Assembly: GCA_037133435.1 (NCBI GenBank)
Contig: JBAXOD010000002.1
Coordinates: 23,545-87,544, forward strand
Direction of reading: 5' to 3'
Origin: Candidatus Moraniibacteriota bacterium
GTDB lineage: Bacteria; Patescibacteriota; Minisyncoccia; Moranbacterales; UBA1568
Length of the DNA stretch: 64,000 nucleotides
The notes beneath the pieces are model-generated. The model did no database searches. It had not been told where the DNA came from and worked only from the letters and a program-made list of their open reading frames with translations. The position numbers were made by a program, and so were the translations under genes. Shown here one piece after another: positions 1-64,000 of this stretch; the stretch's first letter is position 1, and each line of letters begins with the position of its first letter.

Positions 1-6
1 AGAAAA

Positions 7-666
7 ATGATTTTGATCGCGATTGGTATCTTTTCGCTGATCGCTGGCGGATCAATATGGTTCGGATATGAAAAGCCACAAACCGTTTGGCAGGATTTCT
101 TGTCCCGCGTCGGATACGGCCGACCGGATACGAACGCCCCAAGCAAGATCGTATTTCTGGGAGACAGCATCACGTTTCGCGAAGACTGGAACGTACTTTT
201 TGGGGTAACGAATATCGCGAACGCCGGCGTTTCCGGCAATACGACGGACGATGTCCTGACCAGGCTGGATTCGGTCATCATTGCCAAGCCACAAAAACTG
301 TTCCTGATGATCGGTATCAACGATCTCTTGAGAGGAAACGACGTTTCTCATGTGTTGATCAACTATGAAAAGATACTGAGCGAGATAAGATCACAATCGC
401 CGGGAACGGAAATATTCGTTCAGAGCGTGTTGCCGGTGAATAACGATGTCTTAACGTACGGGACCGTCGATAGCCGGAGCATCATCGACATAAACAGCCG
501 CCTCGAATCGATGACTGATGAAAAAAAGATTTTCTTCGTCGATTTATATCCTGATTTTTGCGGAGCGGACAATAAGCTCTATTTCGCATACGCACCGGAC
601 GGATTGCACCCCAATGCTCATGGCTACGCGGTTTGGAAAAAAATAATCAGCCGGTACATAAAATGA
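7..666 (+). CDS. SGNH/GDSL-family lipase/acylhydrolase
   Basis: GDSIT block near N-terminus (FLGDSITF), GINDL block, DGLHPN catalytic His block; 219 aa typical size. Confidence 0.75.
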   Translation: MILIAIGIFSLIAGGSIWFGYEKPQTVWQDFLSRVGYGRPDTNAPSKIVFLGDSITFREDWNVLFGVTNIANAGVSGNTTDDVLTRLDSVIIAKPQKLFLMIGINDLLRGNDVSHVLINYEKILSEIRSQSPGTEIFVQSVLPVNNDVLTYGTVDSRSIIDINSRLESMTDEKKIFFVDLYPDFCGADNKLYFAYAPDGLHPNAHGYAVWKKIISRYIK

Positions 667-723
667 GAATGGCACCGAATATTTACCGTATCACGGAAAA
701 AATACTCAGTCTTGAGTCTTTTT

Positions 724-1992
724 TTACTTTTTATTTTCCGCCCGATTTATTTTTTGTCTCAGAGGAACTTCAACGAAACGATACGTCAGGGAGGAGATGA
801 GAATAACGATGGCTAAATAGGCCAGGGCGTAGAGCCAGGCGGTCGGCCAATCGAGACCTTCCATTTTTATCCGGGAAAATTTCTTGAGATAATCAAAAAG
901 AAAAGTCATGAGGAGGAAGTGCATAATATAAACCGAGTAGGAAATGGTGCCCAGGTAAACGAGCGGCTTGAGACTGAGAAGAAGTTCACAGAATCCTTCG
1001 GCATAGACGCTCGCCAGTATGATGGCGGCAAAGGCGATGATGGGAACGATGTCTGGCGTGGAAAAAGTCATGACCATTACGACAATGATCGTAATCAGAA
1101 GCCAGACGCTGTTTTTACTGAGATATTTCCGGCCCCAGTCGACGCGATACAATTCATAGAGGAGCATCCCGAAAAGAAAACCGAAGAAACAACGGATGAA
1201 GCCGAAGTCATAGGTAACATCCAGGGAATACTTTATTCCGGGATCGAGCGCGCCGTTCGTGAGAGCTGAAATCGGATAAAGGAAATATATAATGAACAGA
1301 TAGCCGGCAACGATCCCGAAAAAAATATAAATCCTTTTCCAGCCGGTGATTTTCCGGAAAGGGACGAGAAGAAAAGGAAAAACCACATACATCCACCATT
1401 CGACGCTGATAGACCAGGAAGGGCTGTTCCAGGTAAGAATTTTATACAAACCCATGGATTGGAGAAGGAAGAGATTGGCCCAAATGGTATGCATGTTGAA
1501 CGTATAGACATAATCTGCCGCGGAGAGCGTGAAGTTGGCCCTATACCAAAAATAGAAGACTACCATGCACAAAAAAGAAAACAGATGGAGCGGGTAGATG
1601 CGAGCGAAGCGCGAACGCATGAAGGTAAAGAAGTTTTCCGAAATGCTTTTATTGAATGATTCGGAATACACGTGCATCATGATGAAACCTGAAAGCAGGA
1701 AAAAGAAATCCACCCACAGGTAACCTTTCTGGATGAAATGATCAAAGGGACCGTCCCAGGGTGCCAGCGCGAAGCAAAAGACGTTAAAATGCAGAAGAAC
1801 AACCAAAAGCGCGGCCAGACCGCGAAGAGAGGTGAGTGAAGAAAGATAATTCTGTTTTTCCATATCGTTATCCGTCAATTTGGCGTATTTGCTATTATAC
1901 ACGGTTAAGACTGGGCGGTAAAACGACCGGATCTTCAACTCAAAAGAGGAATTTTTTGATGTTGAATGAACGTACATAACGGTGGTACTCAA
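724..1992 (-). CDS. Acyltransferase family 3 (OafA-like) integral membrane protein
   Basis: ~10 predicted TM segments, N-terminal LRGLAALLVVLLH motif typical of acyltransferase_3. Confidence 0.7.
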   Translation of the reverse strand: MSTTVMYVHSTSKNSSFELKIRSFYRPVLTVYNSKYAKLTDNDMEKQNYLSSLTSLRGLAALLVVLLHFNVFCFALAPWDGPFDHFIQKGYLWVDFFFLLSGFIMMHVYSESFNKSISENFFTFMRSRFARIYPLHLFSFLCMVVFYFWYRANFTLSAADYVYTFNMHTIWANLFLLQSMGLYKILTWNSPSWSISVEWWMYVVFPFLLVPFRKITGWKRIYIFFGIVAGYLFIIYFLYPISALTNGALDPGIKYSLDVTYDFGFIRCFFGFLFGMLLYELYRVDWGRKYLSKNSVWLLITIIVVMVMTFSTPDIVPIIAFAAIILASVYAEGFCELLLSLKPLVYLGTISYSVYIMHFLLMTFLFDYLKKFSRIKMEGLDWPTAWLYALAYLAIVILISSLTYRFVEVPLRQKINRAENKK

Positions 1993-2339
1993 TTCTCAGT
2001 ATCTCTCTCAAATCTCATGTCGAGCTGTACATTCGAAAATTTCGATAGGAGCGCCAACCAGAGGTTGGTCACCCTCTCAGTAAAAAACCATGAAAAAGGA
2101 GAGAAGGCTACTAACTAACCTGACGAGTTTTGAATGGTTTGCCCGCCCTCGACGATCGCTTGGCGAGACGGTCGGGGTCCGCCCGAATCGCTACGCAATC
2201 GTTGCGGACGGGCCTGCCCGCATTGCTAGGCAAAGCATTGCAGGCGGGTAGCCGAAATTTTCGGATTTCAGCCGGCAAGCGGATTTTTTGGCTTATATGT
2301 GCGTTGAGATTTGAGAGAGACACTAAAGGAAGCAAGGGG

Positions 2340-2768
2340 AGCGGGTGATGGAAATTTCGTCCTCGATGCCTGCGGGCATCTCGTAGTCCAGGGCAGCGCT
2401 GAATGCTTCCTAATTCGGTCGCATTCATCGACGCTCGACTATTCGCCTTCGCTCACGTCTCGCTTCTGCCCGTTCGATTCCCATCACCCAATTTTCTCCG
2501 AAAATTTGAGCAGGTGATGGAAATCCTCCTCGCTCCGACTCGGAGCCAGGGCGCTACACACAGAATGCTCGCTTACTCGCATTCGACTCGCGCCCTTCGA
2601 TTCCCACATGGACCGCGGGTGATGGAAATTTCGTCCTCGACGCCTGTTGGCGTCTCGTAGTCCAGGGCAGCGCTGAATGCTCCTATTCGTCGCATTCATT
2701 GACACTCAACTGCTCTCCGCCAACTGGCGGATTGCGTCTCGCTTCTGCCCGTTCGATTCCCATCACCA
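2340..2768. repeat. Three tandem degenerate units (~110-150 bp) each beginning GCGGGTGATGGAAAT and ending CGATTCCCATCACC, i.e. mimicking the 5' acceptor and 3' T-arm/acceptor of the adjacent tRNA-Gly
   Basis: Direct reading: unit starts at ~2340, ~2508, ~2619; ends share gtctcgcttctgcccgttcgattcccatcacc; 12-bp closing helix with one A.C mismatch. Confidence 0.6.
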
Positions 2769-2775
2769 CAAGCAA

Positions 2776-2804
2776 GCAAAAAGGACTCATATGAGTCCTT
2801 TTTA
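2776..2804. terminator. Bidirectional rho-independent terminator hairpin aaaaaggactcatatgagtccttttt
   Basis: Perfect 10-bp palindromic stem flanked by A-run and T-run. Confidence 0.6.
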
Positions 2805-2814
2805 CTTGCCTATG

Positions 2815-2887
2815 AGCGGGTGATGGGAATCGAACCCACCTCTCGACCTTGGAAGGGTCGCATAATAAGCCACTATACGACACCCGC
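2815..2887 (-). tRNA. tRNA-Gly (anticodon TCC)
   Basis: Manual fold: acceptor GCGGGTG/CACCCGC, anticodon stem CGACC/GGTCG, loop CTTCCAA, T-arm GTGGG-TTCGATT-CCCAT. Confidence 0.8.
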
Positions 2888-2997
2888 TTTCTTTCGACAG
2901 CATTATAAGCTTCGAAAACTGCTAAAGCTTCAATAGCTTTTGCAGAAATCCTCAAACCGTTACTCCCTGCCATCGGTCTACCGTTCAATGGTATCTG

Positions 2998-3750
2998 CTA
3001 TCTGTTCTCCGAAACCGTTCCCGACCCGGTCAGTCCCGCGAACGGATCGATATGGATGTTCTCCGCCGCGATACCGATACCGAGGAGAAGCGCTTTCATG
3101 GCATCCGCGAATGCCGGTGCGCCTATCACATAATAGAGCGATTCCCGCCATTCTGGCAAGTATTTCCCTATCATTTCCGCACTGATACGGCCTCGTTCCT
3201 CGCCCGGCTCGGTTGAAGGTCCGGTCTCGGCCGACAAGGTGTACACGTAGGTGAAGTCCGGAAGAATGATCGCCCGGATTTCCGAATGGAATGGCACGTC
3301 CTTTTGAAAACGGTTCGACGATATCAGGACGTATTTTCTCGTGTCGTTTTTCGCGACCGCTTCCAGAAGCATCGACCGTGCCGGGGCCATACCGACGCCT
3401 CCCGACAGGATCGCTATCGGTCGTGAATCCCCTTCCGGAACGGTCGCGTTTCCGAGCGGAGCACTTACCGAGATTTCCTCGCCCGCCCTGAGGTCCCACA
3501 TGGTCTTCTTGAAACCCGTCATGCCCTCGCGCATCACGAATACCAGCTCGGCCTCGCTTGGCGCGGACGCAAGCGAAAGCGGGCGCATCCCGGCACGGAC
3601 GTCCGGCTCGACAAGCCGCTCAGCCGGCACCCGAAGCATCACATACTGCCCGGCACGATACGAGTACCCTTCCGGCTTGGAAAAAAAGAATGCGAGCGTG
3701 CGATCGGCGGTCTCCTCGACCCGAATCAACGTGATGGGATAGAATTCCAT
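2998..3750 (-). CDS. FNR-like oxidoreductase, FAD/NAD(P)-binding domain protein
   Basis: RPLSLAS (RxYS-type FAD motif) and GGVGMAP (GGxGxxP NAD(P) motif); 250 aa. Confidence 0.6.
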   Translation of the reverse strand: MEFYPITLIRVEETADRTLAFFFSKPEGYSYRAGQYVMLRVPAERLVEPDVRAGMRPLSLASAPSEAELVFVMREGMTGFKKTMWDLRAGEEISVSAPLGNATVPEGDSRPIAILSGGVGMAPARSMLLEAVAKNDTRKYVLISSNRFQKDVPFHSEIRAIILPDFTYVYTLSAETGPSTEPGEERGRISAEMIGKYLPEWRESLYYVIGAPAFADAMKALLLGIGIAAENIHIDPFAGLTGSGTVSENR

Positions 3751-3856
3751 ACTCCTAATTCTTTATTCTTTATTCATCATCTAACGATTGTCGAGGCGCT
3801 CGGAATCGCTCAGGCATTCGCTGGGCGTCCGGCGTATGTCGGACGAACCAGGGCGG

Positions 3857-4025
3857 GTCTACCTCCCCTGCGGAGCCACGACCGTCCACTGGATGGTCGG
3901 ACACGAATCTTGTCGGGGCACCCGGAATCGGACCGGGACTACCTCCCCTTCGGGGCCACGACCGTCCATCGGGACGGTCGGATAACGTTCTTGTCGGGGC
4001 ACCCGGAATCGGACCGGGACTACCT
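3857..4025. repeat. Two tandem ~84-bp units, each = tRNA-Pro 3' half (cttgtcggggcacccggaatcggaccgggactacct) plus a GC hairpin spacer
   Basis: Exact 36-bp copies at 3909-3944 and 3990-4025; flanking spacers ccacgaccgtcca...ggtcgga also repeated. Confidence 0.7.
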
Positions 4026-4064
4026 GCTCCCAAAGCAGACGTACTACCACTATACTATGCCCCG
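3994..4064 (-). tRNA. tRNA-Pro (anticodon TGG)
   Basis: Manual fold of reverse complement: acceptor CGGGGCA/TGCCCCG, anticodon stem TCTGC/GCAGG, loop TTTGGGA, T-arm CCCGG-TCCGATT-CCGGG. Confidence 0.8.
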
Positions 4065-4090
4065 ACTATTACCCCGACAATAACGCTATC

Positions 4091-4126
4091 CCCAAAGCAG
4101 ACGTACTACCACTATACTATGCCCCG
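4091..4126 (-). pseudogene. Orphan duplicate of tRNA-Pro(TGG) 5' half (through anticodon loop)
   Basis: cccaaagcagacgtactaccactatactatgccccg identical to 4029-4064 but lacks 3' half. Confidence 0.65.
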
Positions 4127-4369
4127 CCAAATAATTTCAATTTTCTCTTTACGGACGAGGCTCGCCCTGATGGGCGACCCGACAATGAACTCGTCCCCGA
4201 AGCAGGCGTACTACTGACATTCATATCTCTTCCCAGTCTACGGACTCTCCGGGAAAAAGCAATCCCGCCTCCTGAAAGAGGCGGGACGGCCCTATCTTTT
4301 ATTTCGTGCAGTACGGAACCCGCCAATGGAAAACCGTCCCTCCGACGGAATCCCGCGAATACTCGCGTA

Positions 4370-4660
4370 CTATTTGACTGCCTCTTTGAGCGTCTTTCCG
4401 GCGGTGAATTTCGGAACGGTCATGGCCGGAATGGTGATCTTGGCCTTGGTCTGGGGGTTGATTCCCTCACGGGCCGCACGGTTCGATACGCGGAACGTAC
4501 CGAATCCGGTGATGGTCACCTTATCGCCCCTGCGGAGCGCGTTCGTAATCTCCTCGACGGCCGTCTCGATGACCGCCTCGACGTCCTTCTTGGAAAGGTC
4601 GAGTTTCGCAACGATCGACGCGACCAGCGCGTCCTTGTTTACGTTTGCCATTGTGTTCAC
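4370..4660 (-). CDS. hup: HU family DNA-binding protein
   Basis: 96 aa; MNKxxLV...GFGTFxVxxRAAREGxNPQT signature of HU/IHF. Confidence 0.9.
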   Translation of the reverse strand: MNTMANVNKDALVASIVAKLDLSKKDVEAVIETAVEEITNALRRGDKVTITGFGTFRVSNRAAREGINPQTKAKITIPAMTVPKFTAGKTLKEAVK

Positions 4661-4778
4661 CTGCCTTTCTAGGTTTGCGCTCCGGAAAGGATCCGGAGAC
4701 TGGATCAGGATTACCTCCTGCCCTCCATTCTAACTTTTCGCTGAAAAAAAGCAAATCCGGGGAATGTCAACCCGAACC

Positions 4779-6305
4779 CTATCGGGCCACCGCGACTGAA
4801 CGGGTCTCACGCATGACCACCACGCGGATCTCGCCCGGGTACTTCAGTTCTTCCTGAATGCGGTTCGCGATATCCTGCGCGAGTTTGATCGCCGCGAGAT
4901 CGTCCGTCTTCTCGGGATTCACGAAGACACGGACTTCGCGTCCCGCCTGGATCGCATACGACTTCTCGACGGAAGGGAATGAGTTGATGAGCGCCTCAAG
5001 CTCTTCGAGCCGCTTGATGTATTTCTCCGCGGTCTCCTTGCGGGCTCCCGGACGCGCCGCAGAAATGATGTCCGCCGCGGTGACGATATACGACTCGACC
5101 GACGCGTGCGGATAATCGTCGTGATGACTCTTCATCGCGTCGATGACCTCCTTTTGCACGTTGAACTTCTCAAGGATGCGGATACCTATATTGACGTGCG
5201 TACCCTCGATCTCATGGTCCACCGCCTTGCCGATGTCGTGCAGGAGTCCGGCCTTCTTGGCGATCGCGACATTGGCACCGAGTTCGGCCGCCAAGGCACC
5301 CGCGATATAGGACACCTCGAGCGAATGCAGGAGGACGTTCTGCTTATAGCTATACCGGTATCGGAGTCGGCCGAGGATATACAGGAGTTTTGGGTGCAGT
5401 CCTGCCACGCCGGCCTCGTACGCCGCCGCTTCACCGGCTTCCTTGATCTTCGTATCGATCGTCTTTCTGGCCTCCTCGACGGTTTCCTCGATGCGGGCCG
5501 GATGGATGCGTCCGTCCGAGATGAGTTTCTCGAGCGCGATCCTTGCAACCTCGCGACGGACCGGATCGAACCCGGAAATCACGACTGATTCCGGCGTATC
5601 GTCCACGATGAGTTCCACGCCGGTCTCCTTCTCGAGCGCGCGGATATTGCGACCCTCCTTGCCGATAATCTTCCCTTTGATGTCGTCGGACGGTATCGCG
5701 ACGGTCGTCGTCGTGAATTCCGAAACGTGCGAACGCGAATACTTCTGCAACACCGTCGCCATCAGTTCGAGCGCCCGTTCCTCTATCTGCTCCCCGCCTT
5801 CCTTCTCGAGCTTCGCGATCCGTCGGGAAACGGTCTCCCCGTGTTCCTGTTCGATGAGACGGTACACTTCCTTCTCGGCCTCCTCGCGGGACAATTGGGC
5901 AATCTTCTCGAGTTTCTCGAGCTCCTCTTCACGCAATTTTTCGGTTTCCGCCTGGATCGCGCGGATTTCGTCGGCCTTTCGGATCAGTTTCTGCTTGTCC
6001 TGCTCGATCTCACCGATCCGGTTCTCGAGCTGCTCTTCCCGCTTCTCGAGCCGCCGCTTCTGCTCGCGGATCTCCTCCTCCTGGATCTTCGTTTCCTTCT
6101 TGGACTCATCAAGAATCCCGACCGCCTTATTCTTGGCCTCGAGCGTGACGTCCGCGGCTTTCTTTTCCGCTTCCGTAAGTATCTTTTCTACCTGACCCTC
6201 GGCCGTCGTCAACTCGCGCTTCGCCATGGTCTGGCGTGCGACATACCCCAATACGGCCCCGACGGCGGCTATGCCGGTGCCGATGAGAAGCGTGATCACT
6301 TGCAT
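4779..6305 (-). CDS. rny: Ribonuclease Y
   Basis: N-terminal TM (MQVITLLIGTGIAAVGAVLGYV), long coiled coil, KH domain (GKIIGKEGRNIRALE), HD domain (LLHDIGKA); start taken at internal Met rather than ORF-track start 6353. Confidence 0.85.
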   Translation of the reverse strand: MQVITLLIGTGIAAVGAVLGYVARQTMAKRELTTAEGQVEKILTEAEKKAADVTLEAKNKAVGILDESKKETKIQEEEIREQKRRLEKREEQLENRIGEIEQDKQKLIRKADEIRAIQAETEKLREEELEKLEKIAQLSREEAEKEVYRLIEQEHGETVSRRIAKLEKEGGEQIEERALELMATVLQKYSRSHVSEFTTTTVAIPSDDIKGKIIGKEGRNIRALEKETGVELIVDDTPESVVISGFDPVRREVARIALEKLISDGRIHPARIEETVEEARKTIDTKIKEAGEAAAYEAGVAGLHPKLLYILGRLRYRYSYKQNVLLHSLEVSYIAGALAAELGANVAIAKKAGLLHDIGKAVDHEIEGTHVNIGIRILEKFNVQKEVIDAMKSHHDDYPHASVESYIVTAADIISAARPGARKETAEKYIKRLEELEALINSFPSVEKSYAIQAGREVRVFVNPEKTDDLAAIKLAQDIANRIQEELKYPGEIRVVVMRETRSVAVAR

Positions 6306-6753
6306 ATTGATGGGAGCCCCGGACCGACAGCTTCCGTGCGCGTAAAACGCCACGGACGGATACGACGAATCTCAGCGTCTTACCCTGAAAAGTGAAAAGA
6401 AGAAGGAGGCCATATCCGACGTGGCCGATACCCGCAGGAAAAATGGCGATGGTTCAATACGGATTCCTTGCATAACTTTCCGTTTCCGCTACCAGACGAA
6501 GGGAAATAAAATGGTTATCTTCGTAAAGACAGAATAGCCCACGGGAGGTATTTTGTCAAAGCGGAAAAGCGGGGTATACTGTATGGAGACCGCTCGGAAT
6601 ACGAACACGGACGTGACACGGAAAATAGGGCGAGGAAAGATCCTCGGCACCGTCATGACCGTACCGACAGATGTCCATGAATGAAATGAACGCTTGACCA
6701 CTGATCTGACCGGATAGCGACGGGCGGTTCCCGACGATTCCCGGGATTTCCGT

Positions 6754-8385
6754 GTGAAAAGGCATCATGGACCGTCACGCATAAGAAACAAAACTAAGAA
6801 TAAGCTTGTGTACCGACCAATCGTGCTCGTCGTCTTGGACGGCTGGGGACTCAGCAATGTCACGCAGGGAAATCCCATCCGCGAAGCGAATCTTCCGACG
6901 ATAAAGAAGTTCAACGAATTTTATCCGCTCGCCGCATTGCAAGCGTCCGGCATTTCGGTGGGTCTCCCCTGGAACGTGGTCGGCAACAGCGAGGTCGGCC
7001 ACATGACCATAGGTGCCGGCCGAGTCATCTACCAGAATCTTCCCCGGATTGCGCTCTCCATACAGGACGGCAGTTTTTCCAAGAACCCGGCATTGCTCGC
7101 GGCGGCCGAGAACGCCACGCGCAACGGGGGCAACTTCCATGTCATGGGTCTCGTCAGTTCCGGATCCGTCCACTCAAGCAAGGAACACCTGTTCGCCATC
7201 CTCAAGTTCGCCCAGGAAGCGGGTCTCGGCGACCGGACATTCGTCCATGTCTTTACCGACGGACGCGATTCCTCCCCGACTGAAGGGGTGATTCAGATCC
7301 GTGAGCTCGAACGGCATATGAAACTTCTCGGCACCGGGAAGATCGCCTCCATTATCGGACGGAACTGGGCGATGGACCGAAACAACAACTGGGACCGCAT
7401 CGAAAAGGCGTATCTCATGATGACCGAAGGCAAGGGCGAACACATCACCGACCCGTCACTGTATCTCGAACAGTCCTACGCGCGAGACGTGACGGATGAA
7501 TATGTCGAACCGGCGGTGCTGTGCGACGAACAGGGCGCGCCAATCGGCCTCGTCGGCAAGGGCGATTCCATCATGTTCTTCAACTTCCGCGAAGATCGTG
7601 CCCGGGAAATCACCAAGGCGTTCACCCTTCCGGGATTCTCCAATTTCAAACGATCGAAGTTCCCGGACATCTATTTCGTCACCATGACGGAATACGAGCG
7701 GGATCTGCCCGTTTCCGGCATCGCCTTTCCTCCCGAAAAAGTCGTCAACGATCTCGGGGAAATACTTTCGGCTTCGGGAAAGAAGCAGCTCCGTGTCGCG
7801 GAAACGGAAAAGTACGCGCACGTGACCTATTTCTTCAACGGAGGAAAAGAGCGCGCCTACCCCGAAGAAGACCGCATACTCATCCCGTCGCCGAACGTAT
7901 CGCGTTTCGACGAGGTCCCAGAAATGAGCTCGGACGAGGTGACGGACACCCTGCTCAAGGCGATCGAGGATGAGACGTATGATTTCATCCTGGCCAACTA
8001 CGCGAGTCCGGACATGGTCGCGCATACCGGCAACGAAGAGGCGACCATCCGAGCCGTCGAATCGATCGATCACAACCTCTCGATTCTGGTCCCCGCCATC
8101 CTCAAGGCCGGTGGAGCGCTCTTTATCACCGCCGATCATGGGAACGCCGAGGAGCTGAAGAAATCCGCTACCGGGGAAGTGGACACGGAACACTCCATCA
8201 ATCCCGTCCCACTGTGGTTCATCACGCCGGACAATCATCGCGAAAAGGACCAGGAGACGCAGACAAAGGAACAGAACGAGGTTCGCGGTCTGCTCTCCGA
8301 TATCGCGCCGACCATACTCGATGTTATGAAGTTGCCGCAACCGCCGGAAATGAACGGTTCAAGCCTCCTTCAGACACTGAAATGA
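6754..8385 (+). CDS. gpmI: 2,3-bisphosphoglycerate-independent phosphoglycerate mutase
   Basis: VLDGWGL N-terminal motif, 543 aa, iPGM domain architecture. Confidence 0.85.
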   Translation: MKRHHGPSRIRNKTKNKLVYRPIVLVVLDGWGLSNVTQGNPIREANLPTIKKFNEFYPLAALQASGISVGLPWNVVGNSEVGHMTIGAGRVIYQNLPRIALSIQDGSFSKNPALLAAAENATRNGGNFHVMGLVSSGSVHSSKEHLFAILKFAQEAGLGDRTFVHVFTDGRDSSPTEGVIQIRELERHMKLLGTGKIASIIGRNWAMDRNNNWDRIEKAYLMMTEGKGEHITDPSLYLEQSYARDVTDEYVEPAVLCDEQGAPIGLVGKGDSIMFFNFREDRAREITKAFTLPGFSNFKRSKFPDIYFVTMTEYERDLPVSGIAFPPEKVVNDLGEILSASGKKQLRVAETEKYAHVTYFFNGGKERAYPEEDRILIPSPNVSRFDEVPEMSSDEVTDTLLKAIEDETYDFILANYASPDMVAHTGNEEATIRAVESIDHNLSILVPAILKAGGALFITADHGNAEELKKSATGEVDTEHSINPVPLWFITPDNHREKDQETQTKEQNEVRGLLSDIAPTILDVMKLPQPPEMNGSSLLQTLK

Positions 8386-8414
8386 GACTGGCGTTGGAAA
8401 ATCAAGAGAGTCAC

Positions 8415-8446
8415 AAAAAACTCCGGCATATGCCGGAGCTTTTTGG
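8415..8446 (+). terminator. Rho-independent terminator after gpmI
   Basis: aaaaaactccggcatatgccggagctttttgg hairpin + T-run. Confidence 0.6.
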
Positions 8447-8505
8447 AATCTATTTATCTGACTTTCGACTTTATGGACTTGATGGACTTCTGACCTGACG
8501 GACCA

Positions 8506-9099
8506 TCACGCCATCACCTTGTCCACGATCCCGTATTTCTTCGCCTCGTCGGCAGACAGGAAGTAATCACGCTCGGTATCGTTCGCGATCTTCGCGATCT
8601 TCTGTTTCGTGTGTTTGGCAAGTATCTGATTCAGTCTCTCCCGGGTACGGAGGATGTGACGGGCGTGGATCTCCACCTCGGTCGCCTGACCCTGCGCCCC
8701 GCCGAGCACCTGATGGATCATGATCTCACTGTTCGGCAGCGCCATACGCCGCCCCTTCGCACCGGCAGCAAGCAGTATCGCCGCGGCGGACGCCGCCATT
8801 CCTACGCAGATCGTCGAGACCGCCGGCTTGATATGCTGCATCGTATCGTAGATCGCGAGTGCCGCCGTCACCGAGCCTCCCGGCGAATTGATGTACATAC
8901 GGATCTCCTCCTTGGGATTCTGCGACTCGAGGAACAGAAGCTGCGCGATGACCGTATTCGCGACCCCGTCGTCGATCGGCGAACCGAGAAAGACGATCCG
9001 GTCCTTGAGCAGGCGCGAATAGATGTCGTACGCGCGCTCCCCGTATCCGGATTTCTCTATGACCGTCGGCACGAGATAATCGTTCGTGATATCGCTCAT
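8506..9099 (-). CDS. clpP: ATP-dependent Clp protease proteolytic subunit
   Basis: ClpP core ([37 protein letters not shown]); start at MSDITNDY Met (9099) not the 280-aa ORF-track extension. Confidence 0.9.
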
Positions 9100-9113
9100 A
9101 ACATTGTCGGTGA

Positions 9114-10403
9114 TCAAAGGGTTTCCAACCACGTAAAGACTTTCTCGTTTCGGAGCCGATTGCGTGACGCGGCATACATGGCTGGCAGGTCGAAATCGCG
9201 CTCCGCCTGATTCACGCTTTTCGCGTACGCCAGGATACGGTTCATTTCCTCCTCGACTTCCTCCGAAGACGGATCGATCTCCTGTTCGGTTCCGATCTTG
9301 TCGATCGACAGTTCCGAAAGGATCCGTTTTTCCGCCTGAGGCCGCCACTCGGTCGCGAGTTCTTCCTCGGTCTTTTTCAGACGGGCCAGATAGTCCGAAA
9401 GGTTCATTCCCATCATCGAGGCCTGGTTTCCGAATTCGGCGATCATGCGACGGACTTCGTTCTCCACGAGCACCTCCGGCAGTTCGGCCTTGGCGACCGC
9501 GACGATCGCTTCCAAAATCCCCGTACGGAGTGTCTCCTTGGCTTTCGCCTTGTGCTCGTCCGAAAGGCCGTCGGACACGCTCTCCCGCAGCTTGTCGAGA
9601 CTCTCGAATTTTCCGAGCGACTGCGCGAACGCGTCGTTCAGTTCCGGGATCTGACGTTCCTGGATAAGATTCGCGGCGATATGGAAATTCGCCGGTTTCC
9701 CCGCAAGCGTCTCCACATGATACGACTCGGGGAAACGCAGTTCGAGCGTCTTCTCCTCGCCTTGATGCATGCCGAGAATCCCTTCCTCAAAACCCGGAAT
9801 GAACGCGCCCTTGCCGAGCACGACCGGATGTTTCTTGCCGGTGCCCCCCTCGATCGGCACGCCGTTCATCGTCACTTCGAAATCCGTCTCCACCATATCC
9901 CCGTCGCGGGCTTCCCGATCGACGGTGATGAACTTCGCCCGGCTCTCCGCGATCTTCCGGAGTTCCTCGTCGATATCGGCTTCGGCCACGACGATATTTT
10001 CTTTCGCAAAAGCGGCATTGAGTGCCTTCACGGACTTTTCCCACGAGCCGAGAACGATCTCGGGCATGACCGAGGTCGTCACGACGAAGACGAGCGGGCC
10101 TTCGGACTTCACGTCGTCGAGCCGTATCTCCGGCTTGCCGATGCCCTCCACTTTGGCTGCGGCAAGCACGTTCGGAAACAGGTGATCGATCGCGTGTTCC
10201 GCCCCCTCGATGAGGACGGTCGCCTTACCGAGCTTTTTCTCGATGACCTCGCGCGGGGCGTGACCGGGACGGAATCCCTGAACCTTCATGTCTTTCGAAA
10301 GATGCGCGACGGCATGATCGATCTCGCCTTTCCATTCATCCCACGGGATCGAGACGGAAATCTCCACTCTCGAATGCGGGAGTTTTTTCACCTGTACGTC
10401 CAT
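9114..10403 (-). CDS. tig: Trigger factor
   Basis: [18 protein letters not shown]-domain, FKBP-type PPIase (GFRPGHAP), 429 aa; tig-clpP synteny. Confidence 0.9.
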
Positions 10404-10444
10404 AGTGATCTATACGATAAGGAATGGATAATTTTTTTCCGACT

Positions 10445-11770
10445 TTACGCCGATACGTCTTCCGATTCGGTTTCCGGCACGGTATCAGTCTCTTCAGCGA
10501 CGGTCTCCGCGATCTCGACCGGTTCACCGGCCTCCGGTTTCGCGATCGGTGCGACTCCTCCGTGCGCCGCCTCTGCTTCCGCGCTCGTCACGTCGATCCG
10601 GCATCCCACGAGCTTCGCCGCGAGCCGCACGTTCTGCCCGCGCTTACCGATAGCAAGCGACAACTGGTCATCAGGCACCAGGACGCGGGCTCGCCGACCC
10701 TCCGCCTCCTCGGCGATCTCCACCGAGAGCACCTTCGCCGGACTCATCGCCGCGGAGATGAATGCCTCGATATCGTCGTTCCACTCGATGATATCTATCT
10801 TCTCGCCACCGAGCTCGTCGATCACGCCCTGAACGCGCGTCCCGCGTTGACCCACGCACGACCCGATCGGGTCGACCCCTTCCTGGTTCGCGGATACCGC
10901 GATCTTGGTGCGGGAGCCGGCCTCTCGGGCGATCGCCTTGATCTCCACCGTCCCGGCGAAGATTTCCGGCACCTCGAGCGAGAACAGGTGACGCACCAAT
11001 CCCGGATGACTCCGGGAGAGTACGATACCGGGTCCCTTGGTATCCGCCTCCACACGGAGCAGATACACCTTCAGATGCTGGTTCATGCGATAGTTTTCCC
11101 CTTCGATCTGCTCGGATGGGAACAGGATGCCGACGGATTTGCCGAGGTCGATATAGATATTTCGTCCCTCGATCCGCTGGACGGTCCCGTTCATCACCTC
11201 GCCCTCGTGGTCCTTGTACTCCTCGTACATGGTCTGCCGTTCGGCCTCACGCAACCGCTGGATGATGACCTGCTTGGCGGTCTGTGCCGCGACCCGGCCG
11301 AAGTCCTCGTGCGGCGGAAGGGGAATCTCGATGACGTCCCCGACCTTCGCACCCTTCTCAAGAAGCTTCGCTTCGTCGAGTGTCAGATCGCGTTCCGGAT
11401 TGTATCGTGGCAGACGGTCTTCCTCCTCTCCCGGCGTCTCCGTCTCGGGAACCTCTTCGACGATTTTCACCTCACCGGTCTCCTCGTCTATCTCGGTCTC
11501 CACGAACTCGCGGGTCGTCTCGTCGACGACCTCTTTCACGAGGAAGTAGCTCGAGGCCTTCGTGACCTCGTCGAACTTCGCCCGGATGACCTGACTCTTC
11601 TTTCCATAGTCACGCTTGTACGCGACCGCGAGCGCGGCTTCCACCACCTCGATGACTTTCTCCTTCGGGAGTCCCTTCTCGTCGACGATCTGCATGATCG
11701 CGCTTCCGAACTCGCTGATGCGTCCCGCGAAGTTTTCCGGCTCCGCCGCGACAACTTTTTTCTTCGGCAT
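10445..11770 (-). CDS. nusA: Transcription termination/antitermination factor NusA
   Basis: N-terminal domain, S1 and tandem KH domains (GSCVGQRGTRVQGVIDELGGEKIDII), acidic C-terminal tail. Confidence 0.9.
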   Translation of the reverse strand: MPKKKVVAAEPENFAGRISEFGSAIMQIVDEKGLPKEKVIEVVEAALAVAYKRDYGKKSQVIRAKFDEVTKASSYFLVKEVVDETTREFVETEIDEETGEVKIVEEVPETETPGEEEDRLPRYNPERDLTLDEAKLLEKGAKVGDVIEIPLPPHEDFGRVAAQTAKQVIIQRLREAERQTMYEEYKDHEGEVMNGTVQRIEGRNIYIDLGKSVGILFPSEQIEGENYRMNQHLKVYLLRVEADTKGPGIVLSRSHPGLVRHLFSLEVPEIFAGTVEIKAIAREAGSRTKIAVSANQEGVDPIGSCVGQRGTRVQGVIDELGGEKIDIIEWNDDIEAFISAAMSPAKVLSVEIAEEAEGRRARVLVPDDQLSLAIGKRGQNVRLAAKLVGCRIDVTSAEAEAAHGGVAPIAKPEAGEPVEIAETVAEETDTVPETESEDVSA

Positions 11771-11989
11771 AGTATTCTTGATTAATTATCGGTCATGATA
11801 CGAATTACATTTCCGATCGACGGGTACGTCTTCCTTTTTCGCGGTGCGCCGATACCGAAACAGCTCGGCCCGGAACACGGCATCTAAAGAAAAAAGTCCG
11901 CTTCAAGCGAACTTCCACACCCGTATCAGATAGTGCCAGTATACTCCCGAACGACCCGGCTGTCAAATGACTATGAGCCTTCACATACC

Positions 11990-12150
11990 TTTGCAGGTTC
12001 ATGGTACAACCGTAAACCTAACTGTCACTATCTTCGATCTAACCGCAACTTTACCGATGATAAACCATGTGGTTCAGGGTACAACCCTGAACCTGCGGGA
12101 ACATGCCTGTTATAAATTCTCCCTTATAAAAGCCATAAATAAGATGGTTC
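11990..12150. repeat. Hairpin repeat family copy a (inverted orientation): ggttcagggtacaaccctgaacc + tcccttataaaagcca
   Basis: Reverse complement matches cgcaggttcagggttgtaccctgaaccac at 40243 and 49647. Confidence 0.6.
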
Positions 12151-12304
12151 TTCCACGAATACGCGCAGCCACATTTTTGATTGACTTTTTTTGTCGTTTG
12201 TGCTATATTTCCCTGTTATGGAGAGTCGTGCCCGGAAGTGTTCATCACCGACGGACAGACTGCCATAACAAGCTTTTTTACAACCATCAAAACAACTTAC
12301 GACC

Positions 12305-13234
12305 ATGGCATGGAAACTACCAACATTGGATGCGCTTACTGATGTAGGCAACATCATTTCAAACGTCGCCAACATCACAAAAACAGGCAAGGAGTACATG
12401 GAGAAACTTGCCCAACAGCAACTCGGATTCGAACTCTTCGGAATCGGAGATTTGAGCGATGAGGCCATCGTAGGCGTCGGTCTACGGACAGCAGCCAAAA
12501 AGCTCTACACTCCGGAAGCATCCGCCGACAAGGCGTTCAGTAAGCTCGATGCTTTCCTAAAATCGTTGAATAATCATCAACGCATTCGGCTACGTCGAAC
12601 CATCGCGAAACTCGTTTTGACTGAACGGCATGAAAACGTCGTCGTCGAAACGAAAACCGACAAAGACGGAGCCAAGACTGAAAAACAGGACCGGCGCCAG
12701 GTTGATTATGAATATACCGCGGATGACCCAAGGGTTCAGTTCATAATGAATATGGCAAAAGAACTCATAAAACCTGGTGGACCTGCTGCTGTAAAAGATC
12801 AACTTCTCGCATTCGACGTTATCCTGGAGAAGGCGATTTATGAAACCCTCTTCGATAAGGTAAATGAGGGCAAGAAAAAGGCCAAAGAATGGATAGACGC
12901 TACGGCAATTCCGAAAACGCAGGATTTCCTGAAAGGCATCTTAAACCGTTTGAATAGGGTTACAGATCCCACCGCGACACCGGATGCATTCATCACGGAA
13001 CAGCAGACAATCATAGCTTCCAGGGAAAATGAAATCCTGAGCGAAGCGAGGAATAACTCGTGGATTCATCTGTTGACGACATCCCTACCGGGACGGATTC
13101 TCTTGGGCATGATCGCACTCGTTGCGATACTGGCTCTCGGCACCGGACTCGGCTGGAAGGTTTTCTTCGGAGTGATCGGCCTCGTGCTGGTAGGTAAATA
13201 TGTGATCGGTTGGTACAAACAGCATCATCCATAA
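12305..13234 (+). CDS. Hypothetical protein, coiled-coil N-region with C-terminal TM hairpin
   Basis: 309 aa ORF in lower-GC segment; C-terminal ILLGMIALVAILALGTGLGWKVFFGVIGLVLVG hydrophobic pair; no recognisable motif. Confidence 0.5.
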   Translation: MAWKLPTLDALTDVGNIISNVANITKTGKEYMEKLAQQQLGFELFGIGDLSDEAIVGVGLRTAAKKLYTPEASADKAFSKLDAFLKSLNNHQRIRLRRTIAKLVLTERHENVVVETKTDKDGAKTEKQDRRQVDYEYTADDPRVQFIMNMAKELIKPGGPAAVKDQLLAFDVILEKAIYETLFDKVNEGKKKAKEWIDATAIPKTQDFLKGILNRLNRVTDPTATPDAFITEQQTIIASRENEILSEARNNSWIHLLTTSLPGRILLGMIALVAILALGTGLGWKVFFGVIGLVLVGKYVIGWYKQHHP

Positions 13235-13262
13235 TTTTATTAAAAACAAAAAGCAACTAACG

Positions 13263-14492
13263 ATGCAACAAATCATTGATTTACTCGGTCTCATAGGGAT
13301 CAAGCTGACCCAAGAGATGCGATCCCTGCTTGTAAACGGAGTCACACGGCTCTATCAGACCTTGGTACTGTGGGTCCTGGCAATCATCATGTTGGTGCCC
13401 GTCGCGATTTTCTGCGGAGCAAACGGATGGAATTGGGTGAATCTCACCCTCTTCGTCTTGTTGCTCCCCTGTGTGGGAATCGCGTTCTTCACACCGGCAA
13501 ACGTCGTCTTCATGTTTCTGTTCGGCGGAGCGATGTGCTCGCTTTCCGATGCGAGCCGGCAACGATTTCTCGCCGGAGGCGAAGCCTACGTGAAAGGGAG
13601 CATCCGATTGATAGGCGGCTGCCTATTGGTCCTCGAAACGATCCTTTTCTATCTGGGATTCGTCGACATCAAGGAAAACCCATGGGCGGTCGTAGCGATA
13701 TTGATCGTAGCGATATTCATCACCCTCGATATCAAATTCGGTGGACGGCCCAGCTTCGGCAAAAAGATCCTCTATATTGTCGTCCCGAGTCTCATCGGTA
13801 TCGTCGCAGCGGTAAGTCTCATCAAGCCTGGCACGTGGACCAGTATTGGTTTACCGGCATGGTCCCTTGCGGATCACGGGCAACTTAACGACGTGACCGC
13901 GAGAATCGGGAAACAGATAGAAGAAAACCGGATCGCGGCGAGAAAAAAATCCGCCGACTCGCTCTATGCTGTCGTGGAATCCGGAAAGAGACTCTCTCCT
14001 GCCGGAGTACGACTCTATCACGAACTCATTCGTGAGGGGAAGAAGTACGATATCGTGTCAGCGGCCAAACAGACGAAGGAAAACGTCAGCGGAAACCAGG
14101 AAGTCCGTGAAAGGCTCTTCACGGTCCAACTCGATGGCACCAAGGAGAAGAAAGAGTCCGGTCTTCAGGATGGAGAACACATCTTCGTCATCAAGGATGG
14201 TCCGAACGGTCGTCCGCTCCTTCCCGTCTATACCATGACGAAAGATTTTGAGGGACGCGACGTGCAGATCCTATTCAATTCGTACGAACTCCAAAAGGGT
14301 GGTGAGAATACGATTGTCGCGATGGCGGAAGACGGGAACGAAGTCAGGGACGGCGGAAACATCACCATCCAAGGAGGAACGGTCAAAGTGCGCCTCGTCA
14401 TCGCGCCATGGCTGCAGAAAAAAATCGATTCAAAAAAATATATTCTCGGCGACGTGGTTGCCGTACTGGCATTCCAAAAGTCGAATTATTGA
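13263..14492 (+). CDS. Hypothetical polytopic membrane protein (N-terminal ~6 TM, C-terminal soluble domain)
   Basis: 409 aa; multiple hydrophobic helices in first 200 aa; no recognisable motif. Confidence 0.5.
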   Translation: MQQIIDLLGLIGIKLTQEMRSLLVNGVTRLYQTLVLWVLAIIMLVPVAIFCGANGWNWVNLTLFVLLLPCVGIAFFTPANVVFMFLFGGAMCSLSDASRQRFLAGGEAYVKGSIRLIGGCLLVLETILFYLGFVDIKENPWAVVAILIVAIFITLDIKFGGRPSFGKKILYIVVPSLIGIVAAVSLIKPGTWTSIGLPAWSLADHGQLNDVTARIGKQIEENRIAARKKSADSLYAVVESGKRLSPAGVRLYHELIREGKKYDIVSAAKQTKENVSGNQEVRERLFTVQLDGTKEKKESGLQDGEHIFVIKDGPNGRPLLPVYTMTKDFEGRDVQILFNSYELQKGGENTIVAMAEDGNEVRDGGNITIQGGTVKVRLVIAPWLQKKIDSKKYILGDVVAVLAFQKSNY

Positions 14493-14513
14493 ATCGACGG
14501 CCCCCACAAACCA

Positions 14514-14550
14514 AAAGCGGCTCTCATGAACTTGAGGCCGCCTTTTCTTT
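14514..14550. terminator. Bidirectional terminator between convergent genes
   Basis: aaaagcggctctcatgaacttgaggccgcctttt hairpin. Confidence 0.55.
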
Positions 14551-14568
14551 TCTAAAATAATTCAATCG

Positions 14569-15774
14569 TCAGGTCGTCGCGAAGAACGTGGCGATGGTGC
14601 GTACGATAATAAGCGAGACGAGCGCGACCGCCGTACCGATGATGGCGAACTTCACGATGTTCTTGGCGACATCCGTCTTCTTCTCGTCGCCACCGGCCGC
14701 GAAGTACATGAGCCCGCCGACGACGATCATGAGCATCGCCAGGATGCCGACCATGGCAAGGAGGAAGTTCAGCAGATTCGACGCGATCGTCATGAGCGAC
14801 GGGGCCGCGTTGACCTCGGCCGGGATATTGTTCGTGCCGTTGCCCCAATTGAGGATCGCCGCGATCTCCTTGAGGAAAGACGGGGCGGCAATACCGATGG
14901 CAAGACCGATCATCGCGGCCGTGATCATCTTTTTCGCGGTACCGATGTTCTTCTCGTTCCCGGCCGAGAAGATATAGAATATCCCGCCAAGAACCAGGAA
15001 CACGAGCGCGATCGTCACGATGACCCCTTGTGTATAGGCAAGGAACACTCCGAGCACTTCCTGGACGGTGTCGTATTTGAGCGGATTGATGAACTGGATC
15101 GTACTCCCGCCGGCCGTCGAAGATCCGGATGATCCGGTTGGACTCGTTGTACTTGACGAACAACACTTCTGAGTAGCGCTACCACAGTCACCCGCGATTT
15201 CACTGGTTCCACTCGGACATCCTGCACTGATATCGGCACACGTTCCGGACTGCGATGAACAGGTTCCGGTAGTGACCACGGCACCGCTCCCCACGCAGCA
15301 CTTGTTAGTGGTCCCGGAGCAATTTCCGTCCCAGGTCTTTCCAGTCGCACATGTCGCCGTCGCCCCTCCGGCCAGACACGCTCCCGACGCATGAGATGTA
15401 AGCCCAAGACAACCGGTGGTAGCGGTATTTCCACAACAATATGAGCTACCGGTACCGCAATCCGTCGCGCCGGTAAATTCTTCTCCCGGACAGCTTCCGG
15501 CCTGACATGCCCCTCCGAGATTCTGACACGTGATCGCGTCGTTATATGACTGACAGATAACAGTAATTCCGGTTGCCGCCAACTGGGATTTCATCGAATT
15601 ACAGTCGGTATACGTATAATTCTGAAAAGACGTCCCCGAACTGTTCGTATAGATCGAGCCGTTCGAATTCGCCAGACGATACTTGGTCGCCGCATGAACT
15701 GGTACCGTTTGGAAAAGCGCGAAAATCAGGACGATGAGCGATCTAGCGAAAAAACGGAATGATTTCGTTTTCAT
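14569..15774 (-). CDS. Secreted Cys/Gly/Thr-rich protein fused to VirB2/TrbC-like pilin domain (pilin paralog 1)
   Basis: Signal peptide MKTKSFRFFARSLIVLIFALFQTVPVHA; ~40 Cys in C-G-T-S-rich region; C-terminus VLGGIFYIFSAGNEKNIGTAKKMITAAMIGLAIGIAA matches the AGGDExKxxAKKM two-helix motif of the downstream paralogs; start at 15774 Met. Confidence 0.5.
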   Translation of the reverse strand: MKTKSFRFFARSLIVLIFALFQTVPVHAATKYRLANSNGSIYTNSSGTSFQNYTYTDCNSMKSQLAATGITVICQSYNDAITCQNLGGACQAGSCPGEEFTGATDCGTGSSYCCGNTATTGCLGLTSHASGACLAGGATATCATGKTWDGNCSGTTNKCCVGSGAVVTTGTCSSQSGTCADISAGCPSGTSEIAGDCGSATQKCCSSSTTSPTGSSGSSTAGGSTIQFINPLKYDTVQEVLGVFLAYTQGVIVTIALVFLVLGGIFYIFSAGNEKNIGTAKKMITAAMIGLAIGIAAPSFLKEIAAILNWGNGTNNIPAEVNAAPSLMTIASNLLNFLLAMVGILAMLMIVVGGLMYFAAGGDEKKTDVAKNIVKFAIIGTAVALVSLIIVRTIATFFATT

Positions 15775-15784
15775 AGTGTTCGTT

Positions 15785-16240
15785 TCAATATGCAGCCGAA
15801 CCGCCACTTCCCGACCCAGACCCGCCCGAGACGAGCTGCTGCACCGTATACACGATCATATACGCGAGGAGTCCGACCGCCACGCCGGTCGCGGCGTATT
15901 GCATCATGTTCTTCGCGCTTTCGGTCTTCTTCTCGTCGCCGCCTGCGAGCAGGTACTGTATGCCGGCCACCACGAAGAGAAGTATCGCGAGGATGCCGAG
16001 GATGCCCATGAGCCAATAGATGACGGTCGCGATGACCGGACCCGGCTCACGATCGGAAAGACCCGTCGCGGAGGATGTCGGCACGCAGACCCCGCTCATG
16101 AGTACGGTTTTTCCGTCCGAGCAGCTGGCCACCGCCCCGACCAGTTGCGGGGCGAACGTAAGAAGGACCAGAGCGGTCGCGAGTGCCGACTTGAGGAACC
16201 GTGTTGGGACGTTCATAGGAAAAGCAAAACTTTTTTTCAC
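15785..16240 (-). CDS. VirB2/TrbC-like conjugative pilin family protein (paralog 2)
   Basis: Signal peptide, then WLMGILGILAILLFVVAGIQYLLAGGDEKKTESAKNMMQYAATGVAVGLLAY two-helix hydrophobic core with charged loop. Confidence 0.5.
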   Translation of the reverse strand: MKKSFAFPMNVPTRFLKSALATALVLLTFAPQLVGAVASCSDGKTVLMSGVCVPTSSATGLSDREPGPVIATVIYWLMGILGILAILLFVVAGIQYLLAGGDEKKTESAKNMMQYAATGVAVGLLAYMIVYTVQQLVSGGSGSGSGGSAAY

Positions 16241-16327
16241 CTATCATCACTTTCGATAGTACTCCGATTTTTGAAAAAAAACAACTCCGCCACACGGCGG
16301 AGTCGTTCCGAAACGAAGGATGTGTAC

Positions 16328-16726
16328 TCAGTACGAGATGCTGTCCGCCGCGTCCGAACCGGTAAGGCTCGCAACCGTATTCACGGCGACATATCCGACG
16401 AGCGCGACGACGATCGCGATGCTCGCGTATACCATCATCTTCTTCGCGCTCTCGGTCTTCGTCTCGTCCCCCGCGGCGATGAGGTACATGACACCCGCTA
16501 TCACGAACGAGATGATGGCGCCGATACCGAGAAGCATCATGAGCCAGTTCATGACGTTGACGAGGATCTGTCCGGCCGAACTTTCCGTCATCCCGGCCGT
16601 GGTGGAAACGGTCTGATACGTGGTACCGGCACTGTCGATGGTCCCGAAACCGAGAGCACCAGTGACCGACGGAACCAAGAGCAGTGCGGCGACCAGGAAT
16701 GCGACCGACCGTTTGGATATCTTCAT
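16328..16726 (-). CDS. VirB2/TrbC-like conjugative pilin family protein (paralog 3)
   Basis: Start MKISKRSVAFLVAALLLVP with GGAGG SD 7 nt upstream; NWLMMLLGIGAIISFVIAGVMYLIAAGDETKTESAKKMMVYASIAIVVALVGY. Confidence 0.55.
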   Translation of the reverse strand: MKISKRSVAFLVAALLLVPSVTGALGFGTIDSAGTTYQTVSTTAGMTESSAGQILVNVMNWLMMLLGIGAIISFVIAGVMYLIAAGDETKTESAKKMMVYASIAIVVALVGYVAVNTVASLTGSDAADSISY

Positions 16727-16849
16727 ATGTTTACCTCCTGTGTTATTTTTTTCCGATGAAACATTCAGTGACACTTCAGATGCTACTCCAATTTTCACAA
16801 AAAAACAACTCCGCCCTGTGGCGGAGCCGTTCTTGTCATCGCGTGACGA

Positions 16850-17260
16850 CTAGTAGCTGATATTGTCCCCAGCGTTCGAACCCGTAAGGTTCGTGATGGT
16901 GTTGACGGCGACATATCCGACGAGTGCCACGACGATCGCGATGATCGCGTAGACCATCATCTTCTTCGCGTTGTCGGTCTTCGCCTCGTCCCCTCCGGCG
17001 ACGAGGTACAGGATACCCGCGATCACGAACGAGATGATGGCGCCGATACCGAGAAGCATCATAAGCCAGTTCATGACGTTGACGAGCATCTGTCCGATGG
17101 AGCTCTTCGTCATTCCGGCGTTCTGAGATACGGTCGTGTACGCCGTACCGCCGGTATCATATTTTCCGAATCCCGAGGTCGGTACGGCCGCGAACACGGC
17201 GACCGGTGCGACCAACGCGGCGACGATCGAGAACATGAGTATCTGTTTCAAAAATTTCAT
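16850..17260 (-). CDS. VirB2/TrbC-like conjugative pilin family protein (paralog 4)
   Basis: Signal peptide MKFLKQILMFSIVAALVAPVAVFA, GGAGG SD; core nearly identical to paralog 3 (NWLMMLLGIGAIISFVIAGILYLVAGGDEAKTDNAKKMMVYAIIAIVVALVGY). Confidence 0.55.
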   Translation of the reverse strand: MKFLKQILMFSIVAALVAPVAVFAAVPTSGFGKYDTGGTAYTTVSQNAGMTKSSIGQMLVNVMNWLMMLLGIGAIISFVIAGILYLVAGGDEAKTDNAKKMMVYAIIAIVVALVGYVAVNTITNLTGSNAGDNISY

Positions 17261-17310
17261 ATGTTCACCTCCTTTCCGTTATTTTTTATTTCCGTTTTCC
17301 ACTGTCCCGA

Positions 17311-17583
17311 TTATACCATAGCCGCCAGCTGTCGGATAGCGATCAGCATCAGGAGGACGACCGAGAGACCGAGGATGGAATAGCCGAGCATCCGTTTCGC
17401 CGATTTCGATTGCTCCTCGTCACCGCCGGCCATCATATACATCACACCGGCCGCGATCAGCGCGACAAGCGCGACGAGACCGAAGAGCGACAACACGAGT
17501 TCGAGGGCACGCATACCGACGAGCTGAAGCGGCGGGGCATCATCTATCACGCCGGACGCTTTCGCTACGGGGATAAGGTTCAT
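17311..17583 (-). CDS. Short VirB2/TrbC-like pilin family protein (paralog 5)
   Basis: 90 aa; LVALVALIAAGVMYMMAGGDEEQSKSAKRMLGYSILGLSVVLLMLIAI retains the AGGDE..K.AK+M motif. Confidence 0.4.
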   Translation of the reverse strand: MNLIPVAKASGVIDDAPPLQLVGMRALELVLSLFGLVALVALIAAGVMYMMAGGDEEQSKSAKRMLGYSILGLSVVLLMLIAIRQLAAMV

Positions 17584-18986
17584 AACGATGCTCCGCCCCG
17601 CACGAGGAGTGAAATCTGATTCGCCGCCGCGCCGAGAGCCTGCTGAGTCGTCTTCTCACCGCGGTACACGGATTCGATCACGTCGGCCAGGGCGCCTTCC
17701 GCCTGATCGACCTCGCCGACCCGCCACGTCCTGGCGATGAGGTTCCCGTACGCGAACGGTGCGAGCCACGCATCGTTCTTTTCCTCTTCCAACAGATCGC
17801 GACGGGCCGCCGGTTGCCCGGTCGCCTGGAGATACGCCTTGGCCGGATCGGTCTTGATATCGGCATTGACGGAATACTGCGTATCGAGATAATTGCGGAG
17901 CGTGATCTTCTGCTCCGGATGCGGAAGCGTGAGAAACCGCAGGAACTGCCAGGATTCGTGCACGCGCAGATCGTTATACCGATCCACCGGAAAGGTCGTG
18001 GACTTGCCCGCGACGACCGGGGCGTTCCGATTCTTCGCGACCACGAGCACCCAATAGTTCGCGACATTCGAGGGAGCGAGTCCGGTGAACTGCGGAAGCG
18101 GCGCGACGCCGAAGTTGAGTTTCGCGTTCTTATTCCTGATGGTACTGAGATTCCATGAATAATTGATCATCATCGCGAGCTTGCCCTCGTAGAACGTGTC
18201 GATGGAATAATGCTGATCCGCGTTCCAGGAATAATACGGCGAGCTCGTCCTGGCGAACTGCGCATAAAAATCCGTGGCTCGCGCCATCTCGGCGCTCGAG
18301 AACGCGAGGTTGTCGTAGAAACCGTCCCGGGTACTCTTCAGCCCCTGTTGCATGGCGATCGCCAACAGCACGTCGGTCGAACGGTTGATATTCTTGGCCG
18401 TCCCCAGCGAAACCGCCGACTCCGTGATATTTCCGTACGCGTCGACCGCACTCAACAACCGGACGTCCTTCAGGAATTCTTCCCAGGTCGCGGGCGGCGC
18501 GGAGATTCCGGCGGCATTGAGGAGATCTTTGTTGTAATAGAGCGCGAGCGAATCCATGGCAAGCGGCATACAGTACACCTTGCCGTCGATGACGCAGTCG
18601 TTGATCGCGGCATCCGCGAACGTATCCCGGAACTCCTTCTCGGTCACCATGGAATCCGGTGCCGGTTCGATCAGGTTCTTGACGAGCGGAAGCCACGCAT
18701 TGCGAACCAGAAACACGTCCGGCCCGTTCCCCTCGGCGAATGCCGCAAGAAGGTCCCGCCGATAGTTCTCCTCCACTTTCTTCTTGTATTCGATGCGCCC
18801 GATATGCGTCTGATTCAATCTTTCATAAGGCGCGATGGCGTCCTTGTACGCCTGGGCATCGTCGAAAATCCCCCACATCTCGAGATCGATCTGATAGGCC
18901 GGCGGCACCACCTTCGAGCACCCGGAGAGGGAGACGGCGGCCAGCAATACGGATATGAAAACGGCTCCTTTTTGTATCTTTCGCAT
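17580..18986 (-). CDS. ABC transporter substrate-binding lipoprotein (family 1 solute-binding, sugar-type)
   Basis: Start at MRKIQKGAVFISVLLAAVSLSGC (lipobox) not the 623-aa ORF-track extension; periplasmic-binding-protein-like sequence. Confidence 0.65.
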   Translation of the reverse strand: MRKIQKGAVFISVLLAAVSLSGCSKVVPPAYQIDLEMWGIFDDAQAYKDAIAPYERLNQTHIGRIEYKKKVEENYRRDLLAAFAEGNGPDVFLVRNAWLPLVKNLIEPAPDSMVTEKEFRDTFADAAINDCVIDGKVYCMPLAMDSLALYYNKDLLNAAGISAPPATWEEFLKDVRLLSAVDAYGNITESAVSLGTAKNINRSTDVLLAIAMQQGLKSTRDGFYDNLAFSSAEMARATDFYAQFARTSSPYYSWNADQHYSIDTFYEGKLAMMINYSWNLSTIRNKNAKLNFGVAPLPQFTGLAPSNVANYWVLVVAKNRNAPVVAGKSTTFPVDRYNDLRVHESWQFLRFLTLPHPEQKITLRNYLDTQYSVNADIKTDPAKAYLQATGQPAARRDLLEEEKNDAWLAPFAYGNLIARTWRVGEVDQAEGALADVIESVYRGEKTTQQALGAAANQISLLVRGGASL

Positions 18987-18994
18987 AATATTTT

Positions 18995-19648
18995 CTATTT
19001 TGTCACGAGAAACGCGTAATGATACGCCCCGACCGGGATATCGCGGATTTCCGTAAAGCCGATCTTTTCCAAAATCTGTTTCATATCCCCCGCGGAAATC
19101 CGTTTCCCCGTTTCCGGTCCGACCTTCCCCTCCGTTTCCGGATTCCATTCCATGATCAGTCCGTGTCCGCCGGGATGAAGCACCCGCGAGACCTCTCGCA
19201 AGATCACATCCTTCATATCGTTCTGAAAGAGCATGTCCTTGACGATGACCCAATCCACGCTCGCCGGAGCAAGCCCCGAACCGTTCTCCCGTTCCAGGTT
19301 GGCCCGCTTCGTCGTGATATTCCTGAGACCCAAGAGCTTGGCCTGACTCTCCATCGCCTCGAGCGCGGCCGGCAGGACGTCGAGCGCGATAACCTGCCCT
19401 TCTTCGCCGACCGCTCTCGAAAATTCCACGGAAAAATATCCTGCGCCGCACCCGAAATCGGCCACGGTCCCTTTCGGTGCGACCGGTAACGCCGCCACGA
19501 CAGCCTTCGGATCCACGAATGTCGGAGAAGAGAACATACTCGTTTCTATATCGGTATTATATTTGCCTGATTCCAATAAATATAGTACAACAATTGAAGG
19601 CGAAAAGAAAGAAGTTCCGGAAAGCTTCTGGAGCCGTTCGAGCTTCAT
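18995..19648 (-). CDS. Class I SAM-dependent methyltransferase
   Basis: Motif I VADFGCGAGYFS, motif post-I ALDV, 217 aa. Confidence 0.65.
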   Translation of the reverse strand: MKLERLQKLSGTSFFSPSIVVLYLLESGKYNTDIETSMFSSPTFVDPKAVVAALPVAPKGTVADFGCGAGYFSVEFSRAVGEEGQVIALDVLPAALEAMESQAKLLGLRNITTKRANLERENGSGLAPASVDWVIVKDMLFQNDMKDVILREVSRVLHPGGHGLIMEWNPETEGKVGPETGKRISAGDMKQILEKIGFTEIRDIPVGAYHYAFLVTK

Positions 19649-19744
19649 TAGCCTCCAAAGCTTCGAAAGAGAAGCTTCGAGAACCTTGGCAAGAGGTCGG
19701 GAACACGGTTAAAATGAGGAGCCGTTCCCGTTCAATGGCACTTG

Positions 19745-19899
19745 GAGCCTATCCGTTAGGAACATACCTCCTGCGCCTAAAATCTTCGGCGTACACGCGC
19801 GTACCCCTTGTCGTCTTATCCAGATAGGGCTCCGCGGGTTACCCGCCTTTCCACTCGAAGCTTATACGGCTCGTGACGGAGACCCTGACGGATAGGCTC
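19745..19899 (-). mobile_element. 155-bp MITE-like element copy 1 (inverted relative to copies 2 and 3)
   Basis: Terminal inverted repeats gagcctatccgttagg / cctgacggataggctc; >85% identical to 22579-22735 and 32646-32800 after reverse complement. Confidence 0.65.
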
Positions 19900-19987
19900 T
19901 TATTCTCCTCCGAGTGTTCCCTGTTTACTGTTTACTGTTTACTGTTCATTGTTGTCAGTTGTCAGTGGTTAGTTATCAATCAAATAC

Positions 19988-20049
19988 GGAGAGATGACCG
20001 AGTGGTTGAAGGTACCGCTCTCGAAAAGCGGCAGGCCCGAAAGGGCCTC
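19988..20049 (+). pseudogene. 62-nt 5' fragment of tRNA-Ser(CGA) (acceptor through first half of T-loop), exact duplicate of 20391-20452
   Basis: ggagagatgaccgagtggttgaaggtaccgctctcgaaaagcggcaggcccgaaagggcctcgagggttcg identical in both copies; diverges inside T-loop. Confidence 0.75.
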
Positions 20050-20122
20050 GAGGGTTCGTCCGGCATACGCCGGACGCCCCGCGCATGCGGGGCGAATCCC
20101 ACATTTAAGGAGAAGGCTGCAT

Positions 20123-20386
20123 ATGTTCTATGTCTATATCCTCAGAAGCAAGAAAGACAATGACTTCTATATCGGGTCAACCGGAGATTTAAAAAGAAGA
20201 ATGAAAGAACATAATCGCGGAGTAGTGGAATCAACAAGACACAGACGACCTCTTGAACTCCTATGCTATGAAGCGTACAACTATAAAGAAGAAGCTCAAG
20301 CGAGAGAGCGTTTTCTAAAAAGCAGTGACGGAAAGAAAGATTTACGGAAACGATTGACTCGCAGTTTGGAAAAAAAGGAAAAATAA
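20123..20386 (+). CDS. Small GIY-YIG nuclease-domain protein (YhbQ/UPF0213-like)
   Basis: MFYVYILRSKKDNDFYIGSTGDLKRRMKEHN = GIY-YIG motif; AAGGAG SD 8 nt upstream of ATG at 20123; 87 aa. Confidence 0.75.
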   Translation: MFYVYILRSKKDNDFYIGSTGDLKRRMKEHNRGVVESTRHRRPLELLCYEAYNYKEEAQARERFLKSSDGKKDLRKRLTRSLEKKEK

Positions 20387-20390
20387 GTAC

Positions 20391-20477
20391 GGAGAGATGA
20401 CCGAGTGGTTGAAGGTACCGCTCTCGAAAAGCGGCAGGCCCGAAAGGGCCTCGAGGGTTCGAATCCCTCTCTCTCCT
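20391..20477 (+). tRNA. tRNA-Ser (anticodon CGA)
   Basis: Acceptor GGAGAGA/TCTCTCC, anticodon loop CTCGAAA, long variable arm CAGGCCCGAAAGGGCCTC, T-arm GAGGG-TTCGAAT-CCCTC. Confidence 0.85.
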
Positions 20478-20486
20478 CACTGAAAG

Positions 20487-20523
20487 AAAATCAGGATCCC
20501 ATTTTGGGGTCCTGATTTTTTTC
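20487..20523 (+). terminator. Rho-independent terminator after tRNA-Ser
   Basis: aaaatcaggatcccattttggggtcctgattttttt. Confidence 0.65.
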
Positions 20524-20529
20524 GGTTTG

Positions 20530-20665
20530 AATGGGAAAAAGGGATTCGAAAGCCGGACTGCTAGCAGGCAGGAGGCGGGGTCGCGACCTCGAGCACGGCC
20601 TTCGGAGGCCGGACGCTCGAGAGTTGTGACCGAGTCCCTCCCTTTCCTCAAAAGCGAATGACCGT
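20530..20665 (+). ncRNA. Structured tRNA-Ser-derived element 1 (14-bp closing helix GGAAAAAGGGATTC/GAGTCCCTCCCTTTCC); candidate small RNA or pseudo-tRNA
   Basis: 3' end gagtccctccctttcctca resembles tRNA-Ser 3' end; sits between two terminators. Confidence 0.3.
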
Positions 20666-20706
20666 CCCGATCATATTGGGGCGGTTATTCGTTTCTTGTG
20701 AGATGG

Positions 20707-20790
20707 AAGAGGGATTCGAAGGGATATGGAAATGTGAACGATTTCACGTTTCCATGTCCCCGGCCCGCAGGGGAATCCCTCCCTTTCCTC
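20707..20790 (+). ncRNA. Structured tRNA-Ser-derived element 2 (closing helix GGAAGAGGGATTC/GAATCCCTCCCTTTCC, internal 13-bp hairpin ATGGAAATGTGAA/TTCACGTTTCCAT)
   Basis: Direct reading of complementary segments; immediately followed by terminator. Confidence 0.3.
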
Positions 20791-20796
20791 AACGGA

Positions 20797-20833
20797 AATC
20801 AAAAGACTCCTGAATGGGGTCTTTTGATTTTTG
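20797..20833 (+). terminator. Rho-independent terminator
   Basis: aaatcaaaagactcctgaatggggtcttttgattttt. Confidence 0.65.
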
Positions 20834-21030
20834 TGTGTTGTGTTAATGGATGGATTCGAAATTGCAGGCATCTCAGGAAATCCGGCATTTCATTTGTCGC
20901 ATAGCGTCTGTCTTTCCACCGAAATGGATTGCGTGTCAAAGGTACGGATGATACAGTAAGGATGTTTTCGGATAATTCGGAAGATACCGAACAGTACCAT
21001 TCGAAGAATCAGACAGCCAAACGCTCTCAT

Positions 21031-22593
21031 ATGAGGATATCTTTGGAAAGTATTTTCTATCGCGTCATCCTTCCTTTCATGTTTCTTGAGGGATTTCTCC
21101 TGAGAATCGGCAATCTCAGAAAAGGTTTCTGGATCGACGAGTATCTCACCATCGAAACCGCACAGAAACTGACGTTTTTCAATCATACTGACACGGTCGG
21201 TCTCAACCCTTATTACGTCGGCCTCCGTCTGGTCGCATACCTCTTCGGTACCGACGAGACCGCCGTACGGATCATTTCCGTCCTGTTCGGTCTTGCGTCG
21301 GCATTCATCCTTTTCCTGATCGGAAAAAAATATTTTCACGAACGCGTCGGGCTCATCTCATCCTGTATCTTTCTGCTTACTCCCTTAGGCATATCGCTCG
21401 GTCAGGAAGTACGGCCATATTCCATGCTCCTTTTCCTTTCCCTGTGCCAACTATTTTTCTTTCTGGAAATATTGCAGTCCGTCTCCGAAGGTAAGCGGGT
21501 GAAAAATATCCGATTCATGCACCTCTCCGTCCTTACCCTGCTGATCCTGTTCATCCACCTGTCATCGGTATTATTCCTCGTCTCCGAAATGATCGTCCTT
21601 TCGTTCATAACGATCATCGAAAAACGGTGGCCGACGGACGTCTTCAAATATTATCTCGCTTGTTTGTTCCCGATGTTCGCGTTCTTCGCCTGGTTCTATC
21701 GTGACATCCTTACAAAACTCGGATTTATCGTTTCGGACCGGAATTACATTACCGTCTATTCAAACAGCGGACGCTCTTTCGCCGATGTGATCGTTTTCAT
21801 CCAGAATATCTCAACGGGACTCATCCCGGAGAAGCCAAAGGAGAGCCTGCTGGTATTCCTCCTTGCGCTCATTCTGATCGGAGCATCCATCGGCATTTGC
21901 CATTCTTTCATACGACGCGCCACGATCGTAAACGCCCTCTTTGGAATAACGATTCTCCGGATCTGCATCGGGCTGTCGATGCATGACTTCATTCCGAGAC
22001 ACGCGTTCATATTGACCCCTCTTTTTTCACTCTTTCTCGGAATATCCCTCTACAACCTTTCAAAAGTTCGCAGGGTTCCAAAGGTGGTCATTTTTTGCGT
22101 GTACGGATTCTTCATTCTGTCCCTCGCATATCTTTCACTGATTTCGCAGAAAGCCGAGAAAGCCGATCCGGGGAGACAATGGGGGTCGGTCGCCGATTTC
22201 GTCGAACGAAACGCCGGACCGGAAAAAGCGGTCATCGTGGCAGTCCCCTATCTGAAAGGGATATTCACCCATTATTATCATGGAACGACTCCGATCATCA
22301 CTATGGATGATTACAAGGAAAAATCACGAAATACCCTCATAGAGAACAATGAAATCGGTGTCTCGTTCATAAATCAAGAGCTGACCGATGCGTTGATCGG
22401 CAAGAGTATCGGGTTTCGAGAAATTCTGGTCGTCAAAGACGTTATCGCCTTAGATTTGAGCGATGTGGACAAACGCTTCGATACGGCTTTAGCAAGTCGT
22501 TTCATCCGGATCGATACAACCTGTTTCCCGGCTTCAGCGAAAATCCTGTGCGTCGAACGCTATCGAAGAGCCGACCAAGAGCCTATCCGTTAG
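21031..22593 (+). CDS. GT-C fold membrane glycosyltransferase (ArnT/PMT-like)
   Basis: ~12 TM, GFWIDE in first loop, N-terminal hydrophobic domain followed by C-terminal soluble domain; start at MRISLES. Confidence 0.5.
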   Translation: MRISLESIFYRVILPFMFLEGFLLRIGNLRKGFWIDEYLTIETAQKLTFFNHTDTVGLNPYYVGLRLVAYLFGTDETAVRIISVLFGLASAFILFLIGKKYFHERVGLISSCIFLLTPLGISLGQEVRPYSMLLFLSLCQLFFFLEILQSVSEGKRVKNIRFMHLSVLTLLILFIHLSSVLFLVSEMIVLSFITIIEKRWPTDVFKYYLACLFPMFAFFAWFYRDILTKLGFIVSDRNYITVYSNSGRSFADVIVFIQNISTGLIPEKPKESLLVFLLALILIGASIGICHSFIRRATIVNALFGITILRICIGLSMHDFIPRHAFILTPLFSLFLGISLYNLSKVRRVPKVVIFCVYGFFILSLAYLSLISQKAEKADPGRQWGSVADFVERNAGPEKAVIVAVPYLKGIFTHYYHGTTPIITMDDYKEKSRNTLIENNEIGVSFINQELTDALIGKSIGFREILVVKDVIALDLSDVDKRFDTALASRFIRIDTTCFPASAKILCVERYRRADQEPIR

Positions 22594-22735
22594 GGTCTCC
22601 GTCACGAGCCGTACGATCTTCGAGCGGAAAGGCGGGTAACCAGCGGATCCCTCTCCGTAGATACGGCGACAAGGGGTACGCGCGTGTACGCCGAAGATCA
22701 TAGGCGCAGGAGGTATGTTCCTAACGGATAGGCTC
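22579..22735 (+). mobile_element. 155-bp MITE-like element copy 2
   Basis: gagcctatccgttagg...cctaacggataggctc; overlaps stop codon of upstream gene. Confidence 0.65.
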
Positions 22736-22940
22736 TCAGTAGATGATAACAAACCCCCGAGTCAATCGATTCGCGATCCATCTTGTCACTCCGGTTTCAT
22801 TCCGATATCGTGATTGTCTGCGTCGAGAGGCTCCGGGAGCATTCCATGGTATCATCAGTGGGATAGGAATACCGGTAACCGGATATCGGAACAAGACAAA
22901 AAATCATATACCGAACGGCAAAAAACCACAGACAGAACCT

Positions 22941-24371
22941 ATGTCGAAACGAACACAGACGGTCATCCTCGGCGCCGGTCCGGCGGGATTATCGGCCGCG
23001 TACGAAATGAATGGGAGCGGCAGCGACATAGTCGTACTCGAGGCGGACCGATCGGTCGGAGGCATCAGCAAGACCGTCTCCTTCAAAGAATGCCTTTTCG
23101 ACCTCGGTGGACACCGATTCCATACCGATATTTCCGAAGTTTCACGGCTCTGGGAAAGCCTTCTGGGCGACGACTTCCTGACCCGACCGAGACTTTCCAG
23201 GATCCGCTACCGGGGGAAATTTTTCGATTATCCGCTCACGCCGATGAATGCCGTCTTCGGACTCGGCATGATCGATTCCATCGGTATCCTTTGGAGTTAT
23301 CTGGCCGCCCGCATGTTCCCCTCCAAGGAAGAGAGGACGTTTGAACAATGGGTATCGAACCGTTTCGGGAAACGACTGTTCGAAATTTTTTTCAAGTCCT
23401 ACACGGAAAAGGTCTGGGGAATCCCCTGCGATGAACTCAGTGCCGAATGGGCCGCACAGAGAATCGACGGTCTTTCCTTGTCCGTCGCGATCCGACAAGC
23501 CCTGTTCCCGGAACGAAATGGTAAGGTGAAGACGTTGATCGACGAATTCCGTTACCCGAAACTCGGACCAGGCATGCTCTACGACGAGATGATGCGCCGC
23601 ATACGCGAGCGTGGTGGACAGATCGAGACCGGTACGCGCGTCATAGGATTGCATGCCGACGGGAACAGGATTCGCAACATTCTCACGGAAGACGCGGATG
23701 GGAACGGCGCCGAGTATCCGGCAGACTTCCTCATCTCAAGCATGCCGATCGACGAACTCGTGACTATGATCCGGCCTGTTGCGCCCGAGGCCGTCATCGC
23801 CGCCGCAAACGGACTCCGTTATCGAAGTCTTGTCTCGGTCAGCCTCGTCCTCGATTGCCCGAACCCCTTCCCGGACAATTGGATCTACGTACACACGCCG
23901 GAAGTACGATTGGGCCGCATACAGAACTTCGGCAATTGGAGCCCTTCCATGGTCGAGCCCGTTGGACGGGTCGCCCTCGGATTGGAATACTTCTGCGACG
24001 AAGGGGACGACTTCTGGAATACGGACGATACCGCTCTCATCGCGCTCGGACTCGATGAGATGAGAAAGATCGGCATAGCGGGATATGACGGCTTTATCGA
24101 CGGGTTCGTGACGCGTATACCGAAGGCCTACCCCGTCTATCACGGTGCCTACCGAGAGAACGTCGCCATCTTACGAACGTACCTCGAAGGGTTTCGGAAC
24201 CTGCAGACGATCGGGAGAAACGGGATGTTCCGCTACAACAATATGGATCATTCGGTCCTGACGGGAATCCTGGCGGCCAAGAACATACCCGAAAAAAGAT
24301 TCGATCTTTGGGATGCGAAACGATATTCCGACGTTACTTCGATAACGGCCGACGAGGCGCTGGACATATGA
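22941..24371 (+). CDS. UDP-galactopyranose mutase (Glf)-family FAD-dependent enzyme
   Basis: VILGAGPAGLSAAYE Rossmann GxGxxG; GGHRFHTD, FEIFFKSYTEKVWGIPCDELSAEW and GRNGMFRYNNMD blocks align with Glf GPHIFHTD / YEAFFKGYTIKQWG / GRLGTYRYLDMD. Confidence 0.6.
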   Translation: MSKRTQTVILGAGPAGLSAAYEMNGSGSDIVVLEADRSVGGISKTVSFKECLFDLGGHRFHTDISEVSRLWESLLGDDFLTRPRLSRIRYRGKFFDYPLTPMNAVFGLGMIDSIGILWSYLAARMFPSKEERTFEQWVSNRFGKRLFEIFFKSYTEKVWGIPCDELSAEWAAQRIDGLSLSVAIRQALFPERNGKVKTLIDEFRYPKLGPGMLYDEMMRRIRERGGQIETGTRVIGLHADGNRIRNILTEDADGNGAEYPADFLISSMPIDELVTMIRPVAPEAVIAAANGLRYRSLVSVSLVLDCPNPFPDNWIYVHTPEVRLGRIQNFGNWSPSMVEPVGRVALGLEYFCDEGDDFWNTDDTALIALGLDEMRKIGIAGYDGFIDGFVTRIPKAYPVYHGAYRENVAILRTYLEGFRNLQTIGRNGMFRYNNMDHSVLTGILAAKNIPEKRFDLWDAKRYSDVTSITADEALDI

Positions 24372-26650
24372 AACACCGTTTCGGAAAAATTCCGACGACA
24401 CCGCGAGAAAGGATCTTCTCGTACCTGTTCCTGGTATGGATGGTCTTTTTCTTCGTCTTGCATACTGCGAACACGTGGCAACTCACCGAGAACAGCTTCA
24501 TCCCGGCGTACCTGATCGCTTTGGCGCTTTCTTCCCTTTTGGGACTAGTCATTCTCATCGCCTACCGGCTCTTCATCGTCTTACACGGAAATAGCGACGT
24601 ATCGATAGGAATCCCTGCCCTTTCCATAGCGATCATAGTCATCGTCATGACCGTCTTCAACATCGACCGGATCGTCTCCATGGACCCGACCGGACTCAGC
24701 GCCATTCCCGGTTTCGCCCTCGACTTCCTGAAATCGGTCTCGGTCGTCACATTGTTTCTCCTCTCCGCGTATCTTGTCGGCGATGCGCTCCTGGAATATT
24801 TCATGCCCCGCGTGTTCGGCAAAGGGGAAGGCGGTCCGATATCCGTCGCGATCGGAGTCGGAGTCTCCGGGTACTTTATCCTCCTCATCGATTTGTTCGG
24901 CATCGCCTACCCCTTGACCGTCTTCTTGTCCGCGATCGCTATCATTACCCTGTTCCGGAAGCGAGCAAAAGAACTCCTCAATTCCTTCATGACCAAGAAG
25001 TTGATCATCAAACCGGGATTACGGACCGAGAACGTCATAGCCGTTATCCTTATCATGCTGACGTTTCTCTCCTTTTTCCTGTCATACGCCGGCCTCGCCG
25101 TCGGAGGATGGGATACGTTCCATCAATATCTCGTCTTCCCGGAAACATACGCGAAATATCATACGCTCGTACCGTTCCCCTTCCATCCCCATTGGGGATT
25201 CCCCCAGCTGTCGGAAATGATATTCGAGGAAGGACTCCTCCTCGGCGACACACGGACGCCGTTTCTCCTCAACTTCGCGTTCATCACGCTCGGCTTCATC
25301 GGCTTTGCCGTAACCGCGAAAAAAATCGCCGGAAAATCCTTCGTATGGCCGCTCGCCGCATTCGCGTCGGTTCCCCTTCTGCTCCGGTTCTGGTCCGGAT
25401 ACCTGAAAGTCGAATCGATCCTCTTCCTGTTCGTCGCGGCGCTCTTCATGCTCCTTTGGAAGATCGCAAGACGGAAGGAGTCCAGCGACGGAAAATTCGG
25501 CCCGTGGGTACTCGTCGCCATCATGCTCGGACTGATGCTGTCCGTAAAATACACATCCTTCTTCATCGGTGCGGCATTGGCTGCCTCGCTTATTCTCTTC
25601 CACCGATCCTTCGACTTCGATTGGAAAAAGGCAGTCCTTGTCGCGGGCATCTCGATGATTTTCCTCTCCCCGTGGCTCATAAAAGACCAGCTCTATTATG
25701 GAAACCCACTCTACCCCGCGCTCCAGGGAAATGATCCTGTTTCGGAAAAGCTGGGAACAAACTGTCAGGCTTCTTTTATACAGATCTGTAACGAGGACAA
25801 TTTTGTGAACCGTCGCCCGGAAATGTTTCAAAAAGATTCCGTTCATCTTTCAAGTGCCTTCCTCACGACGCGACCGTTCATAATGGGAGACGGTTCTGAT
25901 ATCACTTCGACCGGACCGTTCTTCATGCTCTTCCTACCGCTTTTATGGTGGCTTCTTTTCCGAACCAAAGATCCATTTCTCCGCTTCCTCATATCATTCT
26001 CGGCGATATTCCTCGCGCTTGGCGTCTATTTCTTCACCGGACAGACCTGGTATCTTCTGCCGATGATGTTCCCTTTCATGCTCGCGCTCGCCTACGCGTG
26101 GAAAGAGTCGGAAGGAACCATCATCAATGCCATGAGCCGTTCCCTCATATTCCTGTGGATTTTCTTCCTTCTCACGGTCAACATATTCAGTTCAGGAACC
26201 GTGGAACTGGCCAAATATGCCAGAAGCGGATCAGGTCTCGGATACGCGCTGCAGGAAATCGGGAAAATATGTGGCGACCAGAGACGCCGCGACGCATATC
26301 TGGCATGGCAGGATGTGAATGATCTCATCTCCAAGCGCGACGGTGAAAGCACAGTCGTCTACGGGTTCATGGACCCTCAGGGATATTTCATCAAGGACTC
26401 TTTCCGTCATTTCATTCCGGACTTCTTCGGATACCTCTATACCTGCATATCGAAAAACGGCGACATCGGAGACGGGCTGAAGAAACTCGGTGTGACGCAC
26501 GTCCTGTTCGATGCGGCCGCACCGTCCGGCTGTCTTCAAAACGACGTGTTCCTCACCTGTCGCGCCTACTTCGGTTTCCGGGATTTCATCTCGACGCACG
26601 GCACACTTGTGAAAAAGGAGGGGTCGTTCGAACTGTATTCGATAGAATAG
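24368..26650 (+). CDS. Large polytopic membrane protein, putative GT-C-type glycosyl (galactofuranosyl/arabinosyl) transferase
   Basis: 760 aa, >14 TM, ATGA overlap with glf-like gene; assignment by context only. Confidence 0.35.
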   Translation: MKHRFGKIPTTPRERIFSYLFLVWMVFFFVLHTANTWQLTENSFIPAYLIALALSSLLGLVILIAYRLFIVLHGNSDVSIGIPALSIAIIVIVMTVFNIDRIVSMDPTGLSAIPGFALDFLKSVSVVTLFLLSAYLVGDALLEYFMPRVFGKGEGGPISVAIGVGVSGYFILLIDLFGIAYPLTVFLSAIAIITLFRKRAKELLNSFMTKKLIIKPGLRTENVIAVILIMLTFLSFFLSYAGLAVGGWDTFHQYLVFPETYAKYHTLVPFPFHPHWGFPQLSEMIFEEGLLLGDTRTPFLLNFAFITLGFIGFAVTAKKIAGKSFVWPLAAFASVPLLLRFWSGYLKVESILFLFVAALFMLLWKIARRKESSDGKFGPWVLVAIMLGLMLSVKYTSFFIGAALAASLILFHRSFDFDWKKAVLVAGISMIFLSPWLIKDQLYYGNPLYPALQGNDPVSEKLGTNCQASFIQICNEDNFVNRRPEMFQKDSVHLSSAFLTTRPFIMGDGSDITSTGPFFMLFLPLLWWLLFRTKDPFLRFLISFSAIFLALGVYFFTGQTWYLLPMMFPFMLALAYAWKESEGTIINAMSRSLIFLWIFFLLTVNIFSSGTVELAKYARSGSGLGYALQEIGKICGDQRRRDAYLAWQDVNDLISKRDGESTVVYGFMDPQGYFIKDSFRHFIPDFFGYLYTCISKNGDIGDGLKKLGVTHVLFDAAAPSGCLQNDVFLTCRAYFGFRDFISTHGTLVKKEGSFELYSIE

Positions 26651-26830
26651 CTACGGCCGTACACATCAGATGCAGCGCTGACATCCGGCTCCGACATAAA
26701 AATGAAAGGTGCTGTGAGCAACGCCACAGCATTTTTTCGGATGAATCGGACTTCCCAGCGAACCGTTTTCATGCTATACTGGATGAGTAATTGGCTGCAT
26801 AAAGCCGAAATAAATAGTAAGACAGATCAT

Positions 26831-27628
26831 ATGTCCGCAAAGAAGATAAGCGAGCTGTTCGATTTCACGGGAAAGACGGTCGTCGTCACCGGTGGCGCCA
26901 ACGGTATCGGCTACGGCATCGCGCGACGATTCGCGGAAGCGGGTGCGAACGTGGTCATTTCGGATATCAACGAGGAGGTCGGCGTCGCCAAGGCCGAGTC
27001 GCTCGGTGCGGAATTCGGTGGCAAGACCCTGTTCGTGAAGACCGATGTCTCTTCGGAAGAAGACGTGAAGGCGCTCGTCGCCAAGACGAAAGAAACGTTC
27101 GGCAGCCTCGATGTCATGGTGAACAACGCGGGTATCTTCCCCACCTCGCCGGTCCTCGATATGGAAGTCGGTTTCTGGGACAAGGTGCAGGCCGTGAACG
27201 GTCGCGGCGTGTTCCTCGGTTGCCGTGAAGCCGCCAAGGTCATGATCGGACAGGGCGGCGGCTCAATCATCAACATCGCCTCGATCGACGCCTTGCATCC
27301 GAGCATGGTGGGACTCGCGGCCTATGACGCATCCAAGCACGGCGTCTGGGGCTTTACCAAGAACTTCGCGCTCGAGCTCGCTCCGCACAAGATCCGCGTG
27401 AACGCGATCGCTCCCGGGGGCGTGGCCACCGAAGGCGTCGCCGCCATGAGCTCAGGCGTGCCGGCCATGACGGACGAACAGATGAAGGCCTTCCTCAACG
27501 CCATCCCGATGGGACGTTATGCGGAGCCCGACGAGATGGCGACGGTCGCCCTCTTCCTCGCGAGCGACGCGGCGAACTATATGACCGGATCGATCGTCGT
27601 CGCCGACGGCGGCTCGCTCATCGCGTAA
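26831..27628 (+). CDS. SDR family NAD(P)-dependent oxidoreductase
   Basis: TGGANGIGYGIARRFAEAGANVVISD cofactor motif, NNAG, YxxxK (YDASKHGV). Confidence 0.8.
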   Translation: MSAKKISELFDFTGKTVVVTGGANGIGYGIARRFAEAGANVVISDINEEVGVAKAESLGAEFGGKTLFVKTDVSSEEDVKALVAKTKETFGSLDVMVNNAGIFPTSPVLDMEVGFWDKVQAVNGRGVFLGCREAAKVMIGQGGGSIINIASIDALHPSMVGLAAYDASKHGVWGFTKNFALELAPHKIRVNAIAPGGVATEGVAAMSSGVPAMTDEQMKAFLNAIPMGRYAEPDEMATVALFLASDAANYMTGSIVVADGGSLIA

Positions 27629-27650
27629 GGTCGGGGCAAAAAAGCATACT

Positions 27651-27686
27651 GCCGGACCGGATCGTTTCCGGTCCGGTTTCGTTTTG
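27651..27686 (+). terminator. Rho-independent terminator after SDR gene
   Basis: gccggaccggatcgtttccggtccggtttcgttttg. Confidence 0.6.
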
Positions 27687-27961
27687 CGTTGACGTTCGTT
27701 TCACGGCATCTTGCCTGAAAATGAAAACGGATTATACTCTACGAGGTATACCCATACATAATCATTGACCGAAAGGATCGGAAACCGGGATATCCCTACT
27801 TGTTGAAAAGTCCCTCACAGAAATGTCATTCCGGCCTACGAGCCGGAATCTATGCCTTGGATCCCGGGTCAGGCCCGGGATGACAGCGTATTGTATATAT
27901 GCATTCTTGTTGTGTTTTCTTCAAAGTGCGGCATTCCACCTTTCCGAAAGAACCTACCGAT

Positions 27962-28987
27962 ATGGAAAACAAGAAAAAGATGCTCATAGAGCTCAATCGG
28001 AAGCATTCCGACATGTTCATGAGTCAGCGTCTGGAACGCGATCTGTATCTCGCGAATCACCCGACCAAGATCATCGCGTTCAAATGCATGGACGGACGTG
28101 TCCATATGCCGACCGTCACCCACACCCCGCTCGGCGTCATGCGCCCCTACCGGAATATCGGCGGCAAATTCGACCTCGGCTGGCCGCTTCTGAACGAATC
28201 GTTCGACCGGAGCGTCACGCGCGCGGTCACAAAGGGAAACCGTGTTCTGGTTCTCGTCACCTATCATTTTTCCGCGGGCGATACGCACCGTGGATGCGCC
28301 GGCTTCAAGTACGACTGCGAAGAATCAAAGCGTTCGACGGAACAGTTCCGCAAACAGATTCTGCGCGTCTACGGCGAGAACAACGGGGTCGTGTTCCCTA
28401 TCCTCGTCGGACTCGAGACGGACAAGGACGCGCTCATCTTTCACGGGGAACAGGGCGACATCATCGACGTCTCGACGATCACGGACGGGTCCGAGGACAA
28501 CCTGCACCAACTGTTCCGCGCGCTCTACCCCTCGATGCCCGATCGCATCCTCGCCGACCTCATTCCGCTCGTTTCCGGAAACCTGGCGCACGTGAACGAG
28601 ACGAAAAGCGGCAAGCCGGTGGAGGACCTCGTCCACGGCGAATGGATACTGGCGATCGGCAAGGGCTTCGACTGGCTGCATACCCCGAACATGGCGCTCA
28701 TCGTCGGGCCGTACGACCCGAACCTCGGCGAACCGATCACGACCGCGGCCGGCATCATCCGGTCCAACGTGAATGCGGGAAGGGCGGCCGGAGGATTCGT
28801 ACTGCTGTCGTCGGCCGTCTATGCCGACCCCGCGGAACGGAACCGGACGAAGGAACGCTCCCTCTACCTGAACCGGCTCTCCCAGGACATCATCCGGAAA
28901 AATTATCCGGAAATCGCGGATCTGATGCATTCGATGGCCGTCATCATGGACTCCGAAACGATGCGTATGGAATTGGTCGACGAATAG
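27962..28987 (+). CDS. Divergent beta-class carbonic anhydrase-like protein with ~150-aa C-terminal extension (paralog 1)
   Basis: CMDGR (CxDxR), RNIGG (cf. RNAGN), VLVLVTYHFSAGDTHRGCAG (HxxCxG) in beta-CA spacing; start MENKKKMLIEL. Confidence 0.45.
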   Translation: MENKKKMLIELNRKHSDMFMSQRLERDLYLANHPTKIIAFKCMDGRVHMPTVTHTPLGVMRPYRNIGGKFDLGWPLLNESFDRSVTRAVTKGNRVLVLVTYHFSAGDTHRGCAGFKYDCEESKRSTEQFRKQILRVYGENNGVVFPILVGLETDKDALIFHGEQGDIIDVSTITDGSEDNLHQLFRALYPSMPDRILADLIPLVSGNLAHVNETKSGKPVEDLVHGEWILAIGKGFDWLHTPNMALIVGPYDPNLGEPITTAAGIIRSNVNAGRAAGGFVLLSSAVYADPAERNRTKERSLYLNRLSQDIIRKNYPEIADLMHSMAVIMDSETMRMELVDE

Positions 28988-29025
28988 CGTTCGAGTCCCT
29001 TGACACGGAACTCCCGAAGGAGTAC

Positions 29026-29059
29026 AAAAACAGGTAGCACAAGCCTGTTTTTGTTTTTT
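29026..29059 (+). terminator. Rho-independent terminator
   Basis: aaaaacaggtagcacaagcctgtttttgtttttt. Confidence 0.55.
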
Positions 29060-29097
29060 AAAAATCAGTAAACCACACGGCTCGGGAGGGCTGTCAT

Positions 29098-30183
29098 ATG
29101 TTTTGGGAAGGAGAAAAATATCCATGGGGCGACATGACGAATGAAGCAAGAATTAATCTGCTTCATTCGGAGGTTTTCCAAAAATACTCGGAAGAATACG
29201 TGAGCCATGAACCGACACGGAAAATGATACGGGAGAAGTATAATATCGCCGTTACATTCGTATTTTGTAGCGATCCGAGACTTCGCGACATTTTTTTCAA
29301 TCTCGTTCCGGGAGAATCCTGGTATAAACGAGGTATCGGAAGCATCGTGAACGATGCGGATCCTTTGTTCCGGGCTACATTCTCACGACTGCTCGACAAA
29401 CACGAAGTGAGACATTTGGATCACTTATATATCCAGACGTATCACTTCTCCAAAAGCGACGGTCAAAAATGCTGTGCTGGCCAGAAATATGATGCTGACA
29501 AAGCAAGGCTTTCGGGAGAATTCGAAACGGAAACGGCGCGAAGAATCTATCGCTTCAAAAGGTTCGTCTATCCGATCCTAATCGGAATCGAAACCGATCT
29601 TGGTGAAGCGATCATTCACGGGTACGACGGTTCGATGCTCAGAAGCTCGGAAATCGGATCAATGTCAGACGATGCGATCTATACTCGTCTTTATACCATG
29701 TTTCGGGATACGACGTTCAACAAGTCTTTACCGGAGAAACTAAAATACTATATCCTGGAGCGACTCATCAAAGGAAATGTGCGTTACATTTCGGAAGATC
29801 ATACCGAAACGAATGAAGTCCTGCAAAGACAACATCAGTTCGTACTCGGTATGGGAACGGGACTCTTCGCGTTTCCGGCTGGGCGTGTTCTCATCATCCC
29901 GCCGTTTCCCCTCGATAAGAAACTGGAGCTCATCAAAGGAGCTCGGTTGATCAGAAAAGTTTTCGATGCCGGTCGAATTAAGCACGAAAACGGATTCATC
30001 CTTTCGACCTCAACCATGTTCGACAATCCGGATGACTGGCCATGGGCAGCCGAAGAAACGCTTCGCTTCGCACGATTCGTGGATAAGACCATCAAAAAAG
30101 GAGCGAAAGATCTATATGAAAGAATGACGGTATTGCCGGTTATCATGAACCGTATCGACCGCATGACCACGATTATCGATTAG
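29098..30183 (+). CDS. Beta-carbonic-anhydrase-like paralog 2 (CSDPR retained, Zn-ligand His replaced: SDGQKCCAG)
   Basis: Collinear with paralog 1 (TYHFS, PILIGIETD, C-terminal domain); His of HxxC absent. Confidence 0.4.
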   Translation: MFWEGEKYPWGDMTNEARINLLHSEVFQKYSEEYVSHEPTRKMIREKYNIAVTFVFCSDPRLRDIFFNLVPGESWYKRGIGSIVNDADPLFRATFSRLLDKHEVRHLDHLYIQTYHFSKSDGQKCCAGQKYDADKARLSGEFETETARRIYRFKRFVYPILIGIETDLGEAIIHGYDGSMLRSSEIGSMSDDAIYTRLYTMFRDTTFNKSLPEKLKYYILERLIKGNVRYISEDHTETNEVLQRQHQFVLGMGTGLFAFPAGRVLIIPPFPLDKKLELIKGARLIRKVFDAGRIKHENGFILSTSTMFDNPDDWPWAAEETLRFARFVDKTIKKGAKDLYERMTVLPVIMNRIDRMTTIID

Positions 30184-30195
30184 ACCTTATCAACC

Positions 30196-30225
30196 GAAAG
30201 GGAACCAATGGTTCCCTTTCTTCTT
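30196..30225 (+). terminator. Rho-independent terminator
   Basis: gaaagggaaccaatggttccctttcttctt. Confidence 0.6.
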
Positions 30226-30292
30226 ATATCAGTCACTTTTCCTTTACAGCGGGCGTTTCGCGTGCTAGGCTTGGAATGCCTATTTTTCCCAT

Positions 30293-30865
30293 ATGGAAGG
30301 ACTGTTTTCCCCCTCATCCGCCGTTTTGTTCGCGCTCGGCGCCGCAGGGTTCGCCGTTTTTTCATTCGCGCTGTCGCTGTCGCTCTTCCTGCGGATCCGC
30401 CGGATGAAACGCGACCTCTCATCCTTCCTTTCCGGCAAGGACGGCAAGGATCTCGAAGAGCTCGTCCTCGGACAGGGAAAGGAGATCACGGCGATCAATG
30501 GCGAAATCAAGAATCTCTACGATGCCGCCGAGGAGCTCTATCTGCTCGGTCAGGAAAGCATCCATCGGACCGAGGTCGTCCGTTTCAATCCTTTCAAGGA
30601 AGTCGGCGGCAACCAGAGCTTCGTCATCGCGTTCCTCAACGGTCGCAACACCGGATTCGTCCTCTCCTCGCTCCACACGCGCGAAGGGACACGGGTCTAC
30701 GCGAAACCCGTGGTGAGCGGTGCCGAGACCGAGGGACATCCTCTCTCGAAGGAAGAAAAGTACGCCATCGGACTGGCCGCCAAGAAACGTATCGGCAAGG
30801 AGTCGACCGAACAGTCGGGGAAGAAACCGCTTCCGTCTAACAAAGCACTGAATACGACCGTATGA
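30293..30865 (+). CDS. N-terminally membrane-anchored protein, DUF4446-like
   Basis: [26 protein letters not shown]; [31 protein letters not shown] resembles DUF4446 core; overlaps infB start by 4 nt. Confidence 0.4.
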
Positions 30866-32640
30866 ACGAGAACGAATCGGAAACCGTACCGAAAGTGGCC
30901 ATTCCGCCGACCATCACCGTGAAGGCGTTTTCCGATACCCTCGGACTGCCCGTCGCGCAGGTAATGACGGAACTCATGAAAAACGGCATCTTCGCGACCA
31001 TCAACGAGGAGATCGATTTCGATACCGCGAGCATCATCGCGACCGACCTCGGCATGGAGGCGGTCCCGGCCATCGAATCCGGCGATGCTGATAAGCCGCT
31101 CTCGCTCGAGGACATGCTTGACATCTGCGCGAAAGAAAAGAACTCGGACAAGCGCCTCGAGCCACGCGCACCGATCGTCACGATTCTCGGACATGTCGAC
31201 CACGGCAAGACCACGCTCCTCGACACGATCCGCAAGGCGAGCGTCGCGACCGGGGAAGCGGGTGGCATCACACAACATCTCGGCACCTATCAGGTCAAGA
31301 AGCGCGGCAAACTCATCACGTTCATCGACACCCCCGGACACGAGGCGTTTTCCGCGATGCGCAAGCGCGGCGTCTCTATCGCCGACATCGCCATCCTCGT
31401 CGTCGCGGCCGATGACGGCGTCCAGAAGCAGACCAAGGAAGTCATCACGTACCTCAAGGAGCGCGGACTCCCCATCATCGTGGCCATCAACAAGATCGAC
31501 AAGCCGGACGCGAATATCATGCGCATCAAGCAGGATCTTGCCGAGAATGACATCCTCATCGAAGAATGGGGCGGGAAAATCCTGTGCTCCGAGATCAGCG
31601 CGAAACAGAACGTCGGCATCGATTCACTGCTCGAAAACATCCTCCTCGTCAACGAGGTGGAAGAATTTTCCGCCGACGCGAAGCGCAGCGGACTCGCGGT
31701 CATCCTCGAATCGCACCTCGACAAGCAGAAGGGCCCAGTCGCCACGAGCCTGGTCCGGACCGGCACCCTCAAGGTCGGTCAGGACGTGATCGCCGGATCG
31801 GTCTTCGGCCGTATCCGTCATATGGAAAACTACGCCGGCAAGACCGTCGAATCCGCCGGTCCCTCGACGCCGGTCATCATCTACGGCTTCAGCGATACTC
31901 CGAAGGTGAACGACGTCGTTTCGGTCGCCAGCGGCAAGGCATCGGCACGGGTCCGTTCCGAACGGGCCCAGACGACCGCTAAGACCCTTATCAGGGCCAA
32001 ATCCGAGGAAGAAGGTGTCGAAGGTCCGAAGCGGCTTTCCTTCGTCCTCAAGGCGGATGTGGAAGGCTCGCTCGAGGCGATCGAACAGATTCTCGGTACC
32101 ATCGTCCACGACGAAGTCGCGCTCGAGGAGATTTCCTCCGGGGTCGGAGCCATCACCGAATCCGACGTGAAGATGGCGGAGAGCGCGGGGGCGGTCATCT
32201 TCGGATTCAACGTGGAACCGACCGCGGTCGCCCGACGCATGGCCGAAAAGAGCGGCACGGCGATCGAGAGCTTCGGAATCATTTATAAACTCGTCGACCG
32301 GGCGAAGGAGCGGCTGTCCGAGTTATTGCCGCCGGAAACGATACGCACCGATCTCGGCACCCTGTCCGTCCTCGCGGTCTTCAAGACCGGCAAACGCGAC
32401 CAGATCGTCGGCGGACGCGTCGGTAATGGAAAACTCTTCAAAGGTACGAAAGTCGACATCCGCCGCAAGGACGAGGTCGTCGGCACCGGTATCATCGTCA
32501 ATCTCCAGCAGAACAAACAGAACGTCGAGGAGGTCGGGCAGGGAAACGAATGTGGCGTCGTCTTCGAAGGCAATGCGAAAATCGCGGATGGGGATACGCT
32601 TCTCGTCTATCGCGAGGAAACGAAGCGCCGGACGCTCTAG
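30862..32640 (+). CDS. infB: Translation initiation factor IF-2 (short form)
   Basis: [12 protein letters not shown] (G1), DTPGHEAF (G3), NKID (G4), C-terminal beta-barrels; 592 aa. Confidence 0.9.
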
Positions 32641-32645
32641 ACTTA

Positions 32646-32800
32646 GAGCCTATCCGTCAGGGTCTCCGTCACGAGCCGTACGAGCTTCGAGCGAAAAGGC
32701 GGGTAACTTGCGGAGCCCTATCGAGATAAGGCGACAAGGGGTACGCGCGTGTACGCCGAAGATCATAGGCGCAGGAGGTATGTTCCTAACGGATAGGCTC
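32646..32800 (+). mobile_element. 155-bp MITE-like element copy 3
   Basis: gagcctatccgtcagg...cctaacggataggctc immediately after infB stop. Confidence 0.65.
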
Positions 32801-33015
32801 TTACATATAAGCATACCACGATTGCTTCTCGGTCAATTTTGCATTTTTTTCTGACACATGCTATCTGCACCGTATAATCCGTGGTAAATTGTTAGTTGTA
32901 CGCTTCTTGTTCAATGCTTTCTTCCCGCTCGTCCTTGCAAGCGGGTCCGCGCACGGAGATGTCGCGGATTATCTGTTGTAGGTTATCAGTGGTAAGTCGT
33001 TAGTCTTGCTTTCCT

Positions 33016-34530
33016 ATGGATTCTTCCGTCATCCCCGCACCGGTCCTCTCCGTCCTCGATGCCCTGAAATATGCCGGGTATCAGGGGCAGATCGTCGGCG
33101 GATGCGCGCGCGACCTGTTTCTCGGACGCGAACCGAAGGACTGGGATATCACGACCGATGCGAAACCGGAGGAGACGCTTTCCGTCTTCCCGGACAGTTT
33201 CTATGAGAACGATTTCGGGACGGTCGGCGTAAAAGTCGAGCCGTTCCACAAGGAAGGCCGTCCGGACCGCGAACACGACGTGATAGAAGTGACGACCTAT
33301 CGGACCGAATCCGGCTATTCGGACATGCGTCGGCCTGATCAGGTCGAATTCGTCCTATCGCTGTCCGAAGACCTTTCCCGGCGCGATTTCACGATGAACG
33401 CGATCGCGCTTCAGGTCAACGATCCGTCCCCGTCGCATACGGACCGGACCATCGACGTCATCGATCCGTTCCATGGCCAGGAAGACATCAACCGAAAGAT
33501 CATCCGGACGGTCGGCAACGCCGAACAACGCTTCGGCGAGGATGCACTGCGCATGATGCGGGCGATACGTTTCTCCTCCGAACTGGGCTCACCGGCTACG
33601 GAAGAAAGCGGATGGACGATCGAGGAACCGACGCTTGCGGCGATAGGAAAACACTCGGAACTGATCGCTCACGTCTCGCAGGAACGCATCCGCGACGAAT
33701 TATCGCGGATTATCCTCTCGGAGCGTCCGGCTGAAGGGGTCGAGCTGCTCCGGAGTGTCGGGTTGCTGAGATATATCATTCCAGAACTCGAGGAAGGCGT
33801 GGGTATCGGACAAAACCTCCATCATGCCCTTACCGTATACGAGCACAATCTCGGTGCGCTGCGATACTGCCCGTCGCGCGTGCTCGAAGTCAGGCTTGCG
33901 GCGCTGCTGCACGATGTCGGCAAACCCCGATCGAAGCGCGGCGACGGCTACAAGTCGACGTTCTACAATCACGACCATATCGGGGCCCGGATGACCAAGG
34001 TGATACTCCAAAGGCTTCGCTACCCCGTGGCCGTCATCGACCGGGTCACCCTGCTCGTGGACAACCATCTCTTCTATTACAATGTTGGCGAAGTGACCGA
34101 AGCCTCGGTTCGTCGGCTCATCCGACGCGTCGGCCTCGGGAACATGCGCGATCTTATGTCCGTCCGGATCGCGGATCGGCTCGGGTCGGGCGTCCCCAAA
34201 GCCAAACCGTATAAGTTGCGTCACTTGGAATACATGATCGAGAAGGTCTCAAACGACCCGGTCTCCGTCAAAATGCTCAAGATAAACGGCACGGATCTCA
34301 TGAACGACCTCAAAATGACGCCCGGACCGAAGATCGGCGCCGTGCTCGATGTCCTCCTTTCCGAAGTGATCGAAGATCCGTCACGTAACATCCGCGAGTC
34401 ACTCCTGGTACGCGCGAAAGAACTCTTCGAAGAGGATCTTTCTTCCCTTCGCGACCGCGCGAAAGACGTCATCGAGGAAAAACGCGAACAAGACGATAAG
34501 GGAATCAAAAACCGTCACAAGGTGGCGTAG
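33016..34530 (+). CDS. cca: CCA-adding tRNA nucleotidyltransferase with HD domain
   Basis: GGCARDLFLGREPKDWDITTD Pol-beta NTase motif; LLHDVGKP HD motif; 504 aa. Confidence 0.85.
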   Translation: MDSSVIPAPVLSVLDALKYAGYQGQIVGGCARDLFLGREPKDWDITTDAKPEETLSVFPDSFYENDFGTVGVKVEPFHKEGRPDREHDVIEVTTYRTESGYSDMRRPDQVEFVLSLSEDLSRRDFTMNAIALQVNDPSPSHTDRTIDVIDPFHGQEDINRKIIRTVGNAEQRFGEDALRMMRAIRFSSELGSPATEESGWTIEEPTLAAIGKHSELIAHVSQERIRDELSRIILSERPAEGVELLRSVGLLRYIIPELEEGVGIGQNLHHALTVYEHNLGALRYCPSRVLEVRLAALLHDVGKPRSKRGDGYKSTFYNHDHIGARMTKVILQRLRYPVAVIDRVTLLVDNHLFYYNVGEVTEASVRRLIRRVGLGNMRDLMSVRIADRLGSGVPKAKPYKLRHLEYMIEKVSNDPVSVKMLKINGTDLMNDLKMTPGPKIGAVLDVLLSEVIEDPSRNIRESLLVRAKELFEEDLSSLRDRAKDVIEEKREQDDKGIKNRHKVA

Positions 34531-34817
34531 AAAAAGATCAGTGAACAGGTAACAGATAAACATATATCAGGAAACGGGGGGATACATCGAGAACCGGCTG
34601 ATACCAGAGGAGAACAGCACTCGATACTCAATCACCCTGTTCTCATCATGTATACATTCCTGCAAATGACCGACCATTCCCGGTTCCCTTGTTCCTAGTT
34701 CTCCGTTCCCTGTTAACTGCTTTCCGTTATCTGATCGCCCCTTTCCTTTTTCCGATAACCTGCTAGAATGGAACCTGTTGTGATAAAGACGGATATTTCC
34801 CGAAACTGAGGGAAAAA

Positions 34818-34888
34818 CGGAGTGTGGTATAGTGGTATTACGCACGATTCGGGTTCGTGTAATCCGGGTTCGATTCCCGGCACTCCGA
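34818..34888 (+). tRNA. tRNA-Pro (anticodon CGG)
   Basis: Acceptor CGGAGTG/CACTCCG, anticodon stem CACGA/TCGTG, loop TTCGGGT, T-arm CCGGG-TTCGATT-CCCGG. Confidence 0.75.
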
Positions 34889-35026
34889 CAAAATAGCACC
34901 GGAAATATACGGTTCTACGGGTTTACGAAGTATCCGGCGCATGCCGGACGATTATAGATTTCTATCCGGCTACCTCATATCCACGCGACAAGCATACCGT
35001 GGTTTCCCGGTACTCCGACGAATCAG

Positions 35027-35374
35027 GTGGTACAAAAAACGCATAAACATACCTCGCCTATGAGGATTCTCGTCAATAACCCGTCCGAAAACGCGCTCAC
35101 ACTCATGCGGAGGGCGGGATACGTCTTTCAACGCAAGGAAGGCGACGAGATGAGTTTCGTCCGAGAGTTCGCCCGGTCGGGTTTCCCCCGGTTTCACGCG
35201 TATGTCAGGACCGAAACGGTCACTATAACGGTCAATTTCCATCTCGATGCGAAACGCGAGACCTACGGTGAATCGACGCGGCACCACGGTGAATACGAAG
35301 ATGACGGTCCTCTCGCGGAAGAGGCGAAACGGCTCTTGAAACTTTTCGGCGAAAGGGCGTCCGTGGTGAAATAA
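35027..35374 (+). CDS. Hypothetical small protein between tRNA genes
   Basis: 115-aa ORF, no recognisable motif; could be spurious. Confidence 0.3.
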   Translation: MVQKTHKHTSPMRILVNNPSENALTLMRRAGYVFQRKEGDEMSFVREFARSGFPRFHAYVRTETVTITVNFHLDAKRETYGESTRHHGEYEDDGPLAEEAKRLLKLFGERASVVK

Positions 35375-35382
35375 ACGCCGAT

Positions 35383-35472
35383 GCCGAGGTGGCGCCCGCC
35401 CGCAACGCTTCGCGTAGCGATGCGGGCAGGAAACTGGTAGACGCACCAGGTTTAGGTCCTGGCGGGAGCAAG
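35383..35472 (+). pseudogene. Partial tRNA-Leu copy: acceptor+D-stem, 36-nt GC hairpin inserted in D-loop, anticodon arm, no T-arm
   Basis: gccgaggtggcg[cccgcccgcaacgcttcgcgtagcgatgcgggcagg]aaactggtagacgcaccaggtttaggtcctggcgggagcaag vs intact copy 12 nt downstream. Confidence 0.7.
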
Positions 35473-35483
35473 AAACGTATATT

Positions 35484-35570
35484 GCCGAGGTGGCGAAATT
35501 GGTAGACGCACCAGGTTTAGGTCCTGGCGGGAGCAATCCCTTGGGAGTTCGAGTCTCCCCTTCGGCACCA
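35484..35570 (+). tRNA. tRNA-Leu (anticodon TAG), CCA encoded
   Basis: Acceptor GCCGAGG, anticodon loop TTTAGGT, long variable arm, T-arm GGGAG-TTCGAGT-CTCCC, 3' ACCA. Confidence 0.85.
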
Positions 35571-35714
35571 TACGAAACCACCCTGCACCGTACGGTGCAG
35601 GGTGTTTCGATTCATCTTTCTCCGTCTTCCGCTTCGCCATACCGTATCCTTGGCGCAGGCGGATTCCCAACTCGTTAACACGTGAACTCGTTAACTGAAG
35701 AACTTACATGTTAC

Positions 35715-38312
35715 CTATCGCCTATACGCCGACCTCCGATCATCAGGCTCGGAAGCGGGAATCAGGGAAGAAACGAAACCGACCGAGAACAGGAGGAATG
35801 CCGAGGTCAGGATCATCCTGACGGCGAAGACGACGAACGGGGGCACGTATTTCGACACCGCTGCGAAAAATCGGTTCGATCCGGACGAGGCGACGGTCAG
35901 ATCCTCGTTCGCTATCGCTTGAACACGTACGTCACTTACGACCTTCGTTTCCGAGGAATCGATGACGTTGACTCCCCACAGATCTCGGAGTGCCACACGT
36001 TTCTCGTTCGCTTGGACGATTTTCCCCGTAAAGTTGACGAAGTTCGCGTCACCGATCGTGCCGGGTTTCGGAAGCGTATACGCTATCTGCATATCCGCGG
36101 ACTCGTCCACTGTTTTGCCGTCCACCGTCCAGACATGCGACAGCAGATACTTCTTCGCGTATCCCGGAATGATCGACGCCTTCATCGGTATGACGGTGCC
36201 GCTCGCGAACCGTTCGAAAATTTCGTCACTATGCTCGTCGTTCTTGGTACCGTCAAGTTCCGTAAACGTGCCGACGTATCGCGGCCAGACGGCACTCGTG
36301 TCGTTCGATTCGAGCAGGATTTCCGGATCGACGACCTGATAGTTCCGCGAAAGGGACAACGCCTTTCCCGTCGCTACATTCACCGCTTCCATCCGTACGG
36401 TGTACGTTTCTCCCGGCTCGCCCGTTACCGCGAAAAACGCGGTGTTCCCGAGCCCTCCCGAAGGACAGTCGACGGACGAGACGGTCGAGGAACAGTTCAG
36501 TGCGGCACCGTTTATGGTCCATCTGAAATTCTTCCACTCGGTAGAAGTCGCGTTGCGGAGCGTGACCCCGAGAATCTCGTTTTTCATGACGCGACACGAG
36601 ATACGGTTCAGGTTCTCCTTCGCTTCGGCCGCGGTGGAAGGCGTCGGATAGTACATGTCACAGATCGGATCAATCGAGGTGTCAAGCGCCACCTGTGCCG
36701 CGCCGGATGTGGACGCGGTCGCGGTGGTCGTATACGTGGAGATCTTCTTGTCCGTATTGGTGACTTTCACGACCACGTCGCTTTTCCCTTCGGGTCGGGC
36801 GATCATGTTCTGCGCAACCGTACTGCCGCCCGACGCCGTCGCGGTATAGGTGGTCGCGGAATAATTCTCTCCCGCCCGGGTCGTGATACGCATGTAGACC
36901 GGATCGGTATTCGCGAACGTACCAAGAATCTCCGGCTTCATATCAAGCAGCACTTTGATGGAAGTCAGGCCGTTCTGCGAGATCGCCTGGGTGGTGGAAT
37001 TCGGGAGCGTGATGAGCTTTCCAGCCGTGAGTAAACCCGCCGCCTCAAGCTGGGCCGTGACGTCCTTCCAGCCGTCGACCGGATTATTGCTCAGCTCGAC
37101 GGTCCACGAATAGGTGATTTCTTCGGGACTTTTGGATGAATTGTCGACCGAAGCCGTAGCAGTGACCATGTCCCCGCCGATTCCTTCCGTCTTGTCGTTC
37201 ACCGGATTATCCGGCGTCGCGGAAACGGAGAGCTCGAGTTTCTTGGAAGAACCGGATTCAGAATCCATCGGATCGACCAGGTTCATCTCGAGACAGTCAT
37301 CGATATCCCCTTTCGTCAGGCTGGTCGTCAAAAACGTGACCGGATACCCGTGTACCGTCTCTATATAGCTCCCAGGATTCTTGATGGGGCACTTCTTGTT
37401 CTTCGAGAATCCCCACTGGACCATCATCGTCGCGTCATCATGCTTCGTCGCGACCATCGACGATCCCTCCACGAGCACCCCGACTTTGTCTCCGGTCTGA
37501 TAGTTCCACTTGAAGGTATCCCGACCCAGGCCGACCGCGTTCGCCTCGTCCTTGTTGCCGTTACCGCTCGTATCCGGATCGTGCGGGTTGGTCCCCCATG
37601 CCTTCTCGTCCGACAGTCCGAATGTTCCGTCCGTTCCGCCGACCTGACTCCCGTTCAATTCCGGGAACAAGTGGACGCATGCCGGCAACTCATAAAAATG
37701 TCCGCTGACCGGATCGTGCATGTAGCACCAATCCTTCTTCGTATCGACGACGAGCTCCCCTCCGAAATGAGCCTTGTATCCGTCGTTATCATCGTCAGTG
37801 TCGTATTTGAATCCGTTACTGTCGGCATTGTCCGTAGCGAGGATTCGCGAAGCGGCGACTTTCCAATCATTGACGGTCACCGACCCGTCGTTGTCCGAAT
37901 CACAGTAACTCGCCTGACCGGAAGAACCGCCGAGTTCGCATCCGTTCCGCTTCAGATACCAGGTGTAATAAAGCTGTGACTCGCTGGCATTGGAAAAATA
38001 GGTCGGGAACGCCTTCGCGCTGAGTTTCTGCCCGTCCTTGGGATCCGAAGGGCTGAACGCAATCGTCACCTCGGGCGCGTTGCCCTTGTTTTCGGACACG
38101 TTGAACGACTCCCCGTATCTGCGTATGACCGCGGGGTCGAGATGATACCGCTGTTCAATGGCCGACGCTATCGAATCGGCACTCGGGAAATCCAAAGCGA
38201 CCACCTTTTCGGAAATGATGAAACCGGACAAGAAAATCACGAAAGCGACGGGAATCATTCGTCTTCCCGATTGTTTCCTCATTGGATGCATAGCGTTGAA
38301 TTTATTTTTCAT
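35715..38312 (-). CDS. Large secreted/surface protein (865 aa), Thr/Ser/Asp/Asn-rich, N-terminal signal-anchor
   Basis: Start MKNKFNAMHPMRKQSGRRMIPVAFVIFLSGFII; no catalytic motifs; composition of adhesin-like proteins. Confidence 0.5.
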   Translation of the reverse strand: MKNKFNAMHPMRKQSGRRMIPVAFVIFLSGFIISEKVVALDFPSADSIASAIEQRYHLDPAVIRRYGESFNVSENKGNAPEVTIAFSPSDPKDGQKLSAKAFPTYFSNASESQLYYTWYLKRNGCELGGSSGQASYCDSDNDGSVTVNDWKVAASRILATDNADSNGFKYDTDDDNDGYKAHFGGELVVDTKKDWCYMHDPVSGHFYELPACVHLFPELNGSQVGGTDGTFGLSDEKAWGTNPHDPDTSGNGNKDEANAVGLGRDTFKWNYQTGDKVGVLVEGSSMVATKHDDATMMVQWGFSKNKKCPIKNPGSYIETVHGYPVTFLTTSLTKGDIDDCLEMNLVDPMDSESGSSKKLELSVSATPDNPVNDKTEGIGGDMVTATASVDNSSKSPEEITYSWTVELSNNPVDGWKDVTAQLEAAGLLTAGKLITLPNSTTQAISQNGLTSIKVLLDMKPEILGTFANTDPVYMRITTRAGENYSATTYTATASGGSTVAQNMIARPEGKSDVVVKVTNTDKKISTYTTTATASTSGAAQVALDTSIDPICDMYYPTPSTAAEAKENLNRISCRVMKNEILGVTLRNATSTEWKNFRWTINGAALNCSSTVSSVDCPSGGLGNTAFFAVTGEPGETYTVRMEAVNVATGKALSLSRNYQVVDPEILLESNDTSAVWPRYVGTFTELDGTKNDEHSDEIFERFASGTVIPMKASIIPGYAKKYLLSHVWTVDGKTVDESADMQIAYTLPKPGTIGDANFVNFTGKIVQANEKRVALRDLWGVNVIDSSETKVVSDVRVQAIANEDLTVASSGSNRFFAAVSKYVPPFVVFAVRMILTSAFLLFSVGFVSSLIPASEPDDRRSAYRR

Positions 38313-38356
38313 CGTCCGTATGATAATGATTCCGATGGCACGTGAAACTGAAGACG

Positions 38357-39022
38357 TCACCTGCCAAAAACGAGAAACGCCACGTCGGCAAGAAACAGCG
38401 TCAGCCAGCCGGAAAACCAGGAATAATAGATCGAGCGGGTACGATGCGCGACGAACCCGGACGCGAATGCCGCAAGAATCATCGGCGTGCTGTTCCAACC
38501 GATACCGCCGAATGCCGCCAAAAACGCGACGAAAATTCCTCCTTGCAGAAAAACCGCGAGGATGCCGGTCTTGGACAACCACGAAAGCATGATGAGGCCG
38601 CGGAAAAACACCTCAAAGAGAACGGAGACGATACCGACCAGTACCACCTCATACAAAACGAAATAGAGGAACGAATCCTGAATGAAGTTTGGCAGCGAAT
38701 ACGTCACATCGGTCCCTCCGATAGCAATCACCGAGTACCAGACGACGAGAAACGGGATGACCGCGACCACGGCGGTCAGAAAACCGTATTTTTTCACGCT
38801 CCCCTGAAAACCGATCGATGAAAGCGGCTCTTTCTCAACGAAAATCACGTAGAGGATAGGGAGACACAGGAGAAAGACGATCCCCAACACGCCGGCCTGC
38901 AGGGATTCGTCCATATTCGCGTCGGCCGGAAACAAGCGAAATGCGAGAAGCGTCGCCACGACAAACAGTCCCGTCGAGAGGAACCGCTTCATATCGAAAG
39001 CCAGAATAGGAGTCTCACTCAT
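38357..39022 (-). CDS. CPBP family intramembrane metalloprotease (CAAX protease-like)
   Basis: EVFFRGLI motif (EExxxR), multiple TM, TATAAT 12 nt upstream of chosen start MSETPIL. Confidence 0.65.
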   Translation of the reverse strand: MSETPILAFDMKRFLSTGLFVVATLLAFRLFPADANMDESLQAGVLGIVFLLCLPILYVIFVEKEPLSSIGFQGSVKKYGFLTAVVAVIPFLVVWYSVIAIGGTDVTYSLPNFIQDSFLYFVLYEVVLVGIVSVLFEVFFRGLIMLSWLSKTGILAVFLQGGIFVAFLAAFGGIGWNSTPMILAAFASGFVAHRTRSIYYSWFSGWLTLFLADVAFLVFGR

Positions 39023-39076
39023 AGCATTGCTTCCATTATAACGTTTTTTTTCAATCTTGAAAATTTCTGACAAAAT

Positions 39077-40147
39077 TTAGGCGTTCTTGATCTTGTTCTT
39101 GATGCGACTCAGAAGAAACGCGACCAGAAATGACTGAAGCGGGAAGACGGCGATGATCGGGATGCTCTCGATTACCGCCACGATCACAATGACACCGATA
39201 CGCTTTGCTAGTAATATGATTTTCTCTTTCGGCGGCAGTTTCCTCGTATTCTTGTCAAGTGCTATGATGATGATCTGTCCGATAACGAACGGTCCCGAAA
39301 TGAGTGTGGTCACCCCCGGAAGAAAGAAATCGAAAAAATCGGTCAGGTCGTCGATGCCGCCGAGCATGTAAATCAATAATTTTGATGTAAACGACAAATC
39401 TGAGGCGTTCGGATCATGCTGTGCTGTTCCACTCCCCTGCACGGTCACGTTCCCCGTCTGCCCCGATTTGCGTTGCTCTTCCCAGGACGGGTATCGGGTC
39501 GGCCGTCCTCCCATGGCTTCCGATGATTCTTCCGCATCCTCCTCATCCGATTCAGTAGTCACCGAATTCGGAACAAAACGCAGATTATTTGGAGATTCGC
39601 TATATCGGACATTCCGCTGTTTCGGCCGGGCTGTCGTCGATGCGGCTGGTTTCCCCGAAGCGGAGTTCGAGAGCTGCAAACTGTAATTCTCACGTGCTCG
39701 TTTCGTTTCGATCGCAAGCCGTGTCGCGTCCGGATTTCGATCTTGTTCGAGTTCAAGCTCATCCCTTAAAAGTGCACCAAAAGATTGTACATTCATATTC
39801 TCAGGCCGGTTCGCAGTCAATTCCGCGGGCGTTTCCGAAGTGGCGATACGGCGCTGCAGACGAGTACTCTCAGTCGCTCGTTTCTCGAGCATCGCACGCT
39901 GAACAGCGGCTGATTCCCGGTCACTGTCGATCGCGTCCGCTGTCAAAAGAGCGTCGGCCGCTACGACCGTACGGGCGATATTTTGTCGTGCTCCCGCGGC
40001 CTCATTCATCCTCCGTGCACGCAGGCCCGCAAGCATGCCCGACATACGTGCCGCATTCCGTGCGTTAGGCGAAATCACGGTCCGATCCGAAGCCGGCAAG
40101 CGGGCACGACCGTCGGGAGCTCCTGTATTTGGATTCGAAGTACTCAT
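39077..40147 (-). CDS. Hypothetical protein: ~260-aa disordered polar N-region plus C-terminal TM pair
   Basis: 356-aa ORF, C-terminal FVIGQIIIIAL and IGVIVIVAVIESIPIIAVF helices. Confidence 0.45.
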   Translation of the reverse strand: MSTSNPNTGAPDGRARLPASDRTVISPNARNAARMSGMLAGLRARRMNEAAGARQNIARTVVAADALLTADAIDSDRESAAVQRAMLEKRATESTRLQRRIATSETPAELTANRPENMNVQSFGALLRDELELEQDRNPDATRLAIETKRARENYSLQLSNSASGKPAASTTARPKQRNVRYSESPNNLRFVPNSVTTESDEEDAEESSEAMGGRPTRYPSWEEQRKSGQTGNVTVQGSGTAQHDPNASDLSFTSKLLIYMLGGIDDLTDFFDFFLPGVTTLISGPFVIGQIIIIALDKNTRKLPPKEKIILLAKRIGVIVIVAVIESIPIIAVFPLQSFLVAFLLSRIKNKIKNA

Positions 40148-40229
40148 AGGTACTGACTACGTATCACGAATCATTATGAGAGAGACCGAAAGGAGCGATA
40201 GAATCAAAAAGACGACCTCCCGTGACGGA

Positions 40230-40385
40230 AGACCGTCTTTACGCAGGTTCAGGGTTGTACCCTGAACCACGGGGTTTACAACCGATACCGAAGCTCTGAT
40301 ATGGAGAACCGACCTCCGGTAAGGTTCTGACACAGGGAGAGAAACATTTCGGAGCAGGGTACAACATTGCTCCAGTAAAGAATCG
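40230..40385 (+). repeat. Hairpin repeat family copy b: cgcaggttcagggttgtaccctgaaccac and ggagcagggtacaacattgctcc
   Basis: Matches 12071-12093 (inverted) and 49647-49673 / 49821-49843. Confidence 0.6.
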
Positions 40386-40432
40386 AGCTCTCATCCGCCA
40401 AACTGGAACGAAATATAAATTGGGAAATGGGA

Positions 40433-42769
40433 TCAATATCCCGCACCCGCGTCGAAATCGCGTTTGGCCTGTTCGATCTCAAGCAACTGCCGCGGATCCG
40501 TCGTAATGACCTGATCCTCGCTGTACGAAGCGATAACCTTGATCGCGACGTGTTTCGTCCCGGCGAAAAAGATTCCCTCTCCCACGTTCGATTCGAGCAA
40601 CAAGAACTTCTCGTGATCGGTCAGGTAAAAGAGATCCGCAATGAGATCAATCGAAGCCGGCGACTGTTTGAGGAGAAGCTGGATAGAGGAGTTTGTGACG
40701 ATCGGTTTACCGTAGCGTGACGCCATGAAATCGCCCACGTCCTGGGTGATGGTCGTCAGTCCCGCGAAGTACTTGCGGCACCGTTTCGCGATACCGAACA
40801 TGAATGCGGCGGCATCCTCGTTTTGCATCATGATCCACGCCTCGTCCACGACGATCAGCCGCTGTTTCATTTCCACGCGGATCTCGTTCCAGATGTACTG
40901 CAAGATGACGTACATCGCGATCGGCCGAAGCTCGCTCTCGAGGTCCCGGATATTGAAGACGATCATCTGCCGATTCAACGACACGTTTGTCTGGTGATTG
41001 AGGAACCCGCTGAAGACGCCCTCGGTATACTGTTCGAGCCGCGCCGCGAGCGATTCGGCACCTTCGACATTGCGAAGCACGGCATAGAGATCCGTCATGG
41101 TCGGGAACGATGCCGCGTCGAGAGAGCGGAAGTCCGACGATTCGGTGATGTCGCGGATGGCATATGTCTCGCGGATCGCACGGTCAAGGACGGAGTCCTC
41201 TTCCGGCGTCACCGCGCCGAGCATGAGGTGTAGCAATCCGATCAGGTTCGCGACATGACTGCGGAACACGCCCTGTTCATCTTCCGTCGCGGCGATTTTC
41301 GGAAGGTCGAACGGGTTCAGATGCGCGTCGGAGGCGAGCGAAATGTCGAGGAACGTCCCGCCGACCGTGTCGCACAGGTGCTTGTATTCCTGTTCCGGAT
41401 CGATGATGACGACGCTCGTCCCGAACATCATGGAACGCAGTATCTCGAGTTTGATGGTATAGCTTTTTCCGGCGCCGGATTTCGCGAAGACGACCATGTT
41501 GGCGTTTTCCATGCGGAACCGGTCGAACAGGACGAGCGAATTGTTGTGCCGGTTGATCCCGTAGAGTATCCCCTCGTTCGAGGACAAATCGGAAGACACG
41601 AACGGAAACGTGGTGGACAAGGGCGAGGTGTTCAGATTGTTCGCGATATCGAGCAGGTCCATGCCCAAAGGCCTCGTGGAGATGAATCCCTGATCCATCC
41701 GCAGCACGGCCTGCTTCGTGAAGACGAGCTGCGCCTCGAGTATGGACTCGATGTTTCTGGAAATGTCGTTGAGTGCCTTCTCATCGGCCGCATAGACGGT
41801 CATGTAGAGTCCGAATCGGAAGAATTTCTCCGTCCCCTGCTGCAGACGGTCGCGAAGATCCTGGATGTTCTCGAGTGCGGCTTCGAGCATAGGATCGCGG
41901 ACCTTGCCGCCTTCGGCCTCGATGCCGATCTGCGAACGGACGTGCGTCTCGGACGCACGCAACTCACGCATGATCTCACGCGTGTCGACCGGATGAATAA
42001 GGAAGCCGACGTCCATCGGGGCGTCGATATTCACGATCGGGGAAAACCAGTTCGTCCCGAGGTATTTCGGATACGCGATGACGAAATGCGTCCGCGCGAA
42101 CACGCTGCCGACATGGAAAAAGCTCGGTGACATGCGTATCGCCGGCGGTGCGATGAGATCCTTGAGACTCGCGACGCCCTTGCGATAGAGCTCTTCCGAT
42201 TCGGTGCTGCCATGTGAAGAAAATACGGAGGTCAAAAATCCGCCCTTGCCGCCGCCGGCCGATTTCTGCTTGGAGGAAGGCCGTTCGACCTCCGCCGAAT
42301 ACGGAATGACCTCCTCCTCGAAACCGGACGGGCGTGAGTAAGGTGCGGCTGATTCCGAACCAGGTGCGGGAATACGGGACGATTCCGCTTCGACAGCGGA
42401 AGGAAGAGGCTCTACCGTAACCGGCGGCGTATCAAAAGAACGCGCCGGCGCGGGTTCGGATGATGCCGGTTGCGACGACCACGAGGCATACGCGGGCGCC
42501 GCCGATTCCGCCACCGGGATCGGTGCGGGTACCGGAGTCGGTTGCACTGCGGGAGTGGCCGCGACCGGGGGCGTCGACACGACCGGAGCGTCGAAATACT
42601 TCGGCTCCGGCGCGGAAGCGGGAGTCGGGATCGGTGCTGGCGCGGGTGCGGCCGGAACGGGTGCCGGTCCCGAAGGAGATGCTGTACCGCCGCCGGCATC
42701 ACTTAATCCGAGCAGTTCCATGATGAGCGCTTTGCGCTGTTCCGGATCCAATTGTGCTGGTGTAGGCAT
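40433..42769 (-). CDS. VirB4/TrbE/CagE-family T4SS ATPase with ~180-aa Pro/Ala-rich N-terminal extension
   Basis: Walker A VVFAKSGAGKSYT, Walker B LIVVDEAW, CagE_TrbE_VirB N-domain block FHVGSVFARTHFVIAYPKYLGTNWFSPIVNIDAPMDVGFLIHP. Confidence 0.8.
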   Translation of the reverse strand: MPTPAQLDPEQRKALIMELLGLSDAGGGTASPSGPAPVPAAPAPAPIPTPASAPEPKYFDAPVVSTPPVAATPAVQPTPVPAPIPVAESAAPAYASWSSQPASSEPAPARSFDTPPVTVEPLPSAVEAESSRIPAPGSESAAPYSRPSGFEEEVIPYSAEVERPSSKQKSAGGGKGGFLTSVFSSHGSTESEELYRKGVASLKDLIAPPAIRMSPSFFHVGSVFARTHFVIAYPKYLGTNWFSPIVNIDAPMDVGFLIHPVDTREIMRELRASETHVRSQIGIEAEGGKVRDPMLEAALENIQDLRDRLQQGTEKFFRFGLYMTVYAADEKALNDISRNIESILEAQLVFTKQAVLRMDQGFISTRPLGMDLLDIANNLNTSPLSTTFPFVSSDLSSNEGILYGINRHNNSLVLFDRFRMENANMVVFAKSGAGKSYTIKLEILRSMMFGTSVVIIDPEQEYKHLCDTVGGTFLDISLASDAHLNPFDLPKIAATEDEQGVFRSHVANLIGLLHLMLGAVTPEEDSVLDRAIRETYAIRDITESSDFRSLDAASFPTMTDLYAVLRNVEGAESLAARLEQYTEGVFSGFLNHQTNVSLNRQMIVFNIRDLESELRPIAMYVILQYIWNEIRVEMKQRLIVVDEAWIMMQNEDAAAFMFGIAKRCRKYFAGLTTITQDVGDFMASRYGKPIVTNSSIQLLLKQSPASIDLIADLFYLTDHEKFLLLESNVGEGIFFAGTKHVAIKVIASYSEDQVITTDPRQLLEIEQAKRDFDAGAGY

Positions 42770-42773
42770 ATGT

Positions 42774-43460
42774 TTATCTTCCGGTCAGTTCCACCGACTC
42801 GATATTCTTGACCACCGACGACGTGAACAACGAAGGGTTGTACGAATTATACAAAAGCTCGATGACCTCTTCGGTACCCAAAAGCGTGGTCCGGACGCCG
42901 GTACCCATGAGTGCCGACGCGACCAGATCGGCGCGCTGGAACAGCTGGTTCTTGTACGTCTCGAACACCTCTCCGCCGATGAACGTCTGCTTGACCGGAT
43001 TGAATATGCCGCCCATCTTCGTGAAAAAACCGCCCTCTTTCGTCTCGGAAGGGGCGAACGGTACCACGACAAAGAACGATTTCGACATGATATTCGAGAC
43101 ATCGGTCAGACTCTTGATGAAATTCGCGTATTCCGAAATCTGGAACCGCAAAAGGTCATTCTCCTGGGTCTTTTCCTGTTGCTTGAGCTTCTCGAGATAC
43201 GGCTCGATGCGGAAACGGCGCGAGTGCACGATAATCTGGAGCGGAAAATCAAGCGAGTTGAGGAAATTCTGATACTGTATGATGATCGCATCCTGCTCGT
43301 CGGTCGATTTGAGGTCGAAGTTGATGGAAGACGCGAGCAGCACCGCCCGGATGGAGCCGTTGCGCAGTATCATGACGCCGTCGCGGACTTCCTCGACGTC
43401 CACGTACTTTTGTGTGCTCGCGGCGTCCGATTCCTTTTTGTTGTCGGTGATGCGTTCCAT
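42774..43460 (-). CDS. Hypothetical T4SS-associated protein; N-region resembles the extreme N-terminus of Gram-positive VirB4 (PrgJ/TcpF-type)
   Basis: DGVMILRNGSIRAVLLASSINFDLKSTDEQDAIIIQYQNFLNSLDFPLQIIV; 4-nt gap to VirB4 start. Confidence 0.4.
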   Translation of the reverse strand: MERITDNKKESDAASTQKYVDVEEVRDGVMILRNGSIRAVLLASSINFDLKSTDEQDAIIIQYQNFLNSLDFPLQIIVHSRRFRIEPYLEKLKQQEKTQENDLLRFQISEYANFIKSLTDVSNIMSKSFFVVVPFAPSETKEGGFFTKMGGIFNPVKQTFIGGEVFETYKNQLFQRADLVASALMGTGVRTTLLGTEEVIELLYNSYNPSLFTSSVVKNIESVELTGR

Positions 43461-43490
43461 AGTTTTCCGTGGTTGTGTGTTTTTCCTCCG

Positions 43491-43889
43491 CTATTTCCGG
43501 TCCACCGCCTCCGCTATGCGGCGTATCTCCGCTTCCGTGATCCTCCGCTCGGGCGCGACCGATCCGGTATCGATCTTTTTCGGAAGAGTCTTCTGTACTG
43601 GCTTCCCGAGCGGCCTTCGCCACATCATGACCTTCGGATTGAAGAGAAAAAAGAATCCGTAGATCACGAAAAGGAGGAGTGGCTGACCGTTCGGCCTGTA
43701 AAACGCGAGGAGACAGAAAATGATGATGATCGGTATGGAAACCAGGTAGATCGCGATGCCGTCACCGATGATGAACTTGGCGACCAGGATGGTCGTCCCC
43801 ATCCCGATCATCCACAAAAGTTGCTTCCCGGTGAGCGGTCCGGCGATCTTGTCTTCCACGTCGACAAATTGCGGTACGTTGAATATCAT
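43491..43889 (-). CDS. PrgI-family (VirB3-like) small membrane protein
   Basis: MIFNVPQFVDVEDKIAGPLTGKQLLWMIG N-terminus typical of PrgI; two TM helices. Confidence 0.6.
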   Translation of the reverse strand: MIFNVPQFVDVEDKIAGPLTGKQLLWMIGMGTTILVAKFIIGDGIAIYLVSIPIIIIFCLLAFYRPNGQPLLLFVIYGFFFLFNPKVMMWRRPLGKPVQKTLPKKIDTGSVAPERRITEAEIRRIAEAVDRK

Positions 43890-43946
43890 AGCACGGATTC
43901 GGAGATTATCACATTCAAAAACTTCGACTCACTCAAGGATACCATA

Positions 43947-45812
43947 TCAGTTCCGAAGATCCACGACGCGACCCGGGTCGTCGTCTTCCGAAGCCACGAA
44001 CCCGTCTTCCGTATCGACGGGACGGATATAGTACGGGCCCGCTTTCGGTGCCTGATTCGGACGCGGGACATCCTGCGGCATCTGCCGATCCGATACGGGG
44101 GTCCGGACGATTTCGGTGTGGTACGGCTCGGTCGCTCGACCCTGCGCGAATGACGTCGCGGACGGCAACGCCACGGGCCGGGTCGTTTCGATGTCGTCAC
44201 GGATGGAATTTCGTTTCGAATAATCGATTTCGCCAGGCAACGAATGACCGGAAGAAAACGACATGCCGCCACTCCTTTCGGACACATGCGGGGAATGCGT
44301 GATCGGTTCCACGACATCATCATGCGCGCGCGTACCGATCGGAGCAGGAGCGGATGTGTCGATATCCTTGGATGCGACATCGCGGATACCGTCATTTTTC
44401 CAAAATGCCACCTTCGACGTATCCGGTTGGAAGGACGGGATCGCACCGGACGCGCGGAGCGGTGCGGGCTGCACCGGAGCGGGACCGATCGGCAGATCGC
44501 GCGGAGGGGCGGCAGTCGGTCGAGGTGCAAGAGCCGGTGCTACCGGTCGTGCGGGTGACACATATGGCCGTGAGACCGGCTCCTGAACAGGTTCCACATA
44601 TCGCGGAGCGGGAGCCTGTGAAGGCGGCGCGACCGGTCGTGCAGGCGGTACATACGGAGCCGGTGCCGGTGCTTGAATGGGTTCGGCAGAGTGTAACGCC
44701 GATGCAAAATGAGGTGCCTCGGTCTGAAATTCTTGATTCGATATATGAACCAATTCTTCTTTGGGTATCACATATTGAGATGCGGAAGCCGGAGCTGACG
44801 AGGGTAGCGAAACCGGTCGTACCGGTGGTACATACGGAGCCGGAGCTTGTGGCACTTGATACTGCGCGGGAGTTGGTTCCACATATCGCGACGCGGGAGC
44901 TGGCGCTGCAGTATGTTGTGCAGGCGTCGGCGGGACCGGTCGTGCCGGAGGCACGTACGGACGCGGTTCCGGTCTTTGTGCGACTGCTGCCGGTCGCGCT
45001 GGAAGCGATGCCGTACCGCGCCCGGACTCTTGGAAGGTCGGGAAGACGATCTCCATGGTTTCTGTATCGACGTCGAGCGCGACATTGTCCTCCACGGACC
45101 GGACAATCAGGTTGATCCTCTCCCGTTCTTCCGAAGAGAGTTTCTTGCCGTTCTCCGAATCGAACAGGAATTTGGCGCGAAGCATCGGATCGTGATATCC
45201 CACGCCGAGATCGTTGCGATACGCGCGGATCCAATTACCCAAACTCGGCCGGACCGTTTCCAACTGACCGTGGATATGGATACGCTCCGTCGAGAGTATC
45301 TGTTCGCTGAGTTTCGGATACTGGCTCACCGCCTGTAAAAGCGGGAGTGATACGGTCGCCCGCAGTGCCGCCTCGGACAGGTCTTCATCCTCGTCCTCAT
45401 CCTTTTCCAGAAGCCACGGTTCGAGTTCGAACACTTTTTTTCGCGCTTCCTCGAGTCCGATGACCGGTGCGGATTTTTTGGTCGCCCATTCGGCCCCGAG
45501 TGCGGCAGCATCGGTGAAGTACTCCGGGAAGCGCGAAAATATCCGCTGATTCACCTCGTATGCGATGCCGTATGCCACGCTCCGCTCGATGCCCGCCTCC
45601 CATCCGACTGTCGCCGGATAATCCGCAAGTGATATCTCGCGCACGAATATTCCCCCAAGCGGCCCGGTCACGGCCGGAATAGCCTCTTCCGGGAGTCCGT
45701 AGAGCATGCAGACCTCCTCGCAGAGGATACGCGGATCGTCCAGCATGAAAAAGTCATGCACAGGCGCCGGCAGCTGCTTCAGTTTTTTGAAAAAATCCTC
45801 CTGCATAATCAC
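43947..45812 (-). CDS. Protein with globular N-domain and Pro-rich repeat C-region (PAPYVPPARPV repeats)
   Basis: 621 aa; at least six YVxPxRPV-type repeats between aa ~290-500. Confidence 0.5.
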   Translation of the reverse strand: MIMQEDFFKKLKQLPAPVHDFFMLDDPRILCEEVCMLYGLPEEAIPAVTGPLGGIFVREISLADYPATVGWEAGIERSVAYGIAYEVNQRIFSRFPEYFTDAAALGAEWATKKSAPVIGLEEARKKVFELEPWLLEKDEDEDEDLSEAALRATVSLPLLQAVSQYPKLSEQILSTERIHIHGQLETVRPSLGNWIRAYRNDLGVGYHDPMLRAKFLFDSENGKKLSSEERERINLIVRSVEDNVALDVDTETMEIVFPTFQESGRGTASLPARPAAVAQRPEPRPYVPPARPVPPTPAQHTAAPAPASRYVEPTPAQYQVPQAPAPYVPPVRPVSLPSSAPASASQYVIPKEELVHISNQEFQTEAPHFASALHSAEPIQAPAPAPYVPPARPVAPPSQAPAPRYVEPVQEPVSRPYVSPARPVAPALAPRPTAAPPRDLPIGPAPVQPAPLRASGAIPSFQPDTSKVAFWKNDGIRDVASKDIDTSAPAPIGTRAHDDVVEPITHSPHVSERSGGMSFSSGHSLPGEIDYSKRNSIRDDIETTRPVALPSATSFAQGRATEPYHTEIVRTPVSDRQMPQDVPRPNQAPKAGPYYIRPVDTEDGFVASEDDDPGRVVDLRN

Positions 45813-45926
45813 ATTTGCGTTCCAATCTTTTCAACCTTTTTAGAAATAATTCGAACCATCTCCCCTTATGGGACCCTGCCCGCCGGAATTTTTTTCTCCG
45901 CCCAAGTTTCCACCTGTATTCCCATC

Positions 45927-48404
45927 TCAATTATTCTCTGGCACTCTATCTACCAAACCGAACCGATGATCTCTTCCCATTGACTTATGTGCCGATTCCG
46001 CTTCTTTTTTTAGGGCGACTGCAGCAAGGTTAGTTTTATCTACTTCAGCAGCCGCGAGCTCTATGATCTTATCAGTCGATTTATTTATTTTCGCTCCATC
46101 CTCAGCTAGTTTCGCAAGATTACTCACAGTTTTACTGGCTCCTCCATTCGCTAAAAGCATCGGCATAATGGCAGCCAAATTGTCCGGATTCTTACTGACT
46201 GCGTCGAGCGTCAAAGCATCGGCTTTCTTGTACACGGAATCTTGTACAGCTATATTGGTTTTGACACTATTATGGAATTCACCTTCTCGAGAGAAGTATG
46301 CCTGGTGTGCCGCAGTACGTTGCTTCTCGAGAATTTTCTTTTCTTGTGGCGAACCAGCGGCATCTATTTTCGCCTTAATATCCGGATCAAATTGCGCAAC
46401 AGCAGTATCAAGATTCTCGGAAATCTTCACCGACTTTTCCCCATCCTTACTCAGTTCGTCGAGGACAGTCTGATTGATCTTATTCGCAGTAAGACCGGCC
46501 GCAAGCACCTCTGAGGTCAATGCGTTCGCAGTCTGACTTTCGAACTTAACCCTGCCACTCTTGAGCACCTTTGTCATTTCTTTGACATCAGTACCGTACG
46601 CCGCCTTTAGGTTCACCTCGGCAACATTCGCCCTCGTCTCCTTCACGACAGCATTGTCCATACCGCCGCGATCCTTGAAGTGATCCTCGACTAACTTCAT
46701 ATCGGCATTCTCCATCTTGCCCTGCAGTTCGGGACGTTTCCGCATCTCATCCAATACCGCCGTCATATGAAGGCCGTCTTTTCTGCTCTTCGCTTCGGCA
46801 TGCTGCTTCTCAAGCTCTGAAATCGACGTATTGGAATTGATAGCCCTTCGTTTCGCCTCTTCCTTTACGAGTTCCTGTTCACGCGTAAGCGCGCCCGTAG
46901 CGGCCATTTTCCTGCCCGCCTCGGTTCTGAATCTTGACTGCGCCGCGTTCCTCTCGGAAACCAAGTTGCGATGCTGGCCGAACCGCGTCCCGACATTGTT
47001 CCTACTGAATCGGTCATCCTTGAGTTTCTTCCTCTCGCTCCGATAGGCATCCACGCGCTTCTTGCCAGCTGTGATACCGGTCACGAATTTCATCGCTCCC
47101 ATCGCATATTTCTTCACCGCATCCGCTCCATAAATACCCATCATGTTTCCGACACTCATCGCCGCCCATATCATGATAACAGGGATGATTGTTATCACCA
47201 TCGAGGTAATAAGGGATGTATTGTCCGCTGATGTCCTGATTCCGGAAGTTATCGTCGTAATTGTCGTAGCAGCCGAACCATTCTTAAAGTTCTTCAGAAA
47301 CGTAACAGCTACAAGGATCATGAGCATTGCGGCTGGACCAAAAAACGCATATTTCATGAAATAGTCCCACCATTGTTTAGAAAATCTCTCCAATCCGGGG
47401 ATGGCGGACGCCGCAAATCCAATCGGCGAAAATATCACCAAAAGCAAAAGGGCCACCAAACGGACCAGAAACAATGCGGCGAGCATCAATAGTGACGCAG
47501 CCAATAGAAAAGTGAACACGATTGCCTGAATAAGAAACCCGGTCGTTTTCCCCTCCCAAAGAGATGATTTTGCCGTCGATGGCAAGAGAAATTTCGAATA
47601 CCCGCTATTCCCCATCAGTTGTTCGAAGATATTAGTAGCACTCTGATTGCTTGGCCCCAAAATACTGTCGATGAAAAAGTACATCGGCACATTCGTCGCG
47701 TCCACGATAAATCGGGACACCGGGAAACTGAAGTTCACTAAGAGAGCCATCAAGACGAGCTGTAAGAGCCATTTTCTATAATTGTATGCCTGAATCTGAA
47801 ATATCGTCCCGAATGCAACGAACAAAAGCGTCAGTATGAAGAACAGGTTGAAAAAATCCCGAACCATTCCCCACATCGTATAGGTGGCCGACATATTGAA
47901 CAGTTCCAGCCATACTTTCGCATCCACCGCCCACGCGAAAATTACCGCGGCGAGACCATAGAGCAGGCTGATAAAGGCAAGGACCGCATATAAAATGATG
48001 TTCAAAGCGCCCAGAAAAATATTTGCTGACAAATTCCCAACCGCTGAAGCAGCCTCTGCCAACGGTTTCACGGAGAGTGTTTCCGCCGCGTTTATAACAG
48101 GATCCGTAGAAAGAGCCGCAGCAAACAAACCAAGCGGCGCAGTATCGTACGTATAGTTCGCGTAATTCTTGCTCTTACAATACGCCCGGCAAGCCTCACC
48201 GCTCGCTGTCGGTGCCGCCGGAGGACTGATTGTTTCTTGAACTGGATGAAGTACCGCGCCACTGCGGCAAAAGCATGATTCTCCGGCTGCATGTGCTGTT
48301 TTTGCAAACGAGAAAAATATCGCGCCGGAAAACACAAAACTCACCAAAAAAATGGCTGAGGATACCGAAAAAGAAATGTTCTTGATTTTTTTCACAACAG
48401 GCAA
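45927..48404 (-). CDS. VirB6/TrbL-like polytopic membrane protein with long charged coiled-coil C-terminal domain
   Basis: Signal peptide, ~7 TM in residues 120-430, then Lys/Glu-rich 350-aa tail; architecture only. Confidence 0.45.
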   Translation of the reverse strand: MPVVKKIKNISFSVSSAIFLVSFVFSGAIFFSFAKTAHAAGESCFCRSGAVLHPVQETISPPAAPTASGEACRAYCKSKNYANYTYDTAPLGLFAAALSTDPVINAAETLSVKPLAEAASAVGNLSANIFLGALNIILYAVLAFISLLYGLAAVIFAWAVDAKVWLELFNMSATYTMWGMVRDFFNLFFILTLLFVAFGTIFQIQAYNYRKWLLQLVLMALLVNFSFPVSRFIVDATNVPMYFFIDSILGPSNQSATNIFEQLMGNSGYSKFLLPSTAKSSLWEGKTTGFLIQAIVFTFLLAASLLMLAALFLVRLVALLLLVIFSPIGFAASAIPGLERFSKQWWDYFMKYAFFGPAAMLMILVAVTFLKNFKNGSAATTITTITSGIRTSADNTSLITSMVITIIPVIMIWAAMSVGNMMGIYGADAVKKYAMGAMKFVTGITAGKKRVDAYRSERKKLKDDRFSRNNVGTRFGQHRNLVSERNAAQSRFRTEAGRKMAATGALTREQELVKEEAKRRAINSNTSISELEKQHAEAKSRKDGLHMTAVLDEMRKRPELQGKMENADMKLVEDHFKDRGGMDNAVVKETRANVAEVNLKAAYGTDVKEMTKVLKSGRVKFESQTANALTSEVLAAGLTANKINQTVLDELSKDGEKSVKISENLDTAVAQFDPDIKAKIDAAGSPQEKKILEKQRTAAHQAYFSREGEFHNSVKTNIAVQDSVYKKADALTLDAVSKNPDNLAAIMPMLLANGGASKTVSNLAKLAEDGAKINKSTDKIIELAAAEVDKTNLAAVALKKEAESAHKSMGRDHRFGLVDRVPENN

Positions 48405-48701
48405 ATCCTGAAGTCGAAATATTTGAAACCGGGCGCAACAATACGCGACATGATTATACTATAATTTTTGGAAAGAGAGAAACAGCAATAAGCAAGAGAA
48501 CATCTCACAAGTACGCCACAAGAGGACTGTCAATATTGAAACAAAAATTGAACCAGACTCTAAATTGTAGATATTGGAAATCTTTCCAACAAAACTAAAA
48601 TTATTGACCATGATAAGCAAAGCAACTTAAAAATAATGCGAATAAACAAAAAAAGAGAGGCCAATTGGTCTCTCTTGGAATTGATACCGTTGTCACAATA
48701 C

Positions 48702-49277
48702 CTATTGAGGCCGCGCATATGCCAAAATAGTATTATCAAAATAGTATTTCCGTTCCCACTCTTCCTCGACCGGACCATAATCCGTCCCATTTTCACTAAA
48801 TCGAGAAGAACTTCCATCACCGTAAAAAACAATTATCTCTGCTTTTAATTCGACTGGTATCACCAACTGCTCAATAGTATTATTTGTGATTCGGGCAACG
48901 TACCCGTATTTCACTTTCTCTACGCTCGCCCCAGTTGCCTTATGAAGTATATCGCCGATACTTGGATCAGGATTGACGTTATCGTCAGAAAGATATGAGA
49001 CAAGTAATGTGTTTCCGAACAGTTTGTGCGACAACTCAATATATTTCACCCCTCCGGTCAATTTGTTGTTCTTCCCTAAATGAAGCCTTTGTCCAGGAGG
49101 CGCACCACCAGATGAAACCAAAGTCTCTCCCCCCTGGCTCATTCCTGCCGAAACGATTGGCTGCGTGCCGTCATTTGCAGCACTGTTTCCATTGTTTTTA
49201 TTACTACTGCAAGCGCAGAGACCGACTATGCCCAAAAAAAAGGCAACTTGTACTAAATATACTAAAGATTTCTTCAT
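48702..49277 (-). CDS. Putative lipoprotein
   Basis: MKKSLVYLVQVAFFLGIVGLCAC signal/lipobox-like, 191 aa. Confidence 0.5.
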   Translation of the reverse strand: MKKSLVYLVQVAFFLGIVGLCACSSNKNNGNSAANDGTQPIVSAGMSQGGETLVSSGGAPPGQRLHLGKNNKLTGGVKYIELSHKLFGNTLLVSYLSDDNVNPDPSIGDILHKATGASVEKVKYGYVARITNNTIEQLVIPVELKAEIIVFYGDGSSSRFSENGTDYGPVEEEWERKYYFDNTILAYARPQ

Positions 49278-49479
49278 TTTACCCTCCTAAAAGGTTGTCG
49301 GGCCGAAAATGAACCCAGTTAAAAGATAACTGCATTATTTTTTTATAGATTTTCTTCCTGCTTCTGTTGTCAAAGGCGGAAGCACCTCCCGCCGGACTTT
49401 TGTCCATTGACCAAGAACAAATTCTCGGCATCAGACACCTCCCTTATACCATGTATTTTCAGACGAGTCAAGAGTCACG

Positions 49480-49860
49480 AAAATAAATTCTCACTTTTCC
49501 CTTATAAAAGCCACAAACGAAACATTTTCCCGATCAAATTTTCGGCCCGTAAGGTCATTTCGCGGGCTCAGGACTGCGCCCAGCACCGTACGGTACTGAG
49601 TCGTACCTCGTACCAGACGGTACGGGGTTGTACTCTAAACCTTTTCGCAGGTTCAGGGTTATACCCTGAACCACATCGTTTACGGCCGATGATGTGATTT
49701 CGACTTGTCAAACTATACCCTGCCGAGGCTAAGTCTTGGCAAACCAGCCTCCGCTCTAGCTTCGGCTTGGCAAGCCAGACTCCGCTCTAGCTTCGGCCTG
49801 GAAGGGAGAAAGAATGTTTCGAAGCAGGGTGCAACCCTGCTCCTGCAATAAAATTACATC
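49480..49860 (+). repeat. Hairpin repeat family copy c plus internal tandem 30-bp repeat (ggcaaaccagcctccgctctagcttcggc x2)
   Basis: tcccttataaaagccacaaa, cgcaggttcagggttataccctgaaccac, gaagcagggtgcaaccctgctcc. Confidence 0.6.
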
Positions 49861-49937
49861 TGATACGCGATAGCGTAGCAAATGTAACTTTTCGAAAATA
49901 TCTCAAATTTGATAATACTGCTACAGGTTGCCAATCC

Positions 49938-50150
49938 ATCCCCGTTCCCCTTTCAAAATTCGAAATTCAAAATTGCCCTGACCTCGTCCCCAACCCGTTA
50001 ACTCGTTAACCCGTGAACCGAATAACATCCCCTCCCGTTCCCCTTTCAAAATTCGAAATTCAAAATTCAAAATTGCTTTGACCTCGTTCCCAACACGTTA
50101 ACTCGTTAACCCGTGAACCGAATAACATCCCCTCCCGTTCCCGTTGTAAG
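49938..50150 (+). repeat. Two and a fraction tandem ~91-100-bp direct repeats containing ttcaaaattcgaaattcaaaattgc and cgttaactcgttaacccgtgaacc
   Basis: Units 49938-50028 and 50029-50128; third copy of the AT-rich core at 51346-51410 on the other side of the recombinase gene. Confidence 0.7.
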
Positions 50151-50193
50151 TTGTTAGGAGTAAGTTGTGAGTGGTAAGTTGTCAGTCTGTCCC

Positions 50194-51177
50194 TCATTTC
50201 TTCCGTTTCTTCGCATGAAATTCCTCATGAATCTCGCGGAGCCGTTCGTTCGTCACATGGGTATACACCTGGGTAGTGGTAATGGAAGAATGGCCCAGCA
50301 TCGCCTGCACGGAACGGATGTCCGCCCCGTTTTGCAACAGATCGGTCGCGAAGGAGTGCCTCAGCGTGTGTGGATGGACATCCTTGACGATGCCGGCCTT
50401 GGCGGCGTATTTCTTCACCAATCGCTGTATACTCCGTTCGGTAAGCCGCATTCCGGCGTGTCCCTGCCGTTCCTTGGGCGCGCGTTTCGACTTGGGGATG
50501 GCGATAAAGAGCGCCTTGTCCATATCGCTTCGCTTTTCCAAATATCGCATAAGCGAATCTCGTGCGTCATCGGAGAGGAACACTACGCGGAGCTTGGATC
50601 CCTTGCCGCGCACGCTGAATTCACCCTTTTTCAGGTTCACCGAATCGCGATCAAGCGAAGTGAGCTCGGAAACGCGCAATCCTGCGGAAAACAGCAGTTC
50701 GAGGATCGCCCGGTCACGCAGAGCGCGAAGCGACCCGCCCGAAGCGGCAGCAAGGAGCCGTTCCACCTCGTCGAGCTCGAGAAACCCTACCTCGCGCGTC
50801 GGCGCCTTGCCGACCGCGATCTTCTCGGCCGGTACGGTATATTCGTCTTCGCGGGCCAGGTACTTGAGAAACGAACGAAGCACCACGATATGATATGTCT
50901 GGGTCGACTTACGGAGCGTTTCGCCACGCTCGTTGGTGACACGATTAAGCGAGAGACGGTATTCCCGGACACGTTCTGCCGTGATATCCGCCGGACTCTT
51001 GATGCCGCTCATTTCGAAAAACTTCCACAACGAACGCGTATAACTCTCAAGCGTCCGCGGAGAACGGTTCAGCTCTATCTCGAGATGTTCGAGAAACCGC
51101 TTCGCGAGCGCTTCGATCCGAGTCTCTGATTTCGGTGTCCCTGCATTCATATCCATTAAGTATACATGAAAAGTCAC
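50194..51177 (-). CDS. Tyrosine site-specific recombinase (XerC/XerD/phage-integrase family)
   Basis: C-terminal HTLRHSFATDLLQNGADIRSVQAMLGHSSITTTQVYTHV with catalytic R..H..R..Y. Confidence 0.85.
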   Translation of the reverse strand: MTFHVYLMDMNAGTPKSETRIEALAKRFLEHLEIELNRSPRTLESYTRSLWKFFEMSGIKSPADITAERVREYRLSLNRVTNERGETLRKSTQTYHIVVLRSFLKYLAREDEYTVPAEKIAVGKAPTREVGFLELDEVERLLAAASGGSLRALRDRAILELLFSAGLRVSELTSLDRDSVNLKKGEFSVRGKGSKLRVVFLSDDARDSLMRYLEKRSDMDKALFIAIPKSKRAPKERQGHAGMRLTERSIQRLVKKYAAKAGIVKDVHPHTLRHSFATDLLQNGADIRSVQAMLGHSSITTTQVYTHVTNERLREIHEEFHAKKRKK

Positions 51178-51545
51178 TTGTAAGGTGCGAGAAGTCGGTT
51201 CCCCATCCCCGCTCCCCGCTCCCTTCCTGCTCCACTGCCTGAGGGGAGCTCCCGTGGTTTTGCACGGGTGAGGGGTGGGAGAAGTTGCCCATCCTTATCC
51301 CCGCTCCTCACTTCTCACTCCTCATTCCTGTCCCCACTCCCCGCTCCCGTTCCCGTCCCCATTTCAAAATTCGAAATTCAAAATTCAAAATTGCTGAGAC
51401 CCTGTTCCTTATTATCTGCTCAGTGTTAACTGAAGTTATCCCTTATTCAAGGGTAAAGCTACCTATTTCACCATCAATTTTCGTTGACATTGCCCCCCTG
51501 CGGAAGCTATACTCGATTCCATATAACACCTTAGGGCGCCGGCGT

Positions 51546-52823
51546 ATGATGCGGACTCCCTTTCGAGCGAAAGGAGCCCATCTACCGCCCCGCCTCGTAG
51601 AAGGGAACGCCCGTATAGCATTCTTCTCCCGCATCCATAAAGGTTGGGCGCGAATCCGCGAATATGTCGCGGCGCGTTATGCGATAACCGAAACGTTCAT
51701 CCATCACGTCCAAAGCGAATGGTTCGCCGTCCTTCGCAACGGATTCGGCAAGAAGATCGCGGAAGTGTTCCGTTCATATGGATCATTTTCCCTCGTCATA
51801 ACGAGCGCCCTTCTGGTCTCGATGACGAATCTCACGCAGGAACAGGGATCCAAGAGCGCGATACTCGGCAGTTTCCGTGTTTCCATGGCACAAGATGCCG
51901 AACAACCGAGGATACGGGTCACCTCGGAACAACCGGCTAAAACGGGACTTTCCCAGGTTCCGCTCGAAAAATCATTTTCCGGCATAGATACGACGGCGCA
52001 GACCGAGGAAACGACATCCGCCGTCTTCCAAAGCGGCGCACTCCTTTCCGCACAGACCGAAAGCTCCATCGCTCGCGATCCGGAAGAGGAAGGCGGCGTC
52101 ACGATCTACACTGTCAAAGAAGGCGACACCATTTCCGGCATCGCGGCGGCCCACAACATCACCGTCAATACCATCCTCTGGGCGAACGACCTCGAGAACG
52201 TGGACGCGATCAAGCCTGGCGACGACATCTTCATCCTGCCGGTCGCCGGACTCTCTCATGTGATCGCAACAGGCGAAACGCTCGATTCCATCGCGGACAA
52301 ATACAAGGCCGACCGCAGCGCCATCATCGCGTTCAACGGGCTTCCCGCCAACGGCGAAATCACCGTCGGGGACACGGTCGTCATCCCGGGAGGTTCCAAG
52401 GAATTACCGAAGCCGCCGGAAGTCGTCGGGCTCCGCCAATACGCATCCTCGACGAGCGCCGGGTCCGTGACGGACATTTCCGGCGGATATCGCAAACTCG
52501 ACGGCAGGGCCGGCGCCGGGCATCGGTTCCCGTTCGGATACTGTACCTGGTACGTCGCGCAGAAACGGTACGTACCGTGGGGCGGCAACGCGGGAGCCTG
52601 GCTCTACAATGCGCGCTCGCAGGGATACCAGACCGGCAAGAGCCCGTCCGCGGGAGCGATCGTCGTGACGACCGACAGCGCCTACTACGGCCATGTGGCG
52701 CTCGTTGAGAGCGTATCCGGCGGGTCGATCACCGTATCGGAAATGAACTTCAACGCGTGGGGCAAGGTGGACCGCCGTGTCATACCCGCGTCGAGCCGTT
52801 CCATCAAGGGATACATCTACTAG
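51546..52823 (+). CDS. LysM-repeat / CHAP-domain peptidoglycan hydrolase
   Basis: Two LysM repeats (YTVKEGDTISGIAAAHNITVNTILWANDL; HVIATGETLDSIADKYKADRSAIIAFNGL), CHAP-like C-terminus with Cys (GYCTWYV) and His (YGHVALVE); start uncertain. Confidence 0.65.
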   Translation: MMRTPFRAKGAHLPPRLVEGNARIAFFSRIHKGWARIREYVAARYAITETFIHHVQSEWFAVLRNGFGKKIAEVFRSYGSFSLVITSALLVSMTNLTQEQGSKSAILGSFRVSMAQDAEQPRIRVTSEQPAKTGLSQVPLEKSFSGIDTTAQTEETTSAVFQSGALLSAQTESSIARDPEEEGGVTIYTVKEGDTISGIAAAHNITVNTILWANDLENVDAIKPGDDIFILPVAGLSHVIATGETLDSIADKYKADRSAIIAFNGLPANGEITVGDTVVIPGGSKELPKPPEVVGLRQYASSTSAGSVTDISGGYRKLDGRAGAGHRFPFGYCTWYVAQKRYVPWGGNAGAWLYNARSQGYQTGKSPSAGAIVVTTDSAYYGHVALVESVSGGSITVSEMNFNAWGKVDRRVIPASSRSIKGYIY

Positions 52824-52824
52824 C

Positions 52825-53715
52825 ATGAAAAAAAGGGTCGCCGTCATCATCGGTCGGTTCCAGGTGCCCACGCTCCACGAGGGGCACCGGCATATCATCG
52901 ATTTCGCCCGCTCACATGCCGACGCGCTCCTGATCCTCATCGGCACGACGGCGGCACTCCCGTCGGCACGCAATCCCCTTCCCTATGCCGTCCGTGAGCA
53001 CATCGTCGCCGAAGCATATCCGGATGCGGTGATCCTGGAAACGAAAGATCATCCGTCCAACCGTATCTGGTCCGAAGACATCGATCACATCGTCGCCGAA
53101 CGCTTCCCCGATCACGAAGCGACGCTCTACGGTTCGCGCGACAGTTTCATCCCCTATTACGAAGGTGCGCTTCCGTGCGTCTTCGTCCCACCCGCGGACG
53201 CCCCCTCGGGCACGGAAATCCGAAACGCGCTCGACCCGCTTCATGATGACCCGATATTCCGATCGGGCATGATTCACGCGCAGACGCTCCGTCCACCGCT
53301 CTCCTACCAGGTCGTCGATATCGCCGTCATACGGAAAGAAGACGCTTCCGTCTTGCTCGGTATGAAACGTTCGGCCGAAGGAAAACGATGTTTCATCGGT
53401 GGATTCGTCGACCCGCAAGATGAGGATCTCGAATCGACGGCCCTGCGGGAACTGCGCGAGGAAGCCGGCCCGGTTCTCTGCGGTGATCTTCGCTATGTCG
53501 GTTCGTTCCGGATTCCCGACCACCGCTATCGCGACGGCGACGACAAGGTCATGACCGCGCTTTTCGTAGCCGAATATCACGGAGGCGAACCCGTCGCAGG
53601 AGACGATCTTGATGAGGTAGAATGGATCAATCTGGTCGATCTCGAGTCAGTCCTCGTCGCAGGCCATCTGCCGCTCGCGAAGCGGCTGCTCTCATATCTG
53701 GAGTCCGAACGATAG
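52825..53715 (+). CDS. nadM: Bifunctional NMN adenylyltransferase / Nudix hydrolase (NadM-Nudix)
   Basis: GRFQVPTLHEGH (HxGH NTase motif) N-domain; Nudix box GGFVDPQDEDLESTALRELREEAG. Confidence 0.75.
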   Translation: MKKRVAVIIGRFQVPTLHEGHRHIIDFARSHADALLILIGTTAALPSARNPLPYAVREHIVAEAYPDAVILETKDHPSNRIWSEDIDHIVAERFPDHEATLYGSRDSFIPYYEGALPCVFVPPADAPSGTEIRNALDPLHDDPIFRSGMIHAQTLRPPLSYQVVDIAVIRKEDASVLLGMKRSAEGKRCFIGGFVDPQDEDLESTALRELREEAGPVLCGDLRYVGSFRIPDHRYRDGDDKVMTALFVAEYHGGEPVAGDDLDEVEWINLVDLESVLVAGHLPLAKRLLSYLESER

Positions 53716-53736
53716 TCTGGCAATACGATATCACCC

Positions 53737-53766
53737 ACAAAAAAACCGCTTCATGCGGTTTTTTTG
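53737..53766 (+). terminator. Rho-independent terminator
   Basis: aaaaaaaccgcttcatgcggtttttttg. Confidence 0.65.
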
Positions 53767-54104
53767 CAATCATTATTTTCAAAAGTTGCGAGTGAGTGCC
53801 CCGTACTTTCTTCCTGTTCCCCTGCCAGAGGAGGATTATCTGACAACAAGGAAAATGATCCGTTGAGTCTTCGAAACTGAAGGTTGGGAGAAATTCCCCG
53901 CATCCTTGACTTGCCACGGCCTCCGCGGCTTCGCAAAGACCGAAGGTATCACGCTCCCGTTCCCTGCTATCTGCTCAATGTTATCTGCTCCCTGATCCCT
54001 GACTCATGTTCCCTGTCTCATGTTATCTGTTCTCTGTTGTCAGTAGTTAGTTGTAAGTTGTCAGTGGTTAGTTGTCAGTTATAGGTTATCAGTCGTCAAT
54101 TCTT

Positions 54105-54785
54105 CTACAACACCTCCACGGTCTTCGGTTTGCGCGCCGTGAAAGAATACAGCCGCGCCGGGCGACTCTGTCCCGACTGGCGGACTTTCCCTGTTTCTTT
54201 GACAAGTTCGATATCCAAGATCTTCTTGCGAAAATTCCGCTTGTCGAGCTCGTGCCCGAGAATGATCTCGTAGACGGTCTGCAGTTCGGTCAGGGTGAAT
54301 TCCTTGGGCAGGAGTCCGTACGCGATATTGGAATATCCGATTTTGCTTCTGAGCCGATCGACGCCGACTGAGACGATCTTCGCGTGATCGAACGCCATCT
54401 TCGGCAAATGCGCCGTATCGTGCCAGGCGATATCGGAATAATATTCGATGGTCGAGGGAAGGCACCGGTCGCTGTTCACGAGCGCGAAATATGCCGTCGA
54501 GACACTCCGCCCACGAACATCACGATCCACACCTCCAAACGTGAATAACTGTTCCAGATAAATATCATCGACACCGGCCTTTTCCGAAAGGATTCGTTCC
54601 GCGGCCTGATCGAGGGATTCATCCATACGGACCAATCCGCCGGGCAACGCCCATTTCCCTTCGTAGGGACCGCTGCCGATCCGGATAAGCAACACCCTGA
54701 GCGCTCCGTCGATGACGGAAAAAATGGCGGTGTCGACCGCGATCAGTATCGACTGGCCGAGTGGCGGCGTGACATTTTTTTTCAT
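54105..54785 (-). CDS. nrtR: NrtR-type Nudix-related transcriptional regulator of NAD metabolism
   Basis: N-terminal degenerate Nudix domain (GKWALPGGLVRMDESLDQAAERILSEKAG) plus C-terminal winged-helix region; flanked by nadM/nadV. Confidence 0.7.
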   Translation of the reverse strand: MKKNVTPPLGQSILIAVDTAIFSVIDGALRVLLIRIGSGPYEGKWALPGGLVRMDESLDQAAERILSEKAGVDDIYLEQLFTFGGVDRDVRGRSVSTAYFALVNSDRCLPSTIEYYSDIAWHDTAHLPKMAFDHAKIVSVGVDRLRSKIGYSNIAYGLLPKEFTLTELQTVYEIILGHELDKRNFRKKILDIELVKETGKVRQSGQSRPARLYSFTARKPKTVEVL

Positions 54786-54907
54786 ATGGGTAGCGTAAAA
54801 AGAAGAAGTGTACCGCCTACAGCATACCCCGACACTCGAACCGAGGTCAATCAGGCGACGCAATCCTTCTCAACACCTCCCTGCTCACGGCATTTGACAC
54901 AATTTTG

Positions 54908-54930
54908 TTAGTGTGTATAATACACTTAGT
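54908..54930. promoter_or_regulatory. Candidate NrtR operator 1: ttagtgtgtataatacacttagt with perfect 13-bp palindrome GTGTATAATACAC overlapping a TATAAT box
   Basis: Direct reading; in divergent nrtR-nadM intergenic region. Confidence 0.45.
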
Positions 54931-55082
54931 TGGTTCACAGGAAGGACGCGCGCGAGAATCGGCGCGGGACGGTCGTACGGCAACCGACGGGACCCATTTC
55001 AGTTCCCGGCTTCGCTGCCAACGATGACCGTCCCGCCCGCATTCTCCCGCCGGTGCCTCGGCATCGGTATGCTTGTCCTTAC

Positions 55083-55100
55083 TTAGTGTATATAAAACAC
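55083..55100. promoter_or_regulatory. Candidate NrtR operator 2: ttagtgtatataaaacac, 45 bp upstream of nadM2 start
   Basis: Shares ACTTAGTGT(G)TATA with site 1. Confidence 0.35.
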
Positions 55101-55142
55101 GATGTGTACGTTCACAATCAACCAAAAAAACAGGAGACCGTT

Positions 55143-56048
55143 ATGAAACGTCTTGCCGTCATTATCGGCCGATTCCAGGTCGCCCTTCTTCACGAAGGAC
55201 ACCGGCATCTCATCGAAACCGCGCGATCGGAAGCCGATTCGGTGCTCATCCTTCTCGGAAGCACCCCGGCACTCCCCTCGTCACGCAATCCGCTTCCCAT
55301 CCATATCAGAAAGGCTATGATCCACGAAACGTATCCCGATGTCCGCATCGAGGAACTTCCGGATCACCCGTCCAACCGCCTGTGGTCGGAAAGTATAGAC
55401 GAGATGATCTCGGAGCATTTTCCCGATCATACCGCCCGACTGTACGGCTCCCGGGACAGTTTCATTCCATGTTACGAAGGTTTCCTGCCGTGTGTTCTCG
55501 TCCCTCCGGCCGTCGCGCCGTCGGGAACGGAACTGCGCTCAGACATATCCGCCGTAAACCGTGACGGTCAGGACTTCCGCGCCGGCATCATCCACGCGCA
55601 GACCCTTCGTCTGCCGATCTCCTATCAGACCGTGGACATAGCGGTCATCAGACATCCGCAGAACGAGGTCCTCCTCGGAAGGAAACGTCATGACGGGGAC
55701 CGGTTCCGCTTCATAGGCGGTTTTGCTGACCCGATGGACGTTTCGCTCGAAGCGGCCGCCATGCGCGAACTGCACGAGGAGGCGGGTCACGTGGACTGCC
55801 ACGAGATCGACTATCTCGGATCGTTCCGTATTCCGGATTACCGGTACCGCTGCGAGGAGGATCAGATCATGACAGCCTTTTTCGCGACCTACCACCTCGG
55901 CGGGGCACCGAGGGCCGGTGACGATCTCGACGAAGTCGCCTGGATCCCGATCGTGGAGATCGAATCGCTCATCGTCGAGAATCATCTGCCGCTGGCGAAA
56001 CGACTGGTCGCGTACATCAATCAAAAGAAAAACGGAGCACGATCATGA
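55143..56048 (+). CDS. nadM: Bifunctional NMN adenylyltransferase / Nudix hydrolase (NadM-Nudix), second paralog
   Basis: GRFQVALLHEGH; Nudix box GGFADPMDVSLEAAAMRELHEEAG; collinear with 52825-53715. Confidence 0.75.
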   Translation: MKRLAVIIGRFQVALLHEGHRHLIETARSEADSVLILLGSTPALPSSRNPLPIHIRKAMIHETYPDVRIEELPDHPSNRLWSESIDEMISEHFPDHTARLYGSRDSFIPCYEGFLPCVLVPPAVAPSGTELRSDISAVNRDGQDFRAGIIHAQTLRLPISYQTVDIAVIRHPQNEVLLGRKRHDGDRFRFIGGFADPMDVSLEAAAMRELHEEAGHVDCHEIDYLGSFRIPDYRYRCEEDQIMTAFFATYHLGGAPRAGDDLDEVAWIPIVEIESLIVENHLPLAKRLVAYINQKKNGARS

Positions 56049-57424
56049 ACAACGTTGAAAACATAATCCTTCTGACCGACAGCTACAAGCCGTCGCATTG
56101 GAAACAGTACCCCAAAGGGACCACGGACATCTACGGGTTCCTCGAAAGCCGCGGCGGCGAGTTTCCCGAGATCCTTTTCTTCGGTCTCCAGTATTTCCTG
56201 AAGAGATACCTCGCCGGTCCGGTCGTATCCGGAGAAGATATCGCTGAAGCCCGCGAAATCTTCGCGGCACATTTCGGAAACGGCGCGATCTTCAACGAAG
56301 CCGGATGGAAACGGATCGTCGAACGTCACGGCGGGCATCTGCCCGTACGGATCAAGGCGGTGCCCGAAGGGACGGCCGTTCCGAACTCGAACGTGCTCAT
56401 GACCGTCGAAAGTACCGATCCGGAAATGGCCTGGCTCCCGAACTACCTCGATCCGCTCCTGACAGAGCTGTGGTATCCCAGCACCGTCGCGACCCAAAGC
56501 AAGGCGATGAAGAACATCATCCTCGAATACCTCGAGGAAACCGGCGACCCCGCTTTGATCGACTTCAAACTCCATGACTTCGGGTTCCGCGGTTCGACCA
56601 GCCCGGAATCCGCCGGTATCGGGGGTGCCGCACACCTGGTGAACTTCATGGGAAGCGACAACCTCCCGGCGATCCGCATGCTGCGACGTCTCTATGCCGA
56701 GCAGATGGCCGGATTCTCCATCCCTGCAGCGGAACACAGTACGATAACGTCGTGGGGGAAAGATCACGAAGTGGACGCGTTCCGGAACATGCTCGAGCAG
56801 TTCCCCGAAGGGCTCGTTGCGGTCGTCTCCGACAGCTACGATATCTTCAAAGCCTGCCGCGAACTCTGGGGCGGAGAACTCCGGGAGAAAGTCCTCGAGA
56901 GGAACGGCGCACTCGTCGTACGGCCCGACAGCGGGGACCCCGCCACGGTCGTCGTCGAGGTACTGAACATCCTCGGTGAAGCCTTCGGCACGGAAACGAA
57001 TCGTAAGGGCTACAGGGTGCTCGACCCGCACGTCAGGGTCATCCAGGGAGACGGCATCGATCTCCGCTCGCTTCCCGTGATCCTGTCGCACATGAAGAAA
57101 AACGGGTGGTCCGCCGACAACGTCGCCTTCGGTTCGGGCGGCGGCCTTCTCCAAAAGGTGAACCGCGACACGAACCGTTTCGCGTTCAAATGTTCCGCGG
57201 CGAAGATCGACGGCGTCTGGAGGGAAGATATCATGAAAGACCCGGTCACAGATCCCGGAAAGAAATCCAAGTCGGGCAGGATGAAACTCATCCGTGAAAA
57301 CGGCACGTTCAGGACCGTGTCCGAAAATATACCCGGCGAGGATCAGCTCGTCACGGTGTTCGAGAACGGCCGAATCCTCAGGGAATGTTCGCTCGCGGAA
57401 ATCCGTGAAAGGGCGAATGCCTGA
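56045..57424 (+). CDS. nadV: Nicotinamide phosphoribosyltransferase
   Basis: N-terminal ILLTDSYKPSHWKQYPKGT typical of NAMPT/NadV; 459 aa; ATGA overlap with nadM2. Confidence 0.8.
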   Translation: MNNVENIILLTDSYKPSHWKQYPKGTTDIYGFLESRGGEFPEILFFGLQYFLKRYLAGPVVSGEDIAEAREIFAAHFGNGAIFNEAGWKRIVERHGGHLPVRIKAVPEGTAVPNSNVLMTVESTDPEMAWLPNYLDPLLTELWYPSTVATQSKAMKNIILEYLEETGDPALIDFKLHDFGFRGSTSPESAGIGGAAHLVNFMGSDNLPAIRMLRRLYAEQMAGFSIPAAEHSTITSWGKDHEVDAFRNMLEQFPEGLVAVVSDSYDIFKACRELWGGELREKVLERNGALVVRPDSGDPATVVVEVLNILGEAFGTETNRKGYRVLDPHVRVIQGDGIDLRSLPVILSHMKKNGWSADNVAFGSGGGLLQKVNRDTNRFAFKCSAAKIDGVWREDIMKDPVTDPGKKSKSGRMKLIRENGTFRTVSENIPGEDQLVTVFENGRILRECSLAEIRERANA

Positions 57425-57435
57425 AACGGGAAACG

Positions 57436-57478
57436 AAAAAGCGTTCCGAGAACCATCGGGACGCTTTTCTTATTTTTC
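57436..57478. terminator. Bidirectional terminator between nadV and pcrA
   Basis: aaaaagcgttccgagaaccatcgggacgcttttcttatttttc. Confidence 0.5.
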
Positions 57479-57485
57479 ACGGCGG

Positions 57486-59759
57486 TCAGACCTTCCGGAG
57501 CGGTGCCATGCCGAGCATGAGTTTTTTCACGCCGACACGCTTGAACGCTATGGTAGCGATCGTTCCCGATATCGAGATGACGACGCCGCCACCGAATTCC
57601 GGATGTTCCACCTCGTCGCCGGGACGCAGGTTCTTCTCTTTCGGCGCATCCTTCGAGGAAGCGGCGACACTCTGATCCTTTCGCCGCGAAGCGTCCGCCC
57701 GAAATACCGACGCCTTCTGTCCGCCCGAAAACGCCCCATATTTCCCCGTTTTTCGCTGACCGGATCCGGACAACAGCGACGGCATCTCGTCCTCGATGAC
57801 TTCCTGAAGCAGATGTGCGGGAATCTCGCCGACGAATCGCGACGCCGGATTCACGTTCGTCGAACCGAACAGCATCCGCGCCTCGGCGGAAAGCAGATAG
57901 AGCCGTTTCTTGGCCCGCGTGATACCAACGTACATGAGCCGTCGTTCCTCCTCCAGGTCTTCCTCGGAAAACGCGCTCCGCGAATGCGGGAAGACGCCCT
58001 CCTCGAGGCCCACGATAAACACGGTCGGGAATTCGAGTCCTTTGGCGCTATGCAGCGTCATAAGGTGCACCGCTTCCGCCTTGCTGTCGATGGAATCGGT
58101 GTCCGACGAAAGCGCCACTTCCTCGAGAAACGCCGAAAGTGCGTCCGCGAGCGGACGATCCTCGTATTTTTTCGCGACGCTGAACAGCTCGCGCACGTTC
58201 TGTTCACGTTCCTCGCCCTCGGTGGTCCCATCACGAAGCGACAGCAGGTACCCGGACTCGGTCGCGAGCTCCTTGAGGATTTCCGAGAAAGTAAGCGTCG
58301 GTGTATCGGAAACGACTTCGGTCCGAAGATGCGAGAAAAGCGACGCGAACGTCTTCAGGATAAGGATCTTCTTGTCCGGGATACCGCTGTCATTGGTGAT
58401 TCCTGAAACCGCGGCCAGGGGATCCGTCCCGACCCGGTCCGCCGCTTCGGCCCATTTCGCAAGCGTCACGGAACCGATACCGCGTTTCGGTTCGTTGATG
58501 ATCCGCGAAAGTGCGATCATGTCGCGCGGATTCTGCAACAGCCGCGCGTACGAGATGACGTCCTTCACCTCCTTGCGCTGGTAGAACTTCAGTCCTCCGA
58601 CGATACGATACGGGATGGAATATCGGAGAAACGCCTCTTCGAGCGCGCGGGATTGCGCGTTCGTACGATAGAGCGCGGCGAAATCCCCGAAACGGACCGC
58701 TTCGCCTTCACCCGCAAGCTTGATCGTGCGGGCGACGAATTCGGCCTCGGCCGTCTCGTCGGAAAGCGTTCTCGCCACGATGAGTTCCCCTTCCTTTTCT
58801 TCCGTCCAGAGTTTCTTCTCTCGCTGGTTCCGATTCTTCGCGATGACGCTGCCGGCCGCGTCGAGAATGATCTGCGTCGATCGGTAGTTCCGCTCGAGCG
58901 TGATGACTTCCGCGTCCGGATAATCCTTCTCGAACTCGAGGATATTGCGGATGTCTGCCTGTCGCCACCGGTAAATGGATTGGTAATCGTCGCCGATCAC
59001 GAAGACGTTGTGATGTTTCTTGGCGAGCAGGCTGATCAGCCGGTACTGCAGCGGGTTGGTGTCCTGATATTCGTCCACGAGGATATACCGGAACAGCTCC
59101 TGATACCGCGAGAGCGTCTCCGGCGATTCCTCGAAAAGTCTCACGGTCAGCCGCAACAGGTCATCGAAGTCGAGGCTCTCCGTCTTCAGGAGTTCCGCCT
59201 CATACCGCTGATAGACCCGGGCGACCAGTTCCTCGTAGTAGCTGCCCGTTCGGCTGGAATAGGCATCCGCGTCGAGCGACTCCCCCTTGGCTCGCGAGAT
59301 CGCCTCGAGCACGGAACGCGGTTTGATCTGTTCCTCGTTCATCTCGAGTCCCTTCATCGCCGCCTTGACGATGCTTATCTGATCATCCGCGTCGAGGATG
59401 TTGAAGCGCGGGTCACGGCCGATCTTCGCGATATCGTTACGCAAGATCTTCGCCGAGATGGCATGAAAGGTACCGATGTGCGGCATGCCGCGAAACGAGA
59501 TCGGATCCGCGCTCTCCTCGGCCGCGGTCGCCAAAAGCGCCTCGACCCGGTCGCGCATCTCGCCGGCGGCCTTGTTCGTGAACGTGACCGCAAGGATATT
59601 GCGCGGCGAAATACCCTTCTCGGCGATGAGATAGGCGATACGATGCGTGAGTGTCTTGGTTTTGCCAGATCCCGCCCCGGCGAGGATGAGTGCCGGCCCT
59701 TCGGTACGCAAAACGGCTTTCTTCTGCTCCGGATTGAGCCCTTTTTCCCAAAATTTCAT
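57486..59759 (-). CDS. pcrA: ATP-dependent DNA helicase PcrA/UvrD
   Basis: LNPEQKKAV...ILAGAGSGKTKTLTHRIAYL (motif I), DEYQDTN (motif II), VGLEEGVFPHSRS, 757 aa. Confidence 0.85.
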   Translation of the reverse strand: MKFWEKGLNPEQKKAVLRTEGPALILAGAGSGKTKTLTHRIAYLIAEKGISPRNILAVTFTNKAAGEMRDRVEALLATAAEESADPISFRGMPHIGTFHAISAKILRNDIAKIGRDPRFNILDADDQISIVKAAMKGLEMNEEQIKPRSVLEAISRAKGESLDADAYSSRTGSYYEELVARVYQRYEAELLKTESLDFDDLLRLTVRLFEESPETLSRYQELFRYILVDEYQDTNPLQYRLISLLAKKHHNVFVIGDDYQSIYRWRQADIRNILEFEKDYPDAEVITLERNYRSTQIILDAAGSVIAKNRNQREKKLWTEEKEGELIVARTLSDETAEAEFVARTIKLAGEGEAVRFGDFAALYRTNAQSRALEEAFLRYSIPYRIVGGLKFYQRKEVKDVISYARLLQNPRDMIALSRIINEPKRGIGSVTLAKWAEAADRVGTDPLAAVSGITNDSGIPDKKILILKTFASLFSHLRTEVVSDTPTLTFSEILKELATESGYLLSLRDGTTEGEEREQNVRELFSVAKKYEDRPLADALSAFLEEVALSSDTDSIDSKAEAVHLMTLHSAKGLEFPTVFIVGLEEGVFPHSRSAFSEEDLEEERRLMYVGITRAKKRLYLLSAEARMLFGSTNVNPASRFVGEIPAHLLQEVIEDEMPSLLSGSGQRKTGKYGAFSGGQKASVFRADASRRKDQSVAASSKDAPKEKNLRPGDEVEHPEFGGGVVISISGTIATIAFKRVGVKKLMLGMAPLRKV

Positions 59760-59929
59760 AGTATATGTCTTTTGCCAGCGGTCCGTCGATCACTTCAGTG
59801 TAGCATGCGGCTCAGAAGCGGGAAAATTCCATCATCATGGTATAATGATGCTGATAATCATAACTTCCGTTCGTTGTCTTGACCTTCGTTGAGAAAACCC
59901 GACGAATATCGTCCGTAAAACCAAAACGT

Positions 59930-60367
59930 ATGAACCCGTTTCACCCCTATCTGGTCTTCCTGATCCCGCTTCTGGTGGGCGTCGGGACACAGGCCGTCAA
60001 ATTTCTCATTTTCACGGGCAAACACGGTTGGAAACCGGAGTACATGTTCACGCACGGGCACATGCCGTCGGCACACACCGCGTTCGCGGTCTCGCTCGCG
60101 ACGAGCGTCGGCTGGTACGAGGGGGTCGGGTCCGGATCGTTCGCCGTCGCCGCCGCGCTTGCGTTCATTCTCGTGGACGACGCCGCCCGCATCCGCATGT
60201 ATCTCGGTGACCAGGGCCGTTACCTCAATATGCTCGTCGAACAGCTCAATATAGACGGGAGCAAATTCCCCCGCCTCAAGGAACGTGTGGGACACCGCGT
60301 GAGCGAGGTCATCGTCGGCGGCGTGATCGGTCTCGTCGCCACCGTCATCCTCGCGGGGATACTGTGA
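59930..60367 (+). CDS. Divergent PAP2 family (DUF212) membrane protein
   Basis: THGHMPSAHTAF (HGGMPSSHSA-type motif), 4 TM. Confidence 0.6.
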   Translation: MNPFHPYLVFLIPLLVGVGTQAVKFLIFTGKHGWKPEYMFTHGHMPSAHTAFAVSLATSVGWYEGVGSGSFAVAAALAFILVDDAARIRMYLGDQGRYLNMLVEQLNIDGSKFPRLKERVGHRVSEVIVGGVIGLVATVILAGIL

Positions 60368-60741
60368 CGCGACATGTTTTTCAAATTTCCCGAAATCGAA
60401 ACGGACTCCGTATGGAGTCCGTTTTCGTATGAAATATCTTCGACCGAATCAGGCCGCCTGATGACGATCGAAATTTTCAAAAGCCGAGTTCTCGATAACC
60501 TCTTCGAGATAGGCGCCGTTTTCATCGCCAGGTCGGGGATTGAATTCATGAGCGAGATCAATCTCGGTTTCACCTTCTACCCCATTCGGGCCGTCGGCTG
60601 CGAGAAAAAAATTCGTCTCGTCGTCCTCAAAAAGTTTCTTCTTACCATCGACAGGCAGCTCATCAGAAGAAACGGGGTTTTCTCCAAAGGATCCGAACTC
60701 TATACGATTTGATTTACAAGTTAGGTTCCGAAACCGATCGA

Positions 60742-60897
60742 TTACAACAGACCCATGTTGCCGAACAGGGTGAGTGTGATCACCGGCATGAGCGCCAGGA
60801 GAAACGCGAACGCGATTTCCTGATCCGCCGCCCGTCTCGAACATTCGATACACTGCGAGCATCCCGCGTGCTTGTGCACCTCGTCCGACCCGATCAT
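60742..60897 (-). CDS. Candidate small CxxC membrane protein (51 aa)
   Basis: GGAGGAGAAAACA-ATG SD/start; MIGSDEVHKHAGCSQCIECS + C-terminal TM; not in ORF track (too short). Confidence 0.25.
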   Translation of the reverse strand: MIGSDEVHKHAGCSQCIECSRRAADQEIAFAFLLALMPVITLTLFGNMGLL

Positions 60898-61029
60898 TGT
60901 TTTCTCCTCCATATCTTTGTCTTACGATTTAACGCGTAAAAAGAAAACGGGGACCCCATATATTGGGTCACCCGTTTCGCTCTTACCTAGGAAGTATACT
61001 CCATTTTTCAGCAAGAGTCAAATGTCCGA

Positions 61030-62395
61030 ATTGAGACACAATTAATGTAACTATTGACCCCATCAATGAGACATCCAGAATGTAATGTTCCTAATCATCG
61101 GACGTTACATTCAATATGATGAGCAAACAAGCAAGAATCGAGTATATCAGGGAGATCAAACCGGCATACTTGAAGACGTTGAGACGAGAAAAGACCGAGA
61201 AGCTTGATGAGGCGGTACGACTCACTGCGTATAACCGAAGCTATCTCATCCGACTCCTGTCCCCGAAGACGGATCTCGTGAAGCGTGAGCGGGCGGGAAA
61301 GCGGGCTGGGAGGCGATGGCGATACGACACGAGGCTGATTGTTGTTTTGACGAAGATCTGGACGCTTCTCGACTATCCCTGCGGACTCAGGTTGAAATCA
61401 ATGCTTGCTGAGATGATACGCGTTCTCAGACGATGCAAAGAGATTGAATTGAGCGATGAAGAGGAATCCGTGCTTTTAAAGATCTCCTCACGTACCATCG
61501 ACCGAAGATTGAAACGGGAGAAGGAGATACAGAAAGTCAAAAACAAGAAAGGATTCTGTACGACGAAGCCGGGAACGTTGAAATCGAAGATTCCCCTGCG
61601 AAGAGGGCATGAGTGGGAGGAAAATGTCCCTGGGTTTTTGGAAATCGATACGGTGGCACACAATGGCGGAGACCCCTCCGGATTGTTCATATATACGCTT
61701 AATACGACGGATATATACTCGGGATGGACTGAGAGCGTTGCCTGCCTCGGAAAGAGCCAGTATGCTGTGATTGAGACTGGGTTCAAAGGAACACTCATTC
61801 CAGACTTTCCGTTTTCGGTGCGAGGTGTCGATGGAGACAGTGGCGGAGAGATCATCAACGAACTCCTCTTCCGGTATTGCAAGGAGAACGGAATCGTCTT
61901 CACCCGTTCCCGTCCGTATCATTCCAATGATGGCTGTCATATCGAGGAGAAGAATTGGACGCATGTCCGGAAGATTATCGGATATGGTCGATTGGAGTCG
62001 GAAGAGGAAGTATCGGCACTCAATGACCTCTATCGGAACGAACTTCGTCTGTACCTGAATTTCTTCCAACCACACATGAAGTGCGTCAGGAAGGAATTCA
62101 CCGGAAAGCACGCCAAACGGACCTATGAGATCAAGACGCCGTATCAGTGGCTCATGGAATCGGATGATATTTCAGAAGAACGGAAGAAATCGCTCCGTGA
62201 CTGCTATGAAAGTCTGAATCCTGTTTTATTGAAGCATGCGATTGAGAAAAAGTTGTCGGCGATCGGAAACCTTTCAAGAAATCTAACTATGGAACCCCGA
62301 TGATTCGATTACATTTCTGAATGTCTCAATGAATGGGCTTCACTTACATTTCTAGATGTCTCAATGCGAGTGTTACCGGAATGTTCTCAATTTCG
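61030..62395 (+). mobile_element. IS element with DDE transposase and multiple subterminal repeats
   Basis: Left gagacatccagaatgtaatg (61061-61080) vs right attacatttctgaatgtctc (62309-62329) imperfect inverted repeats, with extra copies of the ACATT(T)CT(G/A)GATGTCTCAATG motif at 61033-61052 and 62340-62368. Confidence 0.6.
61116..62303 (+). CDS. DDE-type transposase/integrase (rve core)
   Basis: N-terminal HTH-like region, catalytic-core-like segment with D (EIDTVAH), D (VDGDSGGE) and E (HIEEKNWTH). Confidence 0.65.
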   Translation: MMSKQARIEYIREIKPAYLKTLRREKTEKLDEAVRLTAYNRSYLIRLLSPKTDLVKRERAGKRAGRRWRYDTRLIVVLTKIWTLLDYPCGLRLKSMLAEMIRVLRRCKEIELSDEEESVLLKISSRTIDRRLKREKEIQKVKNKKGFCTTKPGTLKSKIPLRRGHEWEENVPGFLEIDTVAHNGGDPSGLFIYTLNTTDIYSGWTESVACLGKSQYAVIETGFKGTLIPDFPFSVRGVDGDSGGEIINELLFRYCKENGIVFTRSRPYHSNDGCHIEEKNWTHVRKIIGYGRLESEEEVSALNDLYRNELRLYLNFFQPHMKCVRKEFTGKHAKRTYEIKTPYQWLMESDDISEERKKSLRDCYESLNPVLLKHAIEKKLSAIGNLSRNLTMEPR

Positions 62396-62507
62396 ATAGG
62401 CATATTTCGGATGACTCATTCGACAAAAAATCCGGTATGTCCAAGAATTTATTGGAATGATCACAATATGCGTATCGTATTGATATCTCATGTACCGCGA
62501 CATATCC

Positions 62508-63122
62508 TCAATCTTCCGATCGCTCGATCGATTTCCTCACAAGTCGACCGATCATACCGATGGTCGTCTTATTTTGCAAAGCGAGGGAAAGAACAAGCCA
62601 AAATATCATGGCGAGAACGGTGTACGCGATCGCACCAAACCGATTGCCGGACCGGAACGAAACGAGCGCGAAAAGAACGCTGGACGAGAACACGAACACC
62701 GCTACGTCATTTTGCAGAAGGCTGCGAATCGTACGCCAGACCGCTTTCGGGATACGACATGACCGATATGCGATAACGACGATGATGATGAAAGGGACAA
62801 CGTTGAGAATCCGTCCTTTCTTTTGTCCGATCCTCTGCGGAATCATCCTCACATATTCCGCGAGCAGGTGTTGGAAGCCGCGCGATATACCGAACGATTC
62901 GAAACGATCCGATATCCACTCTTTCATGGGAAAATAAATTCCGCTTGATCCGCCGAGATAGTGAAAAAAGTCGGAAAAGACCGCGATAACCGACCACCAG
63001 ATGATGATCCAAAACATGGTCCGAAACGCCATATCGGCCGTTTCCCGAACGGCATTCGATCGCACCATCCTGCTGAGGTTTTCTTTCCAGTCATGCGTCA
63101 TAGGCGAGAATCCGATAGTCAT
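62508..63122 (-). CDS. Hypothetical membrane protein
   Basis: 204 aa, ~4 TM; no motif. Confidence 0.4.
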   Translation of the reverse strand: MTIGFSPMTHDWKENLSRMVRSNAVRETADMAFRTMFWIIIWWSVIAVFSDFFHYLGGSSGIYFPMKEWISDRFESFGISRGFQHLLAEYVRMIPQRIGQKKGRILNVVPFIIIVVIAYRSCRIPKAVWRTIRSLLQNDVAVFVFSSSVLFALVSFRSGNRFGAIAYTVLAMIFWLVLSLALQNKTTIGMIGRLVRKSIERSED

Positions 63123-63140
63123 ATCATCCTATTCCTTTCC

Positions 63141-63380
63141 TCATATTTCCGCAACCGAACGTAAATTTCGAACATGCGCCACGATGTGGGAATAAAAAAA
63201 TGGAGCCTGGTCTCGGTCGTTGAACCGGTCCCAAAGCTCCTTCTTCGCATGCTTGCGGTCATAACCGCGTTTTCCCTTTTTCGTCGAGTGTGGCCCTCCC
63301 TTGTGTTTAAGCACATCCACGATTTCCGTCGGAAGTCGATGTTTCAGCTTCCGTTTGTCGATCTTGATTTTCGACGGCAT
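63141..63380 (-). CDS. Small basic hypothetical protein (79 aa)
   Basis: GGAGG SD 6 nt upstream of ATG; Lys/Arg-rich. Confidence 0.4.
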   Translation of the reverse strand: MPSKIKIDKRKLKHRLPTEIVDVLKHKGGPHSTKKGKRGYDRKHAKKELWDRFNDRDQAPFFYSHIVAHVRNLRSVAEI

Positions 63381-63559
63381 GTTGCCTCCTTTTTTTCTTT
63401 GTTTGAAAGAAATCTCGTTTACCTATAAATACACTATCTATATCCAAAAGTCAAGTATAATTTTTCCGGAATAGCTCGAGATTCATCAAAGTCCCCTTAT
63501 GTGTGAAAATGTCTCCCTAATCGGAAAGCTCTTTCGTTGGCCGGAAAAATCGAAAGGTC

Positions 63560-64000: not shown

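Follow-up and report, generated by a model that had tools for sequence, protein, structure and literature searches.

The three units that follow tRNA-Gly(UCC) in the window, that is, in the whole 64,000-nucleotide stretch of DNA analysed here, are on balance probably modules of the tRNA-linked repeat (TLR) type lying on the strand of the tRNA, from which a structured RNA would be made by transcriptional read-through and trimmed by tRNA-processing enzymes, perhaps to serve a function of its own. By analogy with the TLRs described in E. coli, the present family is a non-homologous addition, in Patescibacteria, to an already described kind of element.

Organization of the tRNA-Gly array

The gene for tRNA-Gly(UCC) occupies positions 2814..2887 of the minus strand (ARAGORN; Rfam tRNA, 56.1 bits), and its 3' end (nt 53-73, GTTCGATTCCCATCACCCGCT) is copied in both orientations within the units. 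Downstream on the tRNA strand, the gene is adjoined by T1, a hairpin of ~48 nt resembling an intrinsic terminator (2767..2813, minus strand; inverted repeat I1) with a stem of ~22 bp and a U-rich tail, and this is followed by unit 3 (U3), unit 2 (U2) and unit 1 (U1). The motif GGTGATGGAAAT, with at most one mismatch, occurs seven times in the window, six of them within 2344-2830 (chance expectation 0.27). Read on the tRNA strand, the long units begin with a 5' arm that is an exact reverse complement, over 17-18 nt, of nt 53-70 of tRNA-Gly, comprising its T-loop, its T-stem and the 3' strand of its acceptor, and the 3' arms of units, ATT(T/C)CCATCACCCGCTC, duplicate in direct orientation the 16-17 nt with which the tRNA ends. 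The 3' arm includes a copy of the discriminator (CACCCGCU), the copied 3' ends in the array carry no encoded CCA, and 100-125 nt of core lie between the arms.

U3, the long, A-type unit nearest to the tRNA (2612..2771, minus strand; repeats D1-D5, I3 and I12), has the 5' arm GGTGATGGGAATCGAAC at 2751-2767 and the 3' arm ATTTCCATCACCCGC at 2615-2629, both on the minus strand, and its core contains helices P2 and P3, hairpin 2 and hairpin 1. U1, also of the long A type and the most distant from the tRNA (2338..2492, minus strand; inverted repeats I2 and I7), is 85% identical to U3; its 5' arm GGGTGATGGGAATCGAAC (2472-2489, minus strand) agrees in all 18 nt with the reverse complement of nt 53-70 of the tRNA, and its 3' arm is AATTTCCATCACCCGCTC (2339-2356, minus strand). 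The covariance model described below matches U1 with 169.1 bits (E 5e-39) and U3 with 156.1 bits (E 7e-36). U2, at about 2505..2611 (minus strand), is a short B-type unit with a truncated 5' arm TGGGAATCGAAGGG (2593-2606, minus strand) and the 3' arm GATTTCCATCACCTGCTC (2508-2525, minus strand). Its core is shorter than and different from that of the A type, and consists of a GGGCGC/GCGCCC stem around a GAATGC/GCATTC hairpin together with a GCTCCG/CGGAGC hairpin. The match to the 3' end of tRNA-Gly extends over 16/18 positions in U1 and U2, 14/15 (up to C72) in U3 and 17/17 in L011a of a relative.

In the preliminary description the region had been read on the plus strand as three tRNA-end-bounded units, each opening with a fusion of the tRNA's 5' acceptor strand to the complement of its T-stem. 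On that strand U1 and U3 do open with GCGGGTGATGGAAAT and close with GTTCGATTCCCATCACC, as described, but U2 conforms only in part: it opens with GCAGGTGATGGAAAT and ends with CCCTTCGATTCCCACATGG, is devoid of the TCACC acceptor part, has GCAGG in place of GCGGG and possesses another core. The presumed fusion is better read on the tRNA strand, where it becomes a reverse complement of nt 53-70, followed by a core and then by the tRNA 3' end repeated in direct orientation. Likewise, the proposed 12-bp minihelix with a conserved A.C mismatch is present in U1 and U3 as a helix of 12-13 bp with one A.C on the plus strand, but the mismatch is restricted to this genome, as the relatives carry GGGAAT and form a perfect pair at this position. 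The interiors were rightly considered unrelated to tRNA; ARAGORN and Rfam detect only the genuine tRNA-Gly. A CRISPR array and a simple tRNA duplication were also correctly dismissed: the repeated motifs are found in either orientation, and what would be spacers recur within the array (U1 and U3 being 85% identical) and are conserved from genome to genome.

Several other identities were considered and rejected. No unit is recognized as a tRNA, tmRNA or mascRNA-type gene on either strand at E <= 10 (Rfam) or by ARAGORN, and the 5' strand of the T-stem is missing next to the T-loop. Searches of the region 1900-3000 with Rfam, at gathering thresholds and at E <= 10, returned no credible known RNA family, only chance matches of miRNA type on the terminator. 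The complementarity to the tRNA excludes CCA and stops at nt 70, unlike in a retroviral-type primer-binding site. The consensus of the integron attC site is GTTRRRY, from which the T-loop GTTCGAT differs, and the partner core site of an attC is missing. An origin of the 5' arm by simple palindrome extension of T1 is speculation, and the symmetry breaks at the acceptor end.

Distribution and rearrangement of the array in relatives

The window belongs to a metagenomic contig (ENA ERZ4200879 NODE_72), and its nearest genome relatives are MAGs labelled Candidatus Moranbacteria or Moraniibacteriota (Patescibacteria group). Syntenic loci were collected using the flanking gene for a 250-aa NAD-binding oxidoreductase (2998-3750, minus strand) as an anchor; four were obtained from genomes, seven from metagenomes and nine via individual homologous proteins, and they share the gene order tRNA-Pro, oxidoreductase, tRNA-Gly. 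A terminator hairpin with 1 to 3 or more units is present in all 14 distinct loci with 58-83% anchor-protein identity and sequence downstream of tRNA-Gly. In four more distant loci with 55-59% anchor identity (L026, L027, L030 and L031), the next gene follows tRNA-Gly directly and both the hairpin and the units are absent. Thus, the block is a lineage-specific, dispensable insertion between the tRNA's 3' end and the downstream gene. The only relatives with an altered T-arm in tRNA-Gly are L026 and L031, both of which are unit-free.

Units of the B type are also found in L006, L008, L010, L022 and L025. The tRNA terminator is present a second time behind the unit in L011 and L022 (tRNA-T1-unit-T2), and as a decayed or contig-truncated copy in L012 and L013. 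In several genomes the junction GTTTACTTAC-GGTGATGGG, at which the terminator tail meets the 5' arm, recurs ahead of A units as well as B units and, therefore, the duplicating module comprises the terminator, the 5' arm, the core and the 3' arm. Copies truncated at the 5' end retain the 3' arm (L006, L010 and L023), and the units of L008 and L024 have lost the 3' arm while keeping the 5' arm beside T1, so that the closing helix is not maintained everywhere. We infer that the array expands, contracts and is shuffled through unequal recombination between the tRNA 3'-end repeats.

Fold, covariation and conservation of the units

A covariance model was built from eight units and used to align 16 units from 13 sources. 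According to this alignment and to RNAalifold, the units fold with a closing helix, P1 (13-16 bp), and with helix P2 (GGGCAG/CTGCCC). Within P2 there are a short helix P3, which itself surrounds a variable hairpin, and a hairpin of 7 bp whose conserved loop of 13 nt contains GGA; a separate hairpin of 5-6 bp lies outside P2. Across the 16 units, 93.8% of the cells are paired and double changes occur in 20 of the 40 base pairs, although the pairing is somewhat inflated, as the alignment was fitted to the covariance model, and the aligned sequences share descent. None of 500 shuffles reached these values, and controls in which the pairing partners were slid gave 35-43% pairing. P2 is wholly replaced by GGTGAC/GTCACC in L012, L013 and L023, and the small hairpin occurs as GATGCC/GGCATC, GACGCC/GGCGTC, GGCGTC/GACGCC and GGCGCC/GGCGCC.

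Compensatory changes had been anticipated for the closing helix at the outset. They are found in the internal helices instead, and P1 shows a double change in only one of its 14 pairs. As both strands of P1 copy the invariant tRNA sequence, its variation is nearly all of the G.U kind and it reveals little of covariation. The proposed comparison of folds at homologous loci is otherwise borne out, the units being conserved and structured in related genomes, with compensatory changes. Conservation is equal in the unpaired and paired columns of the core (0.82 each). From genome to genome the cores have 62-88% identity; for the intergenic DNA immediately upstream of tRNA-Gly, the similarity is at the level of shuffled sequence. 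Conservation, covariation and retention of the loops together fit better with selection on a folded RNA than with decaying scars.

Close to the integrase-scar alternative of the preliminary description is the main rival explanation, which we regard as possible but rather unlikely. According to it, the array arose at the DNA level and has no RNA role, the units being remnants of site-specific or break-induced recombination, or miniature non-autonomous modules, at the 3' end of tRNA-Gly. The repeated tRNA end would then be an attachment-site duplication and the hairpins passenger palindromes. Such duplications left by integrases, and cis-mobilizable elements (CIMEs), are known from direct repeats of a tRNA 3' end that flank an insert downstream of the intact tRNA, and they accrete in tandem and are present or absent between relatives. 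The present array is alike in its direct tRNA-end repeats, tandem accretion and presence or absence among relatives. It differs in that its inserts measure only 100-200 bp, are unaccompanied by a recombinase and bear an inverted copy of the tRNA end, and in that compensatory changes accompany the conservation of its core structure, together with a strand bias like that of an RNA.

A DNA-level origin accommodates the direct repeats that bound each module, the frequent duplication of the terminator, the copy number of 1 to 3 or more with a varying order of A and B units, the 5'-truncated copies that keep the 3' repeat and the loss of the whole block from L026, L027, L030 and L031. It would also agree with the partial tRNA copies with palindromic insertions in the same genome, one of them by a GIY-YIG nuclease gene, and with the gene for a Y1 transposase that one relative has at the position of the array. 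On the other hand, Pfam detects no integrase or recombinase gene on either side of the array (scanned from position 1 to ~8400 of the window), nor do the Pfam marks in the gene tables of 12 loci include a recombinase, save for that Y1 transposase. A search of viral contigs with one exact pattern, the core/T-loop junction TGCCCGTTCGATTCCCAT, gave a single chance match inside a coding region with no further similarity, and a phage or attP origin was rejected accordingly. Thus, neither a recombinase gene nor a matching attP, which would identify the units as attL or attR sites, was found, apart from the Y1 transposase, among these genes and with this one viral-contig pattern. Furthermore, decaying scars would not retain four internal helices by double substitution, the core is far more conserved than the adjacent intergenic DNA, and a purely DNA-level account leaves unexplained why loops are as conserved as stems and why G.U exceeds A.C by 41:10. 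Such recombination may nevertheless explain how the modules originated and is compatible with a function of the RNA.

The units are most likely encoded on the strand of the tRNA

The units had been described as inverted relative to tRNA-Gly. We find that the G.U bias, the folding energies, the loop composition and the terminators all favour the opposite view, and that the units are most likely encoded on the tRNA's own strand (minus in the window). The A.C mismatch in the closing helix of U1 and U3 on the plus strand is a G.U pair on the minus strand. The alignment of 16 units, when read on the tRNA strand, has 41 G.U cells, distributed over 25 pair columns, as against 10 A.C cells, in eight columns, that would be G.U on the other strand; a part of this excess could stem not from selection on RNA but from a strand bias of C-to-T mutation. 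All nine long units tested have the lower folding energy on the tRNA strand, with a margin of 0.4 to 10 kcal/mol. For example, U1 folds with -64.3 kcal/mol (z -5.1) on the tRNA strand and -56.7 (z -3.5) on the opposite strand, and the corresponding energies for U3 are -68.9 and -59.2. The unpaired columns of the core are composed, on the tRNA strand, of 39% A, 38% G, 16% C and 7% U, and are hence 77% A+G; purine-rich unpaired regions are the usual loop composition in structured RNAs. GGA occurs 4-7 times on the tRNA strand against 0-4 times for TCC in 15 of the 16 aligned matches, and 11 against three times in the remaining one, a 231-nt composite match in L010. T1 has an energy of -33.3 kcal/mol on the tRNA strand and -22.3 on the opposite strand, and only when read on the tRNA strand do its imperfect pairs become G.U. 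The hairpins behind tRNA-Gly, tRNA-Ser and each tRNA-Ser unit are more stable on the tRNA strand by 8-14 kcal/mol. Terminators thus oriented with the tRNAs behind units imply transcription through the units in the direction of the tRNA.

The earlier proposal of a family of tRNA-end-mimicking small RNAs, accordingly, stands with respect to the structured family, the copies of the tRNA end and the compensatory changes in relatives, but not with respect to the strand. We consider it very unlikely that the units are plus-strand genes for small RNAs, convergent with tRNA-Gly and mimicking a minihelix by ending in a tRNA-like T-loop and acceptor 3' strand. Such genes would account for the retention of the exact T-loop sequence GTTCGATTCCC on the plus strand, on which the fold does surpass its shuffles (z -3.5). 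They could also share a terminator with the tRNA: the hairpin at 2767-2813 directly follows U3, is nearly palindromic and could terminate in both directions, and T1 is perfectly palindromic in several relatives. In the window, however, T1 loses 11 kcal/mol on the plus strand, and the gap between the preceding terminator copy and the plus-strand start of the unit is only a few bases wide in L011 and L013, too narrow for a promoter. Plus-strand genes are further opposed by the 41:10 asymmetry of G.U to A.C towards the other strand and by the lower stability of the plus strand in nine out of nine long units, and their unpaired regions would be 77% pyrimidine. Finally, neither ARAGORN nor Rfam finds a tRNA-like gene in the units, and the acceptor part after CCCAT is not conserved; on the 3' side of the plus strand it varies by unit between CACC, GACC, ACC, ATGG, CGAC and CAAC.

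We give equally little credence to the 5' arm being the functional part, by pairing with the 3' half of tRNA-Gly in a read-through RNA. This pairing would extend T1 to a duplex of ~38 bp that might act as a mark for RNase III or degradation, or modulate the maturation of tRNA-Gly. The predicted minimum-energy fold of tRNA, T1 and U3 does form this duplex (-143.4 kcal/mol, z -10). In the window, the 5' arm is complementary to the real tRNA without a mismatch over 17-18 nt and pairs better with it than with the unit's own 3' arm, and it stays beside T1 where the 3' arm has been lost (L008 and L024). Nonetheless, co-transcriptional folding should lock the cloverleaf of the tRNA before the unit is made, and such a role leaves both the conserved, covarying core and the distal units unexplained.

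Similar units at other tRNAs of the window

Imperfect direct copies of their own 3' ends lie downstream, on the same strand, of four of the five tRNAs in the window, viz., tRNA-Gly, tRNA-Ser, tRNA-Pro(CGG) and tRNA-Pro(UGG). The gene for tRNA-Ser (20391-20478, plus strand) is followed by a terminator, unit S1, a second terminator, unit S2 and a third terminator. S1 (20528..20650, plus strand) has arms that are copies of the tRNA-Ser 3' end; its 3' arm GAGTCCCTCCCTTTCCTC is identical to that end at 15/18 positions, and its fold energy is -68.3 (z -5.2) on the tRNA strand and -54.0 (z -3.1) on the other. S2 (20690..20793, plus strand) lies between the hairpins T2 (~20651-20697) and T3 (~20792-20835), whose stability is greater by 10-14 kcal/mol on the tRNA strand; its 3' arm has 16/18 identity to the tRNA-Ser 3' end, and its z-scores are -5.6 on the tRNA strand and -3.8 on the other. 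In an alignment, the core of S2 resembles that of the B-type units behind tRNA-Gly, with which it has in common the loop GAACGATTTC and a GGG...CCC closure; therefore, one core occurs with arms specific to different tRNAs.

A looser analogue at 34890..35019 (plus strand) lies behind tRNA-Pro(CGG) (34818-34889) and ends in GTTTCCCGGTACTCCGAC, 16/18 of which agree with the 3' end of that tRNA. It folds better on the opposite strand and is an exception or a decayed copy. Behind tRNA-Pro(UGG) there are two direct repeats of 81 nt that contain 35 nt of its 3' part. Searches of the 64-kb window with blastn and the covariance model found no further homologous copies elsewhere; the units at the other tRNAs are analogous and non-homologous to those at tRNA-Gly. 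Partial tRNA copies with small palindromic insertions were also observed upstream of tRNA-Ser, tRNA-Pro(UGG) and tRNA-Leu, and one of them, a split copy of tRNA-Ser, adjoins a GIY-YIG nuclease gene, which occupies 20123-20386.

It is conceivable, though we hold it to be distinctly improbable, that a modular family of structured RNAs spreads among tRNA genes in Patescibacteria, gaining inverted and direct copies of the 3' end of the host tRNA on arrival. This idea is based on the B-type units of tRNA-Gly and unit S2 of tRNA-Ser, with their common core and tRNA-specific arms. If true, it would amount to an undescribed route to tRNA-end-capped RNAs and could explain the origin of TLRs in general. 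It might need a nuclease or recombination acting at T-loops, for example the product of the GIY-YIG gene by the split tRNA-Ser copy.

Proposed synthesis and release of the unit RNAs

As to the TLR-type reading that we favour, a polymerase passing T1 behind tRNA-Gly would transcribe the units, and each unit would fold into a multi-helix RNA whose closing helix of 13-16 bp mimics the stack formed in tRNA-Gly by the acceptor stem and the T stem. As this helix has the tRNA's own 3' end for its 3' strand, we propose that the enzymes that trim tRNA ends would then excise the unit as a small RNA with defined ends; the candidates are a 3' cut like that of RNase Z or RNase E and perhaps also RNase P. 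The level of unit RNA would track the transcription of the tRNA operon. The conserved unpaired segments, rich in purines and GGA, may form the working surface, e.g., for the binding of a protein. No promoter was identified for the units. As T1 resembles a strong terminator, read-through may be rare; beyond U1 the array of the window has no clear terminator.

Comparison with TLRs of E. coli

The TLRs of E. coli are elements of tRNA and rRNA operons that terminate in an 18-19-nt copy of the upstream tRNA's or rRNA's 3' end; 22 of them are known, most without a known function (PMC8144298). They include the 178-bp rtT (rttR) repeats of tyrT/tyrV (Egan & Landy 1978 and Rudd 1999, as cited in PMC8144298). 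Among the 22, rrA, rrB and rrF, located between the dual terminators of rrnA, rrnB and rrnD, are small RNAs made via read-through of T1; their repeat has been proposed as a signal for 3' processing and their GGA motifs bind CsrA (PMC8144298). Our literature search returned papers on TLRs and nothing on such units in Patescibacteria.

The present units resemble the E. coli TLRs in being located downstream of a tRNA in tandem arrays and, judging by the G.U to A.C ratio, energies, loops and terminators, on the strand of the tRNA. Their position directly downstream of the tRNA is thus observed, and their co-orientation with it is deduced. A 3'-terminal copy of the upstream tRNA end, identical over 18-19 nt in the E. 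coli TLRs, is likewise shared, and was found at tRNA-Gly (16-17/18), at tRNA-Ser (15-16/18) and at tRNA-Pro(CGG) (16/18). In the tyrT-tyrV-rttR region of E. coli K-12, we find the 19-nt end of tRNA-Tyr six times in direct orientation, and in rttR the upstream segment GGGGAAGGAT pairs with ATCCTTCCCC, the tRNA-Tyr 3' end, closing the unit. A closing helix between an upstream segment and the copy of the tRNA end is hence common to rttR and the present units. When the covariance model (R1) was applied to the tyrT region of E. coli, the four units of E. coli came out as the top matches, each of them on the tRNA strand, but they matched by the closing helix alone (9 bits, with the core skipped). 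There is thus no sequence or covariance homology to the E. coli units, and the present family is an architectural analogue, not a homologue.

The two groups differ further in several respects. The cores are non-homologous, the alignment to R1 skipping that of E. coli, and the present cores have four helices backed by covariation across genomes. The present 5' arm is an exact inverted copy of 17-18 nt that includes the T-loop, and the tRNA end is encoded without CCA. The hosts are Patescibacteria (Moraniibacteriota) for the present units and Enterobacterales for those of E. coli. The order of a stable RNA gene, a first terminator, a unit with a copied 3' end and a second terminator, known from rrA, rrB and rrF, is also seen at tRNA-Ser and in L011 and L022, and with a partial T2 in L012 and L013. 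The present units are GGA-rich on the tRNA strand and may by analogy be compared in this with the same three RNAs, for which CsrA binding is known in E. coli. They are, however, linked to tRNA and not to 5S rRNA, and lack sequence similarity to them.

The TLRs of E. coli have been known since 1978 without an accepted function or origin. The occurrence of the same architecture with unrelated sequence in a very distant lineage with reduced genomes suggests that capping a structured RNA with the upstream tRNA's 3' end is a solution that recurs and not a peculiarity of enterobacteria. With four helices in ~150 nt and a set of natural variants, the present units offer a compact model for the copy of a tRNA end as a possible processing signal. 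Such units are easily misread in annotation as inverted tRNA fragments or as scars of an integrase.

Predicted fold of the tRNA-Gly read-through transcript

A read-through transcript spanning tRNA-Gly, T1 (the intrinsic-terminator-like hairpin directly after it) and U3, the nearest of the three downstream repeat units (2612-2887, minus strand), is predicted to adopt a minimum-energy fold of -143.4 kcal/mol, with a z-score of -10. In this fold, the 5' arm of U3, the reverse complement of the tRNA-Gly 3' end, pairs with the 3' half of tRNA-Gly, and the 3' arm of U3, a direct copy of that end, pairs with the 5' acceptor strand of the tRNA. The predicted cross-paired structure is an alternative to a cloverleaf accompanied by a closed unit.

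CCA encoding in the tRNA genes

Five tRNA genes are present in the window (2814-2887, 3993-4064, 20391-20478, 34818-34889 and 35484-35570). CCA is not encoded in four of them, which carry CA plus another base after the discriminator. The tRNA-Leu gene (35484-35570) is the only one of the five with an encoded CCA and is also the only one that lacks a downstream 3'-end repeat.

Partial tRNA copies, palindromes and associated elements

Partial self-copies lie on both sides of tRNA-Pro(UGG) (3993-4064, minus strand; window 3788-4215). Downstream of the gene are two 81-nt direct repeats (3854-4025), each with the last 35 nt of the tRNA and a hairpin, as well as a third, decayed copy (about 3790-3850) with an insert in its T-loop. 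Copies of the 5' half occur upstream of the gene at 4090-4126 and about 4196-4215. At the same place in a related syntenic locus (L004), there are two tRNA-Pro calls.

The tRNA-Ser region (19988-20478) begins with a partial 5' copy (19988 to about 20055), which is identical to the gene as far as the T-loop and is broken after TTCG by a GC-rich palindromic insert. Next come an 87-aa GIY-YIG nuclease ORF (20123-20386; Pfam E-value 8.5e-18) and then the intact tRNA-Ser. The region resembles a nuclease-associated cassette that copied a portion of the tRNA gene.

Three tRNA-linked sites (3814-3849, 20051-20088 and 34933-34951) share a short palindrome, TCCGGC.ATAC/GCAT.GCCGGACG, which directly follows the TTCG of a T-loop copy in two of them. 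This pattern suggests a hairpin of REP-like type that either targets T-loop sequences or accompanies them.

One related contig has a Y1 transposase gene, of the IS200/IS605 or REP-associated type, just downstream of the tRNA-Gly position. Such enzymes act on DNA hairpins.

The stretch just upstream of tRNA-Leu (window 35384-35483) carries about 50 nt copied from the 5' part of that gene, and the D-loop of this partial copy holds a 36-nt GC-rich palindrome (about 35394-35431). Two adjacent palindromes near the Gly units (2178-2249) are 86-87% similar to it.

The interval from the Gly units to the acyltransferase gene includes a 319-bp segment (2002-2320) with perfect 16-bp inverted repeats at its ends (TCTCTCTCAAATCTCA / TGAGATTTGAGAGAGA). 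Within this segment lies a sub-threshold preQ1-I riboswitch-like match (2055-2097; 21.1 bits against a gathering score of 39, E-value 0.14), followed by AAAAAGGAG and then an ATG.

What the first reader, a model, noticed from the sequence alone, without database searches (positions are those of the whole stretch)
3857..4126. tRNA-Pro(TGG) embedded in duplicated half-molecules
Order on the + strand is: 3' half, a 45-bp GC hairpin spacer, 3' half plus 5' half (the intact gene), a 26-bp spacer, then an orphan 5' half. Both halves are exact 36-bp copies broken at the anticodon/variable region. Integrase target duplication normally copies only the 3' end, so an orphan 5' half is unusual. This suggests unequal recombination, a permuted or split tRNA ancestry, or repeated excision/integration at this gene.
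Basis: seen in the sequence. Interest (0 to 1): 0.55.

Follow-up and report, generated by a model that had tools for sequence, protein, structure and literature searches.

The report
Nested tRNA-Pro gene with fossil halves
In a tiny uncultured (CPR, Moranbacteria) bacterium, an intact proline tRNA gene sits between the two halves of an older copy of itself; this is most likely a scar left by small selfish DNA cassettes that repeatedly insert into tRNA genes while bringing a replacement copy.

Summary
tRNA-Pro(TGG) lies on the minus strand at 4064→3993. An exact 36-nt orphan 5′ half lies 26 nt upstream and an exact 36-nt orphan 3′ half lies 45 nt downstream. Older degenerate copies lie further out on both sides. 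The region is base-identical in three other assemblies.

It is not an isolated oddity. In Moranbacteria relatives, many tRNA genes carry partial self-copies: 5′ parts upstream, 3′ parts downstream, broken in tRNA loops and marked by conserved GC hairpins.

In six further genomes the flanking halves of tRNA-Pro are a different allele from the inner gene but pair with each other, and the inner gene is flanked by an inverted repeat. That indicates a gene inserted into an older copy.

A family of ~85-aa stand-alone GIY-YIG nucleases lies within 120 nt of a tRNA gene in 12 of 13 loci examined, eight of them directly upstream behind a partial or decayed copy of that tRNA. These include the orthologous tRNA-Pro (L029) and tRNA-Ser in this window.

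A close sister strain lacks the downstream array, so the array is dispensable.

Best reading: an ORF-less relic of tRNA-targeting homing-like cassettes, comparable to phage T4 SegB. No integrase is adjacent, and split or permuted tRNA ancestry is not supported. The mechanism is inferred, not shown.

The parts
3993..4064 (-). Intact tRNA-Pro(TGG), the 'inner' gene. Its T-loop reads TCCGATT (C at position 55), unlike all relatives.
   Evidence: ARAGORN; Rfam 62.1 bits; comparison with about 60 orthologues
4091..4126 (-). Orphan 5' half a1 (tRNA positions 1-36), 36/36 identical to the gene. It ends one nucleotide 3' of the anticodon.
   Evidence: In the sister strain L100 the same orphan carries 2 substitutions.
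4065..4090 (-). 26-nt spacer L1 (GATAGCGTTATTGT + CGGGGTAATAGT). Together with the last G of a1 (4091), its first part forms a 20-nt, 90% inverted repeat (4072-4091) with the gene's 3' acceptor strand plus trailer (3980-3999).
   Evidence: I1; predicted long helix. Identical in sister L100.
3945..3989 (-). 45-nt spacer R1 ('I'): 8-nt trailer, hairpin H1 (3959-3981, 9 bp), TGG, hairpin H2 (3945-3955, 4 bp)
   Evidence: structure kept in 6 copies from 5 genomes, 3 pairs with changes on both sides
3909..3944 (-). Orphan 3' half b2 (tRNA positions 40-72 plus trailer CAAG), 36/36 identical to the gene, including C55
3865..3908 (-). 44-nt spacer R2, a second copy of 'I', 37/46 identical to R1
3790..3864 (-). 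Degenerate third 3' part b3: AGGTAGACCCGCCCTGGTTCG | 37-nt double-hairpin insertion (3807-3843) in the T-loop | ATTCCGAGCGCCTCGAC. An old copy; the same insertion is found in the tRNA-Pro pseudo-copies of L004, L005 and L007.
   Evidence: insert 32/37 identical to L004's
4178..4214 (-). Degenerate outermost 5' fragment a0 (GTAGTACGCCTGCTTCGGG, 17/19 identical to a1), followed by spacer L0 (12/18 identical to L1)
   Evidence: (D4)
4235..4262 (-). Candidate promoter TTGCTT-N16-TAGACT directly after the HU terminator (4262-4287). It is conserved in the window, L004, L005, L007 and sister L100, and would place all upstream fragments inside the tRNA transcript.
   Evidence: Read by eye; below the threshold of the scan. 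Inference.
19982..20058 (+). Same phenomenon at tRNA-Ser(CGA): a 77-nt, 99% identical copy of the leader plus tRNA positions 1-71, broken in the T-loop
20059..20094 (+). Conserved double hairpin (TCCGGCATACGCCGGA CG CCCCGCGCATGCGGGG CG) at the orphan/cassette junction. Its first 21 nt recur only at 3823-3843 in the window.
20123..20386 (+). 87-aa stand-alone GIY-YIG nuclease ORF; its stop codon lies 4 nt before the intact tRNA-Ser(CGA) at 20391-20478
   Evidence: Pfam PF01541, E=8.5e-18; UPF0213-type; homologues' contexts

Best explanation
The orphan halves are fossils of earlier tRNA-Pro(TGG) genes that were split when a short cassette carrying a complete replacement tRNA-Pro was inserted into the anticodon loop of the resident gene. 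The cassette consists of a left spacer, the tRNA, a trailer complementary to the left spacer, and two GC hairpins.

At least two rounds, plus later recombination among the resulting repeats, gave the layout a0[ a1[ GENE ]b2 ]b3. The intact gene is the newest arrival, and older pieces are pushed outward and decay.

This is one instance of a lineage-wide process in which tRNA genes are hit in their loops (T-loop, anticodon loop, D-loop) by small mobile cassettes that restore the tRNA they disrupt. The autonomous form carries a ~85-aa stand-alone GIY-YIG nuclease gene immediately upstream of the tRNA and a conserved double hairpin at its upstream end. The window's tRNA-Pro locus is an ORF-less relic or non-autonomous form.

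Shown: the repeats, their orientation rule, the nested allele pattern, the inverted repeat specific to nested genes, the co-location of GIY-YIG genes and hairpins with tRNA fragments, and strain-level presence/absence of the array.

Inferred: that the GIY-YIG protein cuts tRNA-gene DNA and drives the insertions by homing-like repair, by analogy with phage T4 SegB, whose recognition core is the tRNA TpsiC motif.
For: 1. Recurrence. 20 of 62 tRNA-Pro(TGG) genes and many other tRNA genes in relatives carry same-strand partial self-copies within 400 nt. All five tRNA genes of this window have fragments nearby.

2. Orientation rule. 0 of 30 downstream fragments reach the tRNA 5' end and 26 of 30 reach the 3' end. 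Only 3 of 46 upstream fragments reach the 3' end, all due to a neighbouring tRNA. Fisher p=9e-9.

3. Nesting. In L037, L047, L052, L051 and L085 the flanking halves differ from the inner gene, and in the first four they pair with each other 7/7 (5/7 as written in L085, which lacks one G). L037 and L047 share an identical inner gene (72/72) while the outer halves and spacers have drifted about 10%. L052, from the same clade (RNase Y 89-91% identical), has the same outer allele but a different inner gene, different breakpoints and a different inverted repeat. That indicates independent insertions.

4. Inverted repeat. Leader/trailer complementarity is confined to nested genes. They occupy the top 5 of 58 genes, with dG from -17 to -26 kcal/mol, while about 50 non-nested genes have z near 0.

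5. Not simple tandem duplication. The orphan's leader and the gene's leader share 8/26 positions. The halves are 36/36 identical while spacers R1 and R2 are 37/46 identical (p=0.004).

6. Spacer hairpins. H1 and H2 are conserved in 6 copies from 5 genomes across two clades at about 69% RNase Y identity. 95% of cells are paired, against 40-55% when the partners are slid. Three pairs have compensatory changes.

7. GIY-YIG link. All 7 tblastn hits in about 1 Mb lie 8-120 nt from a tRNA gene; a rough chance estimate is about 5e-10. One is 12 nt upstream of the orthologous tRNA-Pro in L029, inside a nested arrangement. In 5 of 6 further homologue loci the layout is [5' part of tRNA X] + double hairpin + GIY-YIG + intact tRNA X. 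These include Falkowbacteria and a Smithellaceae contig.

8. Double hairpin. The module occurs almost only at tRNA-fragment junctions. It sits in the T-loop of b3 at this locus. The tRNA-Ser copy in this window and the tRNA-Pro copy in L004 are 35/37 identical.

9. Dynamics. A sister strain with 94-97% nucleotide identity in the flanking genes lacks the 203-nt downstream array and the a0 block, but keeps a1-L1-GENE. L092 and L093 differ in the copy number of downstream units.

10. Precedent. SegB is a GIY-YIG homing endonuclease in a tRNA cluster. Its 27-bp site has an 11-bp core equal to the tRNA TpsiC stem-loop motif (PMC2330249). SegB-induced breaks cause tandem amplification of a tRNA gene plus segB (PMC13096335).
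Against: - No GIY-YIG ORF lies at the window's tRNA-Pro locus, nor in the nested loci L037, L047, L052, L051 or L085. A trans-acting or lost nuclease must be assumed.
- The protein is a catalytic domain only (87 aa, UPF0213-type). It has no DNA-binding domain like those of SegB or I-TevI, and no activity of this family on tRNA genes is known to me.
- The H1/H2 spacer differs in sequence from the double hairpin found next to the GIY-YIG genes.
- Random partial tandem duplication combined with selection for one intact gene would also produce the orientation rule.
- The sister strain shows that a 5' orphan can exist without a 3' partner.
- The alternating inverted and direct 3' fragments near tRNA-Gly and tRNA-Ser are not explained by nesting.
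- All data come from metagenome assemblies.
- The L029 versus L084 comparison (21/27 identity at the junction) cannot tell insertion from deletion.
Confidence: 0.55

Rival explanations
1. Purely local partial tandem duplications (replication slippage or unequal crossing-over between short repeats), with no mobile element involved. Duplications that span one end of the gene leave a 5' part upstream or a 3' part downstream. Selection keeps one intact gene, and the GIY-YIG genes are bystanders.
For: An 81-nt head-to-tail period on the 3' side. The orientation rule is also predicted by this model. Unit copy number differs between L092 and L093. The sister strain differs by a 203-nt block bounded by the repeated ...CGACAA ends, so recombination among repeats does act here.
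Against: The 5' orphan is not preceded by the gene's leader (8/26 identical). Halves are 36/36 identical while spacers are 37/46 (p=0.004). In five other genomes the outer halves are a different allele from the inner gene, which duplication of one gene cannot give without later replacement. Inverted repeats flank only the nested genes. The breaks cluster in tRNA loops and carry a conserved hairpin module shared between different tRNAs and phyla.
Confidence: 0.22
2. Attachment-site duplications left by integrase-mediated integration of prophages or genomic islands into tRNA-Pro, followed by deletion of the elements. Elements carrying a 3' half would account for the downstream orphans, and elements carrying a 5' half for the upstream orphan.
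For: tRNA genes are classical integration targets, and fragments from integrated elements are documented (PMC9897764). The break near the anticodon loop is a known integrase sublocation (my knowledge: Williams 2002). A tyrosine recombinase exists in the window at 50194-51177.
Against: No recombinase within +-6 kb, and the one present is 46 kb away. Only 26-45 nt separate the copies. None of about 60 orthologous loci contains a kb-scale insert between HU and the tRNA. No viral contig carries either half. Breakpoints vary among genomes (positions 26, 27, 33, 36, 55). This model needs one precise deletion per event.
Confidence: 0.05
3. The fragments are functional parts: a split or intron-containing second tRNA-Pro that is spliced at the RNA level, or exapted leader/trailer elements such as a promoter, processing signals, or decoys for a nuclease.
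For: The hairpins H1 and H2 show compensatory changes. The whole unit folds very stably, z=-5.1. A 10/12 sigma-70 match has its -10 hexamer inside the orphan 5' half. Insertions sit at loop positions reminiscent of archaeal tRNA introns (my knowledge).
Against: An intact gene is present. The orphans lack 3 nt of the anticodon stem. The sister strain lacks the whole downstream array and the -35 box of that promoter match, yet keeps the same gene. Outer halves decay at about the spacer rate in L037 versus L047. Many copies are truncated.
Confidence: 0.06
4. Assembly artefact (mis-join or collapsed strain variants).
For: All sequences come from metagenome assemblies.
Against: Identical sequence in three further assemblies from different samples and assemblers. 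The repeats (36 nt) are much shorter than the assembly k. Analogous arrangements occur in dozens of independent MAGs.
Confidence: 0.01

Closest known systems
Phage T4/T6 SegB, a free-standing GIY-YIG homing endonuclease in the tRNA gene cluster (PMC2330249; PMC13096335)
   Same: A GIY-YIG nuclease gene sits next to tRNA genes. The SegB target core is the tRNA TpsiC stem-loop motif, and here the T-loop is the commonest break and insertion site. SegB spreads itself together with adjacent tRNA genes, and its breaks generate tandem tRNA-containing repeats by recombination. It shows presence/absence polymorphism between close relatives.
   Different: SegB is a phage protein described as recognising a 27-bp site, and from memory it is a larger protein of roughly 220 aa. 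Here the proteins are about 85-aa catalytic domains (UPF0213-type) in cellular chromosomes of CPR bacteria and one Smithellaceae contig. The cassettes here leave orientation-consistent partial tRNA copies, a conserved double hairpin and nested genes, none of which is described for SegB. No activity has been shown for the proteins here. Sequence similarity to phage homing endonucleases is marginal (PHROG E about 4e-4 over the N-terminal 38 residues only).
tRNA-gene attachment-site duplications made by integrases of prophages and genomic islands (fragments reviewed in PMC9897764)
   Same: Partial tRNA copies flank an intact, restored gene. Repeated events can stack copies.
   Different: There is no integrase and no element body. 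Both 5' and 3' parts occur. Breakpoints vary, and the spacers are only 26-45 nt long.
Split, permuted and multi-intron tRNA genes of Archaea (PMC3218864)
   Same: The break lies next to position 37/38. Short GC-rich hairpin insertions sit in the D-, anticodon and T-loops of the pseudo-copies. There is complementarity around the junctions.
   Different: This is a bacterium, and an intact gene is present. The halves are incomplete (3 nt missing). The complementarity flanks the inner gene rather than joining the halves. No splicing endonuclease is known in these organisms, and the copies are truncated and decaying.
Group I introns in tRNA genes of Patescibacteria (PMC13011429)
   Same: Same phylum, with mobile insertions in tRNA loops including the T-loop.
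   Different: Those are ribozyme introns spliced from functional genes. Here the insertions are 20-45-nt hairpins or a whole tRNA gene, found in non-functional copies. Rfam finds no intron here, and the paper does not mention fragments or GIY-YIG.

Membership tests
Integrase-generated att duplication at a tRNA gene | Tyrosine or serine recombinase gene adjacent to one repeat copy | tested here: not met
   Neighbours within +-6 kb are RNase Y, HU, an FNR-like oxidoreductase, iPGM, ClpP, trigger factor, an acyltransferase and a GDSL lipase. The only recombinase in the window is at 50194-51177.
Integrase-generated att duplication at a tRNA gene | kb-scale element between the direct repeats, or in some relatives | tested here: not met
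   The spacers are 26 and 45 nt. No large insert is present at this site in about 60 orthologous loci. The halves are absent from viral contigs.
Integrase-generated att duplication at a tRNA gene | The repeat restores an intact tRNA and shares a fixed crossover point | tested here: inconclusive
   The gene is intact. The breakpoint is shared (about 37/41) in the window, L007, L037, L047 and L085, but differs in L052 (26/44), L051 (27/38), L029 (33/41) and L004 (55).
Free-standing GIY-YIG homing endonuclease cassette targeting tRNA genes (SegB-like) | GIY-YIG ORF adjacent to the tRNA gene concerned | tested here: not met
   There is no such ORF at the window's tRNA-Pro locus. It is met at the orthologous gene in L029 (12 nt upstream) and at tRNA-Ser in this window. 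The locus is therefore filed as a relic, not a member.
Free-standing GIY-YIG homing endonuclease cassette targeting tRNA genes (SegB-like) | The endonuclease cleaves tRNA-gene DNA at or near the insertion site | not testable with these tools
   Only indirect evidence: breaks and insertions cluster at the T-loop, anticodon loop and D-loop.
Free-standing GIY-YIG homing endonuclease cassette targeting tRNA genes (SegB-like) | Presence/absence of the ORF at the same site in related genomes | tested here: inconclusive
   L029 has the ORF. L084 and L026, with the same tRNA allele, do not. L084's leader aligns 21/27 with the ORF tail plus spacer (score 24; shuffles 13.6 +- 2.3). The direction of change is unknown.
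Free-standing GIY-YIG homing endonuclease cassette targeting tRNA genes (SegB-like) | Catalytic domain joined to a sequence-specific DNA-binding domain | tested here: not met
   The protein is 87 aa, with the GIY-YIG domain covering residues 1-71. Its nearest solved relatives are UPF0213 proteins 1zg2 and 1ywl.
Split or permuted tRNA gene | No intact gene; the halves are the only source of that tRNA | tested here: not met
   An intact 72-nt gene lies between the halves.
Split or permuted tRNA gene | The halves together make a complete tRNA, with complementary flanks that bring them together | tested here: not met
   Positions 37-39 in linear numbering (AGC) are missing. The spacer after the 5' half is complementary to the inner gene's 3' end and trailer, not to a leader of the 3' half.
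Simple tandem duplication | Contiguous head-to-tail units including flanks, with uniform divergence across the unit | tested here: not met
   The 3' side has an 81-nt period, but the halves differ at 0/36 positions and the spacers at 9/46 (p=0.004). On the 5' side the leaders share 8/26 positions.

The most novel reading that the evidence does not exclude
A previously undescribed class of minimal selfish elements exists in CPR bacteria and a few other lineages. Each is a ~85-aa domain-only GIY-YIG nuclease gene with a conserved double-hairpin end that inserts into the loops of tRNA genes (Ser, Gly, Pro, Trp) and carries the tRNA sequence needed to regenerate the target. Over time this process replaces tRNA alleles and leaves 'tRNA-within-tRNA' nests and hairpin-marked fragments around most tRNA genes. 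The tRNA-Pro locus of this window is an ORF-less product of that process, and its unusual C55 T-loop may be a cleavage-resistant allele.
Probability: 0.4. Interest if true: 0.75.

Novelty: new variant of a known kind. Interest (0 to 1): 0.6.

Why it matters
If this reading is right, several things follow.

- tRNA genes in the streamlined genomes of CPR bacteria would be continually overwritten by selfish cassettes that survive by restoring the essential gene they hit. That would be a cellular counterpart of the phage SegB system.
- It would explain why tRNA neighbourhoods in these genomes are littered with pseudo-tRNA pieces. These pieces can confuse tRNA annotation and binning.
- It would provide a route for horizontal replacement of tRNA alleles.
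- It would assign a biological role to the widespread but uncharacterised UPF0213-type mini GIY-YIG proteins.
- It gives concrete substrates for biochemistry: tRNA-Ser(CGA) and tRNA-Pro(TGG) gene DNA, and the double hairpin.

If the rival explanation (slippage) is right, the locus is still a clear example of how selection for one intact copy shapes duplication scars, but it would be of modest interest.

Tried and rejected
- **Viral attP search.** I searched for the exact 5' and 3' halves in IMG/VR and found none.
- **Metagenome scan with the 5' half.** Only two contigs were returned. One of them (L085) proved a useful nested case.
- **Rfam at permissive threshold.** No intron, riboswitch or sRNA family explains the spacers; only sub-threshold noise appeared.
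- **Is the H1 hairpin a dispersed repeat?** No. It occurs only next to tRNA-Pro.
- **Promoter inside the orphan half.** There is a 10/12 match, but its -35 box is absent from the sister strain. I treat it as probably fortuitous.
- **tRNA-Leu integrative element.** I looked for an att-type repeat near the recombinase and found none. Only an imperfect 23-nt repeat turned up, which I did not pursue.
- **Wider annotated context via the GIY-YIG protein.** Only a 2.4-kb contig was returned.
- **Literature.** Searches for UPF0213/YhbQ and for nested tRNA genes found nothing relevant in the held library.
- **Outer-half complementarity as proof of nesting.** I considered this and set it aside as proof on its own. 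Two independent half-duplications of an ancestral gene would also give complementary halves. It counts only together with the allele-replacement and inverted-repeat evidence.
Full report
**1. The observation**

The window encodes one intact tRNA-Pro(TGG), on the minus strand at 4064→3993 (ARAGORN; Rfam 62 bits). Read in the gene's own direction, the order is:

- a degenerate 5′ fragment a0 (4214→4196) with an 18-nt spacer
- an orphan 5′ half a1 (4126→4091, tRNA positions 1-36)
- a 26-nt spacer L1
- the gene
- a 45-nt spacer R1 with two GC hairpins (H1, H2)
- an orphan 3′ half b2 (3944→3909, positions 40-72 plus CAAG)
- a 44-nt spacer R2
- a degenerate third 3′ part b3 (3864→3790), whose T-loop carries a 37-nt double-hairpin insertion

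Both 36-mers occur exactly twice in the window, with 0 expected by chance. Tandem Repeats Finder reports an 81-nt period with 2.1 copies on the 3′ side. Three nucleotides of the gene (AGC) belong to neither half.

The 640-nt region is identical in three other assemblies from different samples and assemblers. A k=31-type unitig breaks inside the repeat. The repeat is therefore real and not a mis-join.

**2. Organism and neighbourhood**

The flanking genes are bacterial housekeeping genes: RNase Y, HU, an FNR-like oxidoreductase, iPGM, ClpP and trigger factor. A scan of one genome per species with RNase Y identifies the organism as a CPR bacterium of Candidatus Moranbacteria (best 79-81% amino-acid identity). 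It also returned 80 related loci. The order RNase Y–HU–tRNA-Pro(TGG)–…–tRNA-Gly(TCC) is conserved in about 55 of them.

No recombinase lies within ±6 kb. The only one in the window is 46 kb away. No viral contig carries either half.

**3. The locus is one case of a lineage-wide pattern**

I searched each relative's own tRNA-Pro against its flanks. 20 of 62 genes have same-strand partial copies within 400 nt. These copies are often 100% identical to the local gene, even though the gene differs between species.

The control showed that this is not specific to proline. Gly(TCC), Arg and Ser genes show it too. All five tRNA genes of this window have fragments nearby.

Over all tRNA genes the orientation is strict. 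Upstream pieces keep the 5′ end and lack the 3′ end, and downstream pieces do the reverse:

- 0 of 30 downstream fragments reach the 5′ end.
- 26 of 30 downstream fragments reach the 3′ end.
- Fisher p = 9e-9.

The pseudo-copies are broken, or carry short GC hairpins, at loop positions: T-loop 56/57, anticodon loop near 37/38, and the D-loop.

**4. Nesting rather than simple duplication**

The orientation rule alone does not discriminate between models. Partial tandem duplication plus selection for one intact gene predicts it too. Four further results do discriminate.

(a) In L037, L047, L052, L051 and L085 the flanking halves are a different allele from the inner gene. In the first four they pair with each other 7/7. 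For example, L037 has outer strands CGGGCCG/CGGCCCG and inner strands CGGGATG/CATCCCG. L037, L047 and L052 form one clade (RNase Y 89-91% identical) and share the outer allele. L052, however, has a different inner gene, different breakpoints and a different flanking repeat. These are therefore independent insertions into the same resident gene.

(b) Leader/trailer complementarity (a 10-16-bp extension of the acceptor stem) is found only around nested genes. These are the five most stable of 58, while about 50 non-nested genes have z≈0. In the window the equivalent 20-nt inverted repeat is 3980-3999/4072-4091.

(c) In the window, the orphan 5′ half is not preceded by the gene's leader (8/26 identical).

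(d) The halves are 36/36 identical, whereas the spacers R1 and R2 are 37/46 identical (p = 0.004).

In addition, the R spacer with hairpins H1 and H2 recurs in the same position in five genomes from two clades at about 69% RNase Y identity. In L007 it lies directly between a 5′ half and a 3′ half, so it occupies the anticodon loop of a pseudo-copy. Its pairing is maintained:

- 95% of cells are paired, against 40-55% when the partners are slid.
- Three pairs have changes on both sides.
- The covariation score exceeds all 500 shuffles.
- There are only six copies, some of them related.

**5. The GIY-YIG connection**

At tRNA-Ser(CGA) in this window, a 77-nt, 99% identical copy of the leader plus tRNA positions 1-71 is followed by a double hairpin. 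Next comes an 87-aa GIY-YIG ORF (Pfam E = 8.5e-18), and then the intact gene 4 nt after the stop codon. The first 21 nt of that hairpin recur only once in the window, inside the T-loop of b3 at the tRNA-Pro locus.

tblastn with the GIY-YIG protein against about 1 Mb of fetched sequence gave 7 hits. All lie 8-120 nt from a tRNA gene on the same strand, with a rough chance estimate of 5e-10:

- One is 12 nt upstream of the orthologous tRNA-Pro(TGG) in L029. There, a decayed 5′ fragment broken in the anticodon loop lies upstream, and a 3′ half lies downstream. This is a nested arrangement with the nuclease gene inside.
- L019 and L022 show [leader + tRNA-Gly 1-52 with hairpins]–GIY-YIG–[leader + intact tRNA-Gly].

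A database search found 192 homologues of about 80-95 aa, mostly from CPR. Of six that I examined in context, five repeat the layout [5′ part of tRNA X broken in a loop] + double hairpin + ORF + intact tRNA X:

- X is Ser(CGA), Ser(TGA) or Trp(CCA).
- The hosts are Moranbacteria, Falkowbacteria, another CPR contig and a Smithellaceae contig.
- In two of them, tandem hairpin + 3′-fragment units lie downstream, with copy number differing between two contigs.

The CCGGCATACGCCGG-type hairpin occurs almost exclusively at such junctions. The copy at this window's tRNA-Ser and the copy at L004's tRNA-Pro are 35/37 identical.

The protein is a stand-alone catalytic domain of the UPF0213 type (PDB 1zg2, 1ywl). 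It shows only marginal N-terminal similarity to phage and intron homing endonucleases.

**6. A natural experiment**

Contigs encoding the identical HU protein include a sister lineage, L100/L101. Its nucleotide identity to the window is 97.2% in HU, 94.3% in the oxidoreductase gene and 95.1% in the shared intergenic DNA.

The sister has the same inner gene, including the unusual C55 T-loop, and the same 26-nt spacer. Its orphan 5′ half carries 2 substitutions. It lacks the a0 block and the whole 203-nt downstream array: its gene's 3′ end abuts the sequence that follows b3 in the window, with …CGACAA at both edges.

The b3 insertion is shared with L004, L005 and L007 (32/37 identical with L004 and L005, 27/38 with L007), so it is old. 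The simplest reading is that the sister lost the array by recombination between the repeated 3′ ends.

Three conclusions follow. The arrays are dispensable. The orphans drift at about the neutral rate. The locus turns over on a strain-level timescale.

**7. Mechanism: what is shown and what is inferred**

Shown:
- the repeats and their orientation rule
- nesting with allele replacement
- inverted repeats specific to nested genes
- conserved hairpin modules at the junctions
- tight co-location of a GIY-YIG family with tRNA genes and their 5′ partial copies
- gain and loss of the arrays between strains

Inferred:
- The GIY-YIG nuclease cuts tRNA-gene DNA in loop regions. Because it lacks a DNA-binding domain, it may act as a structure-specific nuclease on extruded cloverleaf DNA.
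- Repair from a cassette-bearing donor installs the cassette, in a homing-like manner.
- ORF-less forms such as the window's [L1–tRNA–R1] are relics or non-autonomous derivatives.

The precedent is phage T4/T6 SegB. It is a GIY-YIG homing endonuclease in the tRNA cluster, and its 27-bp site has an 11-bp core equal to the tRNA TψC stem-loop motif. It spreads with neighbouring tRNA genes (PMC2330249). Its breaks cause recombination-dependent tandem amplification of tRNA-Tyr plus segB, with cleavage motif RAWTSGAAC (PMC13096335). By my reading, the reverse complement of that motif, GTTCSAWTY, is the T-loop consensus.

Weak points:
- Six of the seven nested tRNA-Pro loci, including the window, have no nuclease gene.
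- H1 and H2 differ in sequence from the double hairpin.
- The inverted 3′ fragments near tRNA-Gly and tRNA-Ser are unexplained.
- Nothing is known biochemically about this protein family.

**8. Comparison with known systems and novelty**

Integrase-type att duplication fails its defining tests: there is no recombinase and no element body. Split or permuted tRNA fails too, because an intact gene is present and the halves are incomplete. Simple tandem duplication fails on the 5′ side and on divergence.

The locus works most like a SegB-type homing system. It is not itself a member, because it contains no ORF. The associated proteins also differ from SegB in architecture and host.

I found no description of this arrangement in the searchable literature. 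The paper on group I introns in Patescibacteria tRNA genes does not mention it.

I rate it a new variant of a known kind. Confidence in the overall explanation is 0.55. The main rival is local partial tandem duplication without a mobile element (0.22).

Noticed in passing
window 19982-20478 (+): A complete GIY-YIG/tRNA cassette at tRNA-Ser(CGA). It consists of a 77-nt, 99% identical copy of the leader plus tRNA positions 1-71, a double hairpin in its T-loop (20059-20094), an 87-aa GIY-YIG ORF (20123-20386), and the intact gene 4 nt after the stop codon.
   Followed up: yes
window 20535-20792: Downstream of tRNA-Ser lie four 3'-end fragments, two direct (20632-20651, 20773-20792) and two inverted (20535-20550, 20698-20720). 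They come from a different tRNA-Ser allele (acceptor strand CCTTTCC, as in the gene of relative L086), which suggests past allele replacement. The inverted copies are not explained by the nesting model.
   Followed up: partly
window 3993-4064 and 3909-3944 (-): The tRNA-Pro(TGG) gene and its orphan 3' half have the T-loop TCCGATT (C at position 55, normally the near-universal U/pseudouridine). All of about 60 relatives have TTCGATT or TTCAATT. The sister strain L100 shares C55. This could be an allele that escapes a T-loop-recognising nuclease; that is speculative.
   Followed up: partly
window 35378-35471 (+): Upstream of tRNA-Leu(TAG) (35484-35570) lies a pseudo-copy: positions 1-11, then a 35-nt hairpin in the D-loop, then positions 12-53 (42 nt, 98% identical). 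It is preceded by a 104-aa ORF (35060-35374) with no family match.
   Followed up: partly
window 2456-2767: Downstream of tRNA-Gly(TCC) (2814-2887, minus strand) are alternating inverted and direct copies of its own 3' end. They include an exact 33-nt repeat at 2456-2488 and 2735-2767 (inverted relative to the gene) and direct copies at 2510-2524 and 2615-2629.
   Followed up: partly
window 34934-35019 (+): Downstream of tRNA-Pro(CGG) (34818-34889) there is a CCGGCGCATGCCGG hairpin (34934-34947), followed by a 3'-end-like fragment GGTTTCCCGGTACTCCGAC near 35000-35019.
   Followed up: no
window 4111-4140 (-): A sigma-70-like match (TTGAAA-18-TATAGT, 10/12) has its -10 hexamer inside the orphan 5' half (the D-arm sequence). 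The -35 box is absent in the sister strain, so the match is probably fortuitous. A conserved TTGCTT-N16-TAGACT at 4235-4262 is the likelier promoter.
   Followed up: partly
window 35581-51408: This may be a conventional integrative or conjugative island next to tRNA-Leu. It contains a VirB4/TraG-type ATPase (40433-42769), several large ORFs with no family match, low GC at 46-50 kb, and a tyrosine recombinase (50194-51177, minus strand) flanked by about 58-nt direct repeats (50033-50090 and 51351-51408, 90% identical). An imperfect 23-nt repeat lies at 35581-35603 and 49579-49601.
   Followed up: no
L092 vs L093 (Smithellaceae contigs), about 1860-2300: Downstream of tRNA-Ser(TGA) there is a tandem array of about 92-nt units (spacer, hairpins, then a 21-nt tRNA 3' end). 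L092 has 2 copies and L093 has 3, so copy number is polymorphic outside the CPR as well.
   Followed up: partly
L095/L096 1501-1755: One GIY-YIG homologue is not next to a tRNA gene. It sits between alaS and ftsA and is flanked by a 14-nt inverted repeat (CCCCCACACCAATT / AATTGGTGTGGGGG).
   Followed up: no
window 52777-57424: A cluster of three NUDIX-domain genes, an NrtR-type regulator and a nicotinate/nicotinamide phosphoribosyltransferase (NAD salvage). It is unrelated to the finding.
   Followed up: no

Follow-up and report, generated by a model that had tools for sequence, protein, structure and literature searches.

Two membrane-protein genes between nusA and an array of VirB2-like pilin genes in a Candidatus Moraniibacteriota chromosome form a two-gene operon with its own promoter and bidirectional terminator. 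Judging from gene order in the relatives, the pair has long occupied a fixed position at the nusA/pilin-array junction and is ancestral in the lineage. Whole alleles of the pair, and separately the C-terminal domain of the second protein, appear to have been exchanged between relatives by homologous recombination. We tentatively propose that the two proteins make up a variable, surface-exposed membrane complex beside the pilins, possibly a determinant of cell-surface recognition or contact. The analysis covers a 64-kb stretch of the chromosome, hereafter called the window, in which the locus contains the following features.

11996–12018, unstranded: repeat locus a, hairpin 1, a degenerate copy of the dispersed 23-nt palindrome, with three mismatches to GGTTCAGGGTACAACCCTGAACC
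12071–12093, unstranded: repeat locus a, hairpin 2, a perfect 10-3-10 palindrome, GGTTCAGGGT-ACA-ACCCTGAACC
12181–12209, plus strand: sigma-70-type promoter of ORF1–ORF2, TTGACT, 17 nt, TG-extended TATATT (10 of 12 consensus positions, plus the TG)
12305–13234, plus strand: ORF1, 309 aa, with a predicted cytoplasmic alpha/beta domain, long helices and a C-terminal transmembrane (TM) hairpin (residues 265–283 and 286–304)
13263–14492, plus strand: ORF2, 409 aa
13263–13826, plus strand: ORF2 residues 1–188, membrane domain with five robust TM helices, predicted N-in
13827–14099, plus strand: ORF2 residues 189–279, helical linker or stalk, conserved family-wide, with the motif E-N...G..L[ST]P
14100–14492, plus strand: ORF2 residues 280–409 and stop codon, variable beta-rich C-terminal domain, predicted extracytoplasmic
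14513–14546, unstranded: bidirectional intrinsic terminator hairpin separating ORF2 from the convergent pilin-fusion gene
14569–15807, minus strand: pilin-fusion neighbour, 412 aa, Cys-rich, with PF18895 T4SS-pilin domains; first gene of the pilin array (14569–17583)

The original prediction of two open reading frames, encoding 309 and 409 aa, held exactly. Identical copies of the two products are annotated at NCBI in a Candidatus Moraniibacteriota MAG as the hypothetical proteins WCL23_00690 and WCL23_00695. The genes are separated by 28 nt in the window and by 1–23 nt, on the same strand, in the relatives measured, and an ORF2 homologue or a gene at the same position follows the ORF1-family gene in each of the 13 contigs whose sequence extends to that point. 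A TTGAC –35 element and a TATAAT-like –10 element are kept at the position equivalent to the promoter in five of the six aligned relatives, the exception being L014. At the other end, the terminator folds at –15.5 kcal/mol on the plus strand (z –3.7; U-rich tail UUUUCUUUUC) and at –19.1 kcal/mol on the minus strand (U-rich tail UUUUGGUUUG). This hairpin and repeat locus a had been named as the borders of the segment, and both are real, the latter consisting of two copies of the 23-nt palindrome. The degenerate copy folds at –9.3 kcal/mol (z –2.6) and the perfect copy at –17.7 kcal/mol (z –3.3), and further copies with conserved flanks lie at 40246–40268 and 49650–49672, where the chance expectation is none. 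The palindrome was not found at the ORF1–ORF2 loci of the relatives; it is a candidate REP-like dispersed element or shared operator. Whether the copy at 11996–12018 belongs to the operon is uncertain, because the site lies between the divergent nusA and ORF1 promoters. The nusA–ORF1 intergenic region gave no Rfam match at E ≤ 1, and a 5′-UTR stem conserved in the relatives exhibits almost no covariation.

How widely is this arrangement shared? Assemblies made independently from other samples reproduce the gene arrangement of the window (L001–L004). The organism is present in the samples SRR12676967, ERZ27299975, JGI 3300020164, SRR7053307 and ERZ18639229. In every relative with enough context, the order is nusA, ORF1 family, ORF2 family and a convergent PF18895 (VirB2-like) pilin array. 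The divergent nusA lies upstream of the ORF1-family gene in L006, L007, L008, L011, L014, L016 and L019, and a convergent PF18895 pilin gene lies downstream of the pair in all seven related contigs long enough to show the position; L006, L007, L011, L014, L016 and L017 have this neighbour. The link in gene order to the pilin array, beside which the segment had been placed by the original prediction, is thereby confirmed. Transcription of the pair runs towards the pilin genes and is separate from theirs. So far, both families are known only from CPR genomes of the Moranbacteria/Moraniibacteriota type and from unclassified metagenome contigs that share the synteny. Since all of the synteny comes from one lineage, the adjacency of the pair to the pilins could be merely inherited gene order. 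A search for related loci with a narrower alignment (A2) yielded three genome loci and three metagenome loci. The exhaustive HMMER search of 1.84 billion representatives recovered about 20 distant relatives of ORF1, equal in length and architecture. The k-mer-prefiltered homology searches returned only the proteins themselves and near-identical ones, and a search with the C-terminal 218 aa of ORF2 returned nothing, missing even the protein itself, and is thus a weak negative. Neither ORF has a paralogue elsewhere in the window.

The segment had also been described as AT-richer than its neighbours, with sliding-window GC suggested as a check, and the computed values bear this out: the GC content is 0.491 in the segment 11900–14560, 0.541 in the window, 0.593 in tig and nusA, and 0.559 in the pilin array. 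Among stretches of equal size the segment ranks at the 10th percentile, and the 64 kb contain five regions of comparably low GC, this one included. Most of the dip resides in the 534-bp intergenic region (0.449) and ORF1 (0.482; GC3 0.53), while ORF2 is only mildly low (0.520; GC3 0.63). The GC3 of tig and nusA is 0.74–0.79 (nusA 0.785), and other uncharacterised or membrane-protein genes in the window have a GC3 as low as that of the pair. In L011 the departure is in the opposite direction: the ORF1–ORF2 cassette has GC3 values of 0.68 and 0.79 as compared to 0.38 and 0.39 in its flanks, and the GC content changes precisely where the cassette begins and ends, on one metagenomic contig for which chimeric assembly is unlikely. 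Across six to seven genomes, the GC3 of the cassette correlates negatively with that of nusA (r –0.51 and –0.44), whereas that of the pilin gene follows it (r +0.77). The opposite departures in L011 and the window suggest allele exchange by recombination between genomes of different base composition, and the cassette would be GC-poor here and GC-rich elsewhere because its alleles have been replaced in this way. Could the low GC instead be the trace of foreign DNA acquired recently as an island, for example the remnant of a prophage or an ICE? The GC is below that of both flanks and palindromic repeats stand at one edge, but the edge repeat is the dispersed chromosomal palindrome, and the borders contain no integrase, tRNA or flanking direct repeat. 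Moreover, the pair has no PHROG relatives, no tblastn match in 50,697 phage records and none in IMG/VR, and it occupies the identical site in every relative examined. Because the locus is ancestral in the lineage and its synteny is conserved, we conclude from these comparisons that the low GC is not the signature of a foreign island, an origin that we consider highly improbable.

The sequences of the pair diverge rapidly at this fixed position. Between genomes, NusA is 70–84% identical, while the identities are 27–55% for ORF1, 22–43% for ORF2 and 25–58% for the pilin fusion; by this measure, ORF1 and ORF2 evolve several times faster than their housekeeping flanks. Moreover, in L007, L010 and others the downstream gene has an N-terminal half homologous to the ORF2 membrane domain, and relatives that conserve this membrane part carry differing types of C-terminal domain. 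The ORF2 proteins of L006 and L007 share 51% identity over 262 aa, spanning the membrane part and the linker, and are unrelated beyond, while those of L006, L011 and L014 can be mutually aligned through to the protein end. In the strain variant L005 (93.6% nucleotide identity, with 430 nt identical), the homology persists in the linker up to the residues GNQ, and the C-terminal domain of ORF2 is replaced by an L010-like domain. The alignments thus indicate that the C-terminal beta domain of ORF2 is swapped between relatives, even between strains. A diversity-generating retroelement (DGR) target was considered and rejected: the window holds no repeat of the ORF2 3′ region, the substitutions relative to L005 are not adenine-specific, and a Pfam scan of roughly 37 of the larger window ORFs revealed no reverse transcriptase. 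The combination of a conserved N-terminal part with a C-terminal domain exchanged between close strains resembles CDI, Rhs and polymorphic toxins. In contrast to these systems, ORF2 is followed by no immunity gene, the terminator and the convergent pilin gene coming next; it contains no toxin or trafficking domains, and its conserved part is an integral membrane domain.

The dN/dS of 0.24 for ORF1 relative to L005, together with its distant homologues, indicates that these are real genes under constraint. The core of ORF1 is strongly conserved and includes the motifs HQxxRxR...LTE[RK] and DYEYTA[ED]DPRV; the original prediction also gave ORF1 a putative coiled coil, and the AlphaFold model has long helices at residues 178–259. 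The C-terminal TM hairpin of the original prediction was confirmed in the window's ORF1, while most members of the family end in a single TM helix after a K/R-rich stretch, and we regard ORF1 as the founding member of a small tail-anchored family. The C-terminal TM anchor of the family resembles that of bacterial tail-anchored proteins, although tail anchoring is a topology class and not a functional family, and the cytoplasmic domain of ORF1 has no known relative. The confident AlphaFold core of ORF1 matched no fold in the PDB or BFVD, structure prediction and comparison having been proposed at the outset as a check. Since one natural variant has an in-frame stop in ORF1 (TAA at codon 86), the protein may be dispensable.

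For ORF2, six TM helices and a soluble domain had been predicted. Five of the helices are robust (residues 34–50, 61–77, 120–136, 141–157 and 171–187), while the sixth corresponds to a marginal hydrophobic stretch at 81–97. The K+R counts of the successive loops are high, low, high, low and high in nine of the nine five-TM members of the family, and by the positive-inside rule the C-terminal tail is therefore predicted to lie outside; the C-terminus of the seven-TM member L016 is also predicted outside. These assignments come from hand-made hydropathy and positive-inside counts, and the marginal segment at 81–97 could flip the prediction. With low-to-moderate confidence, ORF2 would be a five-TM protein with its N-terminus inside and its C-terminus outside, and ORF1 its cytoplasmic tail-anchored partner. 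The single-sequence AlphaFold model of ORF2 (pLDDT 45.6) was unusable.

The description of both proteins as motif-less stands, as neither has a Pfam, PHROG or NCBIfam match above noise, nor a credible match in PADLOC or among PDB sequences. The weak Pfam matches—DUF7827 in ORF2 (E 0.017, well under the cut-off), DUF4131/ComEC N-terminal domain in two ORF2 homologues (E 0.006–0.015), YndJ in the scan of ORF2 homologues, and GrpE in one ORF1 homologue—are regarded as noise, because they are far below the cut-offs and mostly cover TM regions or are inconsistent between members. The PDB sequence matches to sensory rhodopsin (E 0.15), 14-3-3 (E 0.2) and a designed protein (E 0.02) are likewise noise, and the profile of the ORF2 family matched no PDB entry. 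The pilin profiles PF18895 and PF04956 (TrbC) do not match ORF1 or ORF2, while the neighbours match at E values of 1e-6 to 1e-14.

What might such a pair do? We propose that ORF2 is held in the membrane by its five TM helices and would expose on the cell exterior its helical stalk, together with a small beta-rich domain that can be interchanged. The conserved, charged alpha/beta core of ORF1 would remain in the cytoplasm, with its C-terminal anchor in the same membrane as ORF2. ORF1 is most likely the cytoplasmic partner of ORF2, which it may couple or anchor from inside, while the outer domain of ORF2 may face the host cell, sibling cells or phages, alongside the variable pilins. The PF18895 pilins resemble the pair in neighbourhood and divergence rate, and the suspected logic of variation for host adaptation would be common to both (PMC12102498); in contrast, ORF1 and ORF2 differ from them in size and topology, and the pilin GC3, unlike that of the cassette, follows the genome.

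The pair might instead belong, in highly diverged form, to the structure or the assembly machinery of the Patescibacterial T4SS or VirB2-like pilus, in which ORF2 would serve as an extended VirB6-type channel or platform subunit, or as a pilin insertion or maturation factor, and ORF1 as a cytoplasmic accessory. VirB8 (PF04335; PrgL/TraM in monoderms) has an N-terminal TM anchor and an external NTF2-like domain, and VirB5/TraC, an elongated helical protein with a Sec signal peptide, is secreted and located at the tip of the pilus. ORF1 is small, membrane-associated and located near T4SS-type pilins, and shares nothing beyond that with either of them. It is anchored C-terminally with a predicted cytoplasmic domain, an arrangement opposite to those of VirB8 and VirB5; it has no signal peptide or hydrophobic N-terminus, and its model matches the fold of no T4SS subunit in the PDB. 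The VirB8 and VirB5 analogies suggested by the original prediction therefore fail on topology and fold. In favour of a T4SS or pilus component, the pilin array invariably adjoins the pair, ORF2 and its relatives are polytopic with at least five TM helices, and extended VirB6 proteins likewise combine at least five TM helices with a C-proximal hydrophilic domain (PMC12857230). VirB8 is mostly absent in the phylum, and homologues of VirB6 and VirB8 often go undetected, divergence being suspected (PMC12102498). ORF2 is encoded beside VirB2-like pilin genes, and its hydrophilic domain is polymorphic between strains, like the exclusion-determining regions of TraG and ConG. However, ORF2 is much smaller than typical extended VirB6 proteins, and only the general architecture is common: ORF2 had no Pfam match to TrbL/VirB6 (PF04610) at E ≤ 1, seven of its homologues had none at E ≤ 0.5, and the pair has no VirB8 or VirB5 Pfam signal. 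The virB4-like gene (40433–42769) lies 26 kb and more than 20 genes away, outside a neighbourhood of about 20 coding sequences. The virB4 cluster already contains polytopic and three-TM candidates, and the pair has no profile similarity or paralogy to them (ORF2 and the 825-aa polytopic protein; the pair and the genes at 39077–40147 and 38357–39073). Moreover, the family is so far found in one lineage, although pilin arrays and T4SS occur phylum-wide in Patescibacteria (PMC12102498); ORF1 is interrupted in one strain, and strain-to-strain domain swaps are unusual for core machine parts. We consider a structural T4SS or pilus component unlikely.

We likewise give little weight to a lineage-specific housekeeping pair of the envelope or membrane, functionally unrelated to the pilins and diverging quickly under the weak constraint of small CPR genomes. 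All of the contexts belong to one clade, collinear also for HU, RNase Y, iPGM, ClpP, Tig and NusA; the convergent orientation relative to the pilins and the equally low GC3 of other genes in the window also agree with it. Weak constraint, however, does not account for a C-terminal domain that is replaced between strains of 94% identity, for a rise in GC3 of +0.3 to +0.4 that is limited to the L011 cassette, or for the strong conservation of the ORF1 core motifs. Rapid evolution, horizontal allele exchange, strain mosaicism and occasional inactivation are typical of conflict genes, and such a membrane-bound system could be an abortive-infection-like anti-phage sensor–effector, or a determinant of entry or self-exclusion like TraG–Eex and ConG–YddJ. 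In SXT/R391 elements and ICEBs1, the specificity of exclusion is known to depend on variable regions in proteins of the VirB6/TraG family. Against a conflict system, which seems distinctly improbable, one family is always at the locus, in contrast to defence hotspots; the pair has no phage or viral-contig relatives, and neither a recognisable effector domain nor a credible PADLOC match was found. The PADLOC match of ORF1 to the dynamin-like Eleos LeoBC (E 0.0023, 15 bits) was obtained for one of 19 family members and was rejected; ORF1 and ORF2 contain no GTPase motif and have no Pfam dynamin match.

These considerations leave a variable, surface-exposed membrane complex as our preferred, still tentative, interpretation. 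A more specific version of it, to which we assign a low probability, is that the pair is a previously unrecognised specificity module of the Patescibacterial pilin/T4SS apparatus, shuffled by recombination for the recognition of hosts or siblings. The outer domain of ORF2 would then decide which host or sibling the pilus machinery engages or excludes, and the conserved cytoplasmic ORF1 would relay or gate the contact. VirB2-like pilin arrays and the T4SS are essential in the single genetically tractable Patescibacteria species, and several expected parts of the machinery are missing in Patescibacteria (PMC12102498, PMC12857230). The PF18895 arrays are divergent in sequence and essential in Southlakia epibionticum, and their variation is suspected to serve host adaptation (PMC12102498).

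Each of the two genes defines a new protein family, and in one of these families the core is predicted with confidence and is unmatched in the PDB. If they prove to be a fast-drifting, lineage-specific envelope pair, their value would be smaller, and the locus would serve as a worked example of a local GC anomaly in a CPR genome that is due to the replacement of alleles at a fixed locus and not to an inserted island. The choice and retention of hosts by Patescibacteria (CPR) are little understood, which lends the pair its relevance. As it spans the membrane, probably exposes an outward domain, lies beside the pilins and is reshuffled between relatives and strains, the pair is a concrete candidate, in Moranbacteria, for a determinant of specificity that faces the host, siblings or phages. 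If it is indeed the specificity module of the pilus machinery, it would help to set the host range of these episymbiotic CPR bacteria.

The two genes are chromosomal, in a MAG of Candidatus Moraniibacteriota (CPR/Patescibacteria). Their products are identical to the NCBI hypothetical proteins WCL23_00690 and WCL23_00695, from a 111.8-kb contig of a Candidatus Moraniibacteriota MAG. Housekeeping genes flank the pair: those for RNase Y, iPGM, ClpP, trigger factor, and NusA on one side, and those for an SBP, glycosyltransferases, IF-2, and the CCA-adding enzyme on the other.

Features of the window discussed in the text
11996-12018, 12071-12093, 40246-40268, 49650-49672: copies of a 23-bp palindrome, four in 64 kb (chance expectation, none)
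12181-12209: good sigma-70-type promoter of the pair (TTGACT, 17 nt, TG-extended TATATT)
12305-13234, + strand: ORF1, 309 aa
13263-14492, same strand, 28 nt from ORF1: ORF2, 409 aa
14513-14546: hairpin with U-rich tails on both strands, between ORF2 and the convergent pilin-fusion gene
14569-17583: four or five PF18895 “T4SS pilin” genes, beyond the hairpin
14569-15807, - strand: array gene closest to ORF2, encoding a 412-aa fusion with a signal peptide, a Cys-rich low-complexity region, and two PF18895 matches
40433-42769, - strand: VirB4-like ATPase gene (PF19044), 26 kb from the pair

The lengths and positions of both ORFs are exactly those of the original prediction, and the boundaries that it drew were recovered: the repeat boundary corresponds to the two palindrome copies 5′ of ORF1, and the bidirectional terminator to the hairpin beyond ORF2. 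A 534-bp intergenic region precedes ORF1 and is shared with the divergently transcribed nusA. Both promoter hexamers of the pair are kept in five of six aligned relatives, the exception being L014. In the pilin fusion, the best-scoring PF18895 match spans residues 338-405, and equivalent fusions of 243-276 aa occupy the same position in relatives.

Several other elements were observed. In the nusA leader (11892-11966, - strand), a strong promoter (TTGACA, 17 nt, TATACT) precedes a hairpin with a U-run, and five relatives have kept the sequence of both; the hairpin is probably an attenuator or autoregulatory terminator ahead of nusA. The nusA (10445-11770) and infB (30862-32640) genes are unlinked, lying 19 kb apart on opposite strands. 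Some 100 nt before the start codon of the ORF1-family gene, five relatives (L006, L007, L008, L011, and L016) have a common 5′-UTR in which a long-range stem (GGTGCCT...AGGCACC) surrounds a variable hairpin. This stem shows almost no covariation and no Rfam match, and a different stem (GTTATGG...CCATAAC) takes its place in the window. The dispersed palindrome, GGTTCAGGGT-ACA-ACCCTGAACC, is perfect and has conserved flanks (GTAAACCnnGTG...TGCG). Its copies are found upstream of ORF1, immediately after virB4, and close to the integrase and the low-GC region. The loci of the relatives have no copy, and the palindrome may serve as a shared operator or represent a REP-like element. A ~100-nt repeat (ggggaacgggaggggatgttattcggttcacgggttaacgagttaacg...) occurs twice in tandem at 49960-50170, immediately upstream of a gene for a tyrosine recombinase (50194-51177) and adjoining the part of the window where GC is lowest (46-50 kb).

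ORF1 lacks a signal peptide and ends in the predicted TM hairpin (residues 265-283 and 286-304). ORF2 has five strong TM segments within its first 190 residues, followed by a helical region and then a beta-rich C-terminal part; of the six TM helices originally proposed, five stand, while the sixth is only a marginal hydrophobic stretch (81-97). Consistent with their description as motif-less, neither protein matched anything above noise in Pfam, PHROGs, NCBIfam, or PDB sequences. The sole PADLOC match, LeoBC (E 0.0023), was present in one of 19 family members and was taken as chance. In all nine five-TM members of the ORF2 family, the loop K+R counts from the N-terminus alternate high, low, high, low, high, which predicts an N-in topology with the C-terminal tail outside; the C-terminus of the single seven-TM member is likewise predicted outside. 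The five-TM model of the window ORF2 places 11 K/R inside and one outside, and this count is inverted when residues 81-97 are taken as a sixth TM segment. By this simple K+R rule, the ORF2 stalk and variable domain are probably extracytoplasmic.

How widespread is the pair? The k-mer-prefiltered searches of 5.8 billion proteins returned the protein itself and a single near-identical fragment, and nothing else, and a search with ORF2 residues 192-409 gave zero matches, missing even the identical database protein, so that negatives for short or unusual queries are uncertain. Scanned exhaustively with HMMER, 1.84 billion representatives yielded 20 ORF1 relatives at E<=1e-3, mostly 277-319 aa long and 29-50% identical across the matched stretches. 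They share the motifs HQxxRxR...LTE[RK][FH]E and [FD]RRxxDYE[YFW]TAEDPRV, the invariant R97, T138, D141, and R143, and basic residues ahead of a C-terminal TM anchor; the ORF1 family thus consists of tail-anchored proteins with a cytoplasmic domain. In every readable relative (13 contigs), a same-strand gene directly follows the ORF1 homologue, with a gap of 1-23 nt in those measured from gene calls. Most of the downstream proteins are mutually homologous in the N-terminal membrane part and linker, and are connected to the window ORF2 via L010 (E 6e-14) and L007 (E 7e-5). The L016 protein has no BLASTP match to the others and is counted in the ORF2 tally by position only.

On all contigs of sufficient length (L006, L007, L008, L011, L014, L016, L017, and L019), the gene order is alike: ClpP, Tig, (PPase), and NusA on one strand, the ORF1 and ORF2 families on the other, and convergent PF18895 pilin genes. 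The inorganic pyrophosphatase gene, located between tig and nusA in L007, L011, L014, and L016, is missing there in the window. MAGs of Candidatus Moranbacteria or Moraniibacteriota make up the named sources, together with one MAG that is labelled Bdellovibrionales but shows the same CPR-type context on its contig. Independent samples gave identical assemblies of the window’s own arrangement. The constant gene order and the independent assemblies indicate that the pair is an ancestral fixture of the locus, rather than an insertion. The foreign island that low GC might connote is therefore the wrong reading, and a most improbable one: the locus is conserved, the borders of the pair bear no tRNA, integrase, or flanking direct repeat, and no phage or viral relatives were found.

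The lower GC of the segment at 11900-14560 is real but modest: 0.491, as compared to 0.541 for the window, 0.593 for tig and nusA, and 0.559 for the pilin array. This is the 10th percentile among same-size windows, and the 64 kb contain five regions of comparably low GC, this segment included. Most of the dip comes from the intergenic region (0.449) and ORF1 (0.482, GC3 0.53), with ORF2 reduced only slightly (0.520, GC3 0.63); the neighbouring housekeeping genes have GC3 values of 0.74-0.79. While the cassette, namely the gene pair, is GC3-poor in the window (0.53 and 0.63 vs 0.785 for nusA), it is GC3-rich in L011 (0.68 and 0.79 vs 0.38-0.39 in the flanks), where the GC steps from ~0.42 to ~0.60 and back at the cassette edges. 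The resulting sharp island in L011 (2550-4650, GC 0.55-0.62 in a 0.40-0.46 background) lies exactly over the ORF1- and ORF2-family genes, as a mirror image of the window’s dip. Across genomes (small n), the cassette GC3 does not track that of nusA (r -0.51 and -0.44), and the pilin gene GC3 does (r +0.77). The composition of the cassette is uncoupled from its flanks, in both directions.

The pair also diverges quickly. Across seven genomes, the identities are 70-84% for NusA, 27-55% for ORF1, 22-43% for ORF2, and 25-58% for the pilin fusion, so that the divergence of ORF1 and ORF2 is similar to that of the notoriously variable pilin fusion. The L006 and L007 ORF2 proteins are 51% identical over 262 residues (membrane part and linker) and unrelated beyond, while the mutual alignment of the L006, L011, and L014 homologues reaches the protein end. 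The strain variant L005 is 93.6% identical to the window in DNA, including one 430-nt stretch without any difference; past ORF2 residue ~279, an L010-like domain replaces that of the window (alignment score 50, reached by none of 300 shuffles), and a second diverged patch covers loop 4 and TM5. In these alignments, the ORF2 C-terminal domain behaves as a separate module. In the part of L005 (ENA ERZ18639229 scaffold_43992) equivalent to window 12555-12585, ORF1 has an in-frame TAA at codon 86, within a 24-nt patch with nine substitutions. Outside this patch it looks constrained (dN/dS 0.24), and pseudogenization, splitting of the gene, or misassembly could account for the interruption. The simplest account of the pair’s evolution is that homologous recombination among related genomes of differing GC would recurrently replace the cassette alleles and, separately, the ORF2 C-terminal domain. 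Such replacement would explain the GC dip that drew attention to the segment.

Is the pair part of a T4SS? The PF18895 VirB2-like pilin arrays are a known, variable feature of Patescibacteria, essential in Southlakia, and VirB6 and above all VirB8 are often undetectable in this phylum (PMC12102498, PMC12857230); the proposal of VirB8, VirB5, or VirB6 analogues was therefore reasonable a priori. However, the VirB8 and VirB5 analogies fail, since the ORF1 topology is wrong for both and no fold match was found, and ORF2 resembles “extended VirB6” in architecture alone, with no profile similarity. Moreover, the VirB4-like gene is 26 kb away, and its cluster already contains two candidates, one with 3 TM (132 aa) and one polytopic (825 aa, ~7 TM), to which neither ORF1 nor ORF2 has profile similarity. 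This T4SS-like cluster (35715-48404, - strand) includes a 228-aa protein and the 132-aa protein upstream of the VirB4-like gene, a 621-aa protein, and the 825-aa protein, the latter with low GC3 (0.53). It also includes a pair, 39077-40147 (C-terminal TM hairpin) and 38357-39073 (~6 TM), with the ORF1-ORF2 architecture and no sequence or profile similarity to it. VirB4 aside, the cluster proteins covered by the Pfam scan (39077-40147, 42774-43460, 43947-45812, 45927-48404, and 35715-38582) gave no match. Adjacency to the pilins, from a single lineage, is the sole positive link to a T4SS. A VirB6-like or other pilus-related role is possible but unsupported, and we consider a diverged T4SS or pilus part unlikely. 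An unrelated, lineage-specific envelope pair is about equally unlikely, and a conflict or exclusion system is less probable still.

The best-supported description of the pair is a membrane complex, restricted to Moranbacteria, that diversifies rapidly, is shuffled by recombination, lies beside variable pilins, and carries a variable domain that is probably surface-exposed. Its most likely mechanism, which we put forward tentatively, is cell-surface recognition of a host, a sibling, or a phage. ORF1 and ORF2 represent two new protein families, and their evolutionary pattern is a neat one, in a phylum whose determinants of host interaction are sought.

Follow-up and report, generated by a model that had tools for sequence, protein, structure and literature searches.

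A family of short hairpin-forming repeats in Moranbacteria-like candidate-phyla-radiation genomes, probably non-autonomous transposons of the IS5/PIF-Harbinger type

Three repeats found in the window (the whole stretch of 64,000 nucleotides that was analysed here) belong to a family of 153-159 bp elements, which we consider, with a probability of about 85%, to be non-autonomous DNA transposons (MITEs) of Moranbacteria-like candidate-phyla-radiation genomes, mobilised in the manner of IS5 and PIF/Harbinger elements. As is typical of MITEs, they are shorter than ~0.8 kb and devoid of apparent coding capacity, they carry terminal inverted repeats, they are flanked by target-site duplications and their copies lie at non-homologous loci. 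This MITE family appears to be undescribed, while the kind of element is an ordinary one.

Results

Three copies of the element in the window

A reading made earlier from the sequence only had placed three copies, more than 85% identical to each other and bounded by 16-bp terminal inverted repeats, at the positions listed in Table 1. All three copies and their terminal repeats were confirmed, with a measured pairwise identity of 90-93% over 155-157 nt (mean column identity of 92% in a common orientation; 93% and 90% for the other two copies when compared with copy 2 by BLAST), and the similarity among them ends at the terminal repeats. The size of 155 bp that had been given for the element holds for copies 1 and 3, copy 2 being 157 bp long. 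The 16-mer GAGCCTATCCGTTAGG, with at most one mismatch, is found at exactly six sites in the window, which are both ends of all three copies. When up to three mismatches were accepted, the chance expectation was 0.27 sites and the observed number was reached in 0/100 shuffles; a seventh similar site with three mismatches, at 63700, is at chance level.

Table 1. Positions of the elements, of their flanking triplets and of an associated stop codon in the window, together with copies of a second family (type B).
Feature	Position	Strand	Remarks
MITE copy 1	19745-19899	-	155 bp; inverted relative to copies 2 and 3; 90% identity to copy 2
Copy 1, terminal repeats	19745-19760 and 19884-19899
Copy 1, left flank TTG	19742-19744		pairs with the right TTA as a decayed 3-bp target-site duplication (2/3 bases)
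Copy 1, right flank TTA	19900-19902
MITE copy 2	22579-22735	+	157 bp; ortholog at L013:2117-2273
Copy 2, left flank CAA (TGA in the ortholog, L013)	22576-22578		decayed duplication with TCA
Copy 2, right flank TCA	22736-22738
TAG stop of the PMT_2 glycosyltransferase ORF	22591-22593	+	within the left terminal repeat of copy 2
MITE copy 3	32646-32800	+	155 bp
Copy 3, left flank TTA	32643-32645		perfect target-site duplication
Copy 3, right flank TTA	32801-32803		perfect target-site duplication
Type-B copy in the window	1999-2323
Type-B copies elsewhere	L013:12443-12697; L020:319-572; L024:10305-10557; L027:4823-5075; L005, L008, L010, L011, L012

The same reading had described each copy as sitting directly after a stop codon, a description that suits the three copies to different degrees. 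Copy 1 is not behind a stop, since the methyltransferase next to it (18995-19648, identified with Pfam) is encoded on the minus strand: the copy sits 97 nt upstream of the start of this gene (19648), in the divergent gap that separates it from a tRNA-Ser/GIY-YIG module. For copy 2, the description was imprecise, as the element itself provides the stop of a PMT_2 (GT-C type) glycosyltransferase ORF (20929-22593), which enters it as Q-E-P-I-R, so that the last five residues and the stop of this protein come from the element. At the orthologous locus in L013, a metagenome contig, the glycosyltransferase ends with GAC TGA just before the element, where the window reads GAC CAA GAG CCT ATC CGT TAG. 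Copy 3 begins 5 nt past the TAG stop of infB (32638-32640) and ends 215 nt upstream of the gene for the CCA-adding enzyme.

Copy 2 and the L013 element are 92.4% identical, compared to 93.8% for their flanks over 3.5 kb of mostly coding DNA. Since an orthologous copy is present in L013, the insertion of copy 2 is an old one.

Family size and distribution

Species-representative genomes were scanned for both terminal repeats separated by a spacer of 105-135 nt, and an equivalent scan was done on metagenomes. The genome scan gave seven full copies, each on a separate contig of one metagenome-assembled genome (MAG), Candidatus Moranbacteria bacterium bin-413 (CAITOC01), in which BLAST also detected three truncated copies exactly at contig ends, and the metagenome scan gave 20 loci in the four JGI metagenomes Ga0209697, Ga0118677, Ga0209083 and Ga0194037. 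The search for genomic copy number that had been proposed from the three window copies thus yielded 30 further full copies (23 metagenomic and 7 from the MAG), making a total of 33 full copies from the window, the MAG and the metagenome contigs, which represent 19 distinct sequences in 22 distinct flanking contexts. The 16-bp ends GAGCCTATCCGTYAGG / CCTRACGGATAGGCTC were found on every copy and are near-invariant, compared to an identity of 83-99% in the interior: the right-hand terminal repeat alone is changed in two copies, and both terminal repeats are altered in concert in one variant (L024:8964-9122, CCCAATAGG / CCTATTGGG). One single 157-nt sequence was found without any difference at six unrelated sites, four of which are in one metagenome; such identical copies imply that a transposase was recently active in these organisms. 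The elements have no apparent coding capacity, and the only ORFs that cross one of them (19477-19827 and 32426-32854) are short.

The window presumably belongs to a Moranbacteria-like genome, since the family is common to it and to the MAG and since it matches L013 with 94% identity over 3.5 kb. Its strain is represented by short Logan contigs and by one ENA contig (111,776 bp); the Logan contigs start or stop inside the element. All three window copies are intergenic and two of them lie close behind genes, as one might expect if they were paralogous terminator regions; local segmental duplications or an assembly artefact might also bring similar sequences together. However, the family occupies 22 unrelated contexts in five independent datasets, the similarity stops exactly at the terminal repeats and target-site duplications flank the copies. 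As for an artefact, the element is present in independent assemblies (ENA, Logan, JGI and the GenBank MAG). We therefore regard all three of these explanations as practically negligible.

Target-site duplications and target motif

When all copies were oriented alike, the triplets flanking the element were perfect direct repeats at 18 of the 22 independent sites, with TTA at 11 and TAA at 7 of them, so that the target-site duplications for which the sequence-only reading had proposed a search do exist. These triplets are repeated in direct and not in inverted orientation, which shows that the terminal repeat does not extend into them. Two other ways to read the flanks were considered, a TA duplication of 2 bp and a terminal repeat of greater length, and both were ruled out, since the flanks are direct 3-bp repeats. 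Imperfect duplications (given in element orientation) were seen at s5 (TGA/TTA), at copy 1 of the window (w1, TAA/CAA), at s12 in L013 (TGA/TCA) and at its ortholog w2, which is copy 2 of the window (CAA/TCA). At these sites (s5, w1, s12/w2), one or two of the three positions agree, which is consistent with the decay of older insertions, and TAA is probably the ancestral flank triplet of copy 2, as the most parsimonious one.

The reconstructed target is the palindrome GAC-TWA-GTC. In the target logo, built from 21 of the 22 sites (the orthologous pair s12/w2 was entered once) and read against a background of ~25% per base, TWA is preceded by G at 12/21, A at 13/21 and C at 14/21 sites (positions -3 to -1), and followed by G at 15/21 (+1) and T at 13/21 (+2).

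Unoccupied CTWAG words were found 82 times in the ~330 kb examined, when ~250 were estimated by simple arithmetic from the TWA count and the base composition. Their rarity may come from their stop-codon content, from a general avoidance of TAG-containing words or from an avoidance of transposon targets.

Insertions on stop codons

The duplicated triplet overlaps a neighbouring stop codon (ORFs of at least 100 codons) at 10 of the 22 sites, either because it is itself a duplicated TAA or because its TA forms a TAG with the G that follows. By comparison, such an overlap concerns 9.3% of TWA triplets overall (p ~1e-5) and 14.6% of the unoccupied CTWAG words (p ~5e-4). As for the core of the target, CTAAG / CTTAG, one of its strands reads TAA and the other TAG. 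Since CTWAG holds a stop on each strand and since the duplication regenerates the stop, insertion on a stop codon is harmless, and copies abut gene ends because such harmless insertions survive in compact genomes. We infer that the enrichment at stops results from a target preference combined with purifying selection, and not from a recognition of stop codons as such.

Hairpin structure and covariation

Compared with its own reverse complement, the element shows 67-70% identity, and fold predictions gave, for each of the two strands, a hairpin that takes up nearly the whole element (-78.1 and -72.5 kcal/mol, z ~ -6). In an alignment of the 19 distinct sequences, 98% of the stem cells are paired. 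Covariation, for which the sequence-only reading had also suggested a check, was detected: five stem pairs are changed on both sides, compared to 1.3 +/- 0.6 in shuffled alignments (0/500 shuffles were as high) and 0-2 in slid controls. That reading had noted that several differences among the window copies fall in segments that pair; only one truly compensatory pair is found among these three copies (in copy 1, G-C to A-U), and the number of such pairs rose once copies from beyond the window joined the alignment. Two compensatory doubles are private, at columns 44/116 of L018 (C-G to U-A) and at columns 38/122 of window copy 1, and because these two are confined to single copies, they are not an artefact of subfamily structure.

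Conservation is no higher in the internal stem columns than in the unpaired ones, 24/66 and 25/57 of which are variable, respectively (p = 0.46). One-sided changes are of the G-U type at 11 sites and of the A-C type at 6 sites, a non-significant difference, and the covariation signal is strand-symmetric. In E. coli, the templated correction of quasi-palindromes can yield compensatory doubles without selection. In our reading, there is a weak maintenance of the hairpin, which may be due to selection or to hairpin-templated correction.

The sequence-only reading had proposed either a structured RNA or a hairpin-forming MITE. The second proposal was borne out, as additional copies, target-site duplications and some covariation were all found, and the first one is unsupported in the form of a strand-specific function: relative to the gene whose stop is touched, 6 elements are in sense and 5 in antisense orientation, no Rfam match was found and the stems are not extra-conserved. 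A strand-specific RNA was rejected on this balanced orientation and on the non-significant asymmetry between G-U and A-C types. Its function is unsupported because there is no orientation bias, no Rfam match (only tRNAs in the whole window at the gathering score; one chance match, with a best E = 1.9, for the element at E up to 10) and no U-tract after the stem, which is followed by TTATTC, TCAGTA and TTACAT at the three window copies. A scan for promoter and terminator consensus sequences between 19400 and 23000, a region that includes copies 1 and 2, found nothing at the elements.

One may then ask whether the element is a functional structured RNA or DNA hairpin that is kept by its host as a 3'-end stabiliser, a bidirectional terminator or a processing site, with transposition being responsible only for its original spread, making it a domesticated MITE. 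The strong fold on both strands, the nearly complete pairing of the stem, the excess of double-changed pairs and the two doubles that are private to single copies would fit with such a role, as would the many copies at gene 3' ends and the retention of the orthologous copy 2 since the genomes of the window and of L013 split. However, the elements are found in both orientations at similar frequencies, their stems are no more conserved than their unpaired positions, G-U-type changes are not in significant excess and the orthologous pair has diverged as fast as its flanks (92.4% against 93.8%); moreover, the stem has no U-tract, the terminator scan was empty at the elements, Rfam gave no match and quasi-palindrome correction could produce such doubles without any selection. 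We thus consider domestication to be rather unlikely, and a role of the hairpin at gene 3' ends to be possible but unsupported. Equally doubtful is a 'safe-harbour' MITE that would land on gene ends by its C-TWA-G preference and rebuild the stop that it splits, and whose hairpin, formed over its full length, would be under active maintenance after its recruitment to gene 3' ends, where it would serve, whichever way it points, as a terminator, a stabiliser or a processing site. To our knowledge, transcription-termination signals are poorly known in candidate-phyla-radiation bacteria.

A second MITE family next to the first

A second family (type B, Table 1) consists of elements of 219-325 bp with the terminal repeat GTATCTATCTCAAATCTC / GTATCTMTCTCAAATCTC (ends GTATCTMTCTCA) and with the same TTA/TAA duplication as the family reported here. 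Type-B elements adjoin the latter at three sites, where the TWA is shared. The likely reason for such adjacency is that a new C-TWA-G arises where an element end meets its duplication. In the spacer that follows infB in L013, a type-B element is found where the window has copy 3.

Transposition mechanism and search for a partner

In the mechanism that we propose, a transposase supplied in trans would bind the 16-bp terminal inverted repeats GAGCCTATCCGTYAGG and make staggered cuts, 3 nt apart, in the middle of the palindromic target GAC-TWA-GTC, after which gap repair would duplicate TWA on both sides of the element. DDE transposases act in this way in the IS5 family and in its eukaryotic relatives, the PIF/Harbinger elements, which mobilise Tourist-like MITEs. 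The imperfect palindrome, running over the whole length of the element, could form a hairpin in DNA or in RNA from either strand. Two features of IS5 and PIF/Harbinger transposition, the 3-bp TWA (TNA) duplication and the extended palindromic target, are found here, and the family resembles these groups by the length, sequence and palindromic context of its duplication and by its GAG termini, the only features from which this putative assignment was drawn.

Looking for an autonomous partner in the ~330 kb examined, we found no solitary terminal repeat and no element of 0.6-3 kb with these ends. A broader search of the same ~330 kb for elements of 60-3000 bp with 12-mer inverted repeats and TWA duplications turned up no insertion sequence, its only finds being the reported family and a single type-B copy. 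Among the 40 long ORFs of the window, Pfam searches identified no DDE transposase, the sole mobile-element-type enzymes being a tyrosine recombinase (50194-51177) and a small GIY-YIG protein (20123-20386). In viral contigs, the terminal repeat plus three bases gave one chance match, located inside an integrase gene. Several accepted families of bacterial MITEs are likewise without a known partner.

Empty sites were searched for by BLAST of the joined flanks against the ~330 kb of collected DNA, which gave no junction-spanning allele, and by exact-protein look-ups (infB, CCA-adding enzyme, methyltransferase and amine oxidase), which returned the same strain only, with the site occupied or the contigs broken at the element. 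In the syntenic L013, the reported family is absent after infB, and the spacer has diverged too far for an empty site to be delimited there. An apparent empty-site pair between L020 and L024 was discarded, as the two loci are not orthologous. Since no empty allele was found, mobility is deduced from the duplications and from the identical dispersed copies rather than seen directly.

That no transposase was identified leaves room for mobilisation by another family, such as IS630/Tc1-mariner with its TA targets, IS3 with its 3-bp duplications or IS30 with its 2-3 bp duplications, its palindromic targets and its targeting of element ends, of which the insertions beside the ends of another element are reminiscent. 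However, TTA...TTA and TAA...TAA are direct repeats of 3 bp and not 2-bp TA duplications, IS3 elements have TG...CA ends and no sequence-specific target when the family reported here has GAG...CTC ends and a strict TWA, and the IS30-like adjacency is explained by the element end and duplication recreating C-TWA-G. Mobilisation by one of these families is hence unlikely in our opinion.

Other repeats and modules

Several other repeats were observed in the same DNA. In the tRNA-Ser(CGA) region (19982-20478), the first 77 nt are duplicated with 99% identity (19982-20058 and 20385-20461). The upstream copy is broken in its T-loop (GGTTCG followed by TCCGGCATACGCCGGACG...), and hairpins and an 87-aa GIY-YIG gene (20123-20386; PF01541, E = 8.5e-18) lie between the two copies, so that the duplication looks like a small tRNA-associated GIY-YIG cassette. 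Two other partial 5' copies of tRNA-Ser(CGA), with a different 121-bp unit, are found at L013:1-330. Similarly, tRNA-Pro(TGG) (3993-4064, within 3800-4140, minus strand) has beside it a partial 5' copy (4091-4133), as well as two units of ~80 nt in tandem that each end in the 3' part of tRNA-Pro (3891-3944 and 3972-4025). In this region, the motif GGTTCGTCCGACATACGCCGGACG (3814-3849) matches, in inverted orientation and with 92% complementarity, the motif GGTTCGTCCGGCATACGCCGGACG by which the tRNA-Ser pseudo-copy is interrupted. A partial duplicate (35430-35471) also lies upstream of the tRNA-Leu at 35484 (region 35430-35570).

Tracts with a 7-nt period (GTTGTCA / GTTAGTT / GTAAGTT) were found at 19915-19981, 32961-33019, 50143-50187 and 53993-54108, just upstream of genes (tRNA-Ser, CCA-adding enzyme and others), and a similar tract precedes the type-B element of L013; they may represent a promoter-region motif specific to this lineage. 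The short hairpin repeat CGCAGGTTCAGGGTTRTACCCTGAACC is present in three copies, in both orientations (12052-12097, 40237-40287 and 49641-49690). The tyrosine recombinase (Phage_integrase, E = 6e-45) is flanked by direct repeats of 58-100 nt (49933-50138 and 51351-51408), and the whole region (49933-51408) may be an integrated or invertible module. Finally, a repeat of ~50-70 nt is common to MITE-bearing metagenome contigs (L020:2294-2359; L012:6202-6251, 7759-7833 and 3305-3339; L024:1147-1214 and 3091-3158).

Discussion

Relation to known elements

The family reported here resembles members of the IS5 family (IS1031 / IS427 / ISL2 subgroups), since the IS1031 subgroup in ISfinder has a 3-bp TNA duplication and GAG ends as well. 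The maize PIF element prefers CWCTTAGWG as a target, which has the core CTTAG in common with the TWA-centred palindrome described here; a literature search for this exact target string returned nothing. Tourist-like MITEs such as mPIF and mPing are also short and non-coding, with terminal inverted repeats and a 3-bp TTA/TAA duplication. Three-bp TAA/TTA duplications are characteristic of PIF/Harbinger elements and Tourist MITEs (PMC2836001, PMC2213677), and PIF/Harbinger groups phylogenetically with the bacterial IS5 family (PMC12730594). In contrast with these elements, the hosts here are candidate-phyla-radiation bacteria, and the palindrome extends over nearly the whole length of the element instead of the termini only. 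Membership in the Tourist/IS5 group is putative for a family known from non-coding copies that are without a partner transposase.

Correia elements of Neisseria (CREE/NEMIS) are similar in several ways, with ~100-155 bp, terminal inverted repeats, tens of copies or more, a mostly intergenic location near genes, hairpins in transcripts and no known autonomous partner in their host. They differ by their 26-bp terminal repeats, their TA duplication, their IHF site and promoter elements and their restriction to Neisseria, and they have no sequence similarity to the family described here, whose duplication is a 3-bp TWA. ERIC/IRU, the pneumococcal RUP/BOX/SPRITE repeats and the Rickettsia palindromic elements (RPEs) are also small interspersed palindromic repeats near or in genes, and have other sequences, hosts and duplications; RPEs lie in frame inside ORFs, when the elements described here lie on or just past stops. 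According to a review that cites the work on pneumococci, such small repeats cluster with each other or insert side by side (PMC10969869). Such clustering of RUP/BOX/SPRITE resembles the adjacency between the reported family and type B.

Implications

The mobile elements of candidate-phyla-radiation bacteria are poorly catalogued. A full-text literature search combining MITEs with the candidate phyla radiation or Parcubacteria returned no paper on such elements, nor are these phyla mentioned in a 2024 survey that covered the MITEs of 183,232 genomes. In practice, short-read assemblies of these small genomes break at the element, which also runs the risk of being taken for a terminator or a small RNA gene, and, as copy 2 illustrates, it can alter the end of a protein. 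More generally, this family offers a natural example of how a transposon can persist where genes are very densely packed: its target holds a stop codon on both strands, and its duplication puts the stop back.
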